In this document: in pieces, positions 1 through 64,000 of the stretch
Position numbering within the stretch: the first letter of the stretch is position 1
How the letters are laid out: each line of letters begins with the position of its first letter
Virus record (IMG/VR): IMGVR_UViG_2802428989_000001
Span: 1-64,000 of that record
Length of the DNA stretch: 64,000 bases
Direction: 5' to 3' (one strand)
Source: a virus
Program-made: the position numbers and the translations under genes
The notes under the pieces: generated by a model
What the model was told of the DNA's origin: nothing
Database searches by the model: none
What the model saw: the letters and a program-made list of their open reading frames with translations, nothing else

Positions 1-1449
1 ATGCGATGCCCAACCCCTCAACTCAAGGGCTATCCCGACAAGACTGCGGCAGCCGACGAGCTAGCCCGTCGCTATCGGAATCCACCGAAGGCCGTCAAGC
101 CGTACGAGTGCGACTGCGGAGCGTGGCACCTCACGCCGCGCCAGCGCGCAGGGCGCGGCGAAGGCAAGCCTTACAAGCGCGGGGATGGCATGTGGATCTG
201 CGCGGTGACCGTGCCGGGTGCAGACGGCAAACAGAGGCGAAAAACAGTCTCAGCGAAGGACCGCGGTGCGGCACTCGATCGGCGCAAGAAGCTGCTGGAG
301 GACATCGCCAAGGGAAACATCATCCAGTCACCCAAGATCACGGTCGGCCAGTGGCTCGATCACTGGCTCGAAACCATCCACAAGCCGAATGTGAAGCCCA
401 AGACCTACCGCTACTACGAATCGGGGATTCGTCTGCTGATCAAGCCACACATCGGCAACAAACAGCTCGCCAAGCTGACACCCGAGGATGTTCGCACGGT
501 TATCAAGAAGATCAATGAAACGGGCTCGACACGGAACGCGGTCAAGGCGCATCAGATTCTTCAGAAGGCGCTCAAGGGTGCGATCAACGAAGGCGTGCTT
601 GAGCGCAACGTCGCCACGATGGTCAAGAAGCCCAGCCATGTGACTGCGGAGATTCAGCCGTTTACTGCGCCCGAGGCCAAGCACATCATGAGAACCGCGA
701 TCGACTTGAACGATCCTCTGGCGGATCGTTGGAGTTTCGGGTTCCTGACGGTGGCCCGCCCGAGCGAACTGAACGGCCTTGAATGGAGCCGGGTCGACTT
801 CGAGAACAAGGTCTTGGATCTGTCCTGGCAGCTACAAGAGCTGACGAATAAGAGGCACGGGTGCGGAGAGCCCAACGGCGATGGTGTCTACCCCTGCAAG
901 CGAAAGCGTGCGGCTTGGTGCCCAAAGGCGGAGTACGACTTCCAACCTGGCTTCGAGTATCGCCCCTGTCACGGTACGCAGGTGTGGACTCGCCCCAAGA
1001 CGGCCGCGGGGAAACGTTCCCTTCCGCTCATCAAGCCACTGGAAACTATGTTGCGCTTGCGATTAGAGCGCCAGAAGCCCGGACACCTGGACCTGGTCTG
1101 GGCTCACGATGACGGTCGGCCGTATGGCCCAACGGAGATGAATGAGCGATGGCATGCGCTCATGGTGGCCGCTGGGTTCGAGTTTGATGAATCCGTTACT
1201 GACCGTAATGAAATTGAGATCGAATCTGGAGACTCGGAAGTCCCAGATTTGCCTAGCCGAATGCTCTATGCGACAAGGCACACTGCCGCAACGCTTTTGA
1301 TGGAACTGAAGGTTCCAGAAGATGTGCGGATGGCGATAATGGGTCAGAGTTCTGTTGTCGCGCATCGCGGTTACGTCCATGTGGACCAGACGCAGACGAA
1401 GGCAGCATTGTCAAAACTGACCAAGTTGTTGAATCCAGCGCTACATTGA
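1..1449 (+). CDS. int: Tyrosine integrase (site-specific recombinase). The ORF starts at base 1, so the true start may lie upstream of the window.
   Basis: C-terminal catalytic residues R..H..R..Y are present ('RHTAATLLMEL...VVAHRGYVHVD'). N-terminal SAM-like domain. Position at the genome end, divergent from a repressor-like gene. Confidence 0.9.
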   Translation: MRCPTPQLKGYPDKTAAADELARRYRNPPKAVKPYECDCGAWHLTPRQRAGRGEGKPYKRGDGMWICAVTVPGADGKQRRKTVSAKDRGAALDRRKKLLEDIAKGNIIQSPKITVGQWLDHWLETIHKPNVKPKTYRYYESGIRLLIKPHIGNKQLAKLTPEDVRTVIKKINETGSTRNAVKAHQILQKALKGAINEGVLERNVATMVKKPSHVTAEIQPFTAPEAKHIMRTAIDLNDPLADRWSFGFLTVARPSELNGLEWSRVDFENKVLDLSWQLQELTNKRHGCGEPNGDGVYPCKRKRAAWCPKAEYDFQPGFEYRPCHGTQVWTRPKTAAGKRSLPLIKPLETMLRLRLERQKPGHLDLVWAHDDGRPYGPTEMNERWHALMVAAGFEFDESVTDRNEIEIESGDSEVPDLPSRMLYATRHTAATLLMELKVPEDVRMAIMGQSSVVAHRGYVHVDQTQTKAALSKLTKLLNPALH

Positions 1450-1876
1450 GTCCCACGCGGGGGCTGTCAATTGGCAGGCTGCGCGCCGTAAAGCATCGTT
1501 GCCACGGCTGTGGGGCGCTTGTGGCGTATGGGAACAGGGGACGATCTTGTTTGTAGCCATATACCCCTCTGTCGGCGAGGTCATCTATCACCATGTCGGG
1601 CCGCACGCGATGGTGTACATCGGTCAGTTGGTTCAGCTTGTCACGGGTTCGATAGTGGTGATCCCTTGCCGGCGCGTCAACGCGACACAACTCGCGGTCC
1701 AGTTCTACGCGCTTCGGCACCAGGATGTGTGGATAGAAACAGGTGATGGCCTACTGACCCATGTATCGGTGCCCATCGATTTGTCGTGGCAGGATGGTCC
1801 CTGTAGCGCTTCGATCGATATGAGAAAAGGACCGAGGAGGCGACTGGGTGGCGGTCGCCTGCTGATCTGCTGAGTC

Positions 1877-2365
1877 CTACTTTGATGCTCTGGTCCGACG
1901 CGTCGTCTTTTTCGGGGCTTCGGGCTCCGGTTTAGTCTTGGAGCCCAATACTTTTGGGGCGCTCTCAGCGTTCCCGTCGTCATCACTTTCGCTTGCTTTG
2001 ATCATCTCTCGTAGTAACGACAGCATTAGACCAAGCTGAGCGTCGCCCAGTTTCTCGGCACCAGGGGGAAGCATGGCTGCCAGTCGTGAAACATCGTCTT
2101 CGACGGGCAGGCCGACCGATCGTGCTATCGACAGCAATATGACATCGAGTTTCACATTGAGTGCGCGAGCCATGCCCTCTATCGATGCTGGTTCTGGGAA
2201 CTCTTTGACCTTGATTCCATTGGTGATCTGGTTCCAGCGTTGTGCCTTCACCACTCCACCGCTGGCGTCCTCCAGATCCTTGTACGTCCGATCACCCTTG
2301 AGGGTGAGTATCAAGTCTTGGAGAGTCAACCCATCCTCATCGCTACTCGCGTTGGTTACAGGCAT
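1877..2365 (-). CDS. Immunity-repressor-like DNA-binding protein (HTH) with an acidic/Lys-rich tail.
   Basis: Transcribed divergently from a Cro-like gene next to int. HTH-like segment 'TYKDLEDASGGVVKAQRWNQITNG'. The upstream intergenic region carries five copies of an 8-mer. Confidence 0.5.
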   Translation of the reverse strand: MPVTNASSDEDGLTLQDLILTLKGDRTYKDLEDASGGVVKAQRWNQITNGIKVKEFPEPASIEGMARALNVKLDVILLSIARSVGLPVEDDVSRLAAMLPPGAEKLGDAQLGLMLSLLREMIKASESDDDGNAESAPKVLGSKTKPEPEAPKKTTRRTRASK

Positions 2366-2388
2366 CTTGTCTTCCGATCGTCGGTGGT

Positions 2389-2612
2389 CACTAGTAGTTA
2401 GCGGTCCTGTCAGTTCTATTTGAGCTTGAAATTACCGGTAATGCAACTAGTAGCTCGTGGTTGCTGAACTTTACAACATCACTGCTCAGTGCGCAGGGCT
2501 TCGTTAGTCCACCCGCGTGGCGGGCTAGTAGATTCGCTGGACACGGCATATCAGTGGTTGACAGAGCAGTAGCTAGTAGTTGATGATCTACGCATCCCGT
2601 TCACCTACTAGT
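2389..2612. promoter_or_regulatory. Divergent promoter/operator region of the immunity switch, with five copies of ACTAGTAG (one inverted).
   Basis: ACTAGTAG at 2389-2396, 2445-2452, 2524-2531 (GCTAGTAG), 2572-2579 and, inverted, 2605-2612. TTGACA at 2558-2563. The region lies between the divergent genes at 2365 and 2630. Confidence 0.55.
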
Positions 2613-2629
2613 CACCACATCGTTGCGAG

Positions 2630-2941
2630 GTGGCGCTGAAGGGTTGTGAAAACGTGGCGCACGATGTCAGATCGGTCGAGGTCAAGAACCTACCGCTGCT
2701 GCGCAGCCTGGTTGGTCCTGAACCTGAGAAGCTGATGACGGCCCGTAACCTGGCTCAAAGAATCGGCAAGCACCCATCTTTCATCGGCCACCTCCTCAGT
2801 GGCGATCCTGATCGTTGTCGAACCTTCTCTATCGAAGTGGCGCAGGCGATTTCGGTGGCTCTCGGCGTGAAGATGTCGAATCTTTTTCAGCCCGCGTCGT
2901 CAATTACCAGACAACGACGCACCAACCAGCAGGCGAGCTAA
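2630..2941 (+). CDS. XRE-family HTH transcriptional regulator (Cro-like).
   Basis: Classic HTH_3 segment 'LMTARNLAQRIGKHPSFIGHLLSG'. First rightward gene after the operator region. Confidence 0.6.
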   Translation: MALKGCENVAHDVRSVEVKNLPLLRSLVGPEPEKLMTARNLAQRIGKHPSFIGHLLSGDPDRCRTFSIEVAQAISVALGVKMSNLFQPASSITRQRRTNQQAS

Positions 2942-3177
2942 TGTCCGATCTGATCACCGGCGAGATCACAGTCGGAATGGAACCGATCTTCGTACCCAAG
3001 AAAGTCGCCGCTAGGGCGCTGGGTGAGATCTCCCTGAACAAGCTGAACGAACTCATTAGGACAGGTCGTATCAATCCCCGAGTTTTAGACGGACGCGTGA
3101 TGTTCACGCCCGAAGAGTTGCGGAGATTTGCTGCCGAGCTGCCCTCATGGGAGCCCCCAGAGAGTCGGGGGCACTGA
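2941..3177 (+). CDS. Excisionase-like / MerR-type HTH DNA-binding protein.
   Basis: ATG at 2941 overlaps the upstream stop (TAATG). 'VAARALGEISLNKLNELIRTGRI' HTH. Small gene beside int and the repressor. Confidence 0.45.
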   Translation: MSDLITGEITVGMEPIFVPKKVAARALGEISLNKLNELIRTGRINPRVLDGRVMFTPEELRRFAAELPSWEPPESRGH

Positions 3178-4529
3178 TGGCACTGAAACTCGGTTCACTA
3201 TTTTCGGGCGCTGGAGGCCTGGATCTTGGTGTCGCTTCCATCTTCGACGCTGAGACCGTCTGGGTCTGCGAATTCAACAAAGACGCTCAGAAGGTGCTCG
3301 CGGCCCGCTTTCCGGGTCTACCCAACTTGATCGACGTGACCACCGTGGACTGGGCGACGGTAGAGGGTGTTGACATCCTGTGCGGCGGTTTCCCATGCCA
3401 GGACGTGAGTTGCGCGGGTGTTCGCAAGGGGCTTACCGAGGGGACGCGCTCTGGTCTCTGGTCCTACTTCGCCGAGGCTATCTCTGTGCTTCGCCCGAAG
3501 TTCGTCGTCATCGAGAACGTGAGGGGACTGCTCAGTGCAACCGCCGATCGCAACATGGAACCCAACGACTCAGACCTGGGAGAAGACGCAGGACAACCTA
3601 CACTCAACGCAGCCGGAGCCGTACTCGGAGACCTGGCCGGACTCGGGTACAACGCGAGCTGGCGGACTGTATCCGCGTCATGGTGGGGAGCCCCGCATCA
3701 GCGCGAGCGAGTCTTCATCCTTGCCTATCGTGCCGACCTCACGGCGACAGAAGTCGAAGAAGCAATCCGACCCGAATCAGGGGTCCATTTTGGACTGATC
3801 ACCGCCGAGTCGGGTGATCTGCTGCCGACACCCACCGCTGGCTACTACACGCGCGGGTCAAAGCATTTGATGCTGCCGTACGTCGCTCAGTATGCAACCG
3901 GCCACGATCCGGTGCCCGATCGGCCAGATCTAAAGGGTCGTCCTGATCCACTTCTGCCTACACCTATTGCGCTCCAGAACAACACACACAACAGCGCAGG
4001 TAAGCCGATGCTGACCGGACTGGTCAAGGAGTTGTTTCCGACGCCGACAGCGAGCGACGGAAACGGCGCTGGACCACACGGTGACGGCGGCCCGGATCTG
4101 CGGACGGTGGTCAGCGGCATGTTCCCGCTGATGCCTACGCCGGTGGCGTCCGACGACCGAAACGGCGTGCACCCCGACAAACGGCGGAGCTACGGCATCG
4201 GTGCGTCGATCGTCCAGATCGTTGATCTCGCTGTCGCCTACGGCGAACCCGAGTGGCACCAGTACGACCCGGCGATCAAGCGATGGGAGGCGCTGTTTCG
4301 TCCAGCGCCGTATCCCGTGGTACCCGGCAACGGGTCGCCTCAGCTCAACCCTCGGTTCTCCGAGTGGATGATGGGCTGGCCGCAGGATTGGGTCAACATC
4401 GACGGCCTGTCTCGTCGCGTCCAGAACCGCATCTGTGGCAATGGCGTCGTGCCGCAACAGGCCGCTGGCGCGCTGCGCTGGATGCTCAGTGACCTAATCG
4501 CAGAGCTGAATGCGGCGGTGGCGGCATGA
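3177..4529 (+). CDS. DNA (cytosine-5)-methyltransferase.
   Basis: Motif I 'FSGAGGLDLG', motif IV 'GFPCQDVS', motif VI 'VIENVRGL', motif VIII 'QRERVFILAY', motif X 'GNGVVP'. An alternative start is ATG 3147. Confidence 0.9.
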   Translation: MALKLGSLFSGAGGLDLGVASIFDAETVWVCEFNKDAQKVLAARFPGLPNLIDVTTVDWATVEGVDILCGGFPCQDVSCAGVRKGLTEGTRSGLWSYFAEAISVLRPKFVVIENVRGLLSATADRNMEPNDSDLGEDAGQPTLNAAGAVLGDLAGLGYNASWRTVSASWWGAPHQRERVFILAYRADLTATEVEEAIRPESGVHFGLITAESGDLLPTPTAGYYTRGSKHLMLPYVAQYATGHDPVPDRPDLKGRPDPLLPTPIALQNNTHNSAGKPMLTGLVKELFPTPTASDGNGAGPHGDGGPDLRTVVSGMFPLMPTPVASDDRNGVHPDKRRSYGIGASIVQIVDLAVAYGEPEWHQYDPAIKRWEALFRPAPYPVVPGNGSPQLNPRFSEWMMGWPQDWVNIDGLSRRVQNRICGNGVVPQQAAGALRWMLSDLIAELNAAVAA

Positions 4530-5293
4530 GCGCCGTCGACCAGTACATACCCGTAGCCGGGCTGCTGGAGCCACTGGGGCTGACCTGGAGTCATCAGACA
4601 TCTCTCGCTGCGCTACTCGCGGCCAACGATGAGGGCAAAGATCTCGCAGCCTGGGACCGAATCGATCTCAAGGCGTATCAGATCGCAACTGCGGAGATGG
4701 AGATGGTCAGCATCCTTCCGACCTTCGTCCACGACCAGCTCAAAGCGATCGCGGTTCCCGACCGAATCGTGTACTACCGCCACAACTTCTATCTGATGGG
4801 CATTGAGACGGGCGCGGAAGTTCATCGCTCGACGATCGCACTCATGGCGTTGGCCGCGCGAGGCAAGAGCTACGACCCCGCGGCTAAAAAACGCATCAAG
4901 GGTCTACCGATGGACATCGACCGCGGGCTGATCGTGCACATCCCCGAGGGTGCAAAGAAGGCCACCGTGCACTGGGTCAATCTGCTACGCGGATGGGGCG
5001 ATGTGTCGCTGGCACACAGGCTCTCTGAGCTTCGCAAGCGCACTGTCAAGGACTACATCGCGCCCGTGCGGCGTCCCGACGACCGGCCCAAGAACGCTCA
5101 GGCTTACCGCCGTCGCGGCCAGTTCGACAACTTTTCCAACAGGACACGCAAGCGGTTCGACGTACTCGCAGCACGTGCGAAGGACATCGAAGAGCTGCGC
5201 GACGTGTACACGCGAGCGCACAAGAACATTGCGCTCACCCCCAGCTTCAAAGAGGCATGCAAACGACGGCTAGCGGAGCTGTCGGCCTCCTAG
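4526..5293 (+). CDS. Hypothetical protein; degenerate paralog of the RecB/Cas4-like nuclease at 8235 with the nuclease motifs lost.
   Basis: Shares 'PDRI', 'IVHIPEGAKKATVHWVNLLRGWGDVSLAHRL' and the C-terminal 'IEELRD...FKEACKRRLAELSAS' with 8235..9164. The D-x-K and QxxxY positions are replaced ('YLMGIETG', 'ALMAL'). Confidence 0.5.
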   Translation: MSAVDQYIPVAGLLEPLGLTWSHQTSLAALLAANDEGKDLAAWDRIDLKAYQIATAEMEMVSILPTFVHDQLKAIAVPDRIVYYRHNFYLMGIETGAEVHRSTIALMALAARGKSYDPAAKKRIKGLPMDIDRGLIVHIPEGAKKATVHWVNLLRGWGDVSLAHRLSELRKRTVKDYIAPVRRPDDRPKNAQAYRRRGQFDNFSNRTRKRFDVLAARAKDIEELRDVYTRAHKNIALTPSFKEACKRRLAELSAS

Positions 5294-5335
5294 AAGGGCA
5301 TCACAACAACGACACCAACGAATGGAAGGAATGAG

Positions 5336-5443
5336 ATGTCATCCAAGGAAACGACTTTCGGTGACTACGCGTCCTGGCTGATGTTAGCCATGACCGGGCC
5401 GATCGTCGCGGCGGCGTACCTGATCCGAGTGGGGGCGTTCTGA
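5336..5443 (+). CDS. Small membrane protein (35 aa), not in the ORF track.
   Basis: RBS 'GGAAGGAATGAGATG'. Hydrophobic 'WLMLAMTGPIVAAAYLI'. The stop overlaps the next start (TGATG). GC-rich third positions. Confidence 0.35.
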   Translation: MSSKETTFGDYASWLMLAMTGPIVAAAYLIRVGAF

Positions 5444-5766
5444 TGGACACCAACTACCCGACGTACCCCAGCGGCACCATCGCGTACTGGGTATGCCCAC
5501 GCAACGACAATCATGTCTCGGTGCTGCTGCGCGACGCCAACGGCTGGAACCTATCCGGCGTCGCTGAGCATGGCAATTTCACCATGTTCATGGAGCCGCT
5601 GAAGTTGGGGCTTGCGCTGTTGACGGGTCATTCGATTCCGGTCATCAGCGACCAGGACTTCCACGAACTCCAGCAGGGACCCAAGCCGATGGTCGTGACC
5701 ATCGTGCACATTCCCACCGCGCCGTTGGTCACCGACGAGGACGAAGAGGTGGCCGACCATGCGTGA
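5443..5766 (+). CDS. Hypothetical protein (paralog of 5759..6307).
   Basis: 'CPRNDNHVSVLLRDANGW' resembles 'CPDNDNHAVFGLRAEDGW' in the next gene. Operon-style overlaps. Confidence 0.55.
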   Translation: MDTNYPTYPSGTIAYWVCPRNDNHVSVLLRDANGWNLSGVAEHGNFTMFMEPLKLGLALLTGHSIPVISDQDFHELQQGPKPMVVTIVHIPTAPLVTDEDEEVADHA

Positions 5767-6307
5767 GTATCCCATGGGCTCAATGGTGTTCACCATCTGC
5801 CCGGACAACGACAACCATGCAGTCTTCGGTCTGCGCGCCGAGGACGGCTGGTATCTCATGCAGGTCACCGAATCGAGCACGCTCAAGATCACCCAAGAGC
5901 CGTCCACCGACGAGGAGATAATGGGCGATCTGGATATGACGTGGATCGTCTGCCGTGACCCGTTGATGACGATCATCGGGCCGGACAAGACGAGGCCGGA
6001 TGAGTGTCCCAGTGGCAGCATCATTTTCAGCCGCATGGAGGATCATCCGTTCGCGATCGTCGCTGGCTTGAAAACGCTGGACGGCTGGGAATTTGCACGT
6101 ATCAACCCCGACGGCAAGTTTGAGGCGATGGCGTTCATCCATCACCTACTGACTCACCACCTGGGGATGAACGTCGGACTACCGCAGGACAGCAACGTGT
6201 TTGGCAGTGAAGACGTTGACCCGCGGTACGTGATCGGCGGTGACTGGACGATCGTCCACGTTCCTACGGTCGTCACCACCCCCGTATCGAAGGCGGCGGA
6301 GAACTGA
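5759..6307 (+). CDS. Hypothetical protein (paralog of 5443..5766, longer).
   Basis: Shared N-terminal motif with the previous gene. The start overlaps the previous stop. Confidence 0.55.
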   Translation: MREYPMGSMVFTICPDNDNHAVFGLRAEDGWYLMQVTESSTLKITQEPSTDEEIMGDLDMTWIVCRDPLMTIIGPDKTRPDECPSGSIIFSRMEDHPFAIVAGLKTLDGWEFARINPDGKFEAMAFIHHLLTHHLGMNVGLPQDSNVFGSEDVDPRYVIGGDWTIVHVPTVVTTPVSKAAEN

Positions 6308-6834
6308 TGGACCTGATCGTGGTGGACCTGGAGACCACAGGTCTTGACACCGATGTTCACTCGATCCTGGAGGTGGCGGCTGTCAATGTCGCCACCGGCC
6401 AGGAACTCTACTTCGTGCCCTACATCAAGCCTGATCAGATGATGATGGCCGACCCGGAAGCGCTGCGTATCAACAGGTATTACGAACGCGGTGTGTTCCG
6501 CAAGATGCTCAAGAGTCCCGACGACAACGTCCAAGCCTATCGCGAGCTGTTCGACATGCTGAAAGACAACAGGCTCGGCGGCGCTAACCCCCGTTTCGAC
6601 GCCGACATGCTGGTCAAAGCAACTGGCTACGCGGAGTCTTGGCACTATCGGCTGGCCGATGTGTGCGCGTACGTCAGCGGCGCTCTGGGATTCGACCCTA
6701 GCGACATTCGCGGCCTGCATGACATGTGCGTATCGCTATCGGTGGACACCGGCACTGAGCACAGCGCCCTAGACGACGCCAGGGCGACCGCAGCATGCTT
6801 CCGGGCCGCCGCACTGGGACCCCGGAGTCGATGA
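6307..6834 (+). CDS. DnaQ-like 3'-5' exonuclease (DEDDh family).
   Basis: Exo I 'VVDLETTGLD' and Exo III 'HSALDDARA'. Confidence 0.85.
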   Translation: MDLIVVDLETTGLDTDVHSILEVAAVNVATGQELYFVPYIKPDQMMMADPEALRINRYYERGVFRKMLKSPDDNVQAYRELFDMLKDNRLGGANPRFDADMLVKATGYAESWHYRLADVCAYVSGALGFDPSDIRGLHDMCVSLSVDTGTEHSALDDARATAACFRAAALGPRSR

Positions 6835-7247
6835 TGGGAAGGTTTAAAGAGTGGTTCGGCCAACTCGTGCAACAGCTTCCGTCGCAAGACGTGGAGGCGC
6901 GTGTCGAGGTCGACAACTGGCTGACTGCGGGCAACAACCTGATCGTGGAGGCCGGCGCGCAGGATCATCAGTTGTTCCTGCGCATGAACGGTAGTGACTG
7001 GCCGCTGCGATCGGGCACGTACGCCCTGGCGACTAGCCAGGGGCGGCGGCTGCTGCTGTCAACGCACTGGGACGAAGTTGACGACTGGGCGGTCTACGTC
7101 GGCACCGAGACGGTAGACCAGCACGACACACCCCCGGTGTGGGACGTGAAGTTCCGCATCGTCCCCTTTCACCGAGTTAGGGACCCACTGGTCATCATCG
7201 CCCTGGAGGACGGGGAGTTCCTGACGGACATTGAGGAGATCGCATGA
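6831..7247 (+). CDS. Hypothetical protein.
   Basis: ATG at 6831 overlaps the upstream stop (ATGA). GC-rich third positions. Confidence 0.55.
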   Translation: MMGRFKEWFGQLVQQLPSQDVEARVEVDNWLTAGNNLIVEAGAQDHQLFLRMNGSDWPLRSGTYALATSQGRRLLLSTHWDEVDDWAVYVGTETVDQHDTPPVWDVKFRIVPFHRVRDPLVIIALEDGEFLTDIEEIA

Positions 7248-7963
7248 CACTCGCACTGGTCACCGACGACATGACGACAGGTGTTCTGAAAACAACTGAT
7301 GGCGAGCGTAACTCGCGCAAGAAGCTGTACTGGAAACGTCGGCGAGAAGCGCTATCGGGCGTCGCGCTGGAACGCTTGGCAGATCTTGGTATTGAGTTCC
7401 CGGTGGTCGCGGGAACCATGACTATCCCCGAGGTTTGCGACTACTTCGGAATCAGCCGTTCGACACTGACCAACATAGCCCGCCAGTACTACGAAGAGCT
7501 GATCGAGGTCGGTTACATGCCCGGCAGCGTGACACAGCCGACGCGGTACAGCGAGTTGGCGCTTGCGCATGTTGCGATGATCCTGCGACCCAGCACATCT
7601 GACCAGGCGATGATCATCCAGAAGGCACTAGGCATCTACCGCGCACCTCGCGGAGCCGTCAAGGTCCACAACCAGAGTGGTGCTCACGTCAAGGTCTGCG
7701 GCCGCGTGCTCGATGAGGCATACAAGCTGATCAGTGAGATTCGCGAGGATGACCCCGAAGAGGTTTGGAAGGCGCTGGAGAAACGCAATCGTCATGAGCT
7801 GCAAGTGCTCACGGTGGCGTTGGCGGCGCTAGTGCCGAATGACCGCGGTGGACTGCGCGCTTGGCTGGCCGAAATCGGTCTGGGCATCCGCTCGGACGCT
7901 CAGAACAAGGCAGCGGTCGGGCTGGCCAGCTTGGTCCCGAGTCGTCAGCAGGTGTCTGAGTGA
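7244..7963 (+). CDS. Hypothetical DNA-binding protein (HTH).
   Basis: 'IPEVCDYFGISRSTLTNIARQY' HTH-like. The start overlaps the previous stop. Confidence 0.5.
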   Translation: MTLALVTDDMTTGVLKTTDGERNSRKKLYWKRRREALSGVALERLADLGIEFPVVAGTMTIPEVCDYFGISRSTLTNIARQYYEELIEVGYMPGSVTQPTRYSELALAHVAMILRPSTSDQAMIIQKALGIYRAPRGAVKVHNQSGAHVKVCGRVLDEAYKLISEIREDDPEEVWKALEKRNRHELQVLTVALAALVPNDRGGLRAWLAEIGLGIRSDAQNKAAVGLASLVPSRQQVSE

Positions 7964-8238
7964 ACGAAGTCCCGGCCCGTCGCCGCGCGGTCTACGACGG
8001 TGACGCGCGCGAGGTTGCCAACACCCCCCAACTGCTGGGGCCGTGCTCCCGTGGCATTTTCTGGCGACCCGTGTCAGCGGCGTACGACAGCGAAAACGAC
8101 AACACCACAGTCGTATTCGCACCCGTACCGCGCGACGAGGTGATGGCGATTGCTGCCAAGCAGCTTGACGCACATCGCGAGACGCTGATTGACCTCGCGG
8201 CCAGTGGACTTCTCGATACCAAGGGGACACGCAAGTGA
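7960..8238 (+). CDS. Hypothetical protein.
   Basis: Translationally coupled ORF in the early operon. Confidence 0.45.
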   Translation: MNEVPARRRAVYDGDAREVANTPQLLGPCSRGIFWRPVSAAYDSENDNTTVVFAPVPRDEVMAIAAKQLDAHRETLIDLAASGLLDTKGTRK

Positions 8239-9164
8239 GCGACCAGTTCACCAACGACATTCCACGCGATGGCTGGGGTCGCCCGAAGATCAAGCAGCCA
8301 GACGGCAAGCTCAAGGCTTACCGCCGTACCACCAAGTTCATCAACGTGCTCGAAGACACCTACAACCTGGAGAAGTGGAAGCTGCGCCAGGTGGCACTAG
8401 GCCTGGGGCAGCGTGAAGACCTGGTGCTGGCCGCTGCGTCGTGCACACAAGAGGACAAGGGAACGCTCAACGACGTAGCGCACAAGGCGATGGAGCACGC
8501 GCGGTCATCATCTAAGTCGACCACCGGGACGGCGCTGCACAAGCTGTGCGAGCGCGTGGACCGCGGCGAGCCCTTGGGTTCCATACCGTCGGCATTCGTT
8601 GGTGACATCGAGGCCTATGAGAAGTGTCGCGACGCCAACGGCTTGAAATACAAGCAAATCGAAATGATGCGCGTCCTGCATGACTGGCAGGTCGCCGGCA
8701 CCCCCGACCGGGTTGGGGAGTACCACGGGAAGCACTACATCATCGACGTAAAGACAGGCGACATCACCTGGTCTGAGCGTGAGATCTCGATGCAGCTTGG
8801 CGCATACTCGCGCAGCACCGCGTACACGGCCGATGGCGACGTGGATGACGGGTTCGTGATCGACCAGGACCGCGCGATCGTCATCCATCTGCCCTCCGGT
8901 CAGGGTAAGTGCGAGTTGCACTGGGTGGACATCTCGCGCGGATGGAAGGCATGCCAGCTCGCCAGGCAAGTGTGGGACTGGCGCAGCGAGAGTGGTCTGT
9001 TCGTCCCGATCAGCGAGGACGATCCACTCATCCCGCTCGCGCTGGCCTGCACCACCGTGGAAGAACTTCGCGACCTCTGGCAGACCGCCTATGAGGAGGA
9101 CGCGATTGACGATGCGTTCAAGGTCGTCGTCAAGCGGCGCCTCGCCGAACTCGGCGCAGCGTAA
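8235..9164 (+). CDS. RecB/Cas4-family PD-(D/E)xK exonuclease.
   Basis: 'TPDRV...IIDVKTGD...EREISMQLGAYS' gives the D, (D/E)xK and QxxxY motifs. Typical phage recombination nuclease. Confidence 0.7.
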   Translation: MSDQFTNDIPRDGWGRPKIKQPDGKLKAYRRTTKFINVLEDTYNLEKWKLRQVALGLGQREDLVLAAASCTQEDKGTLNDVAHKAMEHARSSSKSTTGTALHKLCERVDRGEPLGSIPSAFVGDIEAYEKCRDANGLKYKQIEMMRVLHDWQVAGTPDRVGEYHGKHYIIDVKTGDITWSEREISMQLGAYSRSTAYTADGDVDDGFVIDQDRAIVIHLPSGQGKCELHWVDISRGWKACQLARQVWDWRSESGLFVPISEDDPLIPLALACTTVEELRDLWQTAYEEDAIDDAFKVVVKRRLAELGAA

Positions 9165-9199
9165 TCAACAACAACGGCACCATCAACGAAAGGCACGAA

Positions 9200-10180
9200 A
9201 TGAGTTGGCAGATGTGGACGTTCATCGTCCTGGCGTTTATCGCGGTCCCGATCATCGGGGTCGGTCTTTGGATGCTGCGAAAATCCGGCAGTGTTGGACC
9301 CAAGCCCGAGAAGGATGGGCCCAATGACTATGACTACACGTACAAGCTGCGCGACTGGGAGAACCAAGTTGATCGCGTGGAAGAGAATCGCGGAACGTCC
9401 AAGCTGACGATCATCACTGGTGCGGCCATTCTCGCGCTGGCGACGATCATTCTCACTTTCGGATGCTTCACCATCGTTGCGACGCGCAGCGTCGGCATCG
9501 TGACCACGTTCGGGAAGCCCTCCGGCACAACGCTCCAGAACGGCCTACATGCCAAGGCCCCTTGGTCGAACGTGACCGAGATGGATGGCGCGATTCAAAA
9601 TGACGTGTTCAACGGCGACCACCGCGTGAAGATCCGTCTCGGCAACAACTCCACCGCGGACGCAGATGTCAATGTGCGCTGGCAGATTAAGCCCGATGCC
9701 GCTGATGTGCTCTTCGTCCAGTACAAGACGTTCGACAATGTGAAGTCCAACCTGGTCACTCGCTCGCTCCAGTCGGCCATGAATGAGACTTTCGCGTCAT
9801 TCGATCCTCTGGAGCCCAAGAACGCCACGAACGGCGCTGATCTGGGTGCACTGTCGAGGCAGGTTCAACAGCGTCTCATCGCCAAGATCAGCAGCCAGAT
9901 CGACGTGCTGGAGGTCAACGTTCCGATCATCGATTACGACCAGCAGACCGAGGACAAGATCAACCAGTACAACGCCGAGAAAGCCAATACTGCTGTCGCA
10001 GAGCAGGCGAAACAGACGGCAGAAGCGCAGGCCGCCGCCAACAAGATACTTGCGTCGTCGGTGTCCAATGATCCGAACGTCATAATCATGTACTGCATCC
10101 AGAAGTCACTGGAGAAGGGGCAGCCCACCGCTGGCTGCTGGCCGATCAACGGCGCCATTCCCACGGTGCCGGTTCGATGA
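9200..10180 (+). CDS. SPFH/band-7 (prohibitin/HflK-like) membrane protein.
   Basis: Two N-terminal TM helices. 'ATRSVGIVTTFGKPSGTTLQNGLHAKAPWSNVTEMD' matches the SPFH core pattern. Coiled-coil/Ala-Gln-rich C-terminal part. Confidence 0.55.
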   Translation: MSWQMWTFIVLAFIAVPIIGVGLWMLRKSGSVGPKPEKDGPNDYDYTYKLRDWENQVDRVEENRGTSKLTIITGAAILALATIILTFGCFTIVATRSVGIVTTFGKPSGTTLQNGLHAKAPWSNVTEMDGAIQNDVFNGDHRVKIRLGNNSTADADVNVRWQIKPDAADVLFVQYKTFDNVKSNLVTRSLQSAMNETFASFDPLEPKNATNGADLGALSRQVQQRLIAKISSQIDVLEVNVPIIDYDQQTEDKINQYNAEKANTAVAEQAKQTAEAQAAANKILASSVSNDPNVIIMYCIQKSLEKGQPTAGCWPINGAIPTVPVR

Positions 10181-10533
10181 CGACCGTGAACACCCTCACC
10201 GAGTACCAGCGTAGAGCTGCCGAGACAGCTATCTACCCCGGTGCTGATGACATCGAAAGCGTAGACGGTTTGGCCTACGTAACAATGGGTCTCGTCGGCG
10301 AGGCTGGTGAGATCGCGAATAAGGTCAAGAAGATCCTTCGGGATGACGGCGGTGTCATCACTGCTTCCGCTCGTTTGCGACTGGTCTTCGAGCTGGGGGA
10401 TGTGCTCTGGTACCTGGCGCAGACGGCGACCCAGCTGGGGATCGATCTGGATTCGATTGCGGGCATGAACATCGCCAAGCTGGCCTCGCGTTCTGAGCGC
10501 GGCACCCTGCAAGGGTCCGGTGATGCGCGGTGA
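10177..10533 (+). CDS. mazG: MazG-like nucleoside triphosphate pyrophosphohydrolase.
   Basis: 'YVTMGLVGEAGEIANKVKK' and 'ELGDVLWYLAQ' EExxE/D motifs. Confidence 0.85.
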   Translation: MTTVNTLTEYQRRAAETAIYPGADDIESVDGLAYVTMGLVGEAGEIANKVKKILRDDGGVITASARLRLVFELGDVLWYLAQTATQLGIDLDSIAGMNIAKLASRSERGTLQGSGDAR

Positions 10534-11021
10534 AGAAGAAGCGACTGCTGCGCCTTGTCGCCAATGAGCGTGAGCGCGCCGACAAGGCGACGCAGACGAT
10601 TGAACGACTCACTCGTGAGGGTGAACAGAATCGCCAGAATCACAAGGAAACTCGCGAGAAGCTACAACGCACGATGGGACTGATCCGCAAGGCTGAGCGT
10701 GCGACGGCGTATCTCACGCTGCCTGAGTTCGGCTCAATTTCACACTGCCCGATGTGTGACGAGAGGCTTGAAGATATTCAGGTTCACCTCGTTGGCTGGA
10801 CCCAGCCGGACACGCCTTTCACGAAGTCATACAGCGTGCCCACAAGCGGCGGTAGTCCTTACCTGTCAAGCGGATTCGTTAACCGAATTGAATGGTTTGG
10901 CAGTGTCGATAGCGCTGACGAGAATGCTGACACTCCAGCGCATCTGGTCTATCAGTGTGGATGCGGCTACATCTTCCGCACCAAGACGCGCAAGGACACG
11001 CCGAGGGTGGTCATCACATGA
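10530..11021 (+). CDS. Hypothetical protein with a coiled-coil N-terminus and a Cys4 zinc ribbon.
   Basis: GTG start overlapping the mazG stop. 'CPMCDE...CGCGYIF'. Confidence 0.5.
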   Translation: MKKKRLLRLVANERERADKATQTIERLTREGEQNRQNHKETREKLQRTMGLIRKAERATAYLTLPEFGSISHCPMCDERLEDIQVHLVGWTQPDTPFTKSYSVPTSGGSPYLSSGFVNRIEWFGSVDSADENADTPAHLVYQCGCGYIFRTKTRKDTPRVVIT

Positions 11022-11206
11022 CCACACACAAGCGCTACGGCTACAGAGACAGGTATGACCGCGTGACCGGAGACAACGCACAGGCGCGGCGCCTGAATGC
11101 TCAGATAGCGATGATCAGGCGCGCTCGCGAAACCGGGTTCCACATTACCGAGGTCGAGGCCAACCTGGCGGGCTTGCAGTTCAAGCCGCTCGACACCAAG
11201 CCGTAA
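11018..11206 (+). CDS. Hypothetical small protein.
   Basis: ATG at 11018 overlaps the upstream stop. Basic protein. Confidence 0.4.
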   Translation: MTTHKRYGYRDRYDRVTGDNAQARRLNAQIAMIRRARETGFHITEVEANLAGLQFKPLDTKP

Positions 11207-11272
11207 CCGGCTGTGCCGGAACGGGATACGTGCGCCGCGCGTATCAACTACCAGGAATGAAAGGATCAACCA

Positions 11273-11737
11273 ATGAGTGATGACCTATTCGACGGTCCGG
11301 GCTCGGCCGATGTCATCAACTGGGAGGACCTGGAGAAGCGATTGCTACTTGTCCAACCCCTTGAGCTGAAGGTGGGAGTGCCGACCAAGAACTACGGCCC
11401 GAAGGATGCCATTGAGGCCAACGTTCACGTGCTGGACGGCCCGGAGGCTGGCTCGGTGTACCGCAACGGGTACGTCTTCCCGCTGGTGCTGCAAGGTCAG
11501 ATCAAGGGCAACATCGGAACTGGCCGTTTCAACCTTGGTCGTCTCGGCAAGGGTGTGCCCAAGCCGGGCCAGAAGCCGCCCTGGACACTGAGCGAGCCGA
11601 CCGAGGATGAGAAGTCGCTGGCGCGAAAGTATCTCGCTAGCGACAAGTTCCAGCAGAACATGGCCGCGCCTGTCGCTGCGGCATCCGCACCAGCCAACGA
11701 CCCATGGTCGAACAACAGCGCGGAACCGCCGTTCTGA
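11273..11737 (+). CDS. Hypothetical protein.
   Basis: RBS 'GAAAGGA' before the ATG. Coding bias. Confidence 0.55.
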   Translation: MSDDLFDGPGSADVINWEDLEKRLLLVQPLELKVGVPTKNYGPKDAIEANVHVLDGPEAGSVYRNGYVFPLVLQGQIKGNIGTGRFNLGRLGKGVPKPGQKPPWTLSEPTEDEKSLARKYLASDKFQQNMAAPVAAASAPANDPWSNNSAEPPF

Positions 11738-11791
11738 TGAGCGGCCGAGGCTAGAAGCGGATCAACCCCCCGCCCGATCTGCTCGTCTCGG

Positions 11792-11871
11792 CAGGCGCGC
11801 CCCGCGCCCGATCTCGTCCACAGTGTTTGGTTTCAGGTCCCAATCACTGACGGTCGGGGCGGGGCGCGCCA
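11792..11871. repeat. GC-rich imperfect inverted repeat (GGCGCGCCCCGCGCCCGATC ... GGTCGGGGCGGGGCGCGCC) in a 180-bp non-coding gap.
   Basis: Arms at 11792-11811 and 11853-11871, with a direct 'CCCGATCT' repeat. Possible terminator or regulatory site. Confidence 0.4.
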
Positions 11872-11915
11872 CCCAAAACAACTGACACAACAAGCAAACC
11901 GACGCGGAGAACGAG

Positions 11916-12125
11916 ATGAATGCGCCAGCACCCACCTGCAAGTGCGGTCACGACGATGACACGCATGTTGCGGGGTTCGGCCAGTGCCTCGGCTGCACGC
12001 ACTGCCCTGACATTCCGCACAACGCCAAGTCTGGGCACGTCTACAGCCGATGCCTATGCACCGAGTTCAAGCGCGACGATGAGAGCGCCAGCCAGACGGA
12101 GCGACTGATGGGAATGCAGTGGTGA
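11916..12125 (+). CDS. Small Cys/His-rich (zinc-binding) protein.
   Basis: 'CKCGHDDDTH...CLGCTHCPDIPH...CLCTEF'. Confidence 0.5.
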   Translation: MNAPAPTCKCGHDDDTHVAGFGQCLGCTHCPDIPHNAKSGHVYSRCLCTEFKRDDESASQTERLMGMQW

Positions 12126-12349
12126 GCGCCAAGACTATCCGTGCGCGTGAGATCGTCAATGAGGTCCGCAACGACGCCGCGAATGATGTCAAGAACTTCG
12201 ACGGCCGTGAGCTGACTGGGCGACTGGTCGGCGAAATCAATGGCAACACAAACGGTCTCATCGTGGGTCTGGCCAATTGTATTGAGATGTTGGCGACCGA
12301 GATCGAGCGGCTTGAGAATCGGATGCCACCTCAACAGGGGTGGTGGTGA
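12119..12349 (+). CDS. Hypothetical protein.
   Basis: Start overlaps the previous stop. Coding bias. Confidence 0.45.
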   Translation: MVSAKTIRAREIVNEVRNDAANDVKNFDGRELTGRLVGEINGNTNGLIVGLANCIEMLATEIERLENRMPPQQGWW

Positions 12350-13056
12350 TGTTCACCTACTCCACCTGCGTTACGTGCAACACGATCATGATCGTTACAG
12401 ACCATGACCAGCGTCAGCACCCGGAGTGCGCAGAGAACGCGCCAGCGCCAACGCTGACGCGCGTGGAGCTGCTGACCGAGGAGTTACGCGCCGCACTCAT
12501 TGCTGGCGACCAGTCTGTGTTCGATTCCAAGTTGGCTGAGCTGAATGTGATAGATGATCAGCCGCCACCGCTGGGCCCTTCGGCGCTGTTTTATGCCACA
12601 GAATATGGCTGGCCCGTGTTTCCGTTGGAGGTTGGGGGTAAGCGACCAGCTGTCCCGAAGAAGGATGGTGGCAACGGGTTCAAGGACGCGACGACCGATC
12701 CAGAGCGCATCAAGAAGTTCTGGACCAAGCACCCACTTTGCAACATCGGCATACCGACCGGCATCCATTTCGACGTGATCGATGTGGATGTGCCTGATGG
12801 ATGGCTGTCGCTGCGCGACATGCTGAATGAGGATCGAGTGCCCGACATTCATGGTCGCGTGGCGACCTCATCTGGTGGTGTTCACCTTCTGATCGAACCC
12901 ACCGGCGATGGCAACTCGGCCCGTATCGCGCCAGGTATCGACTACCGCGGCACGGGCGGTTATGTCGTGGCGCCACCCTCACGAATAGACCCCCAGCACC
13001 GCTGGTCGTGGACGGTCAAGCCGTCACCGAAAGTAAAAGGGAGAGAGAAACAATGA
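12340..13056 (+). CDS. Bifunctional primase-polymerase (PrimPol) N-terminal domain protein.
   Basis: 'YGWPVFPL...KRPAV...GFKDATTDPERIKKFW...NIGIPTG...DVIDVD' and 'GIDYRGTGGYVVAPPS' match Prim-Pol domain signatures. Confidence 0.8.
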   Translation: MVVMFTYSTCVTCNTIMIVTDHDQRQHPECAENAPAPTLTRVELLTEELRAALIAGDQSVFDSKLAELNVIDDQPPPLGPSALFYATEYGWPVFPLEVGGKRPAVPKKDGGNGFKDATTDPERIKKFWTKHPLCNIGIPTGIHFDVIDVDVPDGWLSLRDMLNEDRVPDIHGRVATSSGGVHLLIEPTGDGNSARIAPGIDYRGTGGYVVAPPSRIDPQHRWSWTVKPSPKVKGREKQ

Positions 13057-13364
13057 ATGAATCAACTAACACCCATGAAGACCCCATCGTCAAGCATGTG
13101 GACTCCGAAGTCCTGCTAGACATCTGGCTCGATGGATTCTCCAGCGGCATGGCGACTTTGATCCTAAACGCATCCGAGGGGCACGACGACGCGCCACCTG
13201 AGATGGTGCAGGACGCCATGGTCCAGAGAATCGTCAGCGAAATCACGAGCGACCCGGCGGCGATGGAGACAGCGCGTCAGAAGATCTTTGCGCGCGTGCT
13301 CGGCACTCCGCAGTTCGGGACCACCAAGCTCGACCTCGCGCGGGTGGATTCTTCCGATGAATGA
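13053..13364 (+). CDS. Hypothetical acidic protein.
   Basis: Strong SD 'AAGGGAGAG' 8 nt before ATG 13053. Confidence 0.55.
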   Translation: MNESTNTHEDPIVKHVDSEVLLDIWLDGFSSGMATLILNASEGHDDAPPEMVQDAMVQRIVSEITSDPAAMETARQKIFARVLGTPQFGTTKLDLARVDSSDE

Positions 13365-13833
13365 GCTGAATATGGCGATTCGCGAGGCGATCGCGGAGGC
13401 GAGCGACGACGCTACGCCGCAGCGTATCGCGGCGGGACTGGCCGAGCAGATGACCGAAAATGAGGCCAGAACGCACCTGGTGATGTTGATGACTGACGTT
13501 GTGCGCGCGCTCATTCGCGAACGGCGCAACACGGCTCTGGCCAAAGCGATGAGCGAGCTACGCGGCGACAAAGCGAATCAGTCACCGAAACTGGCCGCGC
13601 GCCGTGAGTGGTGGCAGGAGATGCTTGAGTCACGCGTACACGTCGGCGCGAACGACTGGAAACGACTTGGCGACTGCACCGCAGGGGATCTGGAGTTCTG
13701 CATCGCCGAGCGAGAGATTCAGATCAATCGCACGCATCAGCAGATCGACAACTACCGGCATCTGATCAAGTTGATGGACGAGCACCACGCCGAGACGGTC
13801 GATCAGTTGCCACGAGAGGCGCTGGCGGCCTGA
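13357..13833 (+). CDS. Hypothetical protein.
   Basis: ATG 13357 overlaps the previous stop. Coding bias. Confidence 0.5.
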   Translation: MNELNMAIREAIAEASDDATPQRIAAGLAEQMTENEARTHLVMLMTDVVRALIRERRNTALAKAMSELRGDKANQSPKLAARREWWQEMLESRVHVGANDWKRLGDCTAGDLEFCIAEREIQINRTHQQIDNYRHLIKLMDEHHAETVDQLPREALAA

Positions 13834-14053
13834 TGATTACAGACTTCCACCCGGACCAAGTTTTGAGCGCTAACCATATTTGCGTCGTTCGGGTGGAACC
13901 AAACTACCGAGTGCGACCAGTCTCGCGGTGTGACCCATGTGGCCGCCGTCGTACTCGGTTTCAAACTTCCACCTCGGCCCATATGTGGAGCGCTATCCAA
14001 TCAGCATTCGCTCCGAGGTGGAACTCCATCACAACAACACAACGGAAGGATGA

Positions 14054-14791
14054 ATGATGGGAGCGATACTGCGTGACCCGTTGATGGGTCTCCATGCGGA
14101 TGTGCTGAACGATCTCGAATCAGTCAGGATCGCCAACGAGAATCGTCTGCGCACACTCACCGACACCGGCGAAGATGGCCACGGTCTGACGCTGGACAAC
14201 GCCGAAGTGGCCCGCCTGGCGGCGTTGGTGGACGCGCTGAAAGATGCTGAGAAACAGGCGACATCGAACCTACAGAGGTCGATGCGCATACACCCACTGG
14301 GCAACTGGGCCAAGCAGATGACCGGCGTGGGTGAGAAGCAACTGGCGCGACTGCTGGCGGCTATCGGTGATCCGTACTGGAACGACCTGCACGATCGTCC
14401 ACGGCTGGTCTCGGAGCTGTGGTCGTACGCTGGCTACGGAGTGATCGACGGAGCGGCACCGCGGCGGCAGCGAGGTGTCAAGAGCAACTGGTCCGATGAC
14501 GCACGCATGCGCGCCCGACTCATCGCAGAGAAGTGCGTGATGCAGAAGCCGACTGCGCACTATCGCCAGGTCTACGACCGAGCGCGTGAGAAGTACGCGG
14601 ATGCAACGCATGCCGTGACATGCAATCGCTGTGGTCCGAAGGGTAACCCAGCGGTCGCGGGGTCACCCCTGTCGGCGGGGCATCAACACGCGCGTGCGTT
14701 GCGCGTGGTGTCCAAGGAGCTGTTGCGCGATCTGTGGATCGAGTCGCGAAGGATTCATCAAGAGCGTGCGGAGGTTCTGATTGCGGCCTAG
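14054..14791 (+). CDS. Hypothetical protein with an HhH-like segment ('GVGEKQLARLLAAIGDPYWN').
   Basis: Leader motif CATCACAACAAC and an RBS precede ATG 14054. Confidence 0.55.
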   Translation: MMGAILRDPLMGLHADVLNDLESVRIANENRLRTLTDTGEDGHGLTLDNAEVARLAALVDALKDAEKQATSNLQRSMRIHPLGNWAKQMTGVGEKQLARLLAAIGDPYWNDLHDRPRLVSELWSYAGYGVIDGAAPRRQRGVKSNWSDDARMRARLIAEKCVMQKPTAHYRQVYDRAREKYADATHAVTCNRCGPKGNPAVAGSPLSAGHQHARALRVVSKELLRDLWIESRRIHQERAEVLIAA

Positions 14792-14846
14792 AGATCAACT
14801 ACCAGGCAACTAATCATCAATCACAACAACGAAATTGGAGAATGCG

Positions 14847-14975
14847 ATGAAGCGCTGGATATACAAATTCCTGGGCGTCCAAGTACCGGGGTACGACGAG
14901 ACGCCCGCCTACACGGCGACGGTCAAGCGTCTCGGATTCGACCCGGAGACCCTGGCCTGGGTGGTGTCGGCATGA
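14847..14975 (+). CDS. Small protein (42 aa), not in the ORF track.
   Basis: RBS 'ATTGGAGAATGCGATG'. The stop overlaps the next start. Confidence 0.35.
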   Translation: MKRWIYKFLGVQVPGYDETPAYTATVKRLGFDPETLAWVVSA

Positions 14976-15223
14976 GTGTTCTGCCGAGCACCGAAGAAGA
15001 ACTTGAGTGGGAGAGCGGCATTGGTGCGTCTCTGGACAAGCTAATCAGAGAGCACCGAGACCAGACGCGAAAGATGGGCGGAACCCCGCCGCTGAAACTG
15101 CTGGCCGGATTGCTGCACCTCACGTACAAGGCGTATGGAACCGACGAGTTTCTGAAGATCGAAGATCTGATCAACCTGTTTATCGTTGCCATTGATCGGC
15201 TTGCGCAACAGGAGATGTCGTGA
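14972..15223 (+). CDS. Hypothetical protein, paralog family member 1 (C-terminal 'VAIDRLAQQ').
   Basis: First of three tandem homologous genes. Confidence 0.55.
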   Translation: MSVLPSTEEELEWESGIGASLDKLIREHRDQTRKMGGTPPLKLLAGLLHLTYKAYGTDEFLKIEDLINLFIVAIDRLAQQEMS

Positions 15224-15489
15224 TGATGGATGGGACGGAGTTCACCGCCGCTATCGCCGACAAGATCGGCCAATGGGCCAAGGATGTGAACGAAGAACTC
15301 GACGAGATGATCGGCGACCACATAAAGCTGATCAAATCTGTCGCGCCTGATCGCAACGTGGCACTAGTCAGCATCGCATCACGGTTCGCCACGATGCACG
15401 AGAATCCCGAGCAGGGTGAGATCAATGAGCTGTGCAGTCTGTTGGTACTAGCCATTGACCGCCTAGCGCAGCAGCGGGAGTCGTCGTGA
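15220..15489 (+). CDS. Hypothetical protein, paralog family member 2 (C-terminal 'LAIDRLAQQ').
   Basis: Second of three tandem homologous genes. Confidence 0.55.
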   Translation: MMMDGTEFTAAIADKIGQWAKDVNEELDEMIGDHIKLIKSVAPDRNVALVSIASRFATMHENPEQGEINELCSLLVLAIDRLAQQRESS

Positions 15490-15731
15490 CGCACCCGTTC
15501 ACACCCGTACAAGAGGCGGAAGCGTTCGCCTGGTACGCCAAAGTTGGTGCGGAGCTTGATGTGATGCTTGCTTCACAGCCGAAAACCGGGCCGCTGCCCG
15601 CGAAGTTCATCGCCGGAGTGATGGCGCTTGGAGCGTCGATGAGGCCGGAGCTGAAACTGGAGAACCTGATCGATCTACTGGTCGTTGCGGTGGATCGTCT
15701 TGCGCAGCAGCGAGGTACACCCAATGGCTAG
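15486..15731 (+). CDS. Hypothetical protein, paralog family member 3 (C-terminal 'VAVDRLAQQ').
   Basis: Third of three tandem homologous genes. Confidence 0.55.
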   Translation: MTHPFTPVQEAEAFAWYAKVGAELDVMLASQPKTGPLPAKFIAGVMALGASMRPELKLENLIDLLVVAVDRLAQQRGTPNG

Positions 15732-15963
15732 ACAGTCTCGCACCGTCTACAGCTTCCCTGGCGAGCCTGAAGTGCAGTTCATGGGCATTTGCCATGACTG
15801 CAATCAGGCGCAGCCGTTCCTGAATGCACGGTCACGTGATGAGTGGGTGGACGACCATCGCACCTCTCACGGTCACCAGATCACGAAAACGGTTGAGGTG
15901 CATACCGGATTGGCCCGTGTCGAATGCACGATGAATTTTCAGGGAGAGGTGATGAAACGATGA
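15724..15963 (+). CDS. Hypothetical protein with a Cys/His motif ('CHDCNQ').
   Basis: ATG 15724 overlaps the previous stop. Confidence 0.45.
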   Translation: MARQSRTVYSFPGEPEVQFMGICHDCNQAQPFLNARSRDEWVDDHRTSHGHQITKTVEVHTGLARVECTMNFQGEVMKR

Positions 15964-16493
15964 ACCAAGGGCCAAGCAACAAGCACTGGCTGCGAAAACT
16001 GCTGCGGCGTGAGCCGCATCAGCTCATATACAACAGTCATGGTGAGCTGTATCTGAGACGCTGGTACGTCATTCCGCGTAACCCGCTGCTGAATGTCTAT
16101 GTCCACCAATTTATTCACAGTGACGACGATCGCGCGCCACACGACCACCCGTGGTGGTTCGTGTCGTGGGTGCTCAAGGGTCACTACTTCGAGCACACCG
16201 ACGCTGGCGTGATCCGGCGCGAGCGTTGGTCGTGGGCGTTCCGGCGGGCAGTCCATCGGCACATCGTGAAGCTCGACACCGTTACGGTACAGGATCGATA
16301 CGAGGATGGATCGTGGGCAAGAAGTGCTAGTCCGCAGGATGTTCCAGCGTGGACGCTGCTCATCACTGGCCGGCGCTTGCGCCAATGGGGATTCTGGTGC
16401 CCGACGCGGTACACGGTAGGACTGGAGCCGTATAACCCCGCCGCACGCTTTGTCCCGTGGCAGGACTTCGGCGCTGGTGGGTGCGGTGAGTAG
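15960..16493 (+). CDS. Hypothetical His/Trp-rich protein.
   Basis: RBS 'AGGGAGAGG' upstream. ATG 15960 overlaps the previous stop (ATGA). Confidence 0.55.
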   Translation: MNQGPSNKHWLRKLLRREPHQLIYNSHGELYLRRWYVIPRNPLLNVYVHQFIHSDDDRAPHDHPWWFVSWVLKGHYFEHTDAGVIRRERWSWAFRRAVHRHIVKLDTVTVQDRYEDGSWARSASPQDVPAWTLLITGRRLRQWGFWCPTRYTVGLEPYNPAARFVPWQDFGAGGCGE

Positions 16494-17169
16494 CCCATGC
16501 CTGGTACATCACGTGGCCGTGGCCGCGGCCATCGCTATCCCGGTCGCAGCAGTGGGCTACGTCGCGCTGTTCTGGGAGCCACTGTCACGGGCGATCCCGT
16601 ACTCCAGTGGCATCTGTGCGAGCGGTGCGACAGACCATTCAGACACGTCAACATCAGAGCAAGGCTCTGCTACCTCTGCAACGAATCACAACGAAAGGTG
16701 TACGGAGACAGTGAAAACAACCATTGAACGCCTACGCGTCGAACGTGAAGGTGTCGTGAACTACCTGCGAAGCCTCGATGCCGAGATCGAGCGCGAGGAA
16801 ATGTCAGGCATGCCGGTCGAGCCGAGCGAGCCGTTCGCGGTCGTCGCGTTCATCAAGGTTCGCGAGGACGACCAGCAACCGTTGAACTACGCAGCCATTC
16901 GCAACGGCGACAGGTGGGTGCTCACGCAGGACTCACGGTCCAACTACCCGCAGCGCTCGCGCTGCTGGGACGAACTGATGCGGTGGATCGGCCCGGACGA
17001 ATGGCCGACCGTCCGCGTGTTGGTCGAGAAGCGGGACAGCCCGGTCAGTACCGATCAGATCAACATCCACGTGACTGACTCCATTGGTGGTGCTGGTGGT
17101 GGCGGCGGATTCGGTATTGGTGGCCGCCTCAGTGATCAAGCCAAACTCGGTAGGCCCGGCATTCTCTGA
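16450..17169 (+). CDS. Hypothetical protein with a Gly-rich C-terminus (GGAGGGGGFGIGG). Start uncertain: TTG at 16450, or a GTG near 16717.
   Basis: Strong GC3 bias from about 16720 onward. The upstream part (16497..16727) could instead be a separate Cys-rich ORF in another frame. Confidence 0.4.
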   Translation: MSRGRTSALVGAVSSPCLVHHVAVAAAIAIPVAAVGYVALFWEPLSRAIPYSSGICASGATDHSDTSTSEQGSATSATNHNERCTETVKTTIERLRVEREGVVNYLRSLDAEIEREEMSGMPVEPSEPFAVVAFIKVREDDQQPLNYAAIRNGDRWVLTQDSRSNYPQRSRCWDELMRWIGPDEWPTVRVLVEKRDSPVSTDQINIHVTDSIGGAGGGGGFGIGGRLSDQAKLGRPGIL

Positions 17170-17341
17170 TGTTCGTTCTGCGAATGTGGTGGCATTCGTT
17201 TCGCGGTCATGGCGTACTCGGTGAGTCAACCGGGCGCGGTGACCGCGCGGCGTTTATGTGCTCATGTGGACGCGTATGGGAGCTGTAGTGCGCCCGTGTG
17301 GCGCACAATGAGAGGCAATCACAACACATCCGAGGAGTGCC

Positions 17342-17779
17342 ATGGGTTCGGAAACTGAGCTGATCAGCATGATCGAGATGACAATTACCGGGCACTGGCC
17401 AGACAAGCAGCAGGACACCGAGGGTGTGTCGACGCTGAGAACGGTTGCCACGGACATCGCCCGCGCCGTCAGCTATGCCGCTTTCCCGCAGCGTGTTCTA
17501 AACGGCCCTGGGCCGAGCGAGCCGATCGACTGGGGTGAGGCCATGCGCAGAGGCGGTATCACCGCCGTGGACGAGTCACCCGCCGTCAAGTACGTGCACA
17601 CCATTCATGCTCCGCAGGCGATCATTGCGCGGCTGCTGGCAGGTGAAGACCTGACGAGGATGACTCGCGAAGAGTTTTTCGACACCCCCGGTGAGTGGAC
17701 CGCTCTTGGTGTCGATGTTGAGACGGCGCAGCGTTTCGCGGCCATCGGTTCGGCGTCCGAAGACGGTCCGTGGATCTAG
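17342..17779 (+). CDS. Hypothetical protein.
   Basis: Leader motif plus 'GAGGAG' RBS before ATG 17342. Confidence 0.55.
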   Translation: MGSETELISMIEMTITGHWPDKQQDTEGVSTLRTVATDIARAVSYAAFPQRVLNGPGPSEPIDWGEAMRRGGITAVDESPAVKYVHTIHAPQAIIARLLAGEDLTRMTREEFFDTPGEWTALGVDVETAQRFAAIGSASEDGPWI

Positions 17780-17782
17780 TCC

Positions 17783-26059: not shown

Positions 26060-26548
26060 ATGGCTGGAATAGGCCCGCGTCCCAAGGACCCGGATCGGCT
26101 CGCAGGACACGGCGCGCGCCGCGGTCGCGACAACATAATGCGCATCATCCCCGCTAAGCCTGTTGAACAGCCTCCGCTACCGCAGTTCGACCTTGAGGTC
26201 AGCGTTGACGGTCAGATAGTCGCCCAACAGTTCAAGTGGCCCGCGCGGACGGTCGAGTGGTGGCAGATGTGGAAGGAATCGCCGCTGTCGAAGGAGTTCA
26301 CTTCGACGGACTGGTCAGAACTGCTTGATACCGCGGTGCTGCACGCCCGGTACTGGACTGGCGACGTGAAAGTGGCCGCCGAACTGCGGTTGCGCGTTGC
26401 CAAATTCGGCGCGACACCGGAAGACCGCGCTCGTCTGCGTATTCAGTTCGCCGCGGCCAATGAGGCCGACAAGAGGGCTATCCAGCCGAGCGGGAAGTCC
26501 GATGGCGGGTCCAAAGGGCGGTACGGGCCGCTGGGGTCGACGGGCTAA
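26060..26548 (+). CDS. Terminase small subunit.
   Basis: Position immediately upstream of the terminase large subunit. Size and basic N-terminus typical of actinophage small subunits. Confidence 0.65.
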   Translation: MAGIGPRPKDPDRLAGHGARRGRDNIMRIIPAKPVEQPPLPQFDLEVSVDGQIVAQQFKWPARTVEWWQMWKESPLSKEFTSTDWSELLDTAVLHARYWTGDVKVAAELRLRVAKFGATPEDRARLRIQFAAANEADKRAIQPSGKSDGGSKGRYGPLGSTG

Positions 26549-28291
26549 TTGCCCTGGAAGCCAACGGTCCCCGGTGAGCGTCCCACGCTCGGCTGGGCCG
26601 TACTCGACTGGATAACCGAGTACCTCCCAGTCGTTGACGGCCCCAGCTTGGGTGAGCCGCTGATCTTCACGCCGGAACAGGCGCATTTCGTCGCCCGGCT
26701 CTATGAAGTGGACCCGCTGTTCAAGCCTGGGACCTCGATCGTCGGCCGAGCGATGAATAACGGCCGGCTGATCCGCCGCGCGGTGCTTTCCCGGCCCAAG
26801 GGTTGGGGTAAGTCGCCGCTGGTGGCCGCGCTGTGCATCGTCGAGGCAATCGGCGATGTGGTCATGGACGGCTGGGACGCTGATGGCCAGCCCGTAGGCC
26901 GCCCCTGGGTCGATCTCGGCATCAAGCCGAAGGTCCAGATCATCGCCGTCTCAGAGGATCAGACCGCCAACACCTGGGACCCATGCCTAGACATGGTGCG
27001 CAGCAGCGATCGGCTGCTCGATGACTACGACGTTGACCCGATGGAAACCTTCATCACCGTTCCGCGCGGCCGAATCGAGGCCGTCACGTCGGCCGGAATC
27101 AGTCGCGAAGGTTTCCGGCCCGTCTTCACCGCAATGGATCAGACTGAGAGCTGGACCGAGACCAACGGCGGGCTGCGGCTCGCCGGGACCATCCGCCGGA
27201 ACCTCGGTAAGGTCAACGGCTGCTCTGTCGAGACCCCAAACGCGTTTCTACCTGGTGAGAACACCGTCGCCGAACGTTCGTGGAAGACATACCAGGCGCA
27301 GCTCATTCGTGCCGAGCGCCCACAAGGTGAGGGCCGCGTGCCTGGTGGCCTCTACTACGACCACCGCGAAGCGCCACCGGAAACTGATCCGTCCGACTAC
27401 GACTCGCTGCGCGAGGGGTTGCGGGTGTCGTACGGCGAGTCAGCCGATGACAACGGCGGATGGGTCAACCTTGATCGGATCATCCAGGAATATTGGGATG
27501 ACGACACCGACCCGCAGGACGCGCGTCGGTACTACCTGAATCAGATCACTCACGCCTCGGACCAGTGGATCAGCCAGATCGAGTGGAGTGCGATTCGCGT
27601 TGGCGACGAGAACAAGCCAGACCTAAACCCCATCAAGCCAGGCGACTTCATCGCGGTTGGGTTCGACGGCTCACGCGGCCGTCAGCGCGGAAAAGCTGAC
27701 GCCACAGCGCTGATCGGATGCCGCATTCACGATGGCCGACTGTTCACAATCGGCATCTGGCAGGCCGAGAAACACGAAAAGAACTGGGTGCCACCGGTTC
27801 ACGAGGTGGACGCCGCGGTGCGCAAGACGTTCGCAGATTTCCGGGTTATCGCGTTCAACGCTGACCCAACAGGCTGGACTGAGCAGGTAGTGGCCTGGGA
27901 AAAGGACTTCGGGCGACGGCTCAAGGTCAAGTGCTCCGTCAAGAACCCGATGATGGCCTGGCCGAAGGGCAAGGGCATCAACGTAGTCGAGCATGTTGAG
28001 ATATTTCGTCACGCCGTCGTTACGTCGGGCCAGGACGCCGGCGCGGAGGACTCCGTCATCACGATCAGCCACGGCGGTGACCTCGCGCTGACGCAACACA
28101 TTCTCAACGCGCGAAAACGGGCCGCCAGCCGCGGGTACCTGATCCACAAGGCATATCCAGAGTCTCCCAACAAGATTGACGCCGCATATGCGGCAGTCAT
28201 GGCGTACAAGGGACGGCTCGACTGCTACGCCCAAGGTATCGGCGTACGCGTCAACTCATCTAGCCAGGGAAGGATGGTAGTGCTCGGATGA
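26549..28291 (+). CDS. Terminase large subunit.
   Basis: Walker A-like 'RPKGWGKSPL'. ATPase plus nuclease architecture. 580 aa. Confidence 0.9.
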   Translation: MPWKPTVPGERPTLGWAVLDWITEYLPVVDGPSLGEPLIFTPEQAHFVARLYEVDPLFKPGTSIVGRAMNNGRLIRRAVLSRPKGWGKSPLVAALCIVEAIGDVVMDGWDADGQPVGRPWVDLGIKPKVQIIAVSEDQTANTWDPCLDMVRSSDRLLDDYDVDPMETFITVPRGRIEAVTSAGISREGFRPVFTAMDQTESWTETNGGLRLAGTIRRNLGKVNGCSVETPNAFLPGENTVAERSWKTYQAQLIRAERPQGEGRVPGGLYYDHREAPPETDPSDYDSLREGLRVSYGESADDNGGWVNLDRIIQEYWDDDTDPQDARRYYLNQITHASDQWISQIEWSAIRVGDENKPDLNPIKPGDFIAVGFDGSRGRQRGKADATALIGCRIHDGRLFTIGIWQAEKHEKNWVPPVHEVDAAVRKTFADFRVIAFNADPTGWTEQVVAWEKDFGRRLKVKCSVKNPMMAWPKGKGINVVEHVEIFRHAVVTSGQDAGAEDSVITISHGGDLALTQHILNARKRAASRGYLIHKAYPESPNKIDAAYAAVMAYKGRLDCYAQGIGVRVNSSSQGRMVVLG

Positions 28292-29778
28292 CCACTGCAA
28301 TCGCGCTGCCGTCGCTCCAGCTGTCGAAGGACGAACAAGCCGTACTGATGGATCTGACTACTCAGCTCCAGAAGCACCAGGGCGAAAACCTGATCAAAGA
28401 GCAGTACTACGAGGCTAAGCGCCGAATGGAAGATCTCAAGATCGCCATTCCTCCAACACTTTCCAATCTGATGTGCTGCGTAGGCTGGCCCGCCGTCGCT
28501 GTTGACAGTCTAGTTGAGCGGCTGAACTTTGAGGGCTGGTCATACGAGGGTGACGGCGAGGATCGCGACCCGCTGGGGCTCGATGAGATCTTCCTGGAGA
28601 ACGATCTCGATGTCGAGTCGGATGTTAACCACACAGACGGTCTGATGTACGGAACCTCTTTTGTGGCAGTATCTTCCGGGCTAGACGATGAGCCGGAAGT
28701 GGTCGTGACGGTTGAGTCGCCGCGGAACATGACCGCCATCTACGACCCTCGTACGCGGCGCGCTACCTCGGCGTTCCTCCAGATCGTTGATCGCGAGCTG
28801 CGGTTGGTAGGCGGGCGGCTGATTCTGCCCAACGAAATCATTTCTCTGGAATGCGTTCCCATGGAACTCGGCGCGGCGGGTGTGGGAAACATGCGAGTGG
28901 TCGACCGTAACAAGCACAACCTAGAGCGCGTGCTGGTCGCCCAGATGATCAACCGGCCACGGTCGGGTGCGCGCGGCCGCAATGGACACTCTGAAATCAC
29001 CGAAACACTTATCTCGCATACGCAGTCGGGCATGCGGACGCTAGCCAATATGGAAGTAGCGCGCGAGTACCTGGCATCGCCTCAGCGCGCGGTGCTCGGT
29101 GCGAAGGAATCATTCTTCGTCGGGGAGGACGGCAAGCCGGTCCCGGCGTGGAAATCCTATATCGGCCGCATGATCGCACTGGAGCGTGACGAGTATGGCG
29201 AGATCCCTGACATCAAGGAATTCAAGGGCGCCAGCCTGGAATCGTTCTTCGGTCAGATGCGCACACTGAGCCAGCTCGTATCCTCTGAAATTGCTGTCCC
29301 TGCAAACTATTTGGGATTTGAGACAGACAACCCGCCATCTGCCGACGCGATCCGGTCACTAGAGGGTCGCCACGTCAAACGCGCGGAGCAGCGCCAGAAG
29401 ACTTTTGGCCGCGGCTGGTCGGAGACCGCGCGGCTGTGCGTGATGGTGCGTGAAGGCAAGAAGTTCAACGAACTACCCGACGAGATTCGCAAGGTACGCC
29501 CCCAGTGGCGCGACGCCGCAACGCCGACCTTCGCGGCAACATCCGACGCGGTGACCAAGCTCATCGACAAGGGCGTTTACACACCGACATCGCGCGTCAC
29601 CCGCGACAAGCTGGGAATTAGTCGGGCTGATCAGCGACAGATGGAGATTGACGATAAGAAGACGACGGTCACGAACCTCGTCGCGTCGGTCCGTCAAGGT
29701 GTCGAGAATGCACGCCAGGACAGCCAGGTAGCGTCCCTGGCTGACCGTAGAGCGGCATCTGTTGGCCAGCCTGGTTGA
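28288..29778 (+). CDS. Portal protein.
   Basis: 496 aa, directly after the terminase large subunit with an overlapping start. Confidence 0.85.
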   Translation: MTTAIALPSLQLSKDEQAVLMDLTTQLQKHQGENLIKEQYYEAKRRMEDLKIAIPPTLSNLMCCVGWPAVAVDSLVERLNFEGWSYEGDGEDRDPLGLDEIFLENDLDVESDVNHTDGLMYGTSFVAVSSGLDDEPEVVVTVESPRNMTAIYDPRTRRATSAFLQIVDRELRLVGGRLILPNEIISLECVPMELGAAGVGNMRVVDRNKHNLERVLVAQMINRPRSGARGRNGHSEITETLISHTQSGMRTLANMEVAREYLASPQRAVLGAKESFFVGEDGKPVPAWKSYIGRMIALERDEYGEIPDIKEFKGASLESFFGQMRTLSQLVSSEIAVPANYLGFETDNPPSADAIRSLEGRHVKRAEQRQKTFGRGWSETARLCVMVREGKKFNELPDEIRKVRPQWRDAATPTFAATSDAVTKLIDKGVYTPTSRVTRDKLGISRADQRQMEIDDKKTTVTNLVASVRQGVENARQDSQVASLADRRAASVGQPG

Positions 29779-32700
29779 GCAGGCTCAAGCGCTCCAGAGC
29801 GTCCTGGGCGACCTTTCTACGCTATCCACCAAAGACCTTGTGAGCCTGTACAAGAAGCTCGAAGGCGACGGCGCTACCGGTGCCGACTTGCTGGACGCGT
29901 TCAAGGCCGTGTTCCCCGAGGTTGTACAGCCTTACGTCGAGGCCGCATCCGAAGTGGCGAATCAGTGGTACGGGGAGCTGGCACCCGATGAGCCGTACAC
30001 ACCGAAAGCGGTCGCCGCGATCGACGCGGTGCCACTAGACCGCATGATGAACTCTCTGGAGTGGGCGTTTCGCGCCGCTGGCACCGCTCACCCGCTGACA
30101 AGACTGACCGGTTCGGCGCAGCGCATGGTGTTCGACGGTGCTCGCGCGACGATTCTGCACAACGCTGACGCCGAGAATGTCAAGTACTCGCGCCTGGCGT
30201 CGCCGGGTGCGTGCGAGTTCTGTCGAGTGATGGCCACGCGTGGAGCGGTCTACCGCAGCGCTCACGCGGCGCAGGCGGGCCATGACAACTGCCATTGCGT
30301 GCCGGCTGTTGCCCGCGGAAAGCTCAAATTCCAGCGTCCGGGGTACTACCAGGACTGGGATGCCGAGTACATCGAGACGGTCAAACAGCTCGAAGCTGAG
30401 CAGATCAAGCCGACGCTCAACGCGGTCCTGTCGAAAATGCGGGCCAACGAACTGGCCGCGTCAGACAGCGGGCCAACACTGGTAGCGATGTCTACCAAGA
30501 AGTCACCGGCATCGGCGGACCTCGCAAAGTGGCTTGATGCTGAGAAACAGCACCAGGCGGACGTGGCCGCTTGGCTGGACGCCGAGAAGGTAGTCACGAA
30601 GAAGAAGGCCAAGGCCGCGGCGCAGGCGAAGTACGTCGCCAAGAAGAAGGCCACCGCCGAGTGGCTGGCGGCTGAGCAGCAGTACCAGACAGATGTAACG
30701 ACGTGGCTCGCGGCTGAGAAGGACTTCACCAAGAAAAAGGCCAAGGCCGCAGCGCAGGCGAAGTATGTCGCGAACAAGAAGGCGACTGTCGCCTGGCTTA
30801 AGGCCGAGCAGATCTACATCGAGCAGCAGGCCCCACTTGCGACCGCTGCGGCAGCGGCCAAGGCATCCGCGAAGATCACCGCGATGGCGAACGCGGCCGC
30901 GAACGTCGATCTCAAGAAAGCGGCCAAGGCACTCGCGGCGGCCAAGCATGCGGCCAAAAAGAAGGGCGACACTGCCAAGTACAACGTACTGGCCAAGATG
31001 ACGCCCACGGAATACGTGCAATCCAAGGGTGGCAACGCATCCAAGGCCGCGACGACGGCCACCGCCAAGGTCACCACACCGGAGACCGCGCCGACCGCCG
31101 GAGTCGGCACTGTATCCACCGCGACCAAGCCCAAGGTTGTCGTCGGCGAGCTGACAGATTCGCCGAACGTGCTCGCCAGCACCGGTCAGGTACTCGGCAC
31201 GCACGGCGCCACGGTGTACACCGACTCACAGTCTCAGAAGTGGTTGGTCAAGGGGCCCAAGAACCCGAATGATCAATTCCTGGTCACGCTGGATGCGGCA
31301 TCTGCTGAGCTGCAAGCGAAGTCGGGCTTGACGACACCGGCGATGTACATCATGACGGTAGGTGGTAAGCGTCAGTCCGTTCAGTACATGTTCCCCGGAA
31401 GTAAGAGTGCCTTTCCTTCTGGGGTTGACCTGTCCACAATCAGTGAACCTGATCTGTTGACGATCCAGAAGCATCACGCGCTCGACTGGCTGATGGGTAA
31501 TCACGACAGCCATGCTGGGCAGTTCATCCGTACTGGTAGCGGTGAGATCGTCGGAATCGACAAGGGTCAAGCCTTCAAGTATTTCACCGGCGACAAGCTG
31601 GACTGGAACTATCACCCCAACGTCAAGCACGGCACGCCAGAACCCATTTACAACACGCTGTTTCGGCAGTACGCCGAAGGCAAGCCCGGTCAGTTGCTCA
31701 ATCCCTCGGGCGGCGAGCTAGCGGACTACATCCAAGGTTTACAGGCGATTCCAGACAAAGAGATTCGCAACCTATTTCGGCCCTACGCCGAGGGTGCGGT
31801 CAAACAGGGGAAGCTGTTGGTCGAGGCCAACGGTAGCACTCCAACGAACAATGTTGACGCGTTCCTAGACGCAGTTGTTGCCAGAAAGAACAGTCTCGGA
31901 ACCGATCTGAGCGCCTACTACGTCAAGGCTGTCGAAAAGCGTCTGACGAAGACCAAAGTCAAAGGTGAGGTCATCACCGTGCCGCCAGGGATGAGCATCT
32001 CCCAGGGTGACATCCTGCTGCCGACACCATCAGCGACGACGACGGTTCTGTTGCCGTCTGCTGATGTGCTCAAGAAGGCAGGCAAAGCACTCGCATCCGC
32101 GAAGTATCTAGCGAAAAAGAAGGGCGATACAGCCAAGTTCGCCGAGCTGTCGAAGTTGTCACCCGCTCAATACTTGCAGACCAAGAGCGGTGATGGCCTC
32201 GTGCCCACGGCCGCTACCGAGTCACCCACGGGTTCTGCGACCACTATTCAAATTGCCAAGTGGCAAAAGGAATTTCTCCAGAAGTTCGGCTCCAGCGGGT
32301 TCTTCCAGCCTGTCAAGTCGATGGCGGTCGAGAAGGGTATCAAGCTTTCGGAGGCAATCCCAGAGTTCGATAAAGAGTTCGGAATCAACGCCTTGACCGT
32401 GGATCAGATGGTCAACCTGATGGGCTATTACGGCGCGGCCGTCCAGAGCAAGTGGATCAACAAGTATGGCGATCTGCTCGGCGATGACGTAGCCACAAAG
32501 GTGTGGGACAAGCTCAAGGCGCAGGGCAAGTCCACACTCATAGAACCGCCGAAACCTGTTGCCATCAAGCCGGGTACGAAGTACACACCCGAGCATGAGC
32601 AGCCCGTAGCCGAAATCGCCAAGCTGGGTAAGGCTGTCATCGCCAACCCGAAAGCACCGGTTGGATCTGCGGACAACCCGCACATATTCGACGCGAGCGG

Positions 32701-33301
32701 TAAGACGGCGGAGTGGCAGCAGTTCGGATCGCTGATGTCGCCGCAAGACCAGGCATCCTGGAAGGCCAATCAGTACAGCGCCATCAAGTCCTACACCGGC
32801 AGCGGCTATAGCACCATGAACGCGCACGCGCGCGAAGACAAGGTGCCCTCAGCCAAGACGAAGGCGCTCGATTCAGCGTTTTATGAGCACAAGCCTTTCG
32901 AGGAGCACATCGTGCTCAGCCGCGGTACGCACGCTGTTGAGTTCAACGACGAGAACAGTTTGGGAATGAAGTTCAACTTTGCCGACAGCACCGATGTTGA
33001 CGCGCTCAAGGTGCTGGAGGGTGAGACGTACGTGTCCAAGTCCTTCCTGTCCACGTCGATCACCACGGTGCCGGCATTCAGCAACCCGGTCCGCGTGCTG
33101 TACAAAATGAGACCCGGCCAGCGAGGCATTTTCGTCTCAGGCACGCCAGACGGGGCGAACCAACTGACCTCCGTGGGAACACATGAGCGCGAGGTTATCC
33201 TTCCCCGTAACCAGAAGATGAAGGTGCTCGAAGTACGGAAGTCGACCGGGACGCATTCCAAGGTTGACGTGATCGTGGAGGTGGTGGATCAACCTGTCTA
33301 A
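29762..33301 (+). CDS. MuF-family head morphogenesis protein fused to Lys/Ala-rich repeats, a protein-kinase-like (APH/HipA-like) core and a C-terminal R-S-E ADP-ribosyltransferase domain (1179 aa). Start uncertain: TTG at 29762, or GTG near 29840.
   Basis: Follows the portal gene. 'ACEFCRVMATRG...HDNCHC' MuF-like. Repeats 'KKKAKAAAQAKYVAKKKAT'. 'GNHDSHAGQF...VGIDKGQAF' (HGDxxxxN plus IDxG spacing of 18). ART motifs 'YTGSGYSTMNAHAR', 'FLSTSIT' and 'THEREVILP'. Confidence 0.8.
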   Translation: MASLVEQAQALQSVLGDLSTLSTKDLVSLYKKLEGDGATGADLLDAFKAVFPEVVQPYVEAASEVANQWYGELAPDEPYTPKAVAAIDAVPLDRMMNSLEWAFRAAGTAHPLTRLTGSAQRMVFDGARATILHNADAENVKYSRLASPGACEFCRVMATRGAVYRSAHAAQAGHDNCHCVPAVARGKLKFQRPGYYQDWDAEYIETVKQLEAEQIKPTLNAVLSKMRANELAASDSGPTLVAMSTKKSPASADLAKWLDAEKQHQADVAAWLDAEKVVTKKKAKAAAQAKYVAKKKATAEWLAAEQQYQTDVTTWLAAEKDFTKKKAKAAAQAKYVANKKATVAWLKAEQIYIEQQAPLATAAAAAKASAKITAMANAAANVDLKKAAKALAAAKHAAKKKGDTAKYNVLAKMTPTEYVQSKGGNASKAATTATAKVTTPETAPTAGVGTVSTATKPKVVVGELTDSPNVLASTGQVLGTHGATVYTDSQSQKWLVKGPKNPNDQFLVTLDAASAELQAKSGLTTPAMYIMTVGGKRQSVQYMFPGSKSAFPSGVDLSTISEPDLLTIQKHHALDWLMGNHDSHAGQFIRTGSGEIVGIDKGQAFKYFTGDKLDWNYHPNVKHGTPEPIYNTLFRQYAEGKPGQLLNPSGGELADYIQGLQAIPDKEIRNLFRPYAEGAVKQGKLLVEANGSTPTNNVDAFLDAVVARKNSLGTDLSAYYVKAVEKRLTKTKVKGEVITVPPGMSISQGDILLPTPSATTTVLLPSADVLKKAGKALASAKYLAKKKGDTAKFAELSKLSPAQYLQTKSGDGLVPTAATESPTGSATTIQIAKWQKEFLQKFGSSGFFQPVKSMAVEKGIKLSEAIPEFDKEFGINALTVDQMVNLMGYYGAAVQSKWINKYGDLLGDDVATKVWDKLKAQGKSTLIEPPKPVAIKPGTKYTPEHEQPVAEIAKLGKAVIANPKAPVGSADNPHIFDASGKTAEWQQFGSLMSPQDQASWKANQYSAIKSYTGSGYSTMNAHAREDKVPSAKTKALDSAFYEHKPFEEHIVLSRGTHAVEFNDENSLGMKFNFADSTDVDALKVLEGETYVSKSFLSTSITTVPAFSNPVRVLYKMRPGQRGIFVSGTPDGANQLTSVGTHEREVILPRNQKMKVLEVRKSTGTHSKVDVIVEVVDQPV

Positions 33302-33320
33302 CCCCATCCCCACACGCTGG

Positions 33321-33689
33321 TTGCCCAACGGCGTATACGACATCATCAGCGCCGAGCTAGGCGCGTTCTATGACCGGCCGGATTATCCCGGTGCGCGCGC
33401 TGGCGCTGGGCGCTACGTGGATCTTTTCCAAGACCCAGAACTGGAACACCCAATCGGGCGACTCTGGACCAATGACAAAGACGCCTGCGGCCTGCTGCAT
33501 GTGGCAGACGGCGACGAAGTGCTGTACGCCTACGTTGCGCTATCAATTCGGCGCGAATTTGATGGTGGCGAATCTGCTACGGATACCTTTGACTTCATCC
33601 GCGGCGAGTGGCAAGAAGACGGCACACTCACGACAGTCGATCTTGCAGACATCGAAGACTCTTCGATCGAACTTAATGCCAATATATAG
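33321..33689 (+). CDS. Hypothetical protein directly downstream of the ART toxin domain; candidate immunity or accessory protein.
   Basis: TTG start 20 nt after the MuF-ART stop. Acidic. Followed by a strong terminator. Confidence 0.4.
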   Translation: MPNGVYDIISAELGAFYDRPDYPGARAGAGRYVDLFQDPELEHPIGRLWTNDKDACGLLHVADGDEVLYAYVALSIRREFDGGESATDTFDFIRGEWQEDGTLTTVDLADIEDSSIELNANI

Positions 33690-33706
33690 CTCTTAGAACA
33701 GAGTTC

Positions 33707-33737
33707 GGCCCCTAACAAATAGTTAGGGGCCTTTTTC
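33707..33737 (+). terminator. Rho-independent terminator.
   Basis: GGCCCCTAAC-aaata-GTTAGGGGCC, followed by TTTTT. Confidence 0.85.
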
Positions 33738-33774
33738 ATGCCCGAATTAGCTGTGTAACAGGCAATTCGGGCAT
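33738..33774. other. Second 11-bp stem-loop (ATGCCCGAATT ... AATTCGGGCAT) immediately after the terminator.
   Basis: Perfect 11-bp inverted repeat with a 15-nt loop, upstream of the scaffold gene. Confidence 0.5.
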
Positions 33775-33851
33775 CTCACACTTCCGCTCACACCCGAGCG
33801 GATCGCCCGAAACGGGCGCCCCCTCTATGCGAAACGCAGGAGAGATCTCGC

Positions 33852-34472
33852 ATGTCAGAAGAAGCCGGAACCCCCACGCCCAACTCGATGCCCGGAGCGG
33901 CCGAGGCCGCGGCTGGTCAGCAGCCAGACGCGACGGGGGAGAGCATCGACGAGCTGGAAACTTCGTATGACGAACAGCTCGCGGCGCTAGAGAGCGAACG
34001 CGACCAGTGGCGCGACCAGGCGCGTAAGAACGAGGCTCGCGCAAAGACCAACGCGGCCAAGGCGAAGGAACATGATCAGCACTTCGCCGAGTACAAGGCC
34101 GCGTTCGATCGCGAACAGCAGAAGAAGGAAAGCGAGAAGACACCCGATCAGCGTGTGCTAGATCAGGCGGCTCAGGATCGGGCTCGCGCCGAGAAGGCCG
34201 AGGCTGACAAGGCTGAGGCAGACGCTCGCCTTCTGAGATACCAACTGGCCGACGGTATTCCGCCGTTCGCGCTGCCACTGATCACGGCGACTTCTGAGGA
34301 AGAGATCACTGCCGAGGTCGAGGACCTAAAGGCCAAGCTGGCTGCCTACGTCACTGAGGTGACCAATAGCCAGTCCCGCAGGCCAGCTCCCGATCCGGCG
34401 TTTGGGCGGGGCGGTGCCGCTGGAGCAACTCCAGAAGAGCAATTCGCCGCAGCGCTCAGAGGCGTTATTTAG
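33852..34472 (+). CDS. Scaffolding protein.
   Basis: Acidic, coiled-coil rich ('ERDQWRDQARKNEARAK'). Immediately upstream of the major capsid gene. Confidence 0.7.
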   Translation: MSEEAGTPTPNSMPGAAEAAAGQQPDATGESIDELETSYDEQLAALESERDQWRDQARKNEARAKTNAAKAKEHDQHFAEYKAAFDREQQKKESEKTPDQRVLDQAAQDRARAEKAEADKAEADARLLRYQLADGIPPFALPLITATSEEEITAEVEDLKAKLAAYVTEVTNSQSRRPAPDPAFGRGGAAGATPEEQFAAALRGVI

Positions 34473-34505
34473 CAACCACTTTCATTTGAAAGGAGGTCAC
34501 ACCAA

Positions 34506-35399
34506 ATGGCTGGTGTGGACATCAACCGGACTACAAACGGGGTGCTTCTGCCCCCGGCTGTGTCCCAGCAGATCTGGCAGAACGTCCAGCAGGCTTCGAT
34601 CATTCAGCAGCTCGTGCCGCAGATTGATCTGCCCGCTGGTGGTCTGTCCATCCCGATTATCACGGGAGATCCCCAGGCCGAGTGGGTCGATGAGACCGAC
34701 GAGAAGCCGGTTAGCCGTGGATCGCTGAGTTCCAAGAACATCAAGGGCTACACGCTTGCCGTGATCGTCCCGTTCTCGAACCAGTTCAAGCGCGACCTTC
34801 CGGGCCTGTACAACGCCCTGGTCAGTCGCCTTCCGCGTGTCCTGGCCAAGAAGTTCGACCGTACGTGCTTGGGGTTCGATCCCTCGCCCGGTACCGGATT
34901 CGACACTCTCGCGGCTGCGCCGACCGCTTCGATCGCAACCAACGTTTACGACGGCTACGTCGATGCGTTGGAATCGGTTGCCGCGGTCGAGGGCTCAGAC
35001 GTAGAGCGTTGGGTTCTCACCTCTCAGGCCGAGATCGCAGCGCTCGGCGCCAAGGACACGATGGGCCGCCCGATCTTCATCGACTCGGTCACCCGTGAGG
35101 GCCGGGTTGAGCGTGAGATTCTGGCGCGCCCCGTCTCCAAGACCCCGCATGCCTACAAGGCCGGTTCGCCGTCCACCGTGGGCTTCGGTGGCGAGTGGTC
35201 CACGGCGATGTGGGGCTACGTGGAGGGCCTGTCCATCGACATCTCCAGCCAGGCGAGCCTGACTGATGGTGCCGAAACGCTGAACCTGTGGCAGCGCAAC
35301 ATGTTCGCTGTCCGCGTGGAGTTCGAGGTTGGTTTCGCCGTTCGCGACGTGAACCGCTTCGTCCGCATCACGGGCGCGAACGCCGCATCGGGTAGCTAG
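34506..35399 (+). CDS. Major capsid protein (HK97 fold).
   Basis: Strong RBS 'GAAAGGAGG'. 297 aa. Position after the scaffold gene. High expected expression. Confidence 0.85.
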   Translation: MAGVDINRTTNGVLLPPAVSQQIWQNVQQASIIQQLVPQIDLPAGGLSIPIITGDPQAEWVDETDEKPVSRGSLSSKNIKGYTLAVIVPFSNQFKRDLPGLYNALVSRLPRVLAKKFDRTCLGFDPSPGTGFDTLAAAPTASIATNVYDGYVDALESVAAVEGSDVERWVLTSQAEIAALGAKDTMGRPIFIDSVTREGRVEREILARPVSKTPHAYKAGSPSTVGFGGEWSTAMWGYVEGLSIDISSQASLTDGAETLNLWQRNMFAVRVEFEVGFAVRDVNRFVRITGANAASGS

Positions 35400-35417
35400 G
35401 GCAGAAGGGAGCGGACA

Positions 35418-35822
35418 GTGGCCGCCGTCGCAATCACCAGAGGCGAGATTCAGGCACATCTACCGGGTGCGCCCGACGAAGTGGTTGATCGTCTCATCGC
35501 TGGCACGATTGCGCGCGCGGCCCTGTTCGCGCCCTGCATCACATCCGTCGATTTCCCCACCGAGAAGGCGGCCGCTGCAAAAGACATCCTGATCGATGTC
35601 ATCGTGCGTGCCGCCGAATCGGGGAGTGGCGTCCAGAGCAACATCATGGCTGGCCCTTATCAGGTCAGCTCAGATACTTCAAAACCGAGACGCCGTCGCT
35701 TTGAGACCGACGAGATACGCGATCTCAAGGCACTGTGTGGCATCAAGTCGGGCGGTGCGTTCACCATCACGCCGACATACGACGCGACCGACGCATATAC
35801 CGAGGATGTGACCCCGGCGTGA
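35418..35822 (+). CDS. Head-tail connector / adaptor protein.
   Basis: Synteny after the capsid gene. 134 aa. Confidence 0.55.
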   Translation: MAAVAITRGEIQAHLPGAPDEVVDRLIAGTIARAALFAPCITSVDFPTEKAAAAKDILIDVIVRAAESGSGVQSNIMAGPYQVSSDTSKPRRRRFETDEIRDLKALCGIKSGGAFTITPTYDATDAYTEDVTPA

Positions 35823-36283
35823 CGATCGTCGCAACCATTCCCACCAATCTGCTGGGCGCGCTGCACCGCTACAACCCGATCGCGGTCAACGCGGAGAATG
35901 CGCCAGTTCGCACGTGGACGCCACCGAAGGATCAGCGCGGAGTCTTGTTCTGGTTTCAGGCGGCCGCGCCCCCTGGCGGCGCTGGTGACCCGGAATACAT
36001 CAAGGATCGATCCGTCGATCGGGTTGAACTGTATATCCCACCCGTGCTTATCGACATCGACGGCAATGCAATGGACGACCCCGGCGCGATGGACGTAATC
36101 GACCTCCCCGACAGGAACTCATTGCGAGGCGTGCGGCCCGGACGCGCTGGCCTTCTGCAAGCGCTCGATGACGACCGAATCGTCTGGAACCGCTACGAGG
36201 TTCAAGGCTGGCCCCGCGACTACACCAACGGTTTTCACCTATGGCAACCAGGCAAGGTTATCGATCTAGAAAGGGTCACCTAA
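35819..36283 (+). CDS. Head-tail connector / head closure protein.
   Basis: GTG start overlapping the upstream stop (GTGA). Synteny. Confidence 0.5.
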   Translation: MTIVATIPTNLLGALHRYNPIAVNAENAPVRTWTPPKDQRGVLFWFQAAAPPGGAGDPEYIKDRSVDRVELYIPPVLIDIDGNAMDDPGAMDVIDLPDRNSLRGVRPGRAGLLQALDDDRIVWNRYEVQGWPRDYTNGFHLWQPGKVIDLERVT

Positions 36284-36462
36284 TGTTCCGCGTTCATCTC
36301 AAAAACGCTGACCCTGTGGATTTTCCCGAAGGGGGTAAAACCGAATGGGAGACCGAAGAGGTCACCAATAATCTGGTGGTCAGCACCGAGACACGGGTCG
36401 CCATCTTCAACGGTGATCAGTGGACGCATCTTGTTGAGGATCGCGACATCGATGGCGAGTAG
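36283..36462 (+). CDS. Small hypothetical structural-module protein (59 aa).
   Basis: ATG overlaps the upstream TAA. Synteny. Confidence 0.4.
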   Translation: MFRVHLKNADPVDFPEGGKTEWETEEVTNNLVVSTETRVAIFNGDQWTHLVEDRDIDGE

Positions 36463-36724
36463 CCGGATTCGCATCCAGCACAAGGTAAACGGCTACTACA
36501 AGATTCGTGCAGCTCCCGGCGTCAAGGGCGACCTTGAGCGCCGCGCTGCCGGGATCGCCGCGGCGGCGAACGCCGAGTCCGGCACGGGCGGATTCAAAAC
36601 CAGCAGCATGCAGGGCGTCAAGCGTCCACAAGGTCGCTGGCGTACGACCGTAATTCCGACGACATTCAAGGCCATTCGGCACAATGCTCGACACAATACT
36701 TTGGTGAAGCGGCTCCATGGCTGA
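36452..36724 (+). CDS. Hypothetical head-tail joining protein.
   Basis: Synteny. Basic protein. Confidence 0.45.
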   Translation: MASSRIRIQHKVNGYYKIRAAPGVKGDLERRAAGIAAAANAESGTGGFKTSSMQGVKRPQGRWRTTVIPTTFKAIRHNARHNTLVKRLHG

Positions 36725-37139
36725 GCTGATAGTTCCCAAACCATCTGTAGCACTAGCGGTTCAGGCATTGACCGCAGGGCTACCACAAGCTGGCCTAACC
36801 AGTGTCTTCGTTTCTTCCAAGAAACCGGGCACGGCGACGGGTCACCGCATCCTGCCCGGCAAGTTCATCCGCGTAACGCGACTGAACTCGGGAGGGATGC
36901 TCAATCGCGTTACCGACCAGGCACATCTGCTGATCGAGTGCTGGGACGATAGCGGAGAAGGGGAGAAGCTGGCCAACGCAGCGCGTGGGGTGTTGCGCGC
37001 TGCCAGTGGCCAAACGATCGCTGGCGGATTCGTTCGTTGTGCCGGTGACGATAACGGGCCCGTGGAATTTCCCGATCCCGACGTGCCGAGTCACGACCGC
37101 TATCAGTTCACGGTCGACCTGCTCATCTCCACCAACTAG
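36717..37139 (+). CDS. Tail terminator / head-tail joining protein.
   Basis: Synteny, immediately before the major tail protein gene. Confidence 0.5.
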   Translation: MAELIVPKPSVALAVQALTAGLPQAGLTSVFVSSKKPGTATGHRILPGKFIRVTRLNSGGMLNRVTDQAHLLIECWDDSGEGEKLANAARGVLRAASGQTIAGGFVRCAGDDNGPVEFPDPDVPSHDRYQFTVDLLISTN

Positions 37140-37205
37140 CCCGAAACGGGTGCCCCTCAGGTCCGGTCCAAGTTCCGACCACTTCTCAGTAGAAGGGGAC
37201 CAATT

Positions 37206-37787
37206 ATGGCCAATTCCAAGAACATCTGGGCGGCAACTCTTCACGAGGATGGCGGTAGCTTCTACCGCGCTCCTCTGGGAACCCCGCTGCCTGATGACGC
37301 CCTTGATGCGCTTGACGCTGCATTCAAGGACCACGGCTGGATGGGTGACGACGGGTTCAAGGTGAGCCCCAAGCGTGACACCACCAAGCACAAGGCGTTT
37401 GGTGGGTCCACGGTCAAGACGACCCAGGACAACTACGAATGCACTGTCACCGCAACGATCTACGAGCAGAACATCGTGACGCTCAAGACCGTTTTCGGTG
37501 ATGACAACGTGACCGTGAGCTACGCGAGTGGTCACGCCAAGTACCGCGTCGAATGGTCGGATGCTCAGCTGCCCCGCAGCTCTTTCATCCAGCGCTACAT
37601 CGACGGACGGAAGACCGCGCTCAATGTGATCGAAGAAGGTCAGATCGTAGAGATCGAGGACATCGAGTATGTCCACGATCAACTGGTCAAGTTCACGGTC
37701 AACATCGACGTGTACAAGCCGGAATCTGGTAACCCCGGCGTCTACTCGCTGATCGACGATCCCGACGCCACTGGCTCGGGCTCCTAG
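37206..37787 (+). CDS. Major tail protein.
   Basis: 193 aa. Follows the connector genes and precedes the tail assembly chaperone genes. Followed by a hairpin. Confidence 0.75.
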   Translation: MANSKNIWAATLHEDGGSFYRAPLGTPLPDDALDALDAAFKDHGWMGDDGFKVSPKRDTTKHKAFGGSTVKTTQDNYECTVTATIYEQNIVTLKTVFGDDNVTVSYASGHAKYRVEWSDAQLPRSSFIQRYIDGRKTALNVIEEGQIVEIEDIEYVHDQLVKFTVNIDVYKPESGNPGVYSLIDDPDATGSGS

Positions 37788-37799
37788 ATCGAAAGTCTC

Positions 37800-37846
37800 A
37801 CCCCGGCAATGGTTGTACCCCTGGACCGGACCGCCCTTGCCGGGGT
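37800..37846 (+). other. Long-loop hairpin after the major tail gene (ACCCCGGCAA ... TTGCCGGGGT).
   Basis: 10-bp perfect stem with a 27-nt loop. Possible attenuator or terminator. Confidence 0.4.
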
Positions 37847-37892
37847 GGGGCCGTCCGGTCAACATCTCTCAAATTGAAAGGTTCGGTCCATC

Positions 37893-38351
37893 ATGGCATT
37901 TCGTATCACCCCCGCATCTGAGGCAAAGGTCGAATTTGAGGTGCCTATGAAAGACGGCTCCGTGCTGGCTTTCGCATTGCCGCACATGAACTTCATGGAC
38001 GAAGACCTAGCCCGAAAGATGAAGAAAAACCTCACCGCGCTAGACGCGCCCGTTCCAGTGCTGGATGCCGAGGGTAACCCGATTCTTGATGAAGAGGGCA
38101 ACCCGGAGACCGAGGTGCCGCGCCGGACCATGCACGAGACCACCCGAGACTCGGCCCGAGCCATGCTCAGTGCGGTACTGGATGAGTCGCTGTGCGACCG
38201 GCTGATGACGCTCACGGTCGGCGAGCTGGATCAGATTCTTGCCCACTGGGCCAAGGAGTCTCAGAAGCCAGTCGGACTGGATGGCCAGACCCGCGACAAC
38301 GGCGAGCCTGGCGTCAGCTTGGGGGAATCTTCCGCCTCCTCGAACTCCTAG
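37893..38351 (+). CDS. Tail assembly chaperone (G-like).
   Basis: Immediately upstream of the tape measure gene. Acidic C-terminus. Confidence 0.7.
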   Translation: MAFRITPASEAKVEFEVPMKDGSVLAFALPHMNFMDEDLARKMKKNLTALDAPVPVLDAEGNPILDEEGNPETEVPRRTMHETTRDSARAMLSAVLDESLCDRLMTLTVGELDQILAHWAKESQKPVGLDGQTRDNGEPGVSLGESSASSNS

Positions 38352-38770
38352 ACGAGTGGGGGGAGGCGATCCAAGCCGACCTAATGGATCGCCAGCTTCA
38401 CCGTCGTGATATCGGCTCACTGCTGATGTCCTGGCAGGAATTGCGTGTGTTCCTGGAGAACTTGGGCACCAACTCCGCGCTGTTCCGTGCACGTCATCCG
38501 CGCACGTGGGCATGGGACCTGAACGTAGATCTACTGTGCGCCATCCTTTTCACGCTTCAAGGCGCGAACTGGCAGCGCGCGGGCGGCCGAGGTTCCAAGC
38601 CCAAACAGATCAAGAGGCCCAGCGACGAAGGGCCGTCGATCGATCCGAATATCCCTATGGCCGTGCGTAAACAGCGGCACGACGACGAGATCGCCCGTCG
38701 TCGTGCGGTGCGAGACAAGAGGCGTGGCAGGAAATCACAGATGATCCCGAGAGGAGTGAGCGTTGGCTAA
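37893..38770 (+). CDS. Tail assembly chaperone G-T fusion produced by a -1 programmed frameshift near 38319-38327.
   Basis: The 0 frame and the -1 frame overlap for about 160 nt. The GGGGGAA run (0 frame 'ttG GGG GAA') sits at the end of the overlap. Confidence 0.55.
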
Positions 38771-41700
38771 AGGCGTAGAGCTGGCTGTTGGATACGTCTC
38801 GCTCGTGGCAGAGACTCGCGATCTGCAAAAGGGTGTCACTCGCGCACTGAATGCCGCTGGAAACGACGCTGACGCCATCGGCCGGCGCATGGGGCGCGAT
38901 CTAGGACAGGGGGCGTTCACGTCGTTCGGCGACATCATGAAGAAGGGTCTCGCTACTGCGGGCATCGCGGGCGGCCTTGCGTCGATCACCGCTGGATTCA
39001 CCGCCGCCGTCAAGTCGGGGACTGAGTTCCAGCGGAATTTGAACACCCTTCAGGGCGCATCGAACGCATCGGCGGCCGAGATGGCCCAGATCAGCGCCAG
39101 GGCTCGCGAGCTTGGTAGGGACGTGACACTGACTGGCACCTCGGCGCAGGATGCCGCAGCCGCAATGACCGAGTTGGTGAAGGGTGGCCTGAACGTAAGG
39201 CAGGCGATGGACGCCGCACGCGGGACTCTCCAACTCGCCACGGCCGCACAAGTGGACGCCGCAACTGCTGCCGAAATTCAGGCTCGCACTCTCAACACCT
39301 TCGGCCTTGGTGCGGAGTCCGCGGCCATGGTCGCCGACAACCTCTCGAATGCCGCCGCCGCAGCAAGCGGTGAAATCACCGATGTCGCCTACGCAATGCA
39401 GGCTGGCGGCGCAGTCGCATCCAACTTCGGGCTGTCCGTCGAAGATACGACCACCGCACTGGCGCTGTTTGCCAAGAACGGCATCATCGGCAGTGACGCC
39501 GGAACGATGCTCAAGGCATCACTGCTGGCCATCACCGATTCGAGTAAGCCCGCTCAGGGTGCGATCGAAGAGTTGGGTCTGACTCTATACGACCAGCAGG
39601 GGCGCTTTGTCGGCATCCGCTCGATGATGGACCAGCTCAATCAGGCCGCAAAGCGGATGACGCCGGAGATGTTCCAATCCGCGACCACAACACTCTACGG
39701 CTCGGACGCTGCCCGTATCGCCGGTATCGCAGCTCGGACGAGCGGCAAAGACTTCGATGTGATGCGGGAGGCTGTCACCAAACAAGGGGGCGCGGCACGT
39801 CTGGCCTCTGCTCAGCTCACGGGTCTACCGGGAGTCTTTGAACGTCTGTCGAATACGGTCGATGACGCCAAGCTTCAGTTGTCAGATCTGGTTGATGGTC
39901 CGCTCATGCAGGTCGGCAACTGGGTCAACACGACGCTTGGCGATCTCCTAGATGCACTCAAGGGCGACACCAGTAGTGGCGTCTTTTCAGACATAACCAA
40001 AGAGGTCAAACAGGCATGGCCGGACATTCAGAAGTTCGGCAAGGCGCTCGGTGAGGTTCTCCAAACGCTTGGCAGCGCGGCGTGGACCGGCTTCGTAGAA
40101 GCGCTGAAAGTCGCCGGTGACGTTATAGGATTCGTTGCGCCGCTTCTAAGTACGGTTGCAAGTGCGCTCGACGGTCAAGAGTCGTTGGTTACCGCGGTCG
40201 CGGTGGCATGGGCTTCATGGAAGTTCATCCCCGCACTTCTAGACAGGCTACCGGGTCCGCTGGGTAACCTGCGGCAGACCCTACCCGGTGTTGTCACCGG
40301 CATGCGTGGATTCCGCGAAGAGATGCAGTTACAGCGCAGTCTTGGGGCCGCGCAGGGTGTCCAGTTGAATGGCATGAACGCAGCTCTTGCCACCATGCAG
40401 GCGCGGTATTCGGTACTTGGTCGCATGGGTGAGGCGTACCGCTCAGGTGTCGATGGTGCCGAACGGTTCGGGCGTACAGCAGGTGTGGCACGTGCAGCGA
40501 CCGCTGGCTTATCCACCGCGGCAGGCGGTCTCATGTCAGCACTCGGTGGACCGTGGGGGTTGGCACTTGGCGGTGCATCAGTCGCACTGGGCCTACTCGC
40601 CGCGAAGCACCAAGAGGCTGCCGACAAGGCTGCTCAACAGCGTCAGGAAGAGGAAGCGCTTCGCGCCACACTTGACAAATCGACAGGTCGAATCACCGAG
40701 CAGACGCGTGAACAGGTCGCGACCAAGTTTCAGGAAATCAACACCGATCAGCGCGCACGCAGCTACGGCCTAGATCCCACCCAACTACTCGATGCAGCAC
40801 TGGGAACTGGCGATCCCAACGCGTACAACGACATCCGCAAGAGAGCTGCCGATATCATCGGTGAGCAGGTCAGCGACAAGGGGCTGCGAACCAGAAGCGC
40901 GATGATCGACATCCGCAACGCGGGTATCAGCAATGAAGAACTGACGCAGGCACTTCTACGCGAGGGCACCGCGTGGGATGACGTTAACAAGAAGCTCAGT
41001 GACTATCAGTCAAACCAGAAGAGCATCAACAAGGACTACCAAAAAGGTGTTGAGGGCCTTCAGGGCTTCATAGACATCATGCCCGATGTGCGCGAGTCGT
41101 TTATCACGATGACGCAGAACATCAATGAGCAACGAAACTCCATCGGCGACATGTCACAGAAGCAACGTGACCTTCAGTCCATGCTCGAAGGCACGTGGCG
41201 CGCAACAGAAGAGGGCGTAAAGCGGTTCAAGGATCTCGGCGCATCCATTGTTCAAGTGCCAGACAGTAAGTCGGTCGTCGTAACCGCTCTCACCGAGGAG
41301 GCCCAAAACAAGCTCAAGAGTCTGGGCTACGAGGTGCAGAAGATGAAGGACGGCAACTTCAAGGTTGTCGCCGAGACAGACGAGGCTAAGCGCCGCATTG
41401 CGGAGCTGATCGAGAAGATCAATCAGCCGCACACCATGACCATTCAGGCGCAGATGACAGGTCTGGGCGCGATCCTGCCTGGACCTATAGGCCCTGTGGC
41501 GGGTGCCTTGCAGCAGCTTCCAAAGAAGAAGGATGGCGGCGCGGTCTACGGTCCCGGTAGCAGAAAGTCCGATGACGTACTCATGTGGGGTTCGCAGGGT
41601 GAGCACATGCTCACTGCTGACGACGTGGACAACATGGGTGGACACCGAGGCGTGTTTCAGCTTCGGCGCGCGGCGGCGCAGGGCATGCTTCCGGGGTTCA

Positions 41701-43319
41701 AGGATGGTGGACCCGTTGACCTGGAAGACCTCTTCGGAGGCGATCTCGGTCCAGGTCTTGCGGATGAAACAGGCCTGCAGAGCAAGACAATTCTCATCAA
41801 CCGCGCCATCTCGATGCTGTTCGGTGATCGCATTCGGAAGATCGGCGGCATGCGCGCCGACTCGATGCCGTACCACCCGTCTGGGCGCGCACTCGACATC
41901 ATGATTCCAGATTCGAGCACACCCGAGGGTAAACAACTCGGTGACGACATTCGTCGGCACCTGCTGGAGAATGCCAGCGCATACGGCCTCGAAGATGTTA
42001 TCTGGCAACAGAACTGGACCGGAGCGAACGGCCAATCGAACCGGATGGACGACCGCGGTAACCCAACCGCCAACCATATGGATCACGTTCACGCCACGTC
42101 CATTGGAGGCGGGAAGCCGCGCAAAAACACCCGGTTTGTATTGCCCGCGAAGGTGCGACGCCAGCTCACCGAGCAGTACATGGCCAACGGTGGCACCGGA
42201 CCAGCCAATGCCGCCAGCCTCATGGCACAGATCATGGGTAACGGCGGCATTCCAACAGGCCGCGAAAACGGCGTGAGCGCCCTGGCTGCCGGTGACATGA
42301 ACAATCGCGGCACCGACCGCACCGAAGGCTACATTCCCGCCGCAGCCGGTAGCACCGGCACCGCGGGAACCAGTTTCGCCTCCGGGCTGCTCAACATGGG
42401 CGCCGAGGCAGTCAACGGGCTCATCGATCAGGCCGCGTCAGCGGCGGCCACAGCAGCATCAGCGGCCGCCACAGCCGGCAGCTTCGGCGCAGGCGGTCAG
42501 GCCGCAGGTCCGGCCGCCGCTGCCGCGATCGGTCTCGGAGCGAACGCCGCCAAGCGCGGTGTGAGCTGGGGCTTCCAGATGGCCGGTATCGGCGTGGACG
42601 CGCTCGTCGAGCAGTTGTTTCCGTTCGGCGCCCCGCGCTGGCTGGGCTACGACTACACCGGCTTTGTCCCGCAACTTCAGAATCAGAGCGCGGCGACCAC
42701 GACTCTGGAAAAGGCCGAGGCACAGAAGTCGGCTGTCGATCCCAACACCAAAGAGCACGGCAAGGGCCTGGGTGCCGCACCTGGCCCCGAGCTACCCGGC
42801 GCACCCGTCCAGGCGGGGCAGATGCCCGGCTCTGGCGCGCCCGGTATACAGACACAGGCACAGCCCGGCGCACTGCCCGGTGTAGGCGGTGGTCAGGGGC
42901 CGTTGCCACCACCCCCCGCTAGCTCCAATCCGTTCGGCACGAAAACCGGACCCGGTCCCGCAGCACCGCCGCCGACGATGGACGGCCCGCCCGCAGCGAC
43001 ACCGCAGCAGCAGAATCCGAACTCACCGATGGGCCCGGAATGGCTCAAGATGATGGGCATTTTTGACTCCGGCGGCATGCTGCCTCCCGGTGGTATGGCC
43101 ATCAACCTATCGAAGTCACCCGAGCCGGTTCTAACCGGCCGCCAGTGGGCCGATGTCAGCACCGCGGCCGCGCGTCAGCCGCTAGAGCCGGGTGCTCTAC
43201 AGGGCAACGACTACAGCATCAAGGTCGACAACATCAACGTCAAGGATGTGGACGAATTGATGGGCCAGCTCAACGACAAACAGAAGCTCCAGATGATGCG
43301 ATACGCGGGGCGTCCGTGA
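38763..43319 (+). CDS. Tape measure protein.
   Basis: 1518 aa, Ala/Gly-rich, helical N-terminus. Embedded motifs 'YGPGSRKSDDVLMWGSQGEH' and 'YHPSGRALDIMIP...GLEDVIWQQNW' resemble the hydrolase-like motifs reported in mycobacteriophage tape measure proteins. Confidence 0.9.
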   Translation: MAKGVELAVGYVSLVAETRDLQKGVTRALNAAGNDADAIGRRMGRDLGQGAFTSFGDIMKKGLATAGIAGGLASITAGFTAAVKSGTEFQRNLNTLQGASNASAAEMAQISARARELGRDVTLTGTSAQDAAAAMTELVKGGLNVRQAMDAARGTLQLATAAQVDAATAAEIQARTLNTFGLGAESAAMVADNLSNAAAAASGEITDVAYAMQAGGAVASNFGLSVEDTTTALALFAKNGIIGSDAGTMLKASLLAITDSSKPAQGAIEELGLTLYDQQGRFVGIRSMMDQLNQAAKRMTPEMFQSATTTLYGSDAARIAGIAARTSGKDFDVMREAVTKQGGAARLASAQLTGLPGVFERLSNTVDDAKLQLSDLVDGPLMQVGNWVNTTLGDLLDALKGDTSSGVFSDITKEVKQAWPDIQKFGKALGEVLQTLGSAAWTGFVEALKVAGDVIGFVAPLLSTVASALDGQESLVTAVAVAWASWKFIPALLDRLPGPLGNLRQTLPGVVTGMRGFREEMQLQRSLGAAQGVQLNGMNAALATMQARYSVLGRMGEAYRSGVDGAERFGRTAGVARAATAGLSTAAGGLMSALGGPWGLALGGASVALGLLAAKHQEAADKAAQQRQEEEALRATLDKSTGRITEQTREQVATKFQEINTDQRARSYGLDPTQLLDAALGTGDPNAYNDIRKRAADIIGEQVSDKGLRTRSAMIDIRNAGISNEELTQALLREGTAWDDVNKKLSDYQSNQKSINKDYQKGVEGLQGFIDIMPDVRESFITMTQNINEQRNSIGDMSQKQRDLQSMLEGTWRATEEGVKRFKDLGASIVQVPDSKSVVVTALTEEAQNKLKSLGYEVQKMKDGNFKVVAETDEAKRRIAELIEKINQPHTMTIQAQMTGLGAILPGPIGPVAGALQQLPKKKDGGAVYGPGSRKSDDVLMWGSQGEHMLTADDVDNMGGHRGVFQLRRAAAQGMLPGFKDGGPVDLEDLFGGDLGPGLADETGLQSKTILINRAISMLFGDRIRKIGGMRADSMPYHPSGRALDIMIPDSSTPEGKQLGDDIRRHLLENASAYGLEDVIWQQNWTGANGQSNRMDDRGNPTANHMDHVHATSIGGGKPRKNTRFVLPAKVRRQLTEQYMANGGTGPANAASLMAQIMGNGGIPTGRENGVSALAAGDMNNRGTDRTEGYIPAAAGSTGTAGTSFASGLLNMGAEAVNGLIDQAASAAATAASAAATAGSFGAGGQAAGPAAAAAIGLGANAAKRGVSWGFQMAGIGVDALVEQLFPFGAPRWLGYDYTGFVPQLQNQSAATTTLEKAEAQKSAVDPNTKEHGKGLGAAPGPELPGAPVQAGQMPGSGAPGIQTQAQPGALPGVGGGQGPLPPPPASSNPFGTKTGPGPAAPPPTMDGPPAATPQQQNPNSPMGPEWLKMMGIFDSGGMLPPGGMAINLSKSPEPVLTGRQWADVSTAAARQPLEPGALQGNDYSIKVDNINVKDVDELMGQLNDKQKLQMMRYAGRP

Positions 43320-44269
43320 GTAGCAATCCGTTCATCATCCAGCCTGATCGCTATGAATCGCAGATCCTTTCGATGTGGATCAGTGGTGACGGTCGCCGAT
43401 TTCATACGCATGGCGAGGTAGAAGGCCATGAGGGTGTCTGGAATGCAAAGGGTCAGGTGCAGGGCATCTATGACGCCCCAGTCAAGACCACCTGGAAGGC
43501 CGGCGCGTTCCAGGATGGCGCGACCCAGAAGGGCAAGAAGGTTCTGCACCGTGACCTTACCCTCGGATTCCATTGCATCGAAACACTCGGTCGCACAATG
43601 GAAGAGAACGAATCAGACTTCCGCAAGATCTTTGCCTACGAAGAGGACGAGTGGGACGACGACCCCGAGCCGATCACGCTAGGCATCGAGACCGAGAAGT
43701 CCGGCGTGCGCATGCTGGACGTGCTGATGTACGAGAACCCGGTCATCGAATCCGACATCGACCCGATCAAGCAACAGTACCTCAACCTGATCCTGAAACT
43801 CCGTGCAGGACAACCCATGTGGTACGAAACGCCGGTTGTCACCGAGTTCTCGGATGGCAGCACCGACGCGGCGGGGTTCATCGAGATCGAGAACCCAACC
43901 GATCAGCCCATGCGGCACAAGTGGATTCTGACTCGTGCCGAGTGGGAGATCCCAGACTTCAGTTGGCGCGGCAAGAAGTACGCGCGGAAACCTGGTGGAG
44001 CCTACCGCTCCCGAGTGCTGTCGATTCCGCCGATCACCGCCGTACAGGGTGGCGCGGTCATCAGTCTGAACAAGCAGGACTTGATGATTCGGGACGCGCA
44101 CTACACCAACATGTTGCCGCTGATGAATGGCCGATTTTTCATGCACGTCATCCCGCCGTACACCCCGAAGCAGCAGATTCCGATCAGCTACAAGAACGCC
44201 CCCACTGGAGGTGCGATGGCTCAACTGGTACAGCCGCGCCTCTGGTCGCGGCCATGGGGTCTTGAGTGA
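43316..44269 (+). CDS. Minor tail protein (distal tail / Dit-like by position).
   Basis: GTG start overlapping the tape measure stop. Confidence 0.65.
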   Translation: MSSNPFIIQPDRYESQILSMWISGDGRRFHTHGEVEGHEGVWNAKGQVQGIYDAPVKTTWKAGAFQDGATQKGKKVLHRDLTLGFHCIETLGRTMEENESDFRKIFAYEEDEWDDDPEPITLGIETEKSGVRMLDVLMYENPVIESDIDPIKQQYLNLILKLRAGQPMWYETPVVTEFSDGSTDAAGFIEIENPTDQPMRHKWILTRAEWEIPDFSWRGKKYARKPGGAYRSRVLSIPPITAVQGGAVISLNKQDLMIRDAHYTNMLPLMNGRFFMHVIPPYTPKQQIPISYKNAPTGGAMAQLVQPRLWSRPWGLE

Positions 44270-45993
44270 GCGTCAACGACGCCACCGCCGTACTCGACTA
44301 CGAACCCATTCAGCTCGACTTCGACAACCTAGACCTGCGCGCCCAGTGCGAGGCGATCTGGGACGAGACGATCAAGCAAGAGCGCGCCGAGGTCAGACTT
44401 CGCCGTCAGCCGCCGATCGTCCGCATCTTCGATGGTGAATGGGAATTACATCACGTACTGGCCACCGAGTACCGCGCCGAATTCTCGTTTATCTCCAACG
44501 ACTCTGGCCCCGGTCAGACAGACATCCCGTTCACGTCAGAAGTGGCGCAATGGATTCACGACATGCAAGGCCGCATGGACCGTGGCGAGAAACGCAATGT
44601 CCACATCACCGTGGACTACTGCGGCGCGCGCTGGTCCGGTCGACTCGACAAAGCGACACTGAAGTCTGACGAGGATGGCGACCAAACACTAAGTGTCACT
44701 TGGCTTCACGACTACGAAAATTTGAAATGGTATTCCGTCTGGAGTAACCCGTTCCTGCCAGCGGCATTTCAGGCGCCCCGCGCTTTTATCCTGGCTGGCC
44801 CCGTTCCATGGATTTTGAAGCTAAGTCTTTTTCTTCAATTCTTCCGAGAGCACAACCCGCTCATCACAATTCCAGATGACCCGCTGAATCTGGCTAGCTG
44901 GTTCTCCGGACTTGACCAGTCCACCTGGAGCATCGTCGTCAAGCCCACGTCGTTCTTCGAGGCGATGGCTAGCGGTGCCGTCTGGGGCATGGTTTCCTCT
45001 CGCTGGGCCAACTGGCACGACATGGCCAAGATCATGCTCGAAGACGCCGAATACAGCGTCGTGTGCCGCCGCTGGCTAGAGGGCGACCCCGAACCATGGC
45101 CCGGCGCCAAACTGCGCAGCGGAACCCTGGTCATCGACATCGTTGACAAGTCCGGCGTGATGATCGGAACGTCACACGGCGGCACCATGTTCGACGGATT
45201 ATTCCGCACCGCAGCCGAATTCGCCGATGACTTCATTGACTCGACCGACGACCTGATTGCCGATAACGACATACCCGAGGACTACTTCATCCCAGGACTG
45301 CGGCTGACCCGCAAGGAGATGCCGTACGTCATCTACCGCGACGGTGACCAATCGCCCATCCAGACATCGGAATTCACCGTGTCACCCGCCAAAGGTATTC
45401 AGGTGAACGTCGGCGGTCACTCGATGCCCGGCGTCAACGAGGCCATCAGCGCGTCTATACAGGCCGGGTTCGACATCCTCGGCGGTATCGCCCAGATCGG
45501 CTCACTCGGTGGCACAGTTGACACACTGGTCAAACCCCTCTACGAGGACACCGTTCTGGCGTGGTGGTCAGTCAAATCCACTCAGAGAGCGCAGAATTCG
45601 GGATGGTCTCGATATTTCGAGTACTTCCAGGATGGCGCGAACAAGGCGTACACCATCGCGGCGCTGATGGTGCTTCGCGCCGGCTTCTGGGCGACGAAGA
45701 CAACCATCAGTTGCAAGGTGTCGGTGGTAGATGGTGCCCCATTCATGGTGGGCGACAGCGGACTTGGTCACTTCTTTCTAGATGATCGTGTAGGCATCGC
45801 CCTGCGCAACGACACGCGGAACCGAATCCAGATGGACAGGTGCCGCCGCATCGACCTCAAGTGGGACGAAGAGACCCCACCTGAATGGCAACTAACCATC
45901 GGCGACGAACGCGCGCTACAGGACCCGGCACAGCGGGCCTGGGGCAAGATCGAGTCCATCGTCGCCGCCCTGCGAGATCTGGGAGTGTACTAA
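44266..45993 (+). CDS. Minor tail protein (Tal-like by position and size).
   Basis: 575 aa, second gene after the tape measure gene. Confidence 0.65.
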   Translation: MSVNDATAVLDYEPIQLDFDNLDLRAQCEAIWDETIKQERAEVRLRRQPPIVRIFDGEWELHHVLATEYRAEFSFISNDSGPGQTDIPFTSEVAQWIHDMQGRMDRGEKRNVHITVDYCGARWSGRLDKATLKSDEDGDQTLSVTWLHDYENLKWYSVWSNPFLPAAFQAPRAFILAGPVPWILKLSLFLQFFREHNPLITIPDDPLNLASWFSGLDQSTWSIVVKPTSFFEAMASGAVWGMVSSRWANWHDMAKIMLEDAEYSVVCRRWLEGDPEPWPGAKLRSGTLVIDIVDKSGVMIGTSHGGTMFDGLFRTAAEFADDFIDSTDDLIADNDIPEDYFIPGLRLTRKEMPYVIYRDGDQSPIQTSEFTVSPAKGIQVNVGGHSMPGVNEAISASIQAGFDILGGIAQIGSLGGTVDTLVKPLYEDTVLAWWSVKSTQRAQNSGWSRYFEYFQDGANKAYTIAALMVLRAGFWATKTTISCKVSVVDGAPFMVGDSGLGHFFLDDRVGIALRNDTRNRIQMDRCRRIDLKWDEETPPEWQLTIGDERALQDPAQRAWGKIESIVAALRDLGVY

Positions 45994-46425
45994 GTGACGA
46001 TGCCCGCGATGAATCCCAATTTCGGGATGAACGGTGCCAACGCTCAAGACTATGAATTCTCCAAAGGCTTTCCCACACGCGAGAATTGCGACCTTGAAAA
46101 CCCGCGCGAGATGTTTCTCTGGATGCTCGTCGCGCTACCGGGTGTCGTCGGCGCTCAGCTCGTCATGCCCATTGGATACAACATGGCGGTCTCTGAGCAC
46201 CTGTACGAATGTGGCGCTGGACTGGTTCGCGAGCCCGTCAAGAAGTGGATTCCACCGAAGGCTAATGGCCCGCACTGGATGACCTCGCCGGGGCAGTGGG
46301 TTCCCTTGGAAACACCTGTCGAGGAACAGCATCCAGCCGATGTAGCGATTAACAAGCTGTCTCGGCTCCAGCAGGCAGAGCTTCTTGAGCGCCTACTCAA
46401 GATGCGTGAGAGCGGCGATCTGTGA
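45994..46425 (+). CDS. Minor tail protein.
   Basis: Synteny. Confidence 0.5.
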   Translation: MTMPAMNPNFGMNGANAQDYEFSKGFPTRENCDLENPREMFLWMLVALPGVVGAQLVMPIGYNMAVSEHLYECGAGLVREPVKKWIPPKANGPHWMTSPGQWVPLETPVEEQHPADVAINKLSRLQQAELLERLLKMRESGDL

Positions 46426-48557
46426 CCCAGCCCGATCAGCTCAACCCCGAACAGGCGGCTAATTACGACAGCCTGGCCGCGTGGGCGGAGATGACCGAGA
46501 TCGACTGGCGGAACAAGTACAACGCGCCCTATCAGACAGCGCTTGATCAGTTCACGGGCGGATTCTTCGGCGGGCTGCCGACAGGCATGCCGCACAGTCT
46601 GGCAATGCTGACGGCGTTGATTCGCAAGCTGATCGGCAATCCTTTTGCAATTTTCCGCTCAGCCGAGGAGGCGCTGGACGCGCTGTTTCAGATTCCGATC
46701 ATCGGTGATCTGCTGTCGATCGTCTTCCGTGGCACGATTCCGCGATCTTGGATTTCTGATGTCATCGAAGATCTGATCAGTGGCGCTGGTCAGTTCCTCA
46801 ACGCATTGAGCGTCAGCGGTAACCCGTTCCTCCAGTGGGACCCCGCCAAGCCGGGTTGGCAGTCTGGCGGGTCAGCCAAGATGACCGCTAACGGAACCCA
46901 ACAGTCTGCACGCTCAGAGATATTCAATGTTGTGCCCGGACAGATACTTGAGCTACCAGCGGGCACGATGTGGTCGAGCCTGACCGCCACTCCGGGTACG
47001 AATCCCATCAAGGTTGGCTTCGCGACCTGGGACGCGAATAAGAACCCACTGCCCGATGTGATCACCGGCCAACTGCAACCCCCCGCAGCTAACGGTATCT
47101 GGCAAGCCATGCCGTCGCAGCCCTGGAAAGTCGAGAGCGGAGTGGCCTTCGCTGCGCCGCTCCTGATGCTGGACTCCGGCGCAACTTCGGGTGATGTGTG
47201 GTTCTCGAATGTATTGCCACACATGTCAAACAAGATCAACCCGCTAGATCTGCAAAGTATTTTAGAGGGTGGCAACAACATCGCCGAAGACATCCAGAAC
47301 ACCTGGAATAGCTTCTGGAATGGAGTATTTGGTGGAAGCGCCACCGGCAAGACGCCGGATGATGTAAAGGCTGCTGCTGGACATGTCACATCGGTAGCGA
47401 GTGACGCTAGCGCCGCGGCGCAGTTCGCGGCTTCGATGGTTATCCGACCTCGGCGCAGTCCACGCTGGATCTCCACTGGAACTCACGATGATGTTTCGTT
47501 CCCAATCATTTCGGCGCAGTCGATGTTCACCCCCGCGCTGAATGACATCACCTACATTCCCATCACACCGGACACAGATCGAGTCTATAAGGCGCTGAAG
47601 TTCGGGCTCGTCGGCTCATCGATGACCAACTGCTATGTCGGCGTGTACAAGATCGAGACAGACGGAACGCTCACCCTGGCAGTGAATCTCGGTGACAAGA
47701 AGCCAAGTCTGACGGCATCGAAGGTTCAGACATTCGCCATCCCCGGCGGCGTCGGAGTGGGTCGCGGAGAGACCGTATTCATCGCGGTACGACAGGTGGG
47801 TGGCACGGCTGGCCAGATGTTCACCACTCCTTCATTACTTCAGGTGACGGAGGTTGTGCAGCCATTGCCTACGTACCCGACAGAGAAGAACAACACTGGT
47901 AGTGGGCTTCCTGGGTCTATCTCGGGTGCGATAGTTCGCTCCGAGTCCGCGCCAGCCTGGGGTGCACTCGGTGAGACACTTCTGGATTCGCCGTGGACAG
48001 ACTTCTCAACGCCAGGCACACATTCCTTCCTGATCCCTACGGATGCTCGCTACATCTACATCATTGGCTCTAGCGCTGGTGGGGGCGGCGGCGGTGGCGA
48101 CGGCGGTTGGAACAAGCCGGGTGAAGGTGGTCGCCGCGGGCAATGGGCGGCAGTGAGTCTAGAGCGGGGTGTTGGCATCCCTTGGGATGTCACGGAGTTG
48201 GAGATCTATCTTCCGTCTGGCGGCGCAGGCGCTCCCGGCAGAGAGCAGAACGGCAGCGCAGGAGGTGCGTTGAATGTCCACTTCGCAGGTAGTCCGTTCA
48301 CGGTCCTACTGAACATCCCCGGTGGTGTGGGTGGCCGGCTGGCATACGGCGGGTTTTTCAATCGCGACCCGGTAGGCGAGGCCCAAGTGAACTACCCGTT
48401 CTTTGGTCGGCTCTTCGTGGGTGGCCTCGCGGCGGCAACGGATACGAACGGCAACCCACCCGGTGGCGGCGGGGGTGGCGGTGAGGGTGGCGTGGGCGGA
48501 TCGGCCAATGGCGGTCGTCCGGGTGGTTCCGGCTTCTGCGCGATAAGGACTGCCTGA
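46422..48557 (+). CDS. Minor tail protein with Gly-rich (collagen-like) C-terminal segments.
   Basis: 'GGGGGGDGGWNKPGEGG' and 'GGGGGGEGGVGGSANGGRPGG'. Confidence 0.7.
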   Translation: MTQPDQLNPEQAANYDSLAAWAEMTEIDWRNKYNAPYQTALDQFTGGFFGGLPTGMPHSLAMLTALIRKLIGNPFAIFRSAEEALDALFQIPIIGDLLSIVFRGTIPRSWISDVIEDLISGAGQFLNALSVSGNPFLQWDPAKPGWQSGGSAKMTANGTQQSARSEIFNVVPGQILELPAGTMWSSLTATPGTNPIKVGFATWDANKNPLPDVITGQLQPPAANGIWQAMPSQPWKVESGVAFAAPLLMLDSGATSGDVWFSNVLPHMSNKINPLDLQSILEGGNNIAEDIQNTWNSFWNGVFGGSATGKTPDDVKAAAGHVTSVASDASAAAQFAASMVIRPRRSPRWISTGTHDDVSFPIISAQSMFTPALNDITYIPITPDTDRVYKALKFGLVGSSMTNCYVGVYKIETDGTLTLAVNLGDKKPSLTASKVQTFAIPGGVGVGRGETVFIAVRQVGGTAGQMFTTPSLLQVTEVVQPLPTYPTEKNNTGSGLPGSISGAIVRSESAPAWGALGETLLDSPWTDFSTPGTHSFLIPTDARYIYIIGSSAGGGGGGGDGGWNKPGEGGRRGQWAAVSLERGVGIPWDVTELEIYLPSGGAGAPGREQNGSAGGALNVHFAGSPFTVLLNIPGGVGGRLAYGGFFNRDPVGEAQVNYPFFGRLFVGGLAAATDTNGNPPGGGGGGGEGGVGGSANGGRPGGSGFCAIRTA

Positions 48558-50305
48558 TGCCCCAGGGCTTCCCGGTCAAGAGTGCCGGTGGCCAATGGTA
48601 CGGACGATTCAGCGCGTCAGTCCCGTCCATCCCGTCAGCAGAGGTGTTCGGCACCCCGGAGCTGGTGAAGCTTGTCTACAACCTGCGACCTAACAGCATC
48701 CCGTCCGCAGAAGCCTTCGGCTCGATGCTGGTCACATTCCCGCAGTTTACGTACCCCACAGGCATCCCGTCAGGGGAGGCGTTCGGTACAGCGCTTATCC
48801 GCAGTTCTTTCAACCCCGTATCCATTCCTTCGGAAGAGGCGTTCGGCGGGCCGACAATCTCAGTCGGCCCGGTCACCTTCACCCCTACAGGTATCCCATC
48901 GGCCGAGGCGTTCGGCTCCGCGAAGTTCTCCCATGTCGTCATCGTGACGGCGGGCATCGTTTCAGCCGAAGTGGTGCCAGCCCCACGGGTGGGACGCAAC
49001 ATTGGCGCGACCGGCATCGCCAGCGGCGAAGCATTCGGAACAGCGACAGTCAACCGCGGCTCCGTCAGTATCGCCGCGTCGGCCATCCCGTCGGTCGAGT
49101 CATTCGGCGCCGCCACCTTCACGCAGCCAGCGACCGTCAACTACAGCACTCAAGGCGTCGGCAGCGAGACAACCTCATCACCCACCCAGGTCACCATCAG
49201 TCCAAACGCCGGCGAGGACGTACTGGTGTTCTTCTCGATCGGCGATGGCGGCGTTATGGGTGCTACCTACGGCGCAAGCAATCTGCCGATGACATGTGTT
49301 GGTCAAGCACTGTCATCGGGTAGCACCCTGATCGTGTGTTACCTGATCCGTAATGTGGCCGCGGGTAGCGCAACCATCAATCTGGCGAAGACCGGCAACA
49401 ACTGGGGTCAGGCGGTTGCCGTGTCGTACGCCGGGGCGCAGGGCTTCCGGACGGCTAAACACGTTGTAGGAAACGGATCTTCATTCTCCCAGGCTGCAAC
49501 CGTGCCGCTGAATGGTCGCACGGTACATGCTTTCACCCCCGGCGAGAACAGCACCACCCTGTCAAGTCTGACGGGTGGCACAAGCCGCTATCTGGACAAC
49601 GCAGGGTTCCTAACGCAGTCCATCAGAGACGCGGACGCGGATACCTCATTCACAGGCACACTAAGCGCTAGCCGCCCCTGGGCCGCTTTGGCAGTGGCGC
49701 TGCGCGCCACTGCGATTGGCGGCGTCACTCCGGGAGTTAGCGCGGGAACTGCCAGTGAAGGCAATGGCGACACTCGTACGTTTGATGTCTACACGGCAAC
49801 AGGTGATTACGTGTATGCCGTAGTCGCACAGGACCGAACCGGCAATCCCTCATCGGTCACATGCGCGGGTACCGCGATGACCTTGATGGACACCCAGACC
49901 TTCACTACTGGCGTAGGCACTGGGTTCCTGAAGGTCTATCGCAGTGCCTCGGCTATGGATTCGGCTGGTGCCAAGACGGTTTCCATTACCGCAACGGGCA
50001 GTGGCTGGTGGCGTGGTTGCGGTATCGCCGTGTCGGGTGTGACCTCGCCGTCAGGGGTGGTCACCAAAACCTCGGGTTCATCGTCACAACCATCACAGGC
50101 CGTCACGTGTTCAGCCGGTGAGTTGATCCTTCAGTTCTTCGCGACCGCTACGGAGCCGACCGGAACGGAGGGGGCAGCGACCCTGTGGCTCTCACCGGGT
50201 GGTTCGTTCATGTTCCCCGTGATCAGCATTTCCGACGAGTCAACGACTTTCAAGCTCTCGAACACCTCTGTCAACTGGGGTGCGATCGCTGTGGTTCTCA
50301 GCTAG
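48557..50305 (+). CDS. Minor tail protein with 8 N-terminal tandem ~20-aa repeats with core (I/V)PS(A/G)E(A/V)FG.
   Basis: The repeats are listed in the findings. 582 aa. Confidence 0.6.
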   Translation: MPQGFPVKSAGGQWYGRFSASVPSIPSAEVFGTPELVKLVYNLRPNSIPSAEAFGSMLVTFPQFTYPTGIPSGEAFGTALIRSSFNPVSIPSEEAFGGPTISVGPVTFTPTGIPSAEAFGSAKFSHVVIVTAGIVSAEVVPAPRVGRNIGATGIASGEAFGTATVNRGSVSIAASAIPSVESFGAATFTQPATVNYSTQGVGSETTSSPTQVTISPNAGEDVLVFFSIGDGGVMGATYGASNLPMTCVGQALSSGSTLIVCYLIRNVAAGSATINLAKTGNNWGQAVAVSYAGAQGFRTAKHVVGNGSSFSQAATVPLNGRTVHAFTPGENSTTLSSLTGGTSRYLDNAGFLTQSIRDADADTSFTGTLSASRPWAALAVALRATAIGGVTPGVSAGTASEGNGDTRTFDVYTATGDYVYAVVAQDRTGNPSSVTCAGTAMTLMDTQTFTTGVGTGFLKVYRSASAMDSAGAKTVSITATGSGWWRGCGIAVSGVTSPSGVVTKTSGSSSQPSQAVTCSAGELILQFFATATEPTGTEGAATLWLSPGGSFMFPVISISDESTTFKLSNTSVNWGAIAVVLS

Positions 50306-50330
50306 CCGCAAGCCACTCACGAAAAAACAG

Positions 50331-50351
50331 GGGTCGATATGCCATCGACCC
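50331..50351. other. Hairpin GGGTCGAT-atgcc-ATCGACCC preceded by an A-tract.
   Basis: 8-bp perfect stem. The A6 tract upstream means it reads as a terminator on the - strand. Function on the + strand is uncertain. Confidence 0.4.
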
Positions 50352-50387
50352 CCATCTAGCCCTGCGCAAAAGAAAGTGGGTCCAAAA

Positions 50388-50795
50388 ATGGCAAATGCTC
50401 TGTACGACAAGGGACGTGAAGCATTCGCGACAGGTGGCATCAACTGGACTGGCGACACCATCAAGGTCGTGCTGGTTGATACCGGCGCATACACAGTGAA
50501 TCTCGCTACACACCAATTCCTTTCGGACATCCCGGCTGGCGCACGAATCGCTACCTCATCGGCATTGGGCTCCAAGACGGCGACTGCGGGCGTCTGCGAT
50601 GCGGCTGATGTCACGCACCCTGCCGTCGCTGGCGCAAGCATCGAGGCGGCAGTGATCATCAAAGACACCGGCAGCGCTGCCACCTCACCGCTGATCGCCT
50701 ACATCGACACCGCGACCGGACTCCCGGTGACTCCCAACGGTGGTGACATCAACGTCGTTTGGGACAACGGCGCGAACAAGATATTCAAGCTGTGA
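50388..50795 (+). CDS. Hypothetical structural-region protein.
   Basis: RBS 'AAGAAAGTGGG'. ATG at 50388. Confidence 0.5.
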   Translation: MANALYDKGREAFATGGINWTGDTIKVVLVDTGAYTVNLATHQFLSDIPAGARIATSSALGSKTATAGVCDAADVTHPAVAGASIEAAVIIKDTGSAATSPLIAYIDTATGLPVTPNGGDINVVWDNGANKIFKL

Positions 50796-51058
50796 ACCCG
50801 CGTTCGATCGTCAAATGGCTTGTGCCGGTGGTACTTGAGGCTGGTCAGGAATATCTCGACAAAAACCCCCAACTGTTAGATCAGTTCGGCGAGATCGTCA
50901 CCGCCAAGCTCATAGAGGCACTACCGAAGGTCATCGACAATCTGACCAACATCACCCCCTGGAAGATCGACGATGCAGTGCTAGACAGCCTCGCCAAACG
51001 CATCGTGAACCTACTGCCGTCATTCCTGCCTGATTTTCTGAAATTCAGGCGGCCGTAA
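50792..51058 (+). CDS. Hypothetical protein.
   Basis: GTG overlaps the upstream stop. Confidence 0.4.
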   Translation: MNPRSIVKWLVPVVLEAGQEYLDKNPQLLDQFGEIVTAKLIEALPKVIDNLTNITPWKIDDAVLDSLAKRIVNLLPSFLPDFLKFRRP

Positions 51059-51208
51059 ATGAATCGGCTCGCATGGACAGCGCTGTTCGGCGCCGGCCTG
51101 GCGAGTATAGCCGCGCTGACGGCAGGACTGACATTCATCGTACTCACCCGACTCTATTCACCGGGGGAGAAGGACCCGCGCCTTGTGGAAGGGAAAAACG
51201 GATGGTGA
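51059..51208 (+). CDS. Small membrane protein (49 aa), not in the ORF track.
   Basis: ATG directly after the upstream TAA. 'LFGAGLASIAALTAGLTFIVL' TM helix. Confidence 0.35.
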   Translation: MNRLAWTALFGAGLASIAALTAGLTFIVLTRLYSPGEKDPRLVEGKNGW

Positions 51209-51212
51209 TCCG

Positions 51213-52673
51213 ATGATGCGCTTCACGCGATCCAAGCCGATAATGACACGCGAAGAGATTGCACGAGAAGTTATTTCAGTCGCAGCAATGCTTGGTGTCG
51301 AGCCTAAGGGTGTGAAGATCGCGCTCGCGACGATCGCCGTGGAGGTCGGCACAACCAATCCCGTCTCCGGTGAGTACGGCTGGTGGTGCTTCGCTAATGT
51401 GAAAGACCCGCAATGCCTGGCGCTCCCACACGACGCCGAGGGAGACGACGGCTACTCGTCGGGGTACTTTCAGCAGCAGGCGCCCAAGGGTGCTAACTGG
51501 GGCTGGGGTGGACTGTTCGGCGATCCTGTTGGCGCATTCCGCCGTATGGACATTCGCGAGTCCTCGCGCATGTTCCTAGAGGCGCTGTTGCGTCAACCGT
51601 ACGACTATCGCGGTAGCTCGCGCTCGCCGGGCCAGATGGCTCAGGACGTGCAGCGGTCGGCGTTCCCGGACCGCTACGACGAGCGCTGGCGCGAAGCCAA
51701 CGAAGTGTATGCCCGCGCAGTTAGCGGCAATCCCGGCGAGCCGGAACGCCCCTCAGGACCATGGACGGGCGACCCCATATGGCTCGCTGACGTGTTGCGC
51801 GCCGAAGGTGTGACCGTTGTCGAGTGCTCCGTTGGTGATGTGAGCTGGCTTGAGCGCGGCCACGGTGACATGGGCTCGCTCTGGGGTGTCGTCAACCATC
51901 ACACCGGGAGCAACGGCTCAACGTGGCGTTCCATCTGGGATGGACGTCCAGACCTACCAGGGCCACTGTCGCACATCCATCTGCGCCGCGACGGCGTTGC
52001 AGAGCTTGTCGCTGTTGGTGTGTGCTGGCACGCCGGAACGGGCGCGTACGGCGATCTGAGGCCCGGCACTGGTAATCAGCGAACCATAGGCATCGAATGT
52101 CAGAACGATGGCGGCGGTTCATCCGATCTGCCTCTACGACATCGCAGCTCGTGGCCAGATGCCCAATACGAGGCGCTGGTGAAGATCAACGCCGCGATCA
52201 ACCGTCGCCTCGGAGTTGATGCCAGCCGAAGCATCTCGCACAAGGAATACGACGACGGCGACCCACAGACCGACGAGGGCAAGTGGGACCCCGGCCAGAT
52301 CGACATGGACATCTTCCGTGCCGATGTTCAGCACCAAATCGGCTCCAACACAGGAGGTTTCCTCATGGCACTATCGGACGACGAACAGCGCGAGATCTTG
52401 GGATACGTTCGGGAGCAGAGAGAGATCGTGGAATCACTCTCTCCGCTGCGCCATCTCGGCGAGAAGAAGGCGAACAACATCGCCGGATACATCCGGGTGA
52501 TGGACGCGAACAGCCACGTCGAGGCGATTGAGAAGCGAGCCGGATACGGCGACGCCAAAGCGATTGAGCTGCTGGAGGAGATCGCCGGGGCAGACCCCGA
52601 CGAGTACCCGGATCGTCAGCGAGACGCCGAGCTAGCCCGGCGCATCCTGGCCAAGGTCAGGGACGAGAAGTGA
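51213..52673 (+). CDS. lysA: Lysin A (endolysin, modular: peptidase, amidase-2, C-terminal wall-binding domain).
   Basis: Amidase_2/PGRP-like 'VVNHHTGSNG...WHAGTG...GIECQNDG'. Immediately upstream of lysin B. Confidence 0.85.
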   Translation: MMRFTRSKPIMTREEIAREVISVAAMLGVEPKGVKIALATIAVEVGTTNPVSGEYGWWCFANVKDPQCLALPHDAEGDDGYSSGYFQQQAPKGANWGWGGLFGDPVGAFRRMDIRESSRMFLEALLRQPYDYRGSSRSPGQMAQDVQRSAFPDRYDERWREANEVYARAVSGNPGEPERPSGPWTGDPIWLADVLRAEGVTVVECSVGDVSWLERGHGDMGSLWGVVNHHTGSNGSTWRSIWDGRPDLPGPLSHIHLRRDGVAELVAVGVCWHAGTGAYGDLRPGTGNQRTIGIECQNDGGGSSDLPLRHRSSWPDAQYEALVKINAAINRRLGVDASRSISHKEYDDGDPQTDEGKWDPGQIDMDIFRADVQHQIGSNTGGFLMALSDDEQREILGYVREQREIVESLSPLRHLGEKKANNIAGYIRVMDANSHVEAIEKRAGYGDAKAIELLEEIAGADPDEYPDRQRDAELARRILAKVRDEK

Positions 52674-53746
52674 TCGTCAACGGTCAGTTTGTCGGCTACG
52701 GCCGAGGTGACAACGGTCCCGAGGTTGAGCGAGTCCGGTACTACCTCACCGAGAAGTTTCGATGGGCGCGCGACATGGGTATGACTCACGGCGACTACTT
52801 CGATGAACTCACTGAGCGCGTATTGATCCAGTTCCAGAAGAACGTCGGGCTACCGGCAGTTGGCATCGCGAACTACGCAACCAGGATGCGGCTGTACGGA
52901 CTCAAACCGCTTCCATGGCAGCGCATTACCATATACACATTCGCCGGTACCTGGTCCGCTGCGGACTGGGGTTTCCAGGCCGACGTGGCGCGAGGCCTTG
53001 ACCCCGGATTCTTCACCTGGGCACCAATCGACTACCCAGCCAGCTTCGGCCCCATTCCTGGTGGTCCAGTCACCGGCATTACGTCGCTGTCGTATCAGGA
53101 ATCGGTAGAGGTCGCTGTAAGAGCTGGCATCAAGCGGATCGCCGCGACGCCGGGGAAGTTCGTGCTCGGTGGCTACTCGCAGGGTGCCGAGGCGGCATCG
53201 CGTCTATTGCGAGAGATCATTCACGGCGGCTCCCTATCGCACCGCGCGAGCGACTTCATCGGCGGCTACACCTTTGGTAATCCATGTCGCGAGGAGAATC
53301 ACACATGGCCCGGTGACACACTCGTGGGCCGCGGTATCTCGCCGAATCGCATCGAGGGCACGCCGCTTACCTGGCACGATTACGCACACGCTGGCGATAT
53401 GTATACAGCCGTGCCGAAAGGTGATGCTGGCGACGACATTACAGCCGTCTATGACGTGCTGACGCGTCTCCAGATTCACGACCCGTTCCAGATGGCCACA
53501 GATATGGTCGCGGCATTGACTGGCAAGGGTGGTCTAGCTGAGCAGATCGCGGAGCTGTTGGGCAACCCGCTGAACCTGATCGACGCCGCGCGCGCCGCTG
53601 GTATCGCGATTCGGTTCGCGGCATCCGGTGCGCGCGATCACGGCACCTACGGGATTGATGACGTAATGGACGGCTCAGGGCGCAGCTCTGTCCGCCATGC
53701 CATCGATTCGATGAACGCATACGGCCGCAAAGTACTTGCGGCGTAG
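52670..53746 (+). CDS. lysB: Lysin B (mycolylarabinogalactan esterase, cutinase-like).
   Basis: 'GGYSQGAEAA' GxSxG serine hydrolase motif. Position after lysA. Confidence 0.85.
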   Translation: MIVNGQFVGYGRGDNGPEVERVRYYLTEKFRWARDMGMTHGDYFDELTERVLIQFQKNVGLPAVGIANYATRMRLYGLKPLPWQRITIYTFAGTWSAADWGFQADVARGLDPGFFTWAPIDYPASFGPIPGGPVTGITSLSYQESVEVAVRAGIKRIAATPGKFVLGGYSQGAEAASRLLREIIHGGSLSHRASDFIGGYTFGNPCREENHTWPGDTLVGRGISPNRIEGTPLTWHDYAHAGDMYTAVPKGDAGDDITAVYDVLTRLQIHDPFQMATDMVAALTGKGGLAEQIAELLGNPLNLIDAARAAGIAIRFAASGARDHGTYGIDDVMDGSGRSSVRHAIDSMNAYGRKVLAA

Positions 53747-53761
53747 CTAATTACGAGAGGA

Positions 53762-53980
53762 TTGATCGTGCCGAATCTGAGTGAAAAGCTGACATCGACA
53801 CAGCGAATTGCGTTGTACGGCGTTACCTTCGTGGTACTCACGGGGCTCGCCGCTGCCAATGTCATCGACAAGGAAGCGGTACCGCCGTTGCTGGACATGG
53901 CCGGAACGATGCTGGGGCTCGGAGTGGTCGGCGTGGCCGGTCGAGTGCTGCACGAGCAGCGGCGAGACGGGTTGTTCTGA
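53762..53980 (+). CDS. Holin (72 aa, two TM segments).
   Basis: Two hydrophobic helices with a charged C-terminus, directly after lysB. Confidence 0.65.
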   Translation: MIVPNLSEKLTSTQRIALYGVTFVVLTGLAAANVIDKEAVPPLLDMAGTMLGLGVVGVAGRVLHEQRRDGLF

Positions 53981-53981
53981 C

Positions 53982-54308
53982 GTGAACTGGAGCGGCATCG
54001 GAGCCGACAACCTGATGGACTTGGTCGCCTACGGGATCATCGGCATTGCCTACGTGCTGTCGCAACGACAGACGCGCAGTCAGTTGGAGGCCATTCGCGG
54101 TCAGGTCCAAAACGGCCATAAGACACCGATGCGCACCGACCTTGACGAGGTGAAAGACGACGTTCGCGGTATACGAAAGGATTTTGGCGACTTTCGCTCT
54201 GAGGTCCGTACCGGGTTCCGCAATCTGCGCGAAGACCTCAATGCCGAACGTGACGAACGTATTGCGTCGGACCAGGAACTAGCGAAAAGGCACCGCCATG
54301 ATCGGTAA
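53982..54308 (+). CDS. Membrane protein (one TM helix plus a coiled coil); possible lysis accessory protein.
   Basis: GTG start. 'LMDLVAYGIIGIAYVLS' TM helix. Confidence 0.45.
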   Translation: MNWSGIGADNLMDLVAYGIIGIAYVLSQRQTRSQLEAIRGQVQNGHKTPMRTDLDEVKDDVRGIRKDFGDFRSEVRTGFRNLREDLNAERDERIASDQELAKRHRHDR

Positions 54309-54618
54309 CGTCGCGATTGTCGATCGCATCAACCTCATTCAGGGCCAGGACCTCGCGCACCGATGGGATGTGCCAGCTGGTGATGGCCTCCCCGCCGGCA
54401 CCACCGTCACGCTGTATATGTATTCGCATAATTTCAGTGAGACGCTGGGTATCTGGCCATCTATCGACGTTGATACATCCGGTGCGAGCTTCTTCATCGA
54501 AGCCGAGGATCTAGAGCCGATCCCAGCCGGGGCACGATTCCGCGTCTATCTCATCTATCCAGACTCACCCAAGCCTCGGCTGGTCTGGATTCTTGGCACC
54601 GTCTCAAGGCAGGGGTAG
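54298..54618 (+). CDS. Hypothetical protein.
   Basis: Coding bias. Operon position. Confidence 0.45.
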   Translation: MIGNVAIVDRINLIQGQDLAHRWDVPAGDGLPAGTTVTLYMYSHNFSETLGIWPSIDVDTSGASFFIEAEDLEPIPAGARFRVYLIYPDSPKPRLVWILGTVSRQG

Positions 54619-54621
54619 CGG

Positions 54622-54942
54622 ATGATTGACGAAGCTGTTCTGAATGCTATGTGCACCACAATGGTTGGCTACTTCGATGAGGTCTCGCTACACAACGGCG
54701 AGCCCGGTGCCGGTGGTGCCAGTGAGATGCCCGGCATCGCGCGCCAAACGCCGACATGGGCGCCAGCCGACAATGGCGAGTCAACCTCTGTGGTTACGTT
54801 CGCGGCCTATTTCGGGGTATCGACACACATTGGCTTCTGGCATGCCGGTGCATTCGTAGGATCTCGGCCGTTCGTCGCGAACTTCGAGACCGCCGCTGAT
54901 CTGGTGGTGGCGCTCAATCCGTATGTGCAGGAACGAGCATGA
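54622..54942 (+). CDS. Hypothetical protein.
   Basis: RBS 'GGGGTAGCGG'. Coding bias. Confidence 0.45.
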   Translation: MIDEAVLNAMCTTMVGYFDEVSLHNGEPGAGGASEMPGIARQTPTWAPADNGESTSVVTFAAYFGVSTHIGFWHAGAFVGSRPFVANFETAADLVVALNPYVQERA

Positions 54943-55634
54943 CCCTGGTACGTCCACCTAAGCCGTTCACGCGGATGGTTCACGCGCGGCCCGGTGTGCT
55001 GTCTCAGCCCATCGGAGCTGTCGGTAAGGGTGCGCGTATCGGCGTCGTTGCCGATGTTCTGGTGACGGGCAAGATGCACGTCACCGATACCTTCACGAAC
55101 CTGGACAAGTTCACGATGGTGTACGGCGGCCTGCCGTTCTTCGGTGGGGTCCCCTATATCGACGGCGGGAAGCTGGCAGGCCGTGGCCTGGTGCGTCACA
55201 AGGTGCAGGCGATGAGCGACAACGGCCGCGCCAATGCCGTCATCGGCTCGCTGGCGACCGGTAAGACCCGGCTGGTGATCTGCGGTGACGCGCTGTTCAA
55301 CACCTACTACGGCATCGAGGTTGAGACCGGCATCATCAACAACAAGCTGCACATCATCAAGGGCCGCGGCAACGCGGCCACAGTGACCAAGCACGCGACA
55401 GTCAACGTGGCATGGGCCAACAGCGATTCGGTGTCGGTGTGGTACGACGAGCCCAACCACACCATTCGCGCCTACCGGAACAACACGCAGGTGACGAGTC
55501 TGGCGGTGCGAGCCAATGAGATCAACCACGGACCGGGGTTTAGACACCATGGCGTCGCGGTCGGGGTGGATCTGTTCCTGGGTGTGATCAACGTCGGCGC
55601 GCTGTTCACGTCATACGAATATCTCGACGTTTAG
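54939..55634 (+). CDS. Hypothetical protein.
   Basis: Overlapping start. 231 aa. Confidence 0.5.
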   Translation: MTLVRPPKPFTRMVHARPGVLSQPIGAVGKGARIGVVADVLVTGKMHVTDTFTNLDKFTMVYGGLPFFGGVPYIDGGKLAGRGLVRHKVQAMSDNGRANAVIGSLATGKTRLVICGDALFNTYYGIEVETGIINNKLHIIKGRGNAATVTKHATVNVAWANSDSVSVWYDEPNHTIRAYRNNTQVTSLAVRANEINHGPGFRHHGVAVGVDLFLGVINVGALFTSYEYLDV

Positions 55635-55717
55635 CGCCGCCAAAACTGTAGGACATGTACTGTCAACTACCGGGCTACATTCATCTCCGAGACCCATCAT
55701 CCGAGCCTGGAGTAGAG

Positions 55718-56896
55718 ATGCCCGATCTGTCATTCACCATGGACCGCGACGCGTTCACAGAGGCCGTCACGTGGGCCGCACGCATCATCCCCGGTAAGCC
55801 GCAGACGCCCATCCTGGCGGGAATGCTGGCGACGGGAGGAGCATCAGGACTGACGCTGAGCAGTTTCGACCTGGACGTGAGCGCTGAGATTGGCCTTCCC
55901 GACGCGCAGCAGGTGACGCCTGGTAGTTCGCTGGTCAGCGGCCGACTGCTCGCGACAATCGCCAAGGTGCTGCCACGCAAGCCGATCACCTGGACCGATA
56001 ACGGCTCAACCGTGGCCATCCAGTGCGGCAAGGTTGACTTCAGTCTCCCGACGATGCTCGCTGACCAGTACCCCGTACTGCCGGCGCTACCCGAGGACAC
56101 CGGCACCGTCAGCGCCGAGGAGTTCAGTCACGCGGTCACGCAGGTGATCGGCGCGGCCAGCAGCGACGAGGCCAAGCCTGGTCAGATGTGCGTGAGCCTG
56201 GAGATCACCAGTGAGTCCACACTGACACTCACGACAACCAACGGCCACCGGATCGCCATGCGTGAGATCGGCTGGACGCCGCTGTCCGACAACCCGGCCA
56301 TTGGGCAACGCCTTCTGATCCCGACTCGCGCGCTGGCCGAGATTGGCCGACTCGGTGACGATCAGGTCTATCTCGCGATCAGTGGGAATGAAAGCGACGC
56401 GCAGCTTCTCGGCATCCATGGCGGCACTCGACGCATGACTTCGCGACTCGTCGATGACAAGTTCCCCAACTGCCGAGCGGCGCTGCCGAAGCAATACCTG
56501 ACCACCGCGACCGTTGTCGTTCCCGAGATCGCCGAGTCTGTCACCCGCGCACTGGCCGTCACCGGCTCGTCGGCTGACAACCATCCAAGGATGAAGTTGA
56601 CTTTTGGTGACAACACGTTGAATGTCTACGCGAGCACGTCGATCGGCACGGTCAATGAGGACATCGACGTGCAGCTCACCGGAGAGCCTGAGACCGTGTG
56701 GATCAACCCCGTGTACCTCATGGACAGCCTGAATGCTCTCGACAGCGACAAGGCGACCATCGGCCTGCAAGGTGGTCTGCGCGGGTTGATGTTCGCGCCT
56801 GACGTTGTTGAGGCCGATGAGCTGCTAGCCAATCCGCTTGCCGGTGAAACGATTCAGATGATCCAGCCGATTCGTCACACGGAACCGGCCGCGTAG
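55718..56896 (+). CDS. dnaN: DNA polymerase III beta subunit (sliding clamp).
   Basis: RBS 'GGAGTAGAG' before ATG 55718. Three-domain DnaN-like sequence ('TPILAGMLATGGASGLTLSSFDLD...', 'TTNGHRIAMREI', C-terminal 'LMFAP'). Confidence 0.85.
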   Translation: MPDLSFTMDRDAFTEAVTWAARIIPGKPQTPILAGMLATGGASGLTLSSFDLDVSAEIGLPDAQQVTPGSSLVSGRLLATIAKVLPRKPITWTDNGSTVAIQCGKVDFSLPTMLADQYPVLPALPEDTGTVSAEEFSHAVTQVIGAASSDEAKPGQMCVSLEITSESTLTLTTTNGHRIAMREIGWTPLSDNPAIGQRLLIPTRALAEIGRLGDDQVYLAISGNESDAQLLGIHGGTRRMTSRLVDDKFPNCRAALPKQYLTTATVVVPEIAESVTRALAVTGSSADNHPRMKLTFGDNTLNVYASTSIGTVNEDIDVQLTGEPETVWINPVYLMDSLNALDSDKATIGLQGGLRGLMFAPDVVEADELLANPLAGETIQMIQPIRHTEPAA

Positions 56897-56973
56897 ACCC
56901 CCCTGACGGTCGTAGCACCCGACCCTGTCCGGTGAACCAGGTGAGAGCGCTCCCGTCAGGGGCCTCAAAAGGA

Positions 56974-57012
56974 AACGCCCCCAACCGCATTCAGCTCGCG
57001 GTTGGGGGCGTT
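56974..57012. terminator. Bidirectional rho-independent terminator between convergent genes.
   Basis: 15-bp stem AACGCCCCCAACCGC / GCGGTTGGGGGCGTT with T-rich DNA downstream and A-rich DNA upstream. Confidence 0.8.
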
Positions 57013-57020
57013 TTGTATTT

Positions 57021-57188
57021 CTATTGCAATGTCTCGTAGGCGGTAGCTACTTGACCTTTCAGATCTTCGATCGTGTTCAGCGCCTCAAGGTGTGAGTCGA
57101 TGAGTTGCCGCTCGCGTTCGGCGCTCGGGTGGTAGTCCATCTTGTTCACGACTCGTCGCCAACCGGCGAGCGTTTCGCGTTTGATCAT
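57021..57188 (-). CDS. Small hypothetical protein (55 aa).
   Basis: ATG shares its A with the upstream stop (TGATG-style overlap). Last gene of the leftward operon. Confidence 0.35.
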   Translation of the reverse strand: MIKRETLAGWRRVVNKMDYHPSAERERQLIDSHLEALNTIEDLKGQVATAYETLQ

Positions 57189-57628
57189 CAGTGCCCCTCT
57201 CTGGAATCCAATTCGGTTGTAATGTCGGAGATTGGGCGACTTCCCGCCTCGATTCGATCGTGGACGCAGACAGCCCCTACGCACGGGGGACCGTTGAATA
57301 CCCTTTCGATCAGCCCTCCCAGTCGTGAGTCACCGGACGCCATGTTGCCTCCGAACATTGTCCACGTGCGCATCTGGAATGCCGAGAGCGGCACAAAATG
57401 CGGCAGCGCTCCGGGTAGATTTGGCCCGACAAGCACCACGGCGTTATCGCTCGTAGACTCCACAACCCGTGATCCCTCCGGTGGTGGAATCAGCTCACCG
57501 TTGCGGTCGCTCGCGATACCGACCAGAACCAGACGAGAGTGCCGCGCGCTGATGCCATTCAGGGTGCAGTCGGGAAAGTCCGCGGGTCGCAAGACCGTTA
57601 GTTCTAATCCCATCATTGTGTCAGTCAT
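57188..57628 (-). CDS. Hypothetical protein (146 aa) co-transcribed downstream of the ADP-ribosylglycohydrolase gene.
   Basis: ATG shares its A with the glycohydrolase stop. No recognisable motif. Confidence 0.45.
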   Translation of the reverse strand: MTDTMMGLELTVLRPADFPDCTLNGISARHSRLVLVGIASDRNGELIPPPEGSRVVESTSDNAVVLVGPNLPGALPHFVPLSAFQMRTWTMFGGNMASGDSRLGGLIERVFNGPPCVGAVCVHDRIEAGSRPISDITTELDSREGH

Positions 57629-58638
57629 CAGAACTCGTATCCTTCCGCTTCTGAAATCTCTTTCTGGTAGCGCGTTTCCAGCCGATCGAACCACTCGGCA
57701 GGCCATGGGTCGTCATACATCGCGCCGAGGATTGATCCCGCGATCGCCGCGATCGAGTCGCTGTCACCGCTCGTGACCGTCGCGCGACGTAGTGCCGCTA
57801 TCGGGTCATTGGGAAACAGATCGATGCAGAACAGCGCGCACGCCAGCGCATCATGAGCGCGCCAGCCGGGGCCAGCGTGCTCACACGGATCGAGATCCCA
57901 CGGATCAACACCAGAATCACGCAACTGGCGAAGTGCGATATCCGCGGTCAGTAGACGGTCCTGGACGAAGAGCAGACCGCGCGTCATGAACCGACGCACG
58001 CCGACCTCAGCGACGACAGGGTGACCGTCGATCCAACGGGCAACATCCGTAAGTAGAGACGAATCATGATGTAGCCCAGTGCTTGCCAGATAGACCGCCT
58101 CTTCGAGCAGCCGCCCTGGGTAGATGCTTCGCGCATTGCGGATGATCGCTGCGGTCAAGAGCGATGCGGCGATGCCCGTCGCGCGCCCGTGGGTGGATGC
58201 TGCTTGCCACGCGGCGACCCCTTGCCAGCTGCGATCTTTGGTTACGAAAGCTGCTGGACTGACGCGCATTACCGTGCCGCATCCATCCGAGTTCAAAATA
58301 GTGGCCTTGGGCCAGGGGAAGTCGTTCTTCAACGCCCCGATAGCGCGCATGCACGTGTTGCCCGGTGCGCGGTTGTTGTCTGGGTCATCGAACCACTTGA
58401 TCCACTGATCGATGATCTTGACGCCAACCTCATCATCGGTCAATTCTTTTGTGTCGTGGAGACCTCGCGCGAGCGCGAGCGTCATCTGAGTGTCGTCGCT
58501 GATGATCAGCTTCTCAGGCAGCTCTGGGCCCATTAGCCCGTTTTCGGTGAGCTGAGCGTACGACCTGAACTCATTGCGGTAGCCCCACGCATCGCCATAG
58601 GCGACACCACGGAGCACGTTGGACCATTTACTAGGCAT
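57628..58638 (-). CDS. ADP-ribosylglycohydrolase (DraG/ARH family).
   Basis: N-terminal 'GVAYGDAWG' and C-terminal 'SGDSDSIAAIAGSILGAMYD' metal-binding signatures of the ARH fold. Confidence 0.85.
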   Translation of the reverse strand: MPSKWSNVLRGVAYGDAWGYRNEFRSYAQLTENGLMGPELPEKLIISDDTQMTLALARGLHDTKELTDDEVGVKIIDQWIKWFDDPDNNRAPGNTCMRAIGALKNDFPWPKATILNSDGCGTVMRVSPAAFVTKDRSWQGVAAWQAASTHGRATGIAASLLTAAIIRNARSIYPGRLLEEAVYLASTGLHHDSSLLTDVARWIDGHPVVAEVGVRRFMTRGLLFVQDRLLTADIALRQLRDSGVDPWDLDPCEHAGPGWRAHDALACALFCIDLFPNDPIAALRRATVTSGDSDSIAAIAGSILGAMYDDPWPAEWFDRLETRYQKEISEAEGYEF

Positions 58639-58831
58639 TTGGTTTCCTCATATGGAAGGGGACGCACGTTTCGCACTCGTACTTTCCGGACTCATCAGCG
58701 ACGTACACACCGAGAGGTGTGGTGTGCCGCTTCGCGCTGGGCCGCTCCTTGATGGCGAAACGCATGTACATACCCGAGTGCTCGTCGCACGTGACCATTC
58801 CGCCGTTATCGATCCAGACCCTCTTGGCCAT
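58631..58831 (-). CDS. Small zinc-ribbon protein.
   Basis: 'CDEH...CETC'. First gene of the leftward operon. The operator-bearing promoter region lies upstream. Confidence 0.45.
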   Translation of the reverse strand: MAKRVWIDNGGMVTCDEHSGMYMRFAIKERPSAKRHTTPLGVYVADESGKYECETCVPFHMRKPNA

Positions 58832-58855
58832 GAGCAGCCCTTTCGTCCGTTGTTT

Positions 58856-58923
58856 GGTAGACGGCTCTACCGTAGCACATTGGTAGAGCTGTCTACTACT
58901 CTATTGGTAGAATGAACTACCAA
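58856..58923. promoter_or_regulatory. Divergent promoter region with three GGTAGA-type palindromic operators.
   Basis: GGTAGACGGCTCTACC at 58856-71. GGTAGAGCTGTCTACT at 58882-97. TTGGTAG-n6-CTACCAA at 58904-23, abutting ATG 58925. Confidence 0.55.
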
Positions 58924-58924
58924 G

Positions 58925-59731
58925 ATGACACACATGACCGACGACAAGATCGTTGACAAGATCGCAAAGCTGTTGCGACAGGCCGAGGATGTAACAGGGA
59001 CGCCCGAGGAGGATGCGTTTCAAGAGCGCGCCTTCGCACTGCTGGCCAAGCATGGCATCGACCTGGCGACTGTGCGCGCACATCAGCGCGGACTCGACAT
59101 CAGCGACATGCCGAACGCCATCGACACGCTGATGCTTGTTCATAGTCCTTACGCGAGTGAGCAGAAGCACATGCTGTCCATCCTCGCGGAGGCGCTGCAT
59201 TGCAAGACCGTTGGACTCAATGACATCCCGTTCGTGCATGTCTTCGGTATGTCTCACCATGTTGCGCGTCTACAAATGCTCTGGGAGATATTGCAACCAC
59301 AGGCGACGCGCTTGGTTGCCAAAGTGCAGATGTCGAAACGGAAACCGGTTCGCAAGCTCACCCCATCCGAGTGGGCGGCGATGAATCGAGCGCAGCGAAG
59401 AGACCACCTGGTAGAGATGACGCGCGAAAGACGTGCACCGGTATCACTGCACGTTTATCGCCAGTCGTGGTTGATCGGGTTTGCCGCGTCGATCGCTCAG
59501 CGCATTAAGCTCCAGGAAGGAGAGGCCGCCAACAAGGCTGGCGTGGTCGCGCTATACAAGTCCGACCGTGAGCGCGCTGACGACGCGATGCGCGGCGCGT
59601 ACCCGGACGCGGTCAACACTATGGTGGACCAGTTCAGTGACGATGGATTCAACCAGGGTGCGCGCGCCGGACAGACCGCGACCATGGATCGGCCGGTTGA
59701 GTCTGTAGACCCTCTAGGTTTGCCGCGCTAG
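58925..59731 (+). CDS. Hypothetical protein with an alpha-helical N-terminus ('KIVDKIAKLLRQAE...EEDAFQERAFALLAKHGI').
   Basis: ATG immediately after the operator. 268 aa. Confidence 0.55.
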   Translation: MTHMTDDKIVDKIAKLLRQAEDVTGTPEEDAFQERAFALLAKHGIDLATVRAHQRGLDISDMPNAIDTLMLVHSPYASEQKHMLSILAEALHCKTVGLNDIPFVHVFGMSHHVARLQMLWEILQPQATRLVAKVQMSKRKPVRKLTPSEWAAMNRAQRRDHLVEMTRERRAPVSLHVYRQSWLIGFAASIAQRIKLQEGEAANKAGVVALYKSDRERADDAMRGAYPDAVNTMVDQFSDDGFNQGARAGQTATMDRPVESVDPLGLPR

Positions 59732-59767
59732 TAGCTTGCACTACCGGCCACGTCACTAGACTAAAAG

Positions 59768-60157
59768 GTGACAACTGGAGGACACTTCATGACCATGGCA
59801 ACAGCTCCCACCAACGCAACCGGATGGCTACGCGAGAACGGTTTCAAACTGTCTCGCGCGGCATCGTCGCGTTTCGTGGACACGTTCAACGATCTCGTCG
59901 AGCGCTACGCAGACCCAGCGGAGTATCCGATGCGCGACGCGGCGATCATGGCTGCGGCGCGGTATCTCTCGGAAGAGCTGACCTTGGATGATGCTGGTCT
60001 GGCGCTGGAGCGAGCGCGGAGCCGCGCCGACACGGGCATGGCCGTTGCGCGCGTCGTGGCCCTGCTGTCGATGGAAGACGGTCTGAGTGAGCATGGTGCA
60101 CAGCGCGCGGCCCGCGTCGATCGTATGACCGTGCGACGTTGGAGGGGGAAGCGGTGA
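59768..60157 (+). CDS. Putative HTH DNA-binding protein.
   Basis: C-terminal 'GLSEHGAQRAARVDRMTVRRW' HTH-like. Confidence 0.45.
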   Translation: MTTGGHFMTMATAPTNATGWLRENGFKLSRAASSRFVDTFNDLVERYADPAEYPMRDAAIMAAARYLSEELTLDDAGLALERARSRADTGMAVARVVALLSMEDGLSEHGAQRAARVDRMTVRRWRGKR

Positions 60158-60441
60158 CCGAGTACCTGGGTCTCACTGACATCTGCGCATGCGGTCACGA
60201 TCTGGAAAACCACGACCTCGGCGACCCGCATCACCGCGCCGGCGCGTGCGCTGGCCATGAGCTGGATGGCCCTTGCGACTGCACGCACTACCGGGAGAAG
60301 TGCCGGTGTCCCGAGTGCGACGATCTGGAGGAGATTGAGGTCGAAGAGATGACCACGCGAACCCTGCTGACGACTCTGGGTGTGCTGGTTGGGTTCGGTG
60401 TTCTGCTCGGTATGTCGTTCGGGAGACTGATCAGGCGCTAG
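60154..60441 (+). CDS. Cys/His-rich protein with a C-terminal TM helix. Start could be GTG 60154 or ATG 60139.
   Basis: 'CACGHDLENHD...HHRAGACAGHE...CDCTHY...CRCPECD', then 'LLTTLGVLVGFGVLLGM'. Confidence 0.4.
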   Translation: MTEYLGLTDICACGHDLENHDLGDPHHRAGACAGHELDGPCDCTHYREKCRCPECDDLEEIEVEEMTTRTLLTTLGVLVGFGVLLGMSFGRLIRR

Positions 60442-60473
60442 ATGCGCCACAGTGGCGAAATACGTTGATACGG

Positions 60474-60510
60474 AAGCACCCCCGAGATTCGCTCTCGGGG
60501 GTGCTTTGTC
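60474..60510 (+). terminator. Rho-independent terminator.
   Basis: 13-bp stem AAGCACCCCCGAG / CTCGGGGGTGCTT followed by TTGTCGTTG. Confidence 0.75.
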
Positions 60511-60521
60511 GTTGTGAAAGC

Positions 60522-60710
60522 TTAGAAAGTGGCGTCGATGGAGCGAGCGAAGCTGACTACATTGTCCCGCAGTTGCACTCCCAGGTCTTGCGCCGCGCGA
60601 CACCGCTTAACGAATTCATCAGGTTTGAGAACGCCTGCCATGACATCACATTTCTGGTTGTACAACGATGCCTCGATGTCTATCGCCTGTCTCTTGGTGA
60701 CTATGCTCAT
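60522..60710 (-). CDS. Small ORF (62 aa), low confidence; the locus may instead be a small RNA.
   Basis: ATG directly abutted by the operator GGTAGAGCAGTCTACC (60711-26). Only ~59% GC3. Flanked by two terminators. Confidence 0.3.
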   Translation of the reverse strand: MSIVTKRQAIDIEASLYNQKCDVMAGVLKPDEFVKRCRAAQDLGVQLRDNVVSFARSIDATF

Positions 60711-60752
60711 GGTAGAGCAGTCTACCAGCTGGACTCATGCTTATCAATAAGA

Positions 60753-60805
60753 ACGGCACCCCCGAACCTAATCTCCGGGGGTGCCGTTTCTCCGTTTGTT
60801 TTTCC
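60753..60805 (+). terminator. Rho-independent terminator-like hairpin with a T-tract.
   Basis: 12-bp stem ACGGCACCCCCG / CGGGGGTGCCGT followed by TTCTCCGTTTGTTTTT. Confidence 0.6.
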
Positions 60806-60815
60806 AGCGACGAAA

Positions 60816-62255
60816 TCAGCTCTTCTTGAGCTTCAAGGTGCCGACGTAATCATTGTCGTAATCCCGAATCTCGAAGTCCGTCATGAGGTTCTGGATCTGA
60901 TCGTCAATGGTCGGCGTGGCGATACCCTCTTCGGCCTCAAACTGCGCCTTGAGCTGGTTGTGCAGCGACACCGCCGCGCCAACCAGATCGGTGGTATCCA
61001 GCTTGTAGTTGGTTCCGCCATTGAGCCGACCGATCGCGAACGTCTTGGCTCGCTCCAGGGCCTCGCGTACGAACGCCGGATAGAAACCGACCACCACGCC
61101 ATCACCAAGCTGGATGGTCATCGCCTCATAGACCTTGTCGTAGTCCACGTCATCTGCAAGACGCTCAGTTGCGACGACGGCCTTGATCAGACGTTCAACA
61201 CCGTTGCGGTCCAGTGCCGCGACCTCAACCACCGCATCGATGCGCCCAGGGCGGAGCATGCCCTTGTGGATGCGCTCAAAGTGGTTGGTAGTCATCAGAA
61301 GTGCGACCTCGGACCCCTTGGATGTGACACCATCGAAGGTCTCCAGCAGCTTGGACACCTGGTCTACGTCGCTGGTCGATGTCTGATTGTCCACGTCCTC
61401 AATGAATACCACCGCGGGCTGGTACAGCTTCGCTGTACGGAGAACATCATTGATGTCATCACCCGGTCGTGCAGCGATGAAAGTCCAACCATTCTGGACA
61501 GCCTCCAGCGCGGTGAGCTGACCAGCCGAGGTCTTCCCGGTACCGTACGGACCCTCCAGCAGCAGCGCGCGCTTGATGCGCACGCCCTCGCCTTTGAGTG
61601 CCTTGCGGTGCCGAATCACCGACCACAGAGTGCCTTCCAGTGTGCTCATCACTTCGTCGGAGAAGACGATCTCACTCGGTACGATGGTCGCGAGGTTCAG
61701 GAACTCCGGTTCCTCGGTGCCGACGATCGCCTTACCGCGATAGATCGAGTTGGTTTTCAGCTCCTCGCCGATCGCATCAAGGAACTCACGCGCGATTTTG
61801 GCGTTCTTCTTCGCAGTGATGACGGTGACATGAGTGACGATCCCGTTGTCGCGATCGCGTTTGCCGCCGACGTTGACCAGCGTCCGATTGTCAACGCTGG
61901 GCAGGTAGACGTTGCCCCATGGAACTTCCAGGGTCTCGGTTGCCGAAATCTGCACCGTGCGGGTTTCCGGGGGTTCGGGCGGGGAGAAGAAACCGCCACC
62001 ACTCGGAGCGCCGATGGTGATACCGAACATGCGCTTCATCACCCGAGAGGTGGCGACCGCGCCGTCAAACGGACGGAACTGGTAGGTGCGGCTAGTCTGC
62101 TGCACCGACTCGGCCTCATCCTGCATGCGCTCCAGGATCTCCTTGGCGCGACCGTATGTAATGCCTTCCGGCAGAACGATCTGCGGGTTCTTGTGAAAGG
62201 TAACCTCATCACCGGTGATGATGTCGGTATCGTTCATTGGTTTTCTCACTTTCAT
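60816..62255 (-). CDS. Classic-clade AAA+ ATPase with a ~250-aa N-terminal domain of unknown function.
   Basis: Walker A 'GPYGTGKTS'. Walker B 'VVFIEDVD'. Second region of homology 'RPGRID'. Start chosen at MKVRK (RBS GGAAGGTG). The ORF track extends it to 62393. Confidence 0.8.
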   Translation of the reverse strand: MKVRKPMNDTDIITGDEVTFHKNPQIVLPEGITYGRAKEILERMQDEAESVQQTSRTYQFRPFDGAVATSRVMKRMFGITIGAPSGGGFFSPPEPPETRTVQISATETLEVPWGNVYLPSVDNRTLVNVGGKRDRDNGIVTHVTVITAKKNAKIAREFLDAIGEELKTNSIYRGKAIVGTEEPEFLNLATIVPSEIVFSDEVMSTLEGTLWSVIRHRKALKGEGVRIKRALLLEGPYGTGKTSAGQLTALEAVQNGWTFIAARPGDDINDVLRTAKLYQPAVVFIEDVDNQTSTSDVDQVSKLLETFDGVTSKGSEVALLMTTNHFERIHKGMLRPGRIDAVVEVAALDRNGVERLIKAVVATERLADDVDYDKVYEAMTIQLGDGVVVGFYPAFVREALERAKTFAIGRLNGGTNYKLDTTDLVGAAVSLHNQLKAQFEAEEGIATPTIDDQIQNLMTDFEIRDYDNDYVGTLKLKKS

Positions 62256-62307
62256 TGAATGCACCTTCCGCACCTTGCGAAAGAGGTTGTTGTTGGTGAT
62301 GTTTGAA

Positions 62308-62350
62308 CACCCCCGCCCGCCACCCGGTATAGAAAGAACGGGCGGGGGTG
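62308..62350. other. Perfect 12-bp GC hairpin (CACCCCCGCCCG ... CGGGCGGGGGTG) in the leader region of the AAA gene.
   Basis: 19-nt loop. Lies between the upstream small gene and the AAA start. Confidence 0.5.
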
Positions 62351-62515
62351 CGTTGTGTTGGTGACGTGAGCCAGTCTTAGGGATCGCGCCCAATGACCAC
62401 TTAGCGCGCTAGCTCGCGTCCTTACCGTGGCCGCGACCAACGAAATCACTTCTCAGACAAACGAGACGGGACCAGGGGGCGTGAGGGTCGCTCACGACCC
62501 CTGGTGATCTGCTGA

Positions 62516-62701
62516 CTAGCTAGACAGCAGATCTTCGCCTTGTTCGATGTGGGCTAGCTCTGTCTCCAGGGATTGCACTTCGGCCACGAGAGCACGAAGC
62601 TCGCGTTTGCGATTTGCAATCTTCTGGGTGACAACCCTGCGTCGTTGGCGCAGGGTTGCTAGCGCCTCATCTCGGCTCATCCCGTCAGGCAGTTGAACCA
62701 T
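62516..62701 (-). CDS. Small coiled-coil protein (61 aa).
   Basis: Strong SD 'CAAGGAGGTGAAC' before ATG at 62701 (the ORF track starts it at 62743). Confidence 0.45.
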   Translation of the reverse strand: MVQLPDGMSRDEALATLRQRRRVVTQKIANRKRELRALVAEVQSLETELAHIEQGEDLLSS

Positions 62702-62774
62702 GTTCACCTCCTTGTTTCCGCTTGTCGTCGTTGTGATTGACACCTTTCGGTGTCGCTGATCAGTGTAGCAGCAA

Positions 62775-62883
62775 TGGTAGACAGGTCTACCAATATGGAC
62801 TCACTGAAAGTGTTGTACAAGGCAACGCTACGTCAAATGGTGGACATAGACCTCGTGCAGTTTAGGTAGTAGAGTCATCTACC
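62775..62883. promoter_or_regulatory. Divergent promoter region with a perfect 18-bp palindrome and a second GGTAG...CTACC site.
   Basis: TGGTAGAC-AG-GTCTACCA at 62775-92. GGTAG-n9-CTACC at 62865-83. Confidence 0.55.
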
Positions 62884-62907
62884 AACGTGCAACTGAGGAG
62901 GTTCACC

Positions 62908-63105
62908 ATGTCAGAACAGGTTTTCACCGCGACCGACCCGGACGGCGACACGCTGGACGTGCAACACTGGGCCAAGGCGCAGAAGATCACCGTCAAGGTT
63001 CTAGACCGAGACGGCGATTTCCAGTCGGTCGAGCTGGACTATGGCGACGCTGCTGAGCTGGCGACAGCCATCACGGGGACGCTCGCGGAGGTGGCGGGGG
63101 CGTGA
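62908..63105 (+). CDS. Small acidic hypothetical protein (65 aa).
   Basis: RBS 'GAGGAGG' 7 nt before ATG 62908. Confidence 0.45.
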   Translation: MSEQVFTATDPDGDTLDVQHWAKAQKITVKVLDRDGDFQSVELDYGDAAELATAITGTLAEVAGA

Positions 63106-63210
63106 CCGACCCCTACGCAGCGGATGTGTACGACCCTCTGGCGTGCAACTATCCCTGGGCATGCTCGTCTCGTCATAGCGCTTGGCGTCTGAGTGCGCTG
63201 AAAAAATCAA

Positions 63211-63249
63211 GGAACTGAGACCTGCTGTATGGCAATAGGTCTCAGTTCC
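63211..63249 (-). terminator. Rho-independent terminator for the lipoprotein gene (- strand).
   Basis: 13-bp stem GGAACTGAGACCT / AGGTCTCAGTTCC with an A6 tract on the + strand, giving a U-tract on the - strand. Confidence 0.75.
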
Positions 63250-63595
63250 GGTCGTCTACCTTAGTGATCGCCTGATCAACGTGAGATACGCGCGCCGGAC
63301 AGACGTAACTCATGCCCATGCGCGTCGCGTTAATGACGCCGTTGCTGCCCTTGTCATGATTGAGCGCGACCCACTTGGCCATCTCTTCGGTGCTGTAGTT
63401 GCAATGCTCGACCGCTTGGTCATAGAGCGCATCGAAGCGGAAGTCACCATTTGGGTAGGCGCGTCTGAATTCAGTGCCCCAGGCCTGCTGGTTGACCTCG
63501 GACTTCGTTTTGAGTACATCAGGTGCGCTAGCCGGCGCTGAGCACGCCAGGACGCAACCAGCGGTCAGCGCGGCTAGTGCGATCTTGGTGAACAT
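63242..63595 (-). CDS. Secreted lipoprotein (signal peptide plus lipobox LTAGC).
   Basis: 'MFTKIALAALTAGCVLACSAPASA'. Has its own terminator. Moron-like or host gene. Confidence 0.6.
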   Translation of the reverse strand: MFTKIALAALTAGCVLACSAPASAPDVLKTKSEVNQQAWGTEFRRAYPNGDFRFDALYDQAVEHCNYSTEEMAKWVALNHDKGSNGVINATRMGMSYVCPARVSHVDQAITKVDDRN

Positions 63596-64000
63596 GGCGT
63601 GATGCTAGTACCAACTAGAAACGCAGGGGAGGGGTTATGCCGAACTGCCATCCGGCCATCCCGGATCGGGCGGCAGAGTAGGCGGCGGCTCGGTCCGCAT
63701 GTATGGATCGGGCCAGTCTGTCGGGGTTCCGGGCGCGAGTTTGTTGCACACGCGGACTTGTTCATCGCTGACGCGTGGCTGCTCGAACAGCAACCAGGTT
63801 CCGAACACGTTGTCTGTCGGTCGCCTTGCAGGGCCACGCTGCTGTGCAAGGGGTGCGCGCTGCTGTGCCGGTGTTAGCGAGGGATCGGGACCGAAGATAT
63901 ATGCCTGAGTCACACCGCCAGGTAAGGAGCCTCGGCTGATATAAGTGCCCTCGCGCTCCGTGAGGGTAGGGCCAATTCGGGTGCCTGCACGCCCCCGGTG

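Follow-up and report, generated by a model that had tools for sequence, protein, structure and literature searches.

Introduction

Which DNA sites serve the immunity switch of cluster MabR prophages, and which protein binds them? The question is raised by a group of short repeated words between a leftward repressor gene and a rightward cro gene in a viral stretch of 64,000 nucleotides (IMGVR_UViG_2802428989_000001:1-64000), called here the window. Clinical strains of Mycobacterium abscessus and M. chelonae harbour MabR prophages. For one of these, McProf, a link to higher whiB7 expression and to antibiotic resistance has been reported, and its orthologue of the repressor, gp3, is highly expressed in lysogens (PMC8191103). 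The McProf and MabR papers regard gp3 as the probable immunity repressor because it resembles proteins of DS6A and K2 phages, and describe no operators, promoters or motifs in the gap between the two genes (PMC9434293, PMC8191103). Nor did the searched literature contain reports of operators, promoters, binding, footprints or transcription starts for MabR or the gp3 family.

Comparison of the locus with its relatives suggests, with a probability that we put at about 0.68, that five (A/G)CTAGTA(G/A) words in this gap make up the operators of the MabR immunity switch. The feature is real, statistically solid, conserved and very probably regulatory, and the words most likely act as operators of the repressor and possibly also of Cro. 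Repressor/Cro operators in a divergent promoter region are an element of an ordinary kind, undescribed for the MabR cluster.

Gene context of the repressor-cro gap

In a megablast search, positions 1-5000 of the window matched Mycobacterium phage prophiFSAT01-1 (BK061308.1) at 100%. This is a cluster MabR prophage of Mycobacteroides abscessus strain 280, and window coordinates equal BK061308.1 coordinates minus 217. Four other MabR prophages matched at 76-90%, namely McProf, prophiFSIL01-1, prophiFVLQ01-1 and prophiFSQJ01-1 (the last three shortened below to FSIL01, FVLQ01 and FSQJ01). Annotation and family matches give the following gene order.

1-1449, rightward: tyrosine integrase (BK061308.1 annotation and a clear Pfam match)
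Between integrase and repressor: gene 2 (BK061308.1 annotation)
1877-2365, minus strand: gp3, immunity repressor, 162 aa (BK061308.1 annotation; phrog_12831)
2654-2941, plus strand: gp4, Cro-like HTH protein with a GTG start at 2654 (annotation; phrog_1373)
2941-3177, plus strand: gp5, excise (annotation; weak HTH_17 Pfam match), predicted to be co-transcribed with Cro
Rightward of excise: C-5 DNA methylase (annotation and a clear Pfam match)

The two divergent genes that flank the gap, described from the sequence as repressor-like and Cro-like, are thus annotated as immunity repressor and Cro. The Cro start had been placed at 2630. A start at 2654 is better, because GenBank annotates the GTG there and because an 8-nt deletion in FSQJ01 between 2630 and 2654 breaks a frame opened at 2630, and the upstream start was dropped. 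The repressor-cro gap therefore measures 288 bp (2366-2653) instead of 264 bp.

The att core is formed by the first about 45 nt of BK061308.1, left of int and about 2 kb from the repressor; the attL sequence is given in PMC8191103. Between this core and the integrase start, in the part of the record that precedes the window (record positions 1-217), CAACATAGT and AGCTACAGC each occur twice as short direct repeats, which could be integrase arm-type sites.

A repeated word confined to the gap

The unit shared by all five gap copies is the 7-mer CTAGTAG, starting at 2391, 2447, 2525 and 2573 on the plus strand and at 2605 on the minus strand. The exact 8-mer ACTAGTAG is present three times in the 64 kb window, each time in the gap (2390-2397 and 2446-2453, plus strand; 2605-2612, minus strand); dinucleotide shuffles contained 0.20 copies on average and never reached three. 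The remaining two gap copies read GCTAGTAG (2524-2531 and 2572-2579). An earlier count of five copies, four direct and one inverted, is thus right for the 7-mer; for the exact 8-mer the number five does not stand, as there are three copies of ACTAGTAG and two of GCTAGTAG. We dropped the 8-mer as repeat unit since it matches just three of the five copies, and used CTAGTA(G/A) as the common unit.

CTAGTAG is an odd palindrome of 7 bp, CTA-G-TAG, in flanks that are not symmetric, so that the distinction between direct and inverted copies is carried only by the central base and the flanks. For the same reason, the description of the copies as asymmetric operators is doubtful; asymmetry is not established with a core of this form.

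Six copies of CTAGTAG are found in the 64 kb, five of them within 221 bp of the gap, at successive spacings of 56, 78, 48 and 32 bp, and the sixth at 59728. Given the single copy elsewhere, five or more in 288 bp have a Poisson probability of about 1.6e-14. When all 7-mers were scanned, only three places in the window, the gap among them, had a 7-mer with five or more copies inside 300 bp; shuffles of local composition never gave more than four copies. The tetramer CTAG itself is rarer in the window than base composition predicts (101 observed, about 229 expected). Tandem Repeats Finder detected no tandem repeats in the gap, and Rfam no RNA families in the window.

Outside the gap, the window contains just two matches to the word. 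One is GCTAGTAG at 59727-59734, in the last codons of gene 86 and about 60 bp upstream of gene 87 (HTH protein). The other is TTACTAG at 58628-58634, at the gene 85/84 junction. The McProf counterpart of this right-arm region is expressed in lysogens (PMC8191103). Both words could be due to chance or be weak extra repressor sites.

The match upstream of gene 87 is the one observation in favor of a stoperator system, i.e., a repressor site distributed over the genome that blocks elongation, as in cluster A mycobacteriophages. The sequence-only reading had raised this idea, and we consider it highly improbable. The genome-wide count gives one exact CTAGTAG and one CTAGTAR-type near copy outside the gap, fewer than the about 9 that mononucleotide composition predicts from shuffles, and the last 3.5 kb of the record (64218-67729) adds none. 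Moreover, gp3 is unrelated to cluster A repressors: no cluster A phage was among the 54 tblastn matches to gp3 in 50,697 phage records. The stoperator reading was rejected because only one or two copies lie outside the gap.

Other repeats in the window

Three further stretches drew attention. Positions 19442-19600 hold six to seven copies of a 10-11 nt word, TGAAACAGTC(G), in both orientations, together with a perfect 12-nt inverted repeat at 19516-19541. The cluster lies inside hypothetical gene 38, directly after a DnaB-like helicase gene (17783-19426), and looks like a candidate iteron-type replication origin. At 30600-31100 the 7-mer CTTGGCC/GGCCAAG is repeated five times within imperfect direct repeats of 51-80 nt that are rich in GCC/AAG triplets; if coding, these look like ordinary Lys/Ala-rich repeats. 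A second CTAG-dense stretch is located at 62300-63800, near the right end of the prophage and among small hypothetical genes.

Position of the words relative to promoter-like elements

The sites and the promoter-like elements of the gap are listed below in order of position.

2390-2397, plus strand: site 1, ACTAGTAG, 25-32 nt upstream of the repressor ATG
2429-2434, minus strand: candidate leftward repressor -10, TAATTT, predicted from the aligned position in homologous loci
2446-2453, plus strand: site 2, ACTAGTAG, in the spacer/-35 zone of the candidate leftward promoter, 13-19 nt upstream of its -10
2524-2531, plus strand: site 3, GCTAGTAG, ending 27 nt upstream of the P_R -35
2558-2587, plus strand: P_R, rightward early promoter-like site, TTGACA-N18-GATGAT, from a sigma-70 consensus scan
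2572-2579, plus strand: site 4, GCTAGTAG, at spacer positions 9-16 of 18 in P_R
2605-2612, minus strand: site 5, ACTAGTAG, in the Cro leader, at about +10 to +18 from the inferred P_R start

The TTGACA hexamer reported earlier at 2558-2563 was confirmed and pairs with GATGAT at 2582-2587 across an 18-nt spacer, so that 10 of the 12 consensus positions are matched. It is the sole sigma-70-like match that a strict consensus scan returned in 1400-3300, and neither hexamer varies among the five MabR prophages. Word 4 falls within the spacer of this predicted promoter, and word 5 just downstream of it.

The candidate leftward promoter is absent from the same strict scan. At the aligned position, homologous loci carry TATAGT, TATATT, TATGAT, TAATAT or TAGAAT (alignment read by eye), and FVLQ01 has TAGTTG; a -10-like hexamer is thus kept in most, not all, relatives. 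In loci outside MabR, TTGCnn precedes the hexamer at 16-17 nt. A convincing leftward -35 was not found in MabR, where the corresponding stretch is taken up by word 2. The candidate -10 is overlapped by ATTACCGGTAAT (2431-2442), a 12-bp perfect palindrome located between sites 1 and 2; McProf has the identical sequence, and FSIL01 and FVLQ01 have an imperfect version (CCAG).

Site 1 probably sits inside the leader of the repressor mRNA. Together, sites 1 and 5 form a 14-nt inverted repeat, GTGGTCACTAGTAG / CTACTAGTCACCAC (2384-2397 / 2605-2618), that is 93% complementary.

Conservation within cluster MabR

The gaps of the five MabR prophages were aligned; four are close to each other and FSQJ01 is divergent. 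In the four close members, the CTAGTA cores are invariant at 30 of 30 positions, as compared to 199 of 246 (81%) in the rest of the gap (Fisher P = 0.003). When FSQJ01 is added, the figures become 24 of 30 and 115 of 246 (P = 0.0004). The seventh base is G or A, with A in site 2 of FSIL01, in sites 2 and 3 of FVLQ01 and in sites 3 and 4 of FSQJ01, and site 3 reads ACTAGTAG in McProf and FSIL01. The flanks of the five words vary and are not conserved. Site 5 is present in four of the prophages and lost in FSQJ01, which keeps CTAGTA at the other four positions.

The nucleotide similarity of FSQJ01 to the window begins at 2447, at site 2, and extends to 3804 (76%); to the left, its repressor and integrase are much more diverged. 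This alignment break suggests a mosaic (recombination) boundary inside the operator region at around 2447.

Related layouts in homologous repressor loci

Using tblastn and protein searches, we found gp3 homologues of 35-55% identity in Gordonia, Mycobacterium, Tsukamurella, Arthrobacter and Glutamicibacter phages and in environmental mycobacterial prophages. Scans of contig collections yielded one new locus and otherwise recovered known ones. DNA was compared for about fifteen homologue loci; the promoter and spacer counts cover 14 loci.

All 14 loci have TTGAC[AG]-N17/18-nAnnnT upstream of the repressor and pointing away from it. Its distance to the repressor start is 116-225 nt across the 14 loci, 187-203 nt in most mycobacterial ones and 193-194 nt in all five MabR prophages. 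In every one of the 14, the promoter spacer contains a word with at most two mismatches to CTA[CG]TAG, a property of 17% of random 18-mers drawn from the same loci. At most one mismatch is seen in 9 of 14 loci, as compared to 2.3% of the random 18-mers, and in five of nine independent lineages outside MabR. The P_R spacer of the window matches exactly. Since the promoter regions share ancestry, part of this spacer similarity may be inherited and not selected.

Around this common element, each locus has its own extended word, repeated three to five times in the gap, with GCCTAC, GTCTACTG, GTGTCGCC, CGTCTACC and AGTGATAACC as examples. Words assigned to individual loci are as follows.

L010: GCCTAC
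L015: G(T/G)CTAC
L013 and L014: GTGTCGC(CT)
MooMoo, BearBQ and TPA4: CGTCTACC
BIM BV-113: AGTGATAACC
prophi91-4: CTGCCTA
L016: TAGTGG

Offsets were compared in fixed windows cut relative to the P_R -35, without gaps. In the closer homologues, extra copies of the word occur about 48 and 126 bp upstream of the spacer word. The words of L010 and L015 fall within about 1 nt of the offsets of window sites 2, 3 and 4, and L011, L012, L013, L014 and L016 agree at some site offsets or with a shift of a few nucleotides. At about the site 2 offset, the repeated word of the locus is found in L010 and L015 (within 1 nt), in L016 and in L014 (about 3 nt off). The site 3 offset is occupied by a CTAC/TTAC/AGTAG-type word in L010, L015, L011 and L012 and by GTGTCGC in L013 and L014. 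None of the compared loci outside MabR has a counterpart of site 1 or site 5 at the corresponding offset. Some loci contain perfect palindromes of 15-18 bp (TTGCCTACTAGGCAA in L010, CGTCTACCTGTAGACG in MooMoo and CTGCCTATCAGTAGGCAG in prophi91-4), which fit the expectation for dimeric HTH operators.

The homologues in Milly (K2) and DS6A, which the MabR papers name and which are the closest of the phage homologues given there, were uninformative as comparators and were set aside. Neither offered a divergent immunity cassette with CTAGTA repeats: Milly gp35 is co-oriented with its neighbours, and DS6A gp58 has just a 29-bp gap to gene 59. As both genes lie outside a divergent repressor/cro cassette, their naming as immunity repressors is open to doubt, or else they are regulated differently.

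With these comparisons in hand, an origin of the words in chance or in the composition of A+T-richer, stop-codon-rich intergenic DNA can be given a negligible weight. TAG does occur twice in the word, and such triplets are more frequent in intergenic DNA. Composition does not account for a Poisson probability of order 1e-14, for shuffles that never reach five copies, for invariant cores in variable flanks, or for related words at similar positions in distant loci.

The layout also bears on other binders. Excise (HTH_17), integrase arm-type domains or a host factor might recognize the words, or these might be targets (ACTAGT/CTAG) of the C-5 methylase. The excise and methylase genes lie just downstream, and CTAG is avoided genome-wide. 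Apl of phage 186 is a recombination directionality factor that acts as a regulator. Binding of directionality factors to direct repeats between early promoters has been described (PMC7498355). Even so, we rate this group of explanations as very unlikely. Spacings of 56, 78, 48 and 32 bp are unlike the tandem arrays of one helical turn typical of directionality factors, about 2.4 kb separate the gap from attL, which makes integrase arm-type sites unlikely, and the methylase has no link to the CTAGTAG word. Furthermore, the related layout travels with the repressor homologues in loci that have different neighbours.

Candidate DNA-binding proteins

The repressor matched phrog_12831 ('transcriptional repressor') with E = 3.7e-38. 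At E <= 0.01 it had no Pfam match, and 7 of 18 homologues gave a weak HTH_31 match; searches of the PDB by sequence and profile returned no meaningful solved relative. In the alignment of 18 gp3 homologues, residues 40-46 (K-A-Q-R-W-N-Q, K40-Q46) are invariant, and the helix pattern of the family is given as KAQRW(N/Q)Q. AlphaFold, run with the 18 sequences, predicted a five-helix HTH-like pattern for the N-terminal half, with K40-Q46 in the third helix; because the pLDDT was just 53, the helix pattern alone was used from the model. The putative recognition helix is GGVVKAQRWNQITNG. Its invariance fits the common CTA..TAG core and leaves the lineage-specific flanks unexplained.

Possible covariation of protein and word is seen in P0016, P0017 and L018, which have ..NQFANG in place of ..NQITNG and share GGCGACAC at the P_R site; L013 and L014 repeat GGCGACAC upstream. 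This hints that residues just after the recognition helix vary together with the word.

Gp4 matched phrog_1373 and, with E = 6.6e-4, HTH_3, below the Pfam cut-off. In L010 and further loci, the repressor is found together with Cro-like genes that have the same HPS[FY]I..HL motif. The words may be operators only or mainly of the Cro-like gp4, while gp3 acts elsewhere in the gap. FSQJ01 lends this proposal some weight: its repressor is strongly diverged (50% identical to gp3, the putative recognition helix being altered too), its Cro shares 68% identity with gp4 and has a nearly identical HTH, and CTAGTA is still present at four of the five positions. Since the diverged repressor is combined with a kept Cro HTH, the retained cores do not separate repressor from Cro binding. 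Still, binding by Cro only or mainly appears unlikely to us. FSQJ01 retains the Q-R-W core of the gp3 helix, words 1 and 2 are on the repressor side, where repressor autoregulation is usual, and the gap has no other repeated word for gp3. In classical switches, repressor and Cro share operators, so the proposal is not exclusive of binding by gp3.

A model for the MabR switch

Operators for the repressor, possibly shared with Cro, are the reading that we develop further. In a lysogen, the leftward repressor gp3, a small HTH-type protein, would occupy the words. Word 4 would fill the -35/-10 spacer of the promoter that is predicted to drive cro, excise, methylase and early genes, and word 5 would lie a few bases into the rightward transcript. 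Occupation of words 4 and 5 could then keep RNA polymerase off P_R or halt it before clearance. Word 2, in the upstream part of the predicted leftward promoter, and word 1, in the repressor leader, would provide autoregulation, and word 3, between both promoters, may be a site for cooperative binding or bridging. Cro may use the same words with different preferences. The centre-to-centre distances of 126 bp (sites 2-4) and 32 bp (sites 4-5) are near whole helical turns, which would allow cooperative contacts on the same face. Observed are the words, their clustering and conservation, the promoter-like hexamers and the layout found across the family; which protein binds, where transcription starts and whether the leftward promoter is regulated positively or negatively are inferred.

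The earlier label of candidate repressor operators agrees with what the comparisons suggest: the words look operator-like in being conserved above background, in placing word 4 in the P_R spacer and in having a related layout in homologous loci. Several observations argue against the operator reading. A conserved core of 7-8 bp is short for a dimeric HTH protein, and gp3 lacks a significant Pfam HTH match or solved relative, with a structure model of low confidence. The leftward promoter consists of just a -10-like hexamer with no -35 and is not conserved in FVLQ01. An invariant recognition helix also fits poorly with different words in each locus; either specificity lies elsewhere, or the common CTA core is what is read.

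A bolder proposal can be made, which we regard as tentative and put well short of an even chance. The MabR words would be one form of a conserved operator architecture in phrog_12831, an actinophage repressor family that is uncharacterised and has neither a Pfam domain nor a solved structure. Three positions would be fixed, namely the P_R spacer, a point about 48 bp upstream and, in the leftward promoter, another at about 126 bp upstream. Because the helix is invariant while the extended words differ by lineage, immunity specificity would lie outside the helix. The outer inverted copies GTGGT[C/G]ACTAGTAG (sites 1 and 5, about 214 bp apart) would possibly close a repression loop over both promoters.

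Knowledge of the operators and the early promoter would permit designed induction or curing of MabR prophages, and operators could be used for repressor-controlled expression tools in M. abscessus and to predict homo- and hetero-immunity between prophages that are related. Comparison across the family offers a first testable operator model for a widespread and uncharacterised actinophage repressor family. The added value is modest and consists in the family-wide operator layout; the arrangement is otherwise a standard repressor/operator one.

Comparison with known switches

The MabR locus resembles that of the mycobacteriophage BPs: both have int, repressor and cro together at one end of the genome of a mycobacterial prophage, and operators, predicted ones in MabR, between repressor and cro. 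The attP of BPs is within the repressor gene, which has the orientation of int. MabR differs in that int is rightward at attL and the repressor is 2 kb from the att core, with gene 2 between them. Integration-dependent immunity of the BPs/Brujita type was considered and ruled out for MabR, as the att core lies left of int and not in the repressor 3' end. BPs gp33 is mentioned in PMC8191103.

Like lambda O_R, with its CI/Cro operators, the MabR gap has several copies of one short, roughly symmetric word between a divergent repressor and cro. One of these sits across the lytic promoter and further ones are on the side of the repressor promoter (both promoters being predictions in MabR), and lysogens express the repressor. 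Lambda O_R consists of three 17-bp sites about 24 bp apart, between P_R and P_RM, whereas MabR has five sites over 220 bp, with spacings of 32-78 bp and a conserved core of 7-8 bp. Unlike lambda CI, gp3 has no LexA-like cleavage domain: Pfam found no Peptidase S24 (self-cleavage) domain in gp3 or in the 18 homologues. Induction must therefore differ from that of lambda. A counterpart of O_L was not found in the MabR prophage.

Gp71 of L5 and cluster A is likewise an actinophage immunity repressor with many copies of a short site, one of them at the early lytic promoter (PMC9283540, PMC6550527). The cluster A sites are 13-bp, asymmetric, monomer-bound and present in tens of copies throughout the genome in one orientation. 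In MabR, on the other hand, the copies are confined to one gap, the core is palindromic and the repressor is unrelated.

The nearest likeness is with the other phrog_12831 loci (MooMoo gp42, BearBQ gp49, Kenna gp55, prophi91-4 gp12 and the environmental mycobacterial prophages L010-L018), which encode the same protein family and have a similar TTGACA-N18 promoter with a CTA[CG]TAG-like word in the spacer. They differ from MabR in that each lineage has an extended word of its own. Among the compared loci, MabR alone combines five copies of the bare CTAGTAG core with two outer inverted copies (sites 1 and 5).

Follow-up and report, generated by a model that had tools for sequence, protein, structure and literature searches.

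A probable pseudo-nuclease of the RecB/MGME1-type exonuclease family in the early operon of a Mycobacterium abscessus prophage

Why does a prophage with an intact exonuclease gene also keep, 3 kb away, a second gene of the same family whose catalytic residues have been replaced? The question is raised by Mycobacterium phage prophiFSAT01-1, a McProf-like prophage (cluster MabR) of Mycobacterium abscessus and the source of the 64,000-nt stretch of DNA analyzed here (the window). The two genes, 7 and 15, are not adjacent; seven genes lie between them. The features that frame the question are these:

2558..2587, + strand: sigma-70-like promoter match upstream of cro (a consensus match only)
3177..4529, + strand: gene 6, C5-cytosine DNA methylase, which directly precedes gene 7 (GenBank start; the open reading frame reaches back to 3147)
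4526..4529, + strand: ATGA, in which the methylase stop codon and the gene 7 start codon overlap, an arrangement typical of translational coupling
4526..5293, + strand: gene 7 (gp7, 255 amino acids), by sequence derived from the RecB/MGME1-type phage exonuclease family but catalytically dead, shortened at the N terminus and basic
8235..9164, + strand: gene 15 (gp15, 309 amino acids), intact RecB/MGME1-type PD-(D/E)xK exonuclease, annotated 'Cas4 family exonuclease'

The locus and its two exonuclease relatives

Gene 7 had been placed beside a DNA methyltransferase gene in the first-pass annotation, and it does follow the C5 methylase directly, joined to it by the ATGA overlap. The usual phage role of an orphan C5 methylase is anti-restriction. 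The match at 2558..2587 is a plausible candidate for an early rightward promoter serving genes 4-16, although sigma-70-like consensus matches are no more numerous than in shuffled sequence. The McProf genes that are expressed in lysogeny do not include gp7 (PMC8191103); not being expressed from the prophage, gp7 is therefore not a superinfection-exclusion factor.

Gene 7 had also been called not annotatable by simple homology. That judgment was too pessimistic: 'exonuclease' is its GenBank label (as in BK061308.1) in three records, those of prophiFSAT01-1, McProf and prophiFSIL01-1, and PHROG 466 ('exonuclease') is matched by gp7 (E=9e-10) as well as by gp15 (E=2e-65). In RefSeq gp7 is a 'hypothetical protein'; Pfam and NCBIfam searches with it return nothing, the Pfam model of the PDDEXK_1 clan itself included. 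Direct comparison leaves little doubt of kinship, the similarity being far beyond chance: BLASTP aligns gp7 47-255 with gp15 124-309 (E=3e-21, 27% identity, 217 columns), and hhalign aligns gp7 24-254 with columns 104-320 of an 88-sequence family profile (99.75% probability, E=2.6e-27). The shared strings from which the relationship was originally proposed (PDRI in gp7 and PDRV in gp15, GLIVHIPEGAKKATVHWVNLLRGWGDV and AIVIHLPSGQGKCELHWVDISRGWKAC, IEELRD...CKRRLAELSAS and VEELRD...VKRRLAELGAA) are all present where they had been located. On these alignments, both proteins belong to the actinophage RecB/MGME1-type PD-(D/E)xK exonuclease family, PHROG 466. Two non-catalytic segments stand out in gp7, the second of which has no match in the PDB or Pfam:

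4922..4999, + strand: gp7 133-158 (RGLIVHIPEGAKKATVHWVNLLRGWG), the best-conserved non-catalytic block in common with the family; beta-hairpin and helix start, with Ala at the place of the family-invariant Cys
5171..5290, + strand: gp7 216-255, family-specific C-terminal helical module (…IEELRDVY…KRRLAELSAS), shared with the family

Active site, fold and charge

The family's catalytic motifs are all present in gp15; their counterparts in gp7 are, with one exception, remnants:

8526-8552, + strand: gp15 motif Ia, GTALHKLCE
8697-8711, + strand: gp15 motif II, GTPDR
8739-8759, + strand: gp15 motif III, IIDVKTG
8790-8807, + strand: gp15 motif IV, MQLGAY
4598..4624, + strand: gp7 25-33, TSLAALLAA, motif Ia helix remnant (family GTALHxLxE); His to Ala, Glu to Ala
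4754..4768, + strand: gp7 77-81, VPDRI, motif II; Asp79 is the sole catalytic residue kept
4793..4813, + strand: gp7 90-96, LMGIETG, motif III remnant (family I-x-D-x-K-T-G); Asp to Gly, Lys to Glu
4832..4858, + strand: gp7 103-111, TIALMALAA, motif IV remnant (family MQLxxY); Gln lost, Tyr to Ala110

Five of six catalytic-site residues have thus been lost from gp7: the motif Ia His, the motif III Asp and Lys, and the motif IV Gln and Tyr. Asp79 is invariant in all ten known gp7 variants. The vacated positions drift among the same variants: the counterpart of gp15 H102 (Ala28 here) is S, A, T or F, the former motif Ia Glu is A, G or T, and the motif III Asp position is G except in one variant, where it is S (S-I-E); Glu94, at the motif III Lys position, is invariant (10/10). 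The family-invariant Cys (gp15 C226) is Ala in gp7, which has a single Cys overall. Across 270 aligned family sequences, every sequence that covers the relevant column carries D158, D171, K173 and Q187 (gp15 numbering); the exceptions are gp7 and the members of its cluster, where the four positions read D, G, E and gap. Loss of these catalytic residues is seen in none of the 268 other relatives examined. The replacement of DVK by GIE had been read correctly in the first-pass annotation. Its pairing of QLGAY with ALMAL was one residue out of register (hhalign pairs MQLGAY with ALMALA, and MAFFT deletes the Gln), but the Gln and the Tyr are lost either way. Judged by its residues, gp7 is homologous to the gp15 nuclease but has given up the PD-(D/E)xK active site, and its public label is misleading because the catalytic machinery appears to be gone.

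The earlier reading had overlooked the motif Ia His, the invariant Cys and the absence from gp7 of ~75 N-terminal residues. This missing segment of the family fold includes a beta-hairpin and one helix of the single-stranded DNA arch. In gp15 the two arch helices span residues 75-89 and 94-110; in gp7 the second is reduced to 10 residues (26-35) and the first has no aligned counterpart, a loss that argues against the canonical mode of single-stranded DNA binding. The RecB-like alpha/beta core is retained in the predicted (AF2) model of gp7, whose input alignment is dominated by active nucleases and so biases it towards the family fold. The charge of the protein has been reversed: gp7 has a pI of 9.79 and a net charge of +12, gp15 a pI of 5.47 and a net charge of -9, and the family median pI is 6.2. 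The linker that precedes the C-terminal helices is longest in gp7 and unusually short in the 309-residue gp15. Other family members have a variable linker here that is not basic; in gp7 the linker is Arg/Lys-rich, and only 3 of its 43 sites vary among gp7 variants:

5042..5170, + strand: gp7 173-215, Arg/Lys-rich linker (12 K/R, net +7; low model confidence)

Selection, origin and probable role

All ten known variants of gene 7, which come from M. abscessus, M. chelonae and Mycobacteroides sp., encode an intact 255-residue protein, with neither frameshift nor stop. Three comparisons yield dN/dS ratios of 0.135-0.140 (binomial p 1e-8 to 2e-11 against neutrality), in a neighborhood whose genes range from 0.02 to 0.25. 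By these measures gp7 is not debris but is maintained by purifying selection. Because its catalytic residues have been lost and the gene has nevertheless been preserved, gp7 probably binds instead of cutting; binding is the role that we infer for it.

The distribution of the pair is regular: the ten gp7 variants are always found alongside the 309-residue gp15 allele (ten variants, same contigs), a co-occurrence that rests on essentially two phage lineages and that plain linkage could explain. Gene 7 is restricted to one prophage cluster. An in-frame deletion took it out of prophiFVLQ01-1, leaving MSFKGTFKRRLAELSVT, so that it must be dispensable at least for prophage persistence. The methylase is kept without gp7 in prophiFVLQ01-1 and prophiFSQJ01-1, and the ATGA overlap persists in the deletion remnants of both; survival of the methylase after the deletion in prophiFVLQ01-1 makes an obligatory functional link between the two proteins unlikely. 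In the lineage that lost gp7, gp15 has been replaced by a 35%-identical allele.

The suggestion that gp7 was duplicated and then inactivated is half right. It is a dead homologue of gp15, but its nearest intact relative is P0122, the exonuclease of another prophage (37-40% identity, as against 27% to gp15). A neighbor-joining tree makes gp7 the sister of P0122 in 142 of 200 bootstraps (71%) and never of gp15 alone; its branch is the longest in the family, ~1.6 times the mean distance. These sequence relationships show gp7 to have originated outside the resident gp15 lineage rather than as a local duplicate.

The explanation that we favor, with somewhat better than even confidence, is that gp7 is a pseudo-nuclease drawn from the PHROG 466 exonuclease family, held under selection as an accessory early-lytic gene, and acting by binding. 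Its identity as a pseudo-nuclease descended from that family is very probable. A specific mechanism of docking and DNA-end tuning can be offered only tentatively: the hairpin block and the C-terminal helical module, as the family's conserved non-catalytic surfaces, would dock gp7 onto a partner of gp15, or onto gp15 itself; contacts to DNA or to an acidic partner would be made through the newly gained Arg/Lys-rich linker; and DNA-end processing would be tuned or restrained early in lytic growth. For the regulator, inhibitor or decoy that had been envisaged at the outset, the case is circumstantial: the strict pairing with a single gp15 allele, the purifying selection and the reversal of charge would all be consistent with it. 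A dedicated pairing of an active exonuclease, gp15, with a dead one, gp7, seems unlikely; the basic dead copy would sit on gp15 or on the DNA ends that gp15 works on. In such a pair, gp7 might determine when, where or how far the resection of phage and host DNA ends proceeds, conceivably curbing the toxicity that is seen when the exonuclease family is overexpressed. We know of no described precedent among phage recombination exonucleases.

In a more specific form of part of the favored explanation, gp7 and gp15 would make up a heteromeric nuclease in the style of XPF-ERCC1 or Mus81-Eme1, with gp7 as the subunit that does not cut but confers DNA binding or substrate selection. The strict pairing with the 309-residue allele, the absence of gp7 where that allele has been swapped, the complementary charges, the short linker of gp15 facing the long one of gp7, and the retention of the family's non-catalytic blocks would all fit. 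Against it, MGME1, the closest solved structure, is a monomer, so that homo-oligomerization of the family, and with it co-assembly of gp7 and gp15, is hypothetical; the genes are seven genes apart, and a heterotypic interface must have survived divergence to 27% identity. The heteromer is improbable.

That gp7 is a functionless relic of mosaic recombination, on its way to being lost, is quite unlikely and already disfavored. Its accessory status, attested by the in-frame deletion, its confinement to one cluster, its long branch and its proportion of variable sites, twice that of gp15 in the same genomes (15.7% vs 7.1%), are what one would expect of a relic. A dN/dS of about 0.14 (p~1e-11 against neutrality), ten intact reading frames and the preserved ATGA overlap are not, and the shift of charge is directional, unlike random decay.

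A role in anti-defense or end protection, as an inert end-binder shielding phage DNA ends from AdnAB/RecBCD or as a decoy for a host system that senses exonucleases, would suit a basic, early-operon protein encoded directly after an orphan C5 methylase, accessory and lineage-restricted as counter-defense genes often are. We consider it very improbable: a PADLOC search for defense proteins finds no match for gp7, the protein does not resemble known RecBCD inhibitors, its fold matches are nucleases and not Gam, gp5.9 or Abc2, and the arch that holds single-stranded DNA in this fold is lost.

Some PD-(D/E)xK enzymes carry E or Q where motif III normally has K (BamHI, BglII), and the invariance of Asp79 and Glu94 would allow gp7 to be a nuclease still, with a rearranged active site in which Glu stands in for Lys as in BamHI-type enzymes; but the motif III acidic residue has become a varying Gly/Ser, gp7 lacks the arch helix, the His of motif Ia and both the Gln and the Tyr of motif IV, the vacated positions drift, and not one of 268 other relatives tolerates any of these changes, all of which makes continued catalysis highly unlikely. 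A type II restriction-modification pair of gp7 with the methylase is rejected: the homologues of gp7 are phage exonucleases rather than restriction enzymes, the active site of gp7 is dead, and two prophages have the methylase without it.

Significance and comparison with known systems

The favored reading makes gp7 a lineage-restricted pseudoenzyme and a clean natural example from phage: active site abandoned, scaffold under selection, charge reversed. It is found in a single small prophage cluster, and nuclease paralogues that have lost their activity were known before. The immediate use of the finding is a correction of annotation, three GenBank prophage records calling a catalytically dead gene 'exonuclease'. 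Because an intact relative is present in the same genome, a regulatory relationship within the gp7/gp15 pair could readily be tested. Clinical M. abscessus commonly carries MabR prophages, and these affect host phenotypes, which is why accessory early genes such as this one matter for phage-therapy engineering.

SEA-PHAGES labels for the PHROG 466 family are 'Cas4 family exonuclease' or 'exonuclease'. Cas4 proper (SSO0001, PDB 4ic1) has a four-Cys Fe-S cluster and works in CRISPR adaptation, whereas in the gp15 family only one Cys (C226) is invariant, and gp7 has Ala in its place. A CRISPR-associated Cas4 identity is accordingly rejected: the four-cysteine cluster is lacking, the early operon of the prophage is free of cas genes (cas1 and cas2 included), and the setting is not a CRISPR one. 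'Cas4 family' is a label of convenience that reflects the fold.

The true relatives are the actinophage RecB/MGME1-type exonucleases of PHROG 466 (gp15, DS6A gp69, P0122), to which gp7 is homologous over residues 24-254. Like them it has the predicted core fold and the motif II Asp, along with the hairpin block and the C-terminal helical module; it differs in being basic where the family is acidic or neutral, in its long Arg/Lys-rich linker, and in lacking the N-terminal ~75 residues, the catalytic set and the Cys. Human MGME1 (PDB 5zyu, 5zyv, 8xa9) is the best structural match of gp7 and gp15 alike, for gp7 over an alignment of only about 150-160 residues at 12-16% sequence identity. MGME1 is an active, monomeric single-stranded DNA exonuclease with a two-helix arch; gp7 is without half of the arch and without the catalytic set.

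Inactive nuclease paralogues serve elsewhere as partners or scaffolds: ERCC1 with XPF, Eme1 with Mus81, and the nuclease-like domain of RecC in RecBCD. In the Wolbachia cytoplasmic-incompatibility protein CidB, pseudonuclease PD-(D/E)xK domains are required for function, and structural or nucleic-acid-binding roles have been proposed for them (PMC7465683). Unlike all of these, gp7 is a stand-alone small phage protein, with no sequence tie to them beyond the superfamily. What it has in common with these systems is a dead nuclease fold that is kept under selection and co-encoded with an active relative, gp7 and gp15 occurring together in 10/10 variant genomes.

Two exonuclease relatives in one early operon

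Positions 3000-10200 of the window are 100% identical to Mycobacterium phage prophiFSAT01-1 (BK061308.1; window positions are record coordinates minus 217), a McProf-like cluster MabR prophage whose host is Mycobacteroides abscessus. Its early rightward operon contains the genes for both gp7 and gp15, which GenBank labels 'exonuclease' and 'Cas4 family exonuclease', respectively. The gene order is integrase, gp2, immunity repressor (leftward), Cro, excise, C5 DNA methylase (gp6), gp7, a 35-aa membrane protein, gp9, gp10, DnaQ-like exonuclease, gp12, HTH protein, gp14, gp15, Band-7 membrane protein and MazG.

3177-4529, + strand: gp6, C5 DNA methylase
4526-5293, + strand: gp7, 255 aa, predicted nuclease-dead member of the PHROG 466 exonuclease family
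8235-9164, + strand: gp15, 309 aa, motif-intact RecB/MGME1-type PD-(D/E)xK exonuclease

The start codon of gp7 and the methylase stop codon overlap as ATGA, and gp7 is an early lytic gene. A prophage-expressed defence gene is ruled out: gp7 is absent from the McProf lysogenic transcriptome list, and PADLOC finds no match.

The open reading frames and peptide strings quoted in the first-pass annotation are present, and the homology that it read between gp7 and gp15 holds at E values far below 0.01. BLASTP aligns gp7 47-255 with gp15 124-309 (E=3e-21, 27% identity, 217 columns), and an 88-member family profile aligns gp7 24-254 with an hhalign probability of 99.75% (E=2.6e-27). Both proteins match PHROG 466 'exonuclease' (gp7 at 9e-10, gp15 at 2e-65); Pfam PDDEXK_1 is reached by gp15 only, and direct sequence searches with either protein against PDB and NCBIfam return no match. 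Gp7 resembles the family most closely in a non-catalytic hairpin block (RGxIIHxPxG…HWVxxxxGW) and in a C-terminal helical module (…ELRxxW…KxRxAEL), the latter with no match in PDB or Pfam. In evolutionary terms gp7 belongs to the PHROG 466 / RecB-MGME1-type exonuclease family; it is neither a Cas4 nor a restriction enzyme, and it is not among the catalogued defence proteins. Cas4 has four cysteines, whereas the gp15 family has a single invariant one, so that 'Cas4 family' is a fold-level label only. This lone cysteine (C226) is common to gp15 and >550 relatives among the matches listed, with no four-Cys Fe-S cluster, and the closest structural resemblance of the gp15 family is to the Fe-S-free MGME1.

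Several other loci deserve a remark. Pfam DNA_methylase reaches only residues 14-202 of the 460-aa translation searched for gp6 (window 3147-4526; the GenBank gene, starting at 3177, encodes 450 aa). PHROG methylase models cover its full length, and the ~250 aa that most profiles skip may form a variable or target-recognition region of unusual size. The product of gene 20 (window 11273-11737; 154 aa; PHROG 870, function unassigned) ends in ...DPWSNNSAEPPF, similar to the acidic/aromatic C-terminal tail of bacterial SSB proteins; the annotations of prophiFSAT01-1 include neither an SSB nor a single-strand annealing protein. The 62-aa gp19 of McProf (L003, the McProf sequence, 11215-11403; BK061309.1 11242-11430; window equivalent 11018-11206) is labelled 'Cas4 family exonuclease' in the McProf record and 'hypothetical protein' in relatives; hhalign gives it a probability of 1% against the exonuclease family and it has no PHROG match, so the label looks like an annotation slip. 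An Rfam scan of the whole window (1-64000) at the gathering threshold returns zero RNA families.

The active site and charge of gp7

The RecB-type signature consists of motif Ia (a His in arch helix alpha3), the motif II Asp, motif III (D/E)xK and motif IV QhxxY; in MGME1, single-stranded DNA lies beneath a two-helix arch (PMC6237815). The family alignment gives gp15 the full signature (H102, D158, D171, K173, Q187, Y191). The state of gp7 is different.

Table. Family motifs and their counterparts in gp7 (alignments of 27, 90 and 270 sequences)
Motif; family; gp7; change
Ia; GTALHxLxE; TSLAALLAA; His to Ala, Glu to Ala
II; GTPDR; VPDRI; Asp79 kept
III; xDxKTG; GIETG; Asp to Gly, Lys to Glu
IV; MQLxxY; LMALA; Gln lost, Tyr to Ala
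Invariant Cys; Cys; Ala; Cys to Ala

The replacement of DVK by GIE and the loss of Gln and Tyr in the QLGAY region, both proposed at first reading, recur in all three alignments. Wherever the columns for D158, D171, K173 and Q187 (gp15 numbering) are present, none of 268 other relatives has a replacement, the only exceptions being gp7 and its own 90% cluster; nor is there another dead family member among these 268, the inspection covering the best 150 of 287 gp7 matches and 120 of 553 gp15 matches. Also missing from gp7 are the family's first ~75 residues, a region that contains a beta-hairpin at the N-terminus and several helices, among them the first of the arch. MAFFT hints at a remnant of the IPRDRWGRP motif in gp7 residues 8-16, which, if real, would imply an internal deletion rather than a 5' truncation; hhalign leaves the first 23 residues unaligned. 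In 10 natural variants of gp7 the residues at formerly catalytic positions drift (28 is S/A/T/F, 32 is A/G/T, 92 is G/S), a pattern that marks the active site as abandoned, and D79 and E94 are invariant. In all, gp7 lacks four of the five sequence-level catalytic features of the family, and its filing as an exonuclease is therefore inappropriate.

Its charge has shifted as well: gp7 has a pI of 9.79 and a net charge of +12, gp15 a pI of 5.47 and a net charge of -9, and the family a median pI of 6.2 (5-95% range 5.2-8.4). Much of the positive charge is held in an Arg/Lys-rich linker, residues 173-215, where model confidence is low; the equivalent segment is variable and not basic across the family. 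Between gp7 variants, differences are confined to 3 of the linker's 43 sites.

Selection, deletion and origin of gp7

The gene is real. Its dN/dS is 0.135-0.140 (Nei-Gojobori; prophiFSAT01-1, McProf and the related prophage prophiFSIL01-1), compared with 0.02-0.25 for neighbouring genes, 0.035-0.05 for gp15 and 0.10-0.15 for the methylase. Synonymous changes are in excess (p from 1e-8 to 2e-11), omega is <0.16 within every third of the gene, and the 10 different variants in publicly available sequences (M. abscessus, M. chelonae, Mycobacteroides sp.) are each exactly 255 aa long. These values and the intact reading frames rule out a decaying pseudogene. Among the three prophages, dS in gene 7 (window 4526-5293) falls from 0.3-0.6 in the first third to 0.07-0.18 in the remainder, a drop suggestive of a recombination breakpoint within it. 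A stronger constraint on the C-terminal two-thirds, read from amino-acid variability, is withdrawn, since dS is lower there too and regional differences in variability partly reflect recombination history rather than constraint alone.

Two MabR prophages, prophiFVLQ01-1 and prophiFSQJ01-1, are without gp7. In the former, the gp7 slot (L002, the prophiFVLQ01-1 sequence, 4793-4846) holds a 17-codon reading frame, MSFKGTFKRRLAELSVT, in which the first two codons of gp7 are joined in frame to its last fifteen with the methylase-stop overlap kept. It represents a clean deletion of ~720 bp, so that gp7 was ancestral there and is dispensable, and the methylase is independent of it. A degenerate restriction-modification pair is ruled out, because gp7 is homologous to exonucleases and the methylase is retained where gp7 is missing. 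In prophiFSQJ01-1 (L005, 4716-4790) there is a mini-ORF, MSANPAHLDFRPSRQRAWELPTTT, with weak resemblance to gp7. Both mini-ORFs start at an ATGA overlap with the methylase stop; keeping this start may preserve translational coupling to downstream genes.

The first-pass annotation had gp7 as a duplicated and then inactivated copy of gp15. Inactivation stands; local duplication does not. In an exhaustive HMMER search of 1.84 billion representative proteins, the sole gp7 orthologue is its own cluster (best 150 of 287 matches). Next comes P0122, a full-length, motif-intact, 330-aa exonuclease (E=2e-22, 37-40% identity), which occupies the gp15-equivalent slot of a different prophage that has an integrase, repressor, methylase and Prim-Pol. 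In a neighbour-joining tree (211 shared columns) gp7 and P0122 are sisters in 142 of 200 bootstraps and gp7 pairs with the resident gp15 alone in 0; the gp7 branch is the longest by far (mean distance to other sequences 1.66, against about 1.0). Tandem duplication of gp15 is ruled out on these grounds, and gp7 counts as a paralogue only in the wide meaning of the word, not as the product of a recent local duplication. Its most likely source is the exonuclease gene of a different phage, transferred by mosaic exchange, with the active site and the N-terminal module lost afterwards.

The distribution of the pair, which the first reading proposed to follow up, is regular: wherever a gp7 variant occurs, a variant of the 309-aa gp15 allele lies on the same contig. 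In the two gp7-less prophages gp15 has 348-350 aa and is ~35% identical to other family members. The gene 15 slot (window 8235-9164; L002 7914-8960; L005 8081-9133) carries two very divergent alleles in one cluster, which indicates that the exonuclease has been replaced by mosaic exchange; prophages with the 309-aa type carry gp7 and those with the longer type lack it, a perfect correlation.

A proposed role for gp7

The dead site, the lost arch, the preserved scaffold and C-terminal module, the gained positive charge, purifying selection, early expression and a co-resident intact relative together lead us to infer that gp7 acts by binding. In the preferred reading, its conserved non-catalytic surfaces would still dock to a partner of the active enzymes, whether a phage or host protein or gp15 itself, the new basic linker would contact DNA or an acidic partner, and gp7 might so adjust or hold back the resection of DNA ends at an early stage of infection. 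Overexpressed gp15 relatives are mildly to moderately toxic in M. smegmatis (PMC10700055, PMC11797047), a plausible reason for restraint.

A strict gp7-gp15 heterocomplex is unlikely, in that MGME1 is a monomer (PMC6237815), the two genes lie seven genes apart and the proteins are only 27% identical. A functionless relic, contradicted by the selection on gp7, is more doubtful still, and an anti-defence or end-protection decoy marginally more so. Least probable of all is that gp7 still cuts DNA through a rearranged site. BamHI-type enzymes show that a change from Lys to Glu does not by itself have to abolish the chemistry of this fold, but in gp7 His, Asp, Gln, Tyr and half of the arch are missing as well.

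The correction to the annotation of gp7 is solid; its biology as a putative binding protein is suggestive, confined to one prophage cluster. A free-standing, selected, charge-reversed dead copy beside a live phage recombination-type exonuclease is, as far as literature searches show, undescribed, and the two MabR/McProf papers make no mention of it. Inactive nuclease paralogues as such are a known phenomenon, and functional dead nuclease folds include ERCC1, Eme1 and the nuclease-like domain of RecC. The pseudonuclease PD-(D/E)xK domains of CidB, for which structural or nucleic-acid-binding roles have been proposed, are needed for cytoplasmic incompatibility (PMC7465683).

Follow-up and report, generated by a model that had tools for sequence, protein, structure and literature searches.

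Gp53, the 1179-residue product of a gene directly behind the portal gene in a prophage of Mycobacterium abscessus, is rather likely a polyvalent effector of the virion with a MuF-type head protein as its base. It joins a VG15/MuF-like domain, a Lys/Ala-rich linker region, a HipA/PI3-PI4-kinase-like domain and a C-terminal ADP-ribosyltransferase (ART), and proteins of this type probably travel in the capsid and enter the host together with the DNA. Judged by homology, such phage proteins form a large family as yet without a name, of which gp53 is one member. Its HipA/PI4-kinase-like domain is previously unannotated. Published precedents exist for the fusion of MuF with ART, for polyvalent effectors of phages and for HipA-family kinases encoded in head modules.

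Locus and domain organization

The window, a stretch of 64,000 nucleotides, is Mycobacterium phage prophiFSAT01-1 (100% identity), a cluster MabR prophage of M. abscessus. The gp53 coding sequence is 100% identical to BK061308.1 29979-33518, and its product is in GenBank as DAZ89942.1, labelled 'minor capsid and ADP-ribosyltransferase domain fusion protein'. The features discussed here are as follows.

28288..29778, + strand: portal gene gp52, directly 5' of gp53
29762..33301, + strand: gp53 coding sequence, 1179 aa, TTG start (open reading frame list and translation)
29762..30451, + strand: VG15/MuF-like, putatively head-anchoring domain, aa 1-230 (Pfam, AF2, Foldseek)
30482..31138, + strand: Lys/Ala-rich repeat and linker region, aa 241-459 (composition, DNA repeats)
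30911-31032, + strand: linker-repeat copy 1, aa 384-424 (DNA repeat)
31169..31966, + strand: HipA/PI3-PI4-kinase-like domain, aa 470-735 (fold, conserved residues)
31250-31252, + strand: K497 of the kinase domain
31496-31570, + strand: catalytic and metal-binding loops GNHDSHAGQF...GIDKGQ, with D582, H584, Q587 and D600
32069..32190, + strand: linker-repeat copy 2, aa 770-810 (73% DNA identity to copy 1)
32252..32731, + strand: conserved segment, aa 831-990 (BLAST, alignment of relatives)
32732..33298, + strand: C-terminal ADP-ribosyltransferase domain, aa 991-1179 (Pfam, PHROG, C2I alignment)
32921-32923, + strand: R1054
33050-33058, + strand: S1097-T-S1099
33185-33193, + strand: E1142-R-E1144 (ExE)
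33321..33689, + strand: gp54, 122 aa, starting 19 nt 3' of gp53
57628..58638, - strand: gp84, ADP-ribosylglycohydrolase (ARH; Pfam PF03747, 4.6e-49)

The 3' end of gp52 and the start of gp53 share a 17-nt overlap, and the gene order in prophiFSAT01-1 is terminase, portal, gp53, gp54, scaffold, major capsid. The same position directly behind the portal gene is found in the homologous locus L006, in L013 and in SPP1 itself; at L006, the gene at the portal position is a SPP1_portal (PF05133) gene. An initial annotation of this DNA had placed a 1179-aa reading frame right behind the portal gene, which the coordinates and translation confirm, and every motif string it quoted lies in gp53 where it had put it. 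It had also described a fusion of four parts; its three domain calls hold, but the additional conserved segment at aa 831-990 brings the count to at least five.

The N-terminal VG15/MuF-like domain

Residues 7-203 match Pfam VG15 (PF25310) with 130.7 bits against a cut-off of 26 (1e-37), the same model that is matched by mycobacteriophage L5 gp15. ACEFCRVMATRG begins at aa 150 and HDNCHC at aa 174, and the alignment columns show an invariant C151-x-x-C154 (30212-30223) and H174-x-x-C177-x-C179 (30281-30298). Searching BFVD with an AF2 model of the domain (pLDDT 88.2), Foldseek returned MuF-like minor capsid proteins at E values of 5e-11 to 1e-5 and TMq of 0.6-0.74, the MuF-like names being annotators' labels. 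Among them are the MuF-like proteins of Fionnbharth, VasuNzinga, Volt and Floof, a Rothia 'MuF-like domain protein' and the Percival 'ADP-ribosyltransferase domain and MuF-like fusion protein'.

The N-terminus had earlier been called MuF/SPP1-gp7-like, a description that stands for the fold and the portal adjacency but not for the Pfam family. The proposed profile search with Phage_Mu_F (PF04233) gave no match at E<=10 for either full-length gp53 or aa 1-240, whereas SPP1 gp7 scores 114 bits for PF04233 in the same library. Given shallow alignments (Neff 2.8), hhalign assigned a probability of 0.6% to the VG15 alignment against gp7 alone and of 3.5% against an 18-sequence gp7 alignment; the sole local match, again from these shallow alignments, sets HDNCHC of gp53 against DCNCRC of gp7. 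With no Phage_Mu_F match and a non-significant hhalign result, the case for MuF membership is therefore made by the fold, by the position of the gene and by the interchangeability of modules. Pfam Phage_Mu_F (1e-15) is joined to homologous kinase or kinase-ART cargo in loci L030 and L015, and IMG/VR holds 12 MuF-kinase-ART and 8 VG15-kinase-ART proteins.

PHROG and RefSeq labels of the N-terminal family would instead make gp53 a capsid maturation protease fusion, which we regard as hardly credible. Indeed, 'head maturation protease' is the name given to phrog_1752, phrog_193 and phrog_13257 and also to the founding VG15 protein L5 gp15, and several of the Foldseek fold matches bear a protease name. 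However, Pfam and NCBIfam scans found no peptidase family anywhere in gp53, the fold is common to proteins named MuF-like minor capsid protein, and the invariant residues form a Cys/His cluster rather than a Ser/His/Asp triad. Furthermore, the phage encodes its scaffold separately, along with a capsid protein of 297 aa, an SPP1-like layout that requires no protease. The 'head maturation protease' label of the VG15 family appears to be positional.

The Lys/Ala-rich region

Residues 241-470 consist of 27% Ala and 17% Lys, with KKKAKAAAQAKYVAKKKAT beginning at aa 280. At the DNA level, the region carries a tandem 132-nt duplication (30523-30786, 77% identity), and a 122-nt direct repeat (30911-31032 and 32069-32190, 73% identity) encodes the two LKKA.KALA.AK..AKKKGDTAK units. 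Both units had been noticed before and assigned to the Lys/Ala-rich region; they are present, but the second lies at aa 770-810, so that the units flank the kinase module on both sides. Likewise, the term 'H1/Hlp-like' is apt for the Lys/Ala composition and not for family homology, as aa 241-458 match no Pfam family at E<=0.1, H1/Hlp included. Among PHROG families, phrog_17862 matches gp53 twice and the phrog_193 match reaches aa 379.

The kinase-like domain

The predicted structure of the kinase domain is a confident model whose fold is nearest to PI4K type II, CtkA and HipA/HipT, with sequence identities of 12-15% to these structural neighbours. KWLVKG begins at aa 493, GNHDSHAGQF at aa 579 and VGIDKGQAF at aa 597, D582 and D600 are 18 residues apart, and the catalytic and DFG-like loops align with DRHxxN...IDFG of DNA-PKcs. 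Structure prediction, one of the checks suggested earlier, thus supports the proposed protein-kinase-like fold and its HipA kinship, while the proposed kinship to APH and ChoK gives way to PI4K, CtkA and HipA. In 191 homologous kinase copies, D582 is kept in all 191, D600 in 190 and K497 in 188, which bears out the lysine of KWLVKG put forward as a candidate. Position 587, that of the metal-binding Asn, is N in 119/191 and Q in 67/191 copies, with Gln in gp53, and Q541 in the last N-lobe strand is conserved in 153/191. Being near-invariant in 191 kinase and 91 ART homologous domain copies, the motifs of the two domains are not there by chance.

The suggested HipA_C (PF07804) search found no match in gp53 itself, and neither did PI3_PI4_kinase (PF00454); in contrast, 8/11 relatives match HipA_C (best 5.4e-8) and 5/11 match PI3_PI4_kinase. 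The kinase matches of Onyinye gp16, Phrappuccino gp195 and L015, checked singly, are under the gathering scores. Membership of a HipBA or HipBST system was considered and rejected: unlike HipA, HipT, CtkA or PI4K type II, the gp53 kinase is embedded in a structural phage protein, and it lacks both the N-terminal domain of HipA and an adjacent HipB/HipS antitoxin. Neither HipA_N nor HTH gave a match, and the flanking genes are that of the portal and gp54, whose product has no known domain. The gp53 kinase would at most act in the manner of HipA and is not part of a toxin-antitoxin system. The fold does not tell whether its substrate class is protein, lipid or small molecule.

The ADP-ribosyltransferase domain

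The proposed search for ADPrib_exo_Tox (PF03496) was successful, matching gp53 aa 1001-1170 with 57.8 bits against a cut-off of 23.4 (1e-15). The domain also matches phrog_3895 at 9e-16 and, weakly, phrog_802 'Alt-like' at 0.008. An R-S-E triad had been read from YSTMNAHAR (beginning at aa 1016), FLSTSIT (aa 1095) and THEREVILP (aa 1140). In a phmmer alignment with C2 toxin component I (2j3v), the pairs VLSRG/IAYRR, FLSTSIT/FSSTSLK and HEREVIL/DEQEILL are in register, so the STS (1097-1099) and ExE (1142-1144) elements align with those of a known ART. The arginine has to be reassigned: the catalytic residue is R1054 of VLSRG, in register with the Arg on the catalytic strand of C2 toxin component I, whereas R1024 of YSTMNAHAR is part of a conserved helix motif, YxxxNxxxR. 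R1054, S1097, E1142 and E1144 are kept in 90-91/91 copies of the ART family. The ExE form is typical of arginine-specific ADP-ribosyltransferases.

The segment ahead of the ART domain (aa 831-990) consists of a small helical part (831-930) followed by the motifs IKPGTxYTP and GSxxNPHxF, which are found ahead of every ART copy in relatives. BLAST places this segment immediately ahead of ART in P0031, P0089, P0061, P0065, P0062 and P0109, and at three sites in P0026; it has no Pfam or PDB match. Among MabR relatives, identity is ~58-60% for the ART and pre-ART segment, compared with 80-83% for the N-terminus or kinase.

Partner genes gp54 and gp84

Gp54 (phrog_9543, labelled as unknown function) has no known domain but is homologous to Onyinye gp17 (E 1e-13) and to the genes right behind the giant gene in L006 and L007, and it is kept at this place in four divergent systems. 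Its homologs occur at 11/28 ART-bearing loci and at 0/52 ART-less kinase loci (p=2e-6). This statistical link makes gp54 a candidate immunity or chaperone protein for the ART.

Among mycobacteriophage records, homologs of the ARH gp84 are present only in the 8 MabR, Phrappuccino and Settecandela records, all of which also have the kinase domain. Gp84 is encoded in the arm of the prophage that is expressed during lysogeny, and the McProf homolog (gp86) is among the genes expressed in lysogeny (PMC9434293). By this association, gp84 might serve as an antidote to the ART or undo its modification. However, Onyinye-type phages carry kinase-ART with no ARH homolog at E<=1e-10, and Phrappuccino has ARH and kinase with no detectable ART.

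Family of kinase and kinase-ART proteins

The kinase family comprises 1817 clusters at E<=1e-3, members of the PVC group included. Within the best 155 of these 1817 clusters, 119 proteins have at least 1000 aa and 84 contain an ART. The kinase is N-terminal to the ART in 84/84 cases, with the ART at the C-end in 82. Many family members have a kinase with no ART, or two kinase copies.

Proposed role and alternatives

As a virion effector, gp53 would use its VG15/MuF-like domain (aa 1-230), which occupies the place of SPP1 gp7, presumably to attach itself to portal or procapsid, whereby a few copies would enter the capsid. The Lys/Ala-rich repeat linkers, possibly DNA-associated, would space out two putative cargo enzymes. 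These are a HipA/PI3-PI4-kinase-like kinase with an intact active-site set (K497, D582, H584, Q587 at the Asn position, D600) and an R-S-E ADP-ribosyltransferase (R1054, S1097-T-S, E1142-x-E1144). On infection, gp53 would come out of the capsid along with the DNA, then phosphorylate and ADP-ribosylate host proteins in the service of takeover or counter-defence. Within the producing cell, gp54 would most likely neutralise or chaperone the ART, and in lysogens the prophage-encoded gp84 may reverse ADP-ribosylation. It counts against a virion effector that only lysogenic genes were reported expressed in McProf, the best-studied relative (PMC8191103). We also weighed against it the missing PF04233 match, the non-significant hhalign result, the missing HipA_C/PI3_PI4 match in gp53, Gln587 in place of Asn, a fold that does not reveal the substrate class, the statistical nature of the tie between ART and gp54 (11/28 loci) together with the lack of a known domain in gp54, the ARH-less Onyinye-type phages and the ART-less Phrappuccino.

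Since the delivery route is identical, the nearest alternative differs chiefly in purpose: gp53 or its C-terminal cargo could be a MuF polymorphic toxin directed at competitors or non-lysogens, not a takeover tool, which is plausible though unlikely. Lysis would set the toxin free, or particles would deliver it, with gp54 as its immunity protein and gp84 as the lysogen's second protection. The locus has the features by which MuF toxins are defined (PMC5576092), namely an N-terminal domain of MuF type, a toxin-type domain at the C-terminus, a temperate phage or prophage as its setting and, directly 3', a small ORF of <150 aa. In addition, the ARH homolog is expressed in lysogeny, and the lower identity of the ART and pre-ART segment (~58-60%) than of N-terminus or kinase (80-83%) is expected in an arms race; on the other hand, Onyinye has the same cassette. 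Returning to the virion effector, kinase and ART may form an obligate ordered cassette, injected against one host pathway in two steps, with every phage bringing countermeasures of its own (here gp54 and gp84), a refinement that we consider quite unlikely. Phosphorylation might, for example, prime a target for arginine ADP-ribosylation or lock it in. Gp54 would then be the ART immunity protein of the producing cell, and gp84 a lysogeny-expressed eraser shielding lysogens from the injected enzyme of superinfecting relatives. If true, this would be a capsid-delivered toxin-antidote system shaping superinfection and lysogeny in M. abscessus.

Two further readings concern the kinase. It might be a pseudokinase serving as scaffold, nucleotide sensor or ART regulator, leaving the ART as sole effector; Gln rather than the usual metal-binding Asn at 587, the position of gp53 itself outside the Pfam kinase models, and the strict kinase-then-ART order (84/84), which could mean regulation rather than two independent activities, all point that way. 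Yet K497, D582 and D600 are kept in 188-191/191 copies, the N/Q alternation at 587 is family-wide and not a local decay, and many relatives have a kinase with no ART, or two kinase copies, which together make this improbable. Very unlikely, too, is a kinase acting on a lipid or other small molecule instead of proteins, for example on phosphatidylinositol of the mycobacterial envelope, where it might aid DNA entry or remodel the membrane.

Relation to known systems

That a MuF protein with kinase and ART was undescribed in an actinophage, as initially claimed, was overstated in view of the GenBank MuF-type/ART label and published work (PMC7302621, PMC5512222, PMC8008677), the components being published or annotated. 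We found no description of the kinase domain of gp53 or its relatives. MuF toxins with a small immunity ORF behind them (PMC5576092) and the MuF/ART packaging logic (PMC9503650) are published. The EFV toxin of an Enterococcus faecalis V583 prophage (Jamet et al. 2017, PMC5576092) resembles gp53 in being encoded by a portal-adjacent head-module gene of a temperate phage, with an N-terminal MuF-type domain, a C-terminal ADP-ribosyltransferase and an ORF of <150 aa 3' as putative immunity gene. In contrast to such toxins, gp53 has a VG15-branch N-terminus instead of Pfam Phage_Mu_F, ~750 extra residues including the kinase domain, and an actinobacterial host; the word 'kinase' is absent from the MuF-toxin paper (PMC5576092). 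Fusions of MuF-like and VIP2 ART domains are published for the Microbacterium phages Percival, Goodman and Johann (PMC7302621). These share with gp53 the MuF-like N-terminal fold and a C-terminal ART of VIP2/exoenzyme type, and are likewise predicted to be part of the virion, although the Percival protein (678 aa, Foldseek target length) is ~500 residues shorter.

Polyvalent virion proteins with MuF, ART and kinase domains were described by Iyer, Burroughs, Anand, de Souza and Aravind (2017, PMC5512222), with MuF and ART as network hubs, kinase, GNAT and NTase as protein-modifying cargo, and predicted delivery with the DNA. Like these giant polypeptides, which unite several effector domains and are encoded among virion genes, gp53 combines kinase and ART with a MuF-type anchor, between portal and scaffold genes. 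Their kinase clade, described as S/T/Y kinases that lack the C-lobe, comes chiefly from prophages of Verrucomicrobia-Chlamydia and Bacteroidetes, and HipA and PI3K go unmentioned there (PMC5512222). The conserved Q541 and the PVC-group members hint that the gp53 kinase might be the same clade. The 'Gratiaviridae' gut phages (Benler et al. 2021, PMC8008677) have a HipA-like kinase gene between portal and major capsid genes, as gp53 is placed; they belong to Bacteroidetes, and no fusion with MuF or ART is reported for them. For this HipA-family kinase, the authors favoured a late or immunity role over injection (PMC8008677).

Phage T4 Alt is a capsid-packaged ADP-ribosyltransferase injected with the DNA (PMC5512222, PMC9503650), but differs from gp53 in its packaging signal, its single enzymatic domain and its origin in a myovirus of Proteobacteria. 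Onyinye gp16 (1340 aa, annotated 'ADP-ribosyltransferase') has a kinase 39% identical to that of gp53, followed by a C-terminal ART, and, as in prophiFSAT01-1, the gp54 homolog gp17 lies directly 3' of the giant gene. Unlike gp53, it has no VG15/MuF domain, and it is encoded between the small-terminase and large-terminase genes.

Genomic context and architecture of gp53

The 1179-aa ORF behind the portal gene matches gene 53 of Mycobacterium phage prophiFSAT01-1 (BK061308.1) at 100% identity. This phage is a cluster MabR prophage carried by Mycobacteroides abscessus strain 280, and orthologs of the gene occur in four other MabR prophages at a nucleotide identity of 77-86%. GenBank names the product (gp53) 'minor capsid and ADP-ribosyltransferase domain fusion protein'; its kinase domain is without annotation in that record, and neither Pfam nor PHROGs holds a family for it. 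The gene order runs small terminase, large terminase, portal (gp52), gp53, gp54 (122 aa, hypothetical), scaffold and major capsid, which is the SPP1 layout, where gp7 comes after the portal, and the start of gp53 overlaps the portal stop by 17 nt. The anatomy proposed in the initial annotation was right: the ORF, its length and 9 of 9 quoted peptide strings were found at the expected residues, and the Lys/Ala-rich stretch was borne out by the composition of aa 241-470 (27% A, 17% K). The features discussed here are as follows.

29762-33301 (+), gp53
30523-30786, tandem 132-nt duplication in the gp53 DNA
30911-31032 and 32069-32190, copies of a 122-nt direct repeat in gp53 (73% identity)
32252-32551, gp53 aa 831-930, a conserved helical segment without family match
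33321-33689 (+), gp54
57628-58638 (-), gp84, an ADP-ribosylglycohydrolase (4.6e-49)

A MuF-type N-terminal domain

Residues 7-203 match Pfam VG15 (PF25310), the family of mycobacteriophage L5 gp15, at 130.7 bits. Pfam Phage_Mu_F did not match the gp53 N-terminus at any threshold tried, and no significant match came from hhalign when a 12-sequence VG15 alignment was compared with SPP1 gp7, either by itself or in an 18-sequence profile; MuF membership is therefore argued from fold, gene position and the swapping of modules. An AlphaFold2 model of aa 1-233 was confident (pLDDT 88.2), and its best fold matches among the BFVD viral structure predictions were annotated MuF-like minor capsid proteins of Fionnbharth, VasuNzinga, Volt, Floof and a Rothia phage (E 5e-11 to 1e-5, TM <=0.74). 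Further matches within these ranges were portal-MuF fusions and the 'ADP-ribosyltransferase domain and MuF-like fusion protein' of Microbacterium phage Percival, and some matches carry the name 'capsid maturation protease'. Elsewhere, relatives of the gp53 kinase, with or without an ADP-ribosyltransferase (ART), stand behind a bona fide Phage_Mu_F domain (comparison loci L030 and L015; 1e-15), and IMG/VR contigs hold 12 MuF-kinase-ART and 8 VG15-kinase-ART proteins. This apparent interchange of VG15 and Phage_Mu_F modules provides the strongest functional argument for a MuF-type role of the gp53 N-terminus.

The VG15 family itself is named 'head maturation protease' in RefSeq and in PHROGs 193, 1752 and 13257 (L5 gp15 lies at L010 5862-6746).

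A kinase-like domain of the HipA/PI4K type

Residues 460-735 alone drew no match in Pfam, PHROGs or PDB sequence searches, and a single-sequence phmmer search of the kinase domain against the PDB returned noise only (nsp9, triosephosphate isomerase; E>0.4). A word-indexed search recovered 10 relatives of the domain, including stand-alone, GNAT-fused and ART-fused forms. HipA_C was matched by 8 of 11 family members (best 5.4e-8) and PI3_PI4_kinase by 5 of 11, and in a profile search the family segment DWLxxNHDxHxxNF...GIDKGQAF aligned, below threshold, to the DNA-PKcs loops DRHxxN...IDFG. The AF2 model of the domain, built on the family alignment, was confident (pLDDT 87.6, pTM 0.87).

Conservation of kinase-domain positions in 191 domain copies from the best 155 family representatives
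K497: kept in 188/191
D582: kept in 191/191
H584: kept in 171/191
D600: kept in 190/191
K601: kept in 190/191
Q603: kept in 182/191
Position 587: Asn in 119/191, Gln in 67/191 (Gln in gp53)

An exhaustive search of 1.84 billion representatives with the kinase profile yielded 1817 clusters at E<=1e-3 and 710 at E<=1e-30. Among the best 155 family members, 119 have at least 1000 aa (the longest, from a Mycolicibacterium, has 6354 aa), 38 carry at least two kinase copies, and 7 have a VG15 N-terminus in the order seen in gp53. An ART homologous to that of gp53 is found in 84 of the same 155; the kinase is N-terminal to it in 84/84, and the ART lies at the extreme C-terminus in 82/84. Genome and virome scans found members in Actinomycetota, Desulfobacterota, PVC-group bacteria, Hydrogenedentota and Pseudomonadota, with at least 255 IMG/VR contigs carrying one.

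The curated phage collection holds the family in 12 of 50,697 records, namely five MabR prophages, Phrappuccino (2), Settecandela, Onyinye (2), Leopard and Aikoy, and the kinase is named in 0 of these 12. The Phrappuccino/Settecandela version is a 2030-aa 'hypothetical protein' adjoining a virion structural protein, and the Onyinye/Leopard/Aikoy version is a 1340-aa 'ADP-ribosyltransferase' with the kinase near its N-terminus. Phrappuccino gp195 (L004 7358-13450) has the kinase at its N-terminus and an ADP-ribosylglycohydrolase 4 genes away. No ART was detected in it by Pfam, a purpose-built ART HMM or BLAST; its C-terminal HENEHEVTILP resembles HEREVILP of gp53 (BLAST E 0.87).

Several other arrangements were noticed. 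The 6354-aa protein of Mycolicibacterium sp. XJ870 (P0026, WP_448465317.1), annotated 'ADP-ribosyltransferase', carries at least two kinase and three gp53-type ART copies. A 2292-aa protein of an actinobacterial MAG (L011 4609-11487) joins a Scabin-like ART, a NUDIX domain and a glutamine-deamidase toxin domain to the same kinase, in what appears to be a different polyvalent arrangement. Near-identical kinase proteins of ~1535-1557 aa, with unassigned C-terminal halves, occur in many distantly related bacteria (L016-L046; Desulfobacterota, Pseudomonadota, Hydrogenedentota and others), with 32-33% identity to gp53 over the same 744 nt and, in L030, the sole locus of this set scanned, a Pfam Phage_Mu_F N-terminus; this suggests a single prophage or mobile-element lineage that has spread widely.

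The C-terminal ADP-ribosyltransferase

Pfam ADPrib_exo_Tox covers aa 1001-1170 (57.8 bits), and phrog_3895 agrees. A phmmer alignment to C2 toxin component I puts VLSRG on the strand of the catalytic Arg and pairs FLSTSIT with FSSTSLK and HEREVIL with DEQEILL; the triad is therefore R1054, S1097-T-S1099 and E1142-x-E1144. The STS and ExE motifs had been placed correctly in the initial annotation, which had taken R1024 for the catalytic Arg; that residue, within an upstream helix motif YxxxNxxxR, is conserved yet is not the canonical one. R1054, S1097 and E1142 are each kept in 90 of 91 ART copies and E1144 in all 91. Owing to its first Glu, the gp53 ART is of the ExE form, which in C2, iota and VIP2 goes with arginine targets.

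The 60 residues ahead of the Pfam domain (IKPGTxYTP...GSxxNPHxF) are part of the ART module and are found before each ART copy in relatives; in P0026, the same motif stands ahead of each of the three ARTs. Residues 810-992 match no Pfam family, and a profile search of the PDB turned up nothing beyond an EF-hand-like similarity to calmodulin, weak and non-significant (E 0.049), at IPEFDKEFGINALTVDQMVNLMG within aa 831-930. An NCBIfam scan gave no useful match.

Partner genes gp54 and gp84

The product of gp54 is homologous to Onyinye gp17 (28% identity, E 1e-13) and to 128-aa genes directly 3' of the giant gene in two metagenomic phages; the family shares the motif YDxPDYPGxxxGxGxWxDL...HPIGRLW and matches phrog_9543, a function-unassigned PHROG. 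Of 28 ART-bearing giants in the IMG/VR sample, 11 are followed by a gp54 homolog, against 0 of 52 ART-less kinase giants (Fisher p=2e-6); the homolog occurs behind VG15-anchored and MuF-anchored versions alike. In the Micromonospora and Krasilnikovia versions the ART is more divergent and a different small ORF (~113 aa) takes the position of gp54; these loci have no gp54 homolog at E<=1e-3, and the likeness of the ORF to gp54 is suggestive only. By its distribution, gp54 behaves like a candidate cognate immunity or chaperone protein for the ART.

Homologs of gp84 occur in 27 of 50,697 phage records. Only eight mycobacteriophage records have one (MabR, Phrappuccino, Settecandela), and the kinase protein is present in 8/8. 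The McProf ortholog is listed among lysogeny-expressed genes (PMC9434293). Onyinye-type phages are without an ADP-ribosylglycohydrolase homolog and the ART of Phrappuccino gp195 went undetected, so that the link of gp84 to kinase-ART proteins is suggestive but imperfect.

Proposed working and alternative readings

We infer a scheme of packaging, ejection, catalysis, targets and partner roles around the directly supported architecture, conservation and associations of gp53. In the manner of SPP1 gp7 (PMC5512222, PMC9503650, PMC5576092), gp53 would enter the procapsid at the portal by means of its MuF-type domain, and its basic, repetitive linkers may run alongside the DNA. On infection gp53 would leave with the DNA, and its kinase and ART would modify host targets; gp54 would protect the producing cell, and gp84 may erase the ADP-ribosyl mark in lysogens.

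Rival readings concern the whole protein and its single domains. Taken at its family label, the gp53 N-terminus would be a protease; we rejected this since no peptidase family matches gp53, and because its invariant residues form a Cys/His cluster (C151, C154, H174, C177, C179) as well, we judge the 'head maturation protease' label to be positional and possibly wrong. A regulatory pseudokinase is the rival for the kinase-like domain; the conservation of its motif residues is the pattern of a family of active enzymes rather than of a degenerate remnant. As to the substrate, the modelled fold would fit either a protein kinase (like HipA, HipT and CtkA) or, as a further rival, a lipid kinase (like PI4K), and does not discriminate between them. 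Finally, gp53 might be a toxin for bacterial competition.

The initial annotation had held this combination to be undescribed, which was too strong, as MuF-ART fusions and the polyvalent-protein concept are already published. The former include the EFV toxin (PMC5576092), MuF fusions with Alt/VIP2 ARTs (PMC9503650) and the proteins of actinophages Percival, Goodman and Johann (PMC7302621); the latter lists a kinase clade beside MuF and ART among the modules that occur together in giant proteins delivered by virions (PMC5512222). 'Gratiaviridae' were reported to have a HipA-family kinase between portal and capsid genes (PMC8008677). The kinase clade of Iyer et al., compared by description only, could be the same family as the gp53 kinase; hints in common are PVC-group hosts and, in the final strand of the N-lobe, a conserved Gln. 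We found nothing specific in the literature on a HipA-like kinase in MuF or virion proteins, nor a published description of the HipA/PI4K-like family in MuF/VG15-anchored proteins, the strict kinase-ART pairing and order, the gp54 partner family or the glycohydrolase co-occurrence. What is added here is a set of family-level regularities and an annotation gap; with a curated kinase model, many giant phage proteins now called 'hypothetical' or 'ADP-ribosyltransferase' would be re-annotated.

Together, the kinase-before-ART order, the ART-tracking small gene and the ADP-ribosylglycohydrolase co-occurrence open the biology of capsid-delivered effectors to direct tests in actinophages, for which Onyinye, a phage that grows on M. 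smegmatis, is a tractable model. M. abscessus is a drug-resistant pathogen against which phages are used therapeutically, and MabR prophages have been linked to whiB7-dependent antibiotic resistance; what MabR virions inject, and which lysogen-expressed genes counteract it, matters for phage therapy and prophage-mediated fitness.

Linker repeats and base composition

The Lys/Ala region matched no family, and the H1/Hlp homology proposed for it was rejected on that ground. The 122-nt direct repeat encodes both LKKA...KKKGDTAK units (aa 384-424 and aa 770-810), with the kinase module between them. G+C is 0.545-0.595 over 31100-33900, which spans the kinase-to-ART cargo of gp53 and gp54, and 0.60-0.65 in the flanking portal, gp53 N-terminal domain, scaffold and capsid genes; the left edge of the low-G+C stretch (~31100) coincides with the first linker-repeat copy. 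This composition suggests a cassette gained as one unit. The Lys/Ala-rich repeats that flank the kinase module may be places where modules are gained or lost by recombination, or sites of processing.

Follow-up and report, generated by a model that had tools for sequence, protein, structure and literature searches.

The sliding clamp of phage T4, gp45, activates late transcription. In phage Mu, late transcription is coupled to the β clamp of the host (PMC12867686). Actinomycetes that produce griselimycin and mycoplanecin protect themselves by means of a second DnaN copy, GriR and MypR, respectively (PMC10817943). Regarding mycobacteriophages, overexpression of the distant phage clamp gp48 of Waterfoul was shown to be toxic to M. 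smegmatis, an effect that its authors put down to a replisome that does not tolerate changes in the stoichiometry of its components well (PMC9339283). A tblastn search located DnaN-type clamps in 115 phage records, mostly from Arthrobacter and Mycobacterium phages. DnaN-type clamps form an established family of phage genes, and the clamp of the cluster MabR prophages described here is largely an ordinary member of it.

The MabR clamp gene was already known, since it is annotated in GenBank and named as a cluster-wide feature in the paper describing the MabR prophages, which covers the MabR orthologues, including the clamp, across the cluster (PMC9434293). No functional study or experiment on the MabR clamp or its close phage-clamp lineage was found in the searched literature. 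The present analysis adds its assignment to a diverged phage lineage, the recognition of a recurrent lysis-clamp module, and a set of rare polar substitutions in the partner-binding pocket that, from the aligned homologues, appear only in MabR. The gene resides in a drug-resistant pathogen, M. abscessus, and griselimycins have validated DnaN as a drug target.

Gene structure, predicted fold and conservation

A megablast of positions 55718-56896 (100%, full-length) identified the window, i.e. the whole stretch of 64,000 nucleotides analysed here, as Mycobacterium phage prophiFSAT01-1 (BK061308.1), a cluster MabR prophage of Mycobacteroides (Mycobacterium) abscessus. Coordinates in BK061308.1 correspond to those of the window plus 217, with the clamp gene at 55935-57113 in that record. 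The open reading frame at 55718-56896 on the plus strand, with 392 codons plus stop, is exactly gene 81 of BK061308.1 (100% match to the annotated gene). The ribosome-binding site of its own with which the first-pass annotation had credited the gene is present as a GGAG sequence at 55709-55712, 5 nt upstream of the ATG, and the N-terminus MPDLSF pairs with residue 1 of the nearest homologues in the alignment. An alternative in-frame ATG at position 55655 is possible, without backing from homologues or annotation. The reading frame has a GC3 value of 0.77 vs a GC2 value of 0.48, and its base composition is like that of the remaining phage genome. Antisense open reading frames within the gene were discarded as the usual artefacts of high-GC sequences.

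The deduced protein contains three tandem DnaN domains in the order N-terminal, central and C-terminal, each scoring above the Pfam gathering cut-off: domain I (aa 5-122, 55730-56083, plus strand; PF00712, E 7.9e-29), domain II (aa 131-251, 56108-56470, plus strand; PF02767, E 1.1e-16) and domain III (aa 254-387, 56477-56878, plus strand; PF02768, E 2.8e-13 over aa 254-357). In addition, the protein reached 206.4 bits against the NCBIfam equivalog TIGR00663 (cut-off 137.65), and matched phrog_947 ("DNA polymerase processivity factor") with an E-value of 7.9e-66, aa 5-362 aligning with positions 4-351 of the 368 in the profile. In Pfam, DnaN families were the only ones matched at E ≤ 0.01, and no match to the gp45 or PCNA families was observed. 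An AlphaFold model generated from a 38-sequence alignment had a pLDDT of 88.3 and a pTM of 0.85. In a Foldseek comparison of this predicted model with the PDB, the top matches were the clamps of M. marinum, M. thermoresistibile, M. smegmatis and M. tuberculosis, with TM values of 0.88-0.92, rmsd of 2.3-3.4 Å and 35-37% identity; the same mycobacterial clamps were ranked by phmmer against PDB sequences (E about 1e-74). The assignment of gene 81 to the DnaN-family β sliding clamps is secure, and the earlier description of a full-length clamp gene is borne out by the three domains, the curated family score and the confident predicted three-domain fold, which superposes on mycobacterial clamps. 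The first-pass annotation had named the lack of such a fold as grounds for refutation, and the predicted model argues against it.

The clamp gene is preserved without disruption in each of the five MabR prophages, with protein identities of 73-96%. Its orthologues, McProf gp83 (56,930-58,108, forward strand), prophiFSIL01-1 gp81, prophiFVLQ01-1 gp84 and prophiFSQJ01-1 gp84, occupy the same position and carry the same atypical pocket residues described below. Pairwise comparison among the five orthologues by the Nei-Gojobori method gave dN/dS values of 0.08-0.19, with dS reaching about 1.1. Disruption of the gene in close relatives without a phenotype had been put forward as a possible sign against a functional clamp; no copy in these five genomes is disrupted. 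These data indicate that purifying selection acts on the clamp gene, as opposed to the decay of a remnant.

Placement of the clamp gene and its flanking signals

The replication genes of the phage lie at about 4.5-19.4 kb of the window, far away from the clamp gene in the right arm, in agreement with the earlier observation that the gene is separated from the PrimPol, helicase and exonuclease block. The clamp gene had also been described as located after the lysis cassette. This is right as regards gene order, but the two do not abut, as four genes (gp77-80), including those for LtfC-like and minor-tail-like proteins, separate the holin from the clamp. On the other side, the clamp gene converges on the ADP-ribosylglycohydrolase operon (gp85-82).

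The first-pass annotation regarded this location as unusual, a view that did not survive comparison with relatives, since the order from lysis cassette to clamp recurs in DS6A, in metagenomic contigs and in a Mycolicibacter prophage. In DS6A, LysA and LysB are followed by two small genes, the gp34 clamp, a small gene and a phrog_284 exonuclease. In a 59-kb metagenomic phage contig (L007), the clamp is preceded by an amidase, a peptidoglycan-binding protein, a holin, a DUF7427 protein and a small gene, and is followed by a small gene and then a phrog_284 exonuclease. The Mycolicibacter algericus prophage (L008/L009) carries a peptidase M15 lysin, several further genes, a DUF7427 gene, the clamp and an RNaseH/PolB-exo-like exonuclease, with an ADP-ribosylglycohydrolase gene 3.4 kb beyond the clamp/exonuclease region. 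A holin, a small gene and a DUF7427 gene precede the clamp in another metagenomic contig (L094), and a DUF7427 gene and a small gene do so in the JGI contig of P0049. In the contig of P0051 (L093), the genes located 5′ of the clamp had no family matches; downstream of the clamp it contains a DS6A-like small gene and a gene for a Metallophos_2-like protein of roughly 400 aa, a size as in DS6A. For cluster O phages, the same order is suggested by a published list of genes in which lysin A, lysin B and holin come before the clamp (PMC10893344). In the clade described below, the clamp follows the lysis cassette wherever upstream genes could be identified (DS6A, P0047, P0049, P0052 and P0054), so the placement in MabR is typical of this clamp lineage and represents a recurrent module of DS6A-like mycobacterial phages and prophages. 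The identities of LysA (37%), LysB (28%) and the clamp (35%) to their DS6A counterparts are compatible with the lysis-clamp block having been inherited together. What sets MabR apart is that the convergent gp85-82 operon replaces the downstream exonuclease module, and the slot between clamp and convergent operon is mosaic and variable across the cluster, with unrelated small reverse genes in the 3′ flanks of the different orthologues. An Rfam search gave no match within the window and revealed tRNAs in L008 only.

The intergenic leader of 83 bp that separates gp80 from the clamp gene (55635-55717, plus strand) contains, besides the GGAG ribosome-binding site, a −10-like TACATT hexamer at 55676-55681. 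This leader aligns over all five MabR prophages with a mean column identity of 86%, and the hexamer keeps a TANNNT pattern in every one of them (TACATT in three, TACTGT and TAGATT in the others). A scan for σ70 consensus promoters revealed none in the region 54000-59500. No terminator-like fold was found in the leader (z = +0.31), nor any between gp80 and the clamp gene. Downstream of the gene, a bidirectional intrinsic-terminator-like hairpin was found at 56973-57023, with arms at 56973-56988 and 56998-57013 and a U-run on each side. The hairpin lies 76 nt past the clamp stop codon, immediately ahead of the convergent gene, whose end is at 57021. It has a perfect stem of 16-17 bp and a ΔG of about −40 kcal/mol (z = −6.5 on the plus strand and −5.3 on the minus strand), and no shuffled sequence folded as well on either strand. 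The terminator pattern scan missed this hairpin because of its 9-nt loop, and it was found through folding and repeat search. The hairpin is present in prophiFSAT01-1, prophiFSIL01-1 and prophiFSQJ01-1, and is absent from McProf and prophiFVLQ01-1, in which 121-141 nt beyond the clamp gene were folded. The bidirectional terminator previously proposed to end the gene is thus supported in this prophage by U-runs on both strands, but it is not a general feature of MabR, where three of five members have it.

The lack of a terminator between gp80 and the clamp gene, together with the position of the first strong terminator after it, implies that the clamp could be the last cistron of a late transcript; alternatively, the leader may hold a promoter. 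Transcription of the clamp would then proceed rightward, starting either further upstream, with read-through from the structural, lysis and tail-like genes, or at a weak promoter within the leader, and in prophiFSAT01-1 the transcript would end at the hairpin at 56973-57013.

Phage lineage and partner-binding pocket

In an exhaustive HMMER search covering 1.84 billion representatives, P0047 (46% identity) and P0048 (44% identity), both from tiny metagenomic clusters, were the nearest relatives outside MabR. M. abscessus dnaN was absent from the 80 Mycolicibacterium/Mycobacterium loci that a scan of a genome collection with the M. thermoresistibile clamp sequence returned, and the DnaN proteins of M. 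septicum and M. kyorinense, taken from genome loci, were used along with PDB structures as stand-ins for host DnaN. Global identity of the MabR clamp to the chromosomal DnaN proteins of these two species was about 38%, and identity to E. coli DnaN was 22%. A neighbour-joining tree (the only type of tree built; 371 columns, 100 bootstraps, limited sampling, M. abscessus DnaN not among the sequences) grouped the MabR clamps with DS6A gp34, P0047-P0055 and prophiGD34-2 gp9 in a phage-borne clade with a bootstrap value of 90. On the other hand, chromosomal mycobacterial DnaN proteins formed a separate clade (support of 100), and other actinobacterial DnaN proteins also stood apart. Recent host capture or horizontal transfer was rejected on the basis of the identity to host DnaN, the phage clade and the phage-like base composition. 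The comparison with host dnaN suggested by the first-pass annotation thus points to an old, diverged phage lineage and not to a host-derived copy, as far as identities and a neighbour-joining tree can tell.

The alignments were also used to inspect functional residues. Basic residues of the DNA channel are conserved at the alignment level, with K27, R76 and K83 in domain I together with R204 and R211, and the same holds for the dimer-interface positions F108 and L110, also in domain I, and V281 and E314. For the partner-binding pocket, the published list of 18 E. coli β positions forming subsites I and II (PMC11139829) was mapped onto the MabR clamp through alignments. According to this mapping, 12 of the 18 positions are identical or conservatively substituted (K153, T174, G176, H177, R178, I179, P250, N330, Y333, P384, I385 and R386). 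At the equivalents of E. coli L155, R246, V247, V360 and M362, the MabR clamp has Q, A, A, M and Q, respectively, and the pocket-flanking equivalents of D173, S/P346 and L366 are N, G and H. The pocket position corresponding to E. coli V344 is variable across actinobacteria.

Comparison with 170 related DnaN homologues showed how rare some of these residues are. Q156 and N175 belong to the domain II portion of the pocket (subsite I). The position of Q156, equivalent to E. coli L155, is occupied by L, F, I, M, Y or V in 167 of the 170 homologues, and a Q in this place is unique among them; that of N175 (E. coli D173) is occupied by D in 166. G356 corresponds to E. coli S346, a position with P in 124 of the homologues. 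The last strand of domain III, MIQPIRH, is the equivalent of E. coli VVMPMRL in the alignment, and the AlphaFold model shows a strand at aa 378-382. In this segment Q383 replaces the usual Met362 (M in 142 and Q in 6 of the 170 homologues), and H387 replaces Leu366 at a position where the homologues show varied hydrophobic residues and are not dominated by Q or H. The loop at residues 152-156 is variable, and the adjacent Met157 might substitute structurally for the Q156 position.

The canonical pocket residues are kept in the alignment by the nearest outgroups P0047, P0048 and DS6A, and for this reason the pocket changes can be assigned specifically to the MabR branch. On sequence grounds, the rare polar substitutions are confined to this branch and conserved inside it. 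Such an atypical pocket hints at an altered specificity for partners or inhibitors, and its rare residues could weaken the binding of canonical host motifs.

Proposed role of the clamp and comparison with known systems

Annotation and Pfam searches identified among the replication-related genes of the phage those for a 235-aa PrimPol, a DnaB/RepA-like helicase, a DnaQ-like exonuclease, Cas4-type and other nucleases, and RusA. The same checks revealed neither a replicative polymerase nor a clamp loader annotated in the phage genome. The AAA-ATPase gp90 (60816-62393, minus strand) was considered as a candidate loader and rejected, as its domain is CDC48/PAN/FtsH-like and not RFC/DnaX-like; its matches to clamp-loader profiles were at the generic P-loop level only (phrog_168, E 4.5e-4 without an aligned stretch; NF003229, 25.6 bits vs a cut-off of 280). 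A search of the 94 annotated phage proteins with strict (QxxLF, QLxLxL) and loose patterns was carried out for the clamp-binding motifs that the first-pass annotation had suggested looking for in replication proteins. No canonical motif was found in gp7, gp11, gp15, gp23 or gp37, termini included, and the internal matches to loose patterns were scattered (e.g. QLGLML in the repressor and QMTLAL in the ADP-ribosylglycohydrolase) and resembled chance or catalytic motifs. This absence is neutral as regards direct partners encoded by the phage, all the more so if the pocket has been re-specified.

The reading that we favour, with some caution, is that the protein is probably a phage-lineage processivity clamp working with host Pol III during phage replication. 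The clamp would form a head-to-tail homodimeric ring that the host clamp loader would put onto primed phage DNA, and there it would tether the host DnaE1/Pol III core, and possibly phage enzymes, in lytic replication, so that the phage would gain a clamp supply of its own. Redirection of host Pol III to phage DNA or titration of clamp partners, as initially proposed, are both plausible possibilities. Evidence in favour of the processivity role comes from the conserved channel and interface residues, the 12 retained pocket positions, the low dN/dS values, the lack of an annotated replicative polymerase or clamp loader in the phage, the DNA-metabolism genes located 3′ of the clamp in clade relatives (exonucleases in DS6A, L007 and L008, and the Metallophos_2-like protein in L093), the toxicity of overexpressed Waterfoul gp48, and the location of the distant clamp of other M. 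abscessus prophages in an early operon beside the immunity region. Against it, the gene comes last in the late block (structural, lysis and tail-like genes), without a terminator ahead of it, where one would not readily look for a replication factor that is needed early; the pocket contains the rare residues Q156, N175, G356 and Q383; canonical partner motifs are missing from the phage replication proteins; and the authors of the MabR description place the region from the lysis genes to attR, where the clamp lies, as "most likely expressed during lysogeny" (PMC9434293). Expression timing is the weak point of the processivity-clamp model.

This last view would fit a gene for lysogenic conversion or defence, in which a clamp expressed from the prophage acts on the host. 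Variants of this reading include an additional or orthogonal clamp with an influence on replication, repair or mutagenesis, a decoy or replacement resistant to the clamp-targeting inhibitors of superinfecting phages, and a sink for clamp-binding proteins. RNA-seq of the M. chelonae McProf lysogen names the neighbouring genes gp84, gp85-86 and gp91-92, as well as the toxin cassette, as lysogenically expressed (PMC8191103), the pocket substitutions are rare and lineage-specific, and there are precedents for resistance through a second DnaN in griR and mypR (PMC10817943). However, the McProf clamp, gp83, is not among the lysogenically expressed genes named in the text of either PMC8191103 or PMC9434293, and the clamp gene has the same orientation as the late operon and converges on its expressed neighbours. 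Furthermore, neither the clamp nor its immediate neighbours matched a PADLOC-DB model (the AAA-ATPase further away had an IetA match at the P-loop level only), and clade relatives adjoin exonuclease genes in contexts that are apparently of lytic type. Altogether, we consider a lysogenic role unlikely.

A different possibility concerns the pocket itself, which might have been re-specified to serve a private phage partner, or to work when the pocket of the host clamp is blocked. This idea rests on the loss of the Leu155 and Met362 equivalents (Q156 and Q383) together with N175, G356 and H387; candidate blockers would be clamp-targeting proteins of competing phages or natural products of the griselimycin/mycoplanecin type. 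We regard it as quite improbable. If it were true and the gene were expressed in lysogens, the clamp might provide M. abscessus or M. chelonae lysogens with an inhibitor-insensitive back-up clamp resembling GriR/MypR.

The position of the gene at the end of the late block, along with the precedents of T4 gp45 and of Mu with the host β clamp, could also suggest a late-transcription co-activator, a DNA-loaded clamp coupling replication to late gene expression. We find this highly improbable, since no partner like gp33/gp55 or MuC was identified in the phage, the clamp sequence has no sign of RNA polymerase contact, and an activator of late genes that was itself made late would presuppose its own action, unless it was made early as well. 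Finally, the idea of a captured host dnaN that survives as a decaying or functionless remnant, for which the separation from other replication genes and the mosaic, variable 3′ flank might speak, is effectively refuted by selection (five intact copies with low dN/dS) and phylogeny (phage clade, and identity to mycobacterial DnaN of about 38%), as well as being at odds with the phage-typical composition and the confident, complete predicted fold.

The processivity clamp that we favour can be compared with several known systems. Closest to it are DS6A gp34, annotated as "DNA polymerase processivity factor", and P0047-P0055, which belong to the same clade and are 35-43% identical to the MabR clamp. 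Unlike MabR, DS6A gp34 and the metagenomic relatives keep a canonical pocket (Met362, Asp173 and Pro346 equivalents), and their clamps are followed by exonuclease genes on the same strand, whereas the MabR clamp faces the convergent ADP-ribosylglycohydrolase operon. The mycobacterial DnaN proteins of known structure (3P16/3RB9 from M. tuberculosis, 5AH2 from M. smegmatis, 6D47 from M. marinum, and 8DJ6/8DKD from M. thermoresistibile) have the same three-domain fold and, like the MabR clamp, an insertion before the last strand; on the contrary, they are only 36-38% identical to it, form a separate clade and differ in the pocket, where L, D, R/F, P, M and L occupy the positions of Q156, N175, G176/H177, G356, Q383 and H387, respectively. 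DnaN clamps of other temperate actinophages (M. abscessus prophages, Arthrobacter phages, and clusters K and O) are 25-31% identical to the MabR clamp. Among these prophage-borne clamps, that of prophiGD34-2 (gp9) is located in an early operon beside the immunity region, and that of MabR is not. T4 gp45 and PCNA do the same job of polymerase processivity, to which gp45 adds late transcription, but they have two-domain subunits forming trimers, whereas the MabR clamp matches only DnaN families, which form dimers. GriR and MypR resemble the MabR clamp in being DnaN paralogues additional to the essential chromosomal one; they are encoded in biosynthetic clusters of producer actinomycetes, whereas the MabR clamp lies in the late/right-arm region of a prophage, without NRPS genes.

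Genes and leader upstream of the clamp

The interval between the holin and the sliding clamp genes of prophiFSAT01-1 (53982-55634, plus strand) contains four genes, including those encoding gp77 (a DUF2746 protein), gp78 (LtfC-like, with a beta-sandwich; E 4e-16) and gp80, whose sequence matched minor-tail-protein PHROGs (E 1e-23). Tail-type genes are thus located downstream of the lysis cassette.

Comparison of the clamp leader (55635-55717) among the five MabR prophages revealed a level of conservation equal to that of the coding sequence. Among its conserved elements are the block AAAACTGTAGGACATGxACTGTCAACTACCGGG and, despite substitutions, the TANNNT form of a hexamer. Folding of this region predicted no stable structure. 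The leader may be a promoter or an operator.

Sequences downstream of the clamp

In the MabR prophages, the clamp stop codon and the ADP-ribosylglycohydrolase (ARH) operon are separated by a slot that is a mosaic junction (56897-57188 in prophiFSAT01-1, and 9180-9627, 4174-4643, 4180-4653 and 4201-4714 in loci L002, L090, L091 and L092 of the other four, respectively). The small reverse-strand genes found in this slot differ among the five prophages and are mostly unrelated to one another. In McProf the slot is occupied by gp84, reported as the gene with the highest expression among lysogenic genes (PMC8191103), and prophiFSAT01-1 gp82, in the same position, is non-homologous to it.

Long GC-rich hairpins were identified directly 3' of the clamp gene in phage DS6A (locus L005, ~7169-7258), in a 59-kb metagenomic phage contig (L007, ~11180-11267) and in a Mycolicibacter algericus prophage (L008, ~8457-8531), with outer stems of 15-20 bp around ~50-60 nt. 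Sequence blocks GGCGGCGTTGAT...GGAATGCCGC are common to the DS6A and L007 hairpins, and none of the three hairpins had a match in Rfam. These elements may be terminators or another type of conserved structured element.

The AAA-ATPase gp90 and the ARH operon

The AAA-ATPase gp90 (525 aa; 60816-62393, minus strand) has a classic AAA domain of the CDC48/PAN/FtsH-like type and is not a clamp loader. It shows weak P-loop similarity to nSTAND3 and IetA/IteA and could be a defence-type ATPase; lysogenic expression has been reported for its McProf orthologue, gp91 (PMC8191103).

The ARH gene (57628-58638, minus strand; PF03747, E 5e-49) is convergent to the clamp gene. In the same genome, the VG15/MuF-like minor capsid protein gp53 (29762-33301, plus strand) is fused at its C terminus to an ADP-ribosyltransferase toxin domain (PF03496, aa 1001-1170, E 1e-15). 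The ARH may act as the antidote to this toxin or as an immunity factor. The Mycolicibacter prophage, too, has an ARH gene (L008, 11886-12899), 3.4 kb beyond the 3' end of its clamp gene. The ARH operon is therefore probably tied to the virion-borne ADP-ribosyltransferase, and not to the clamp.
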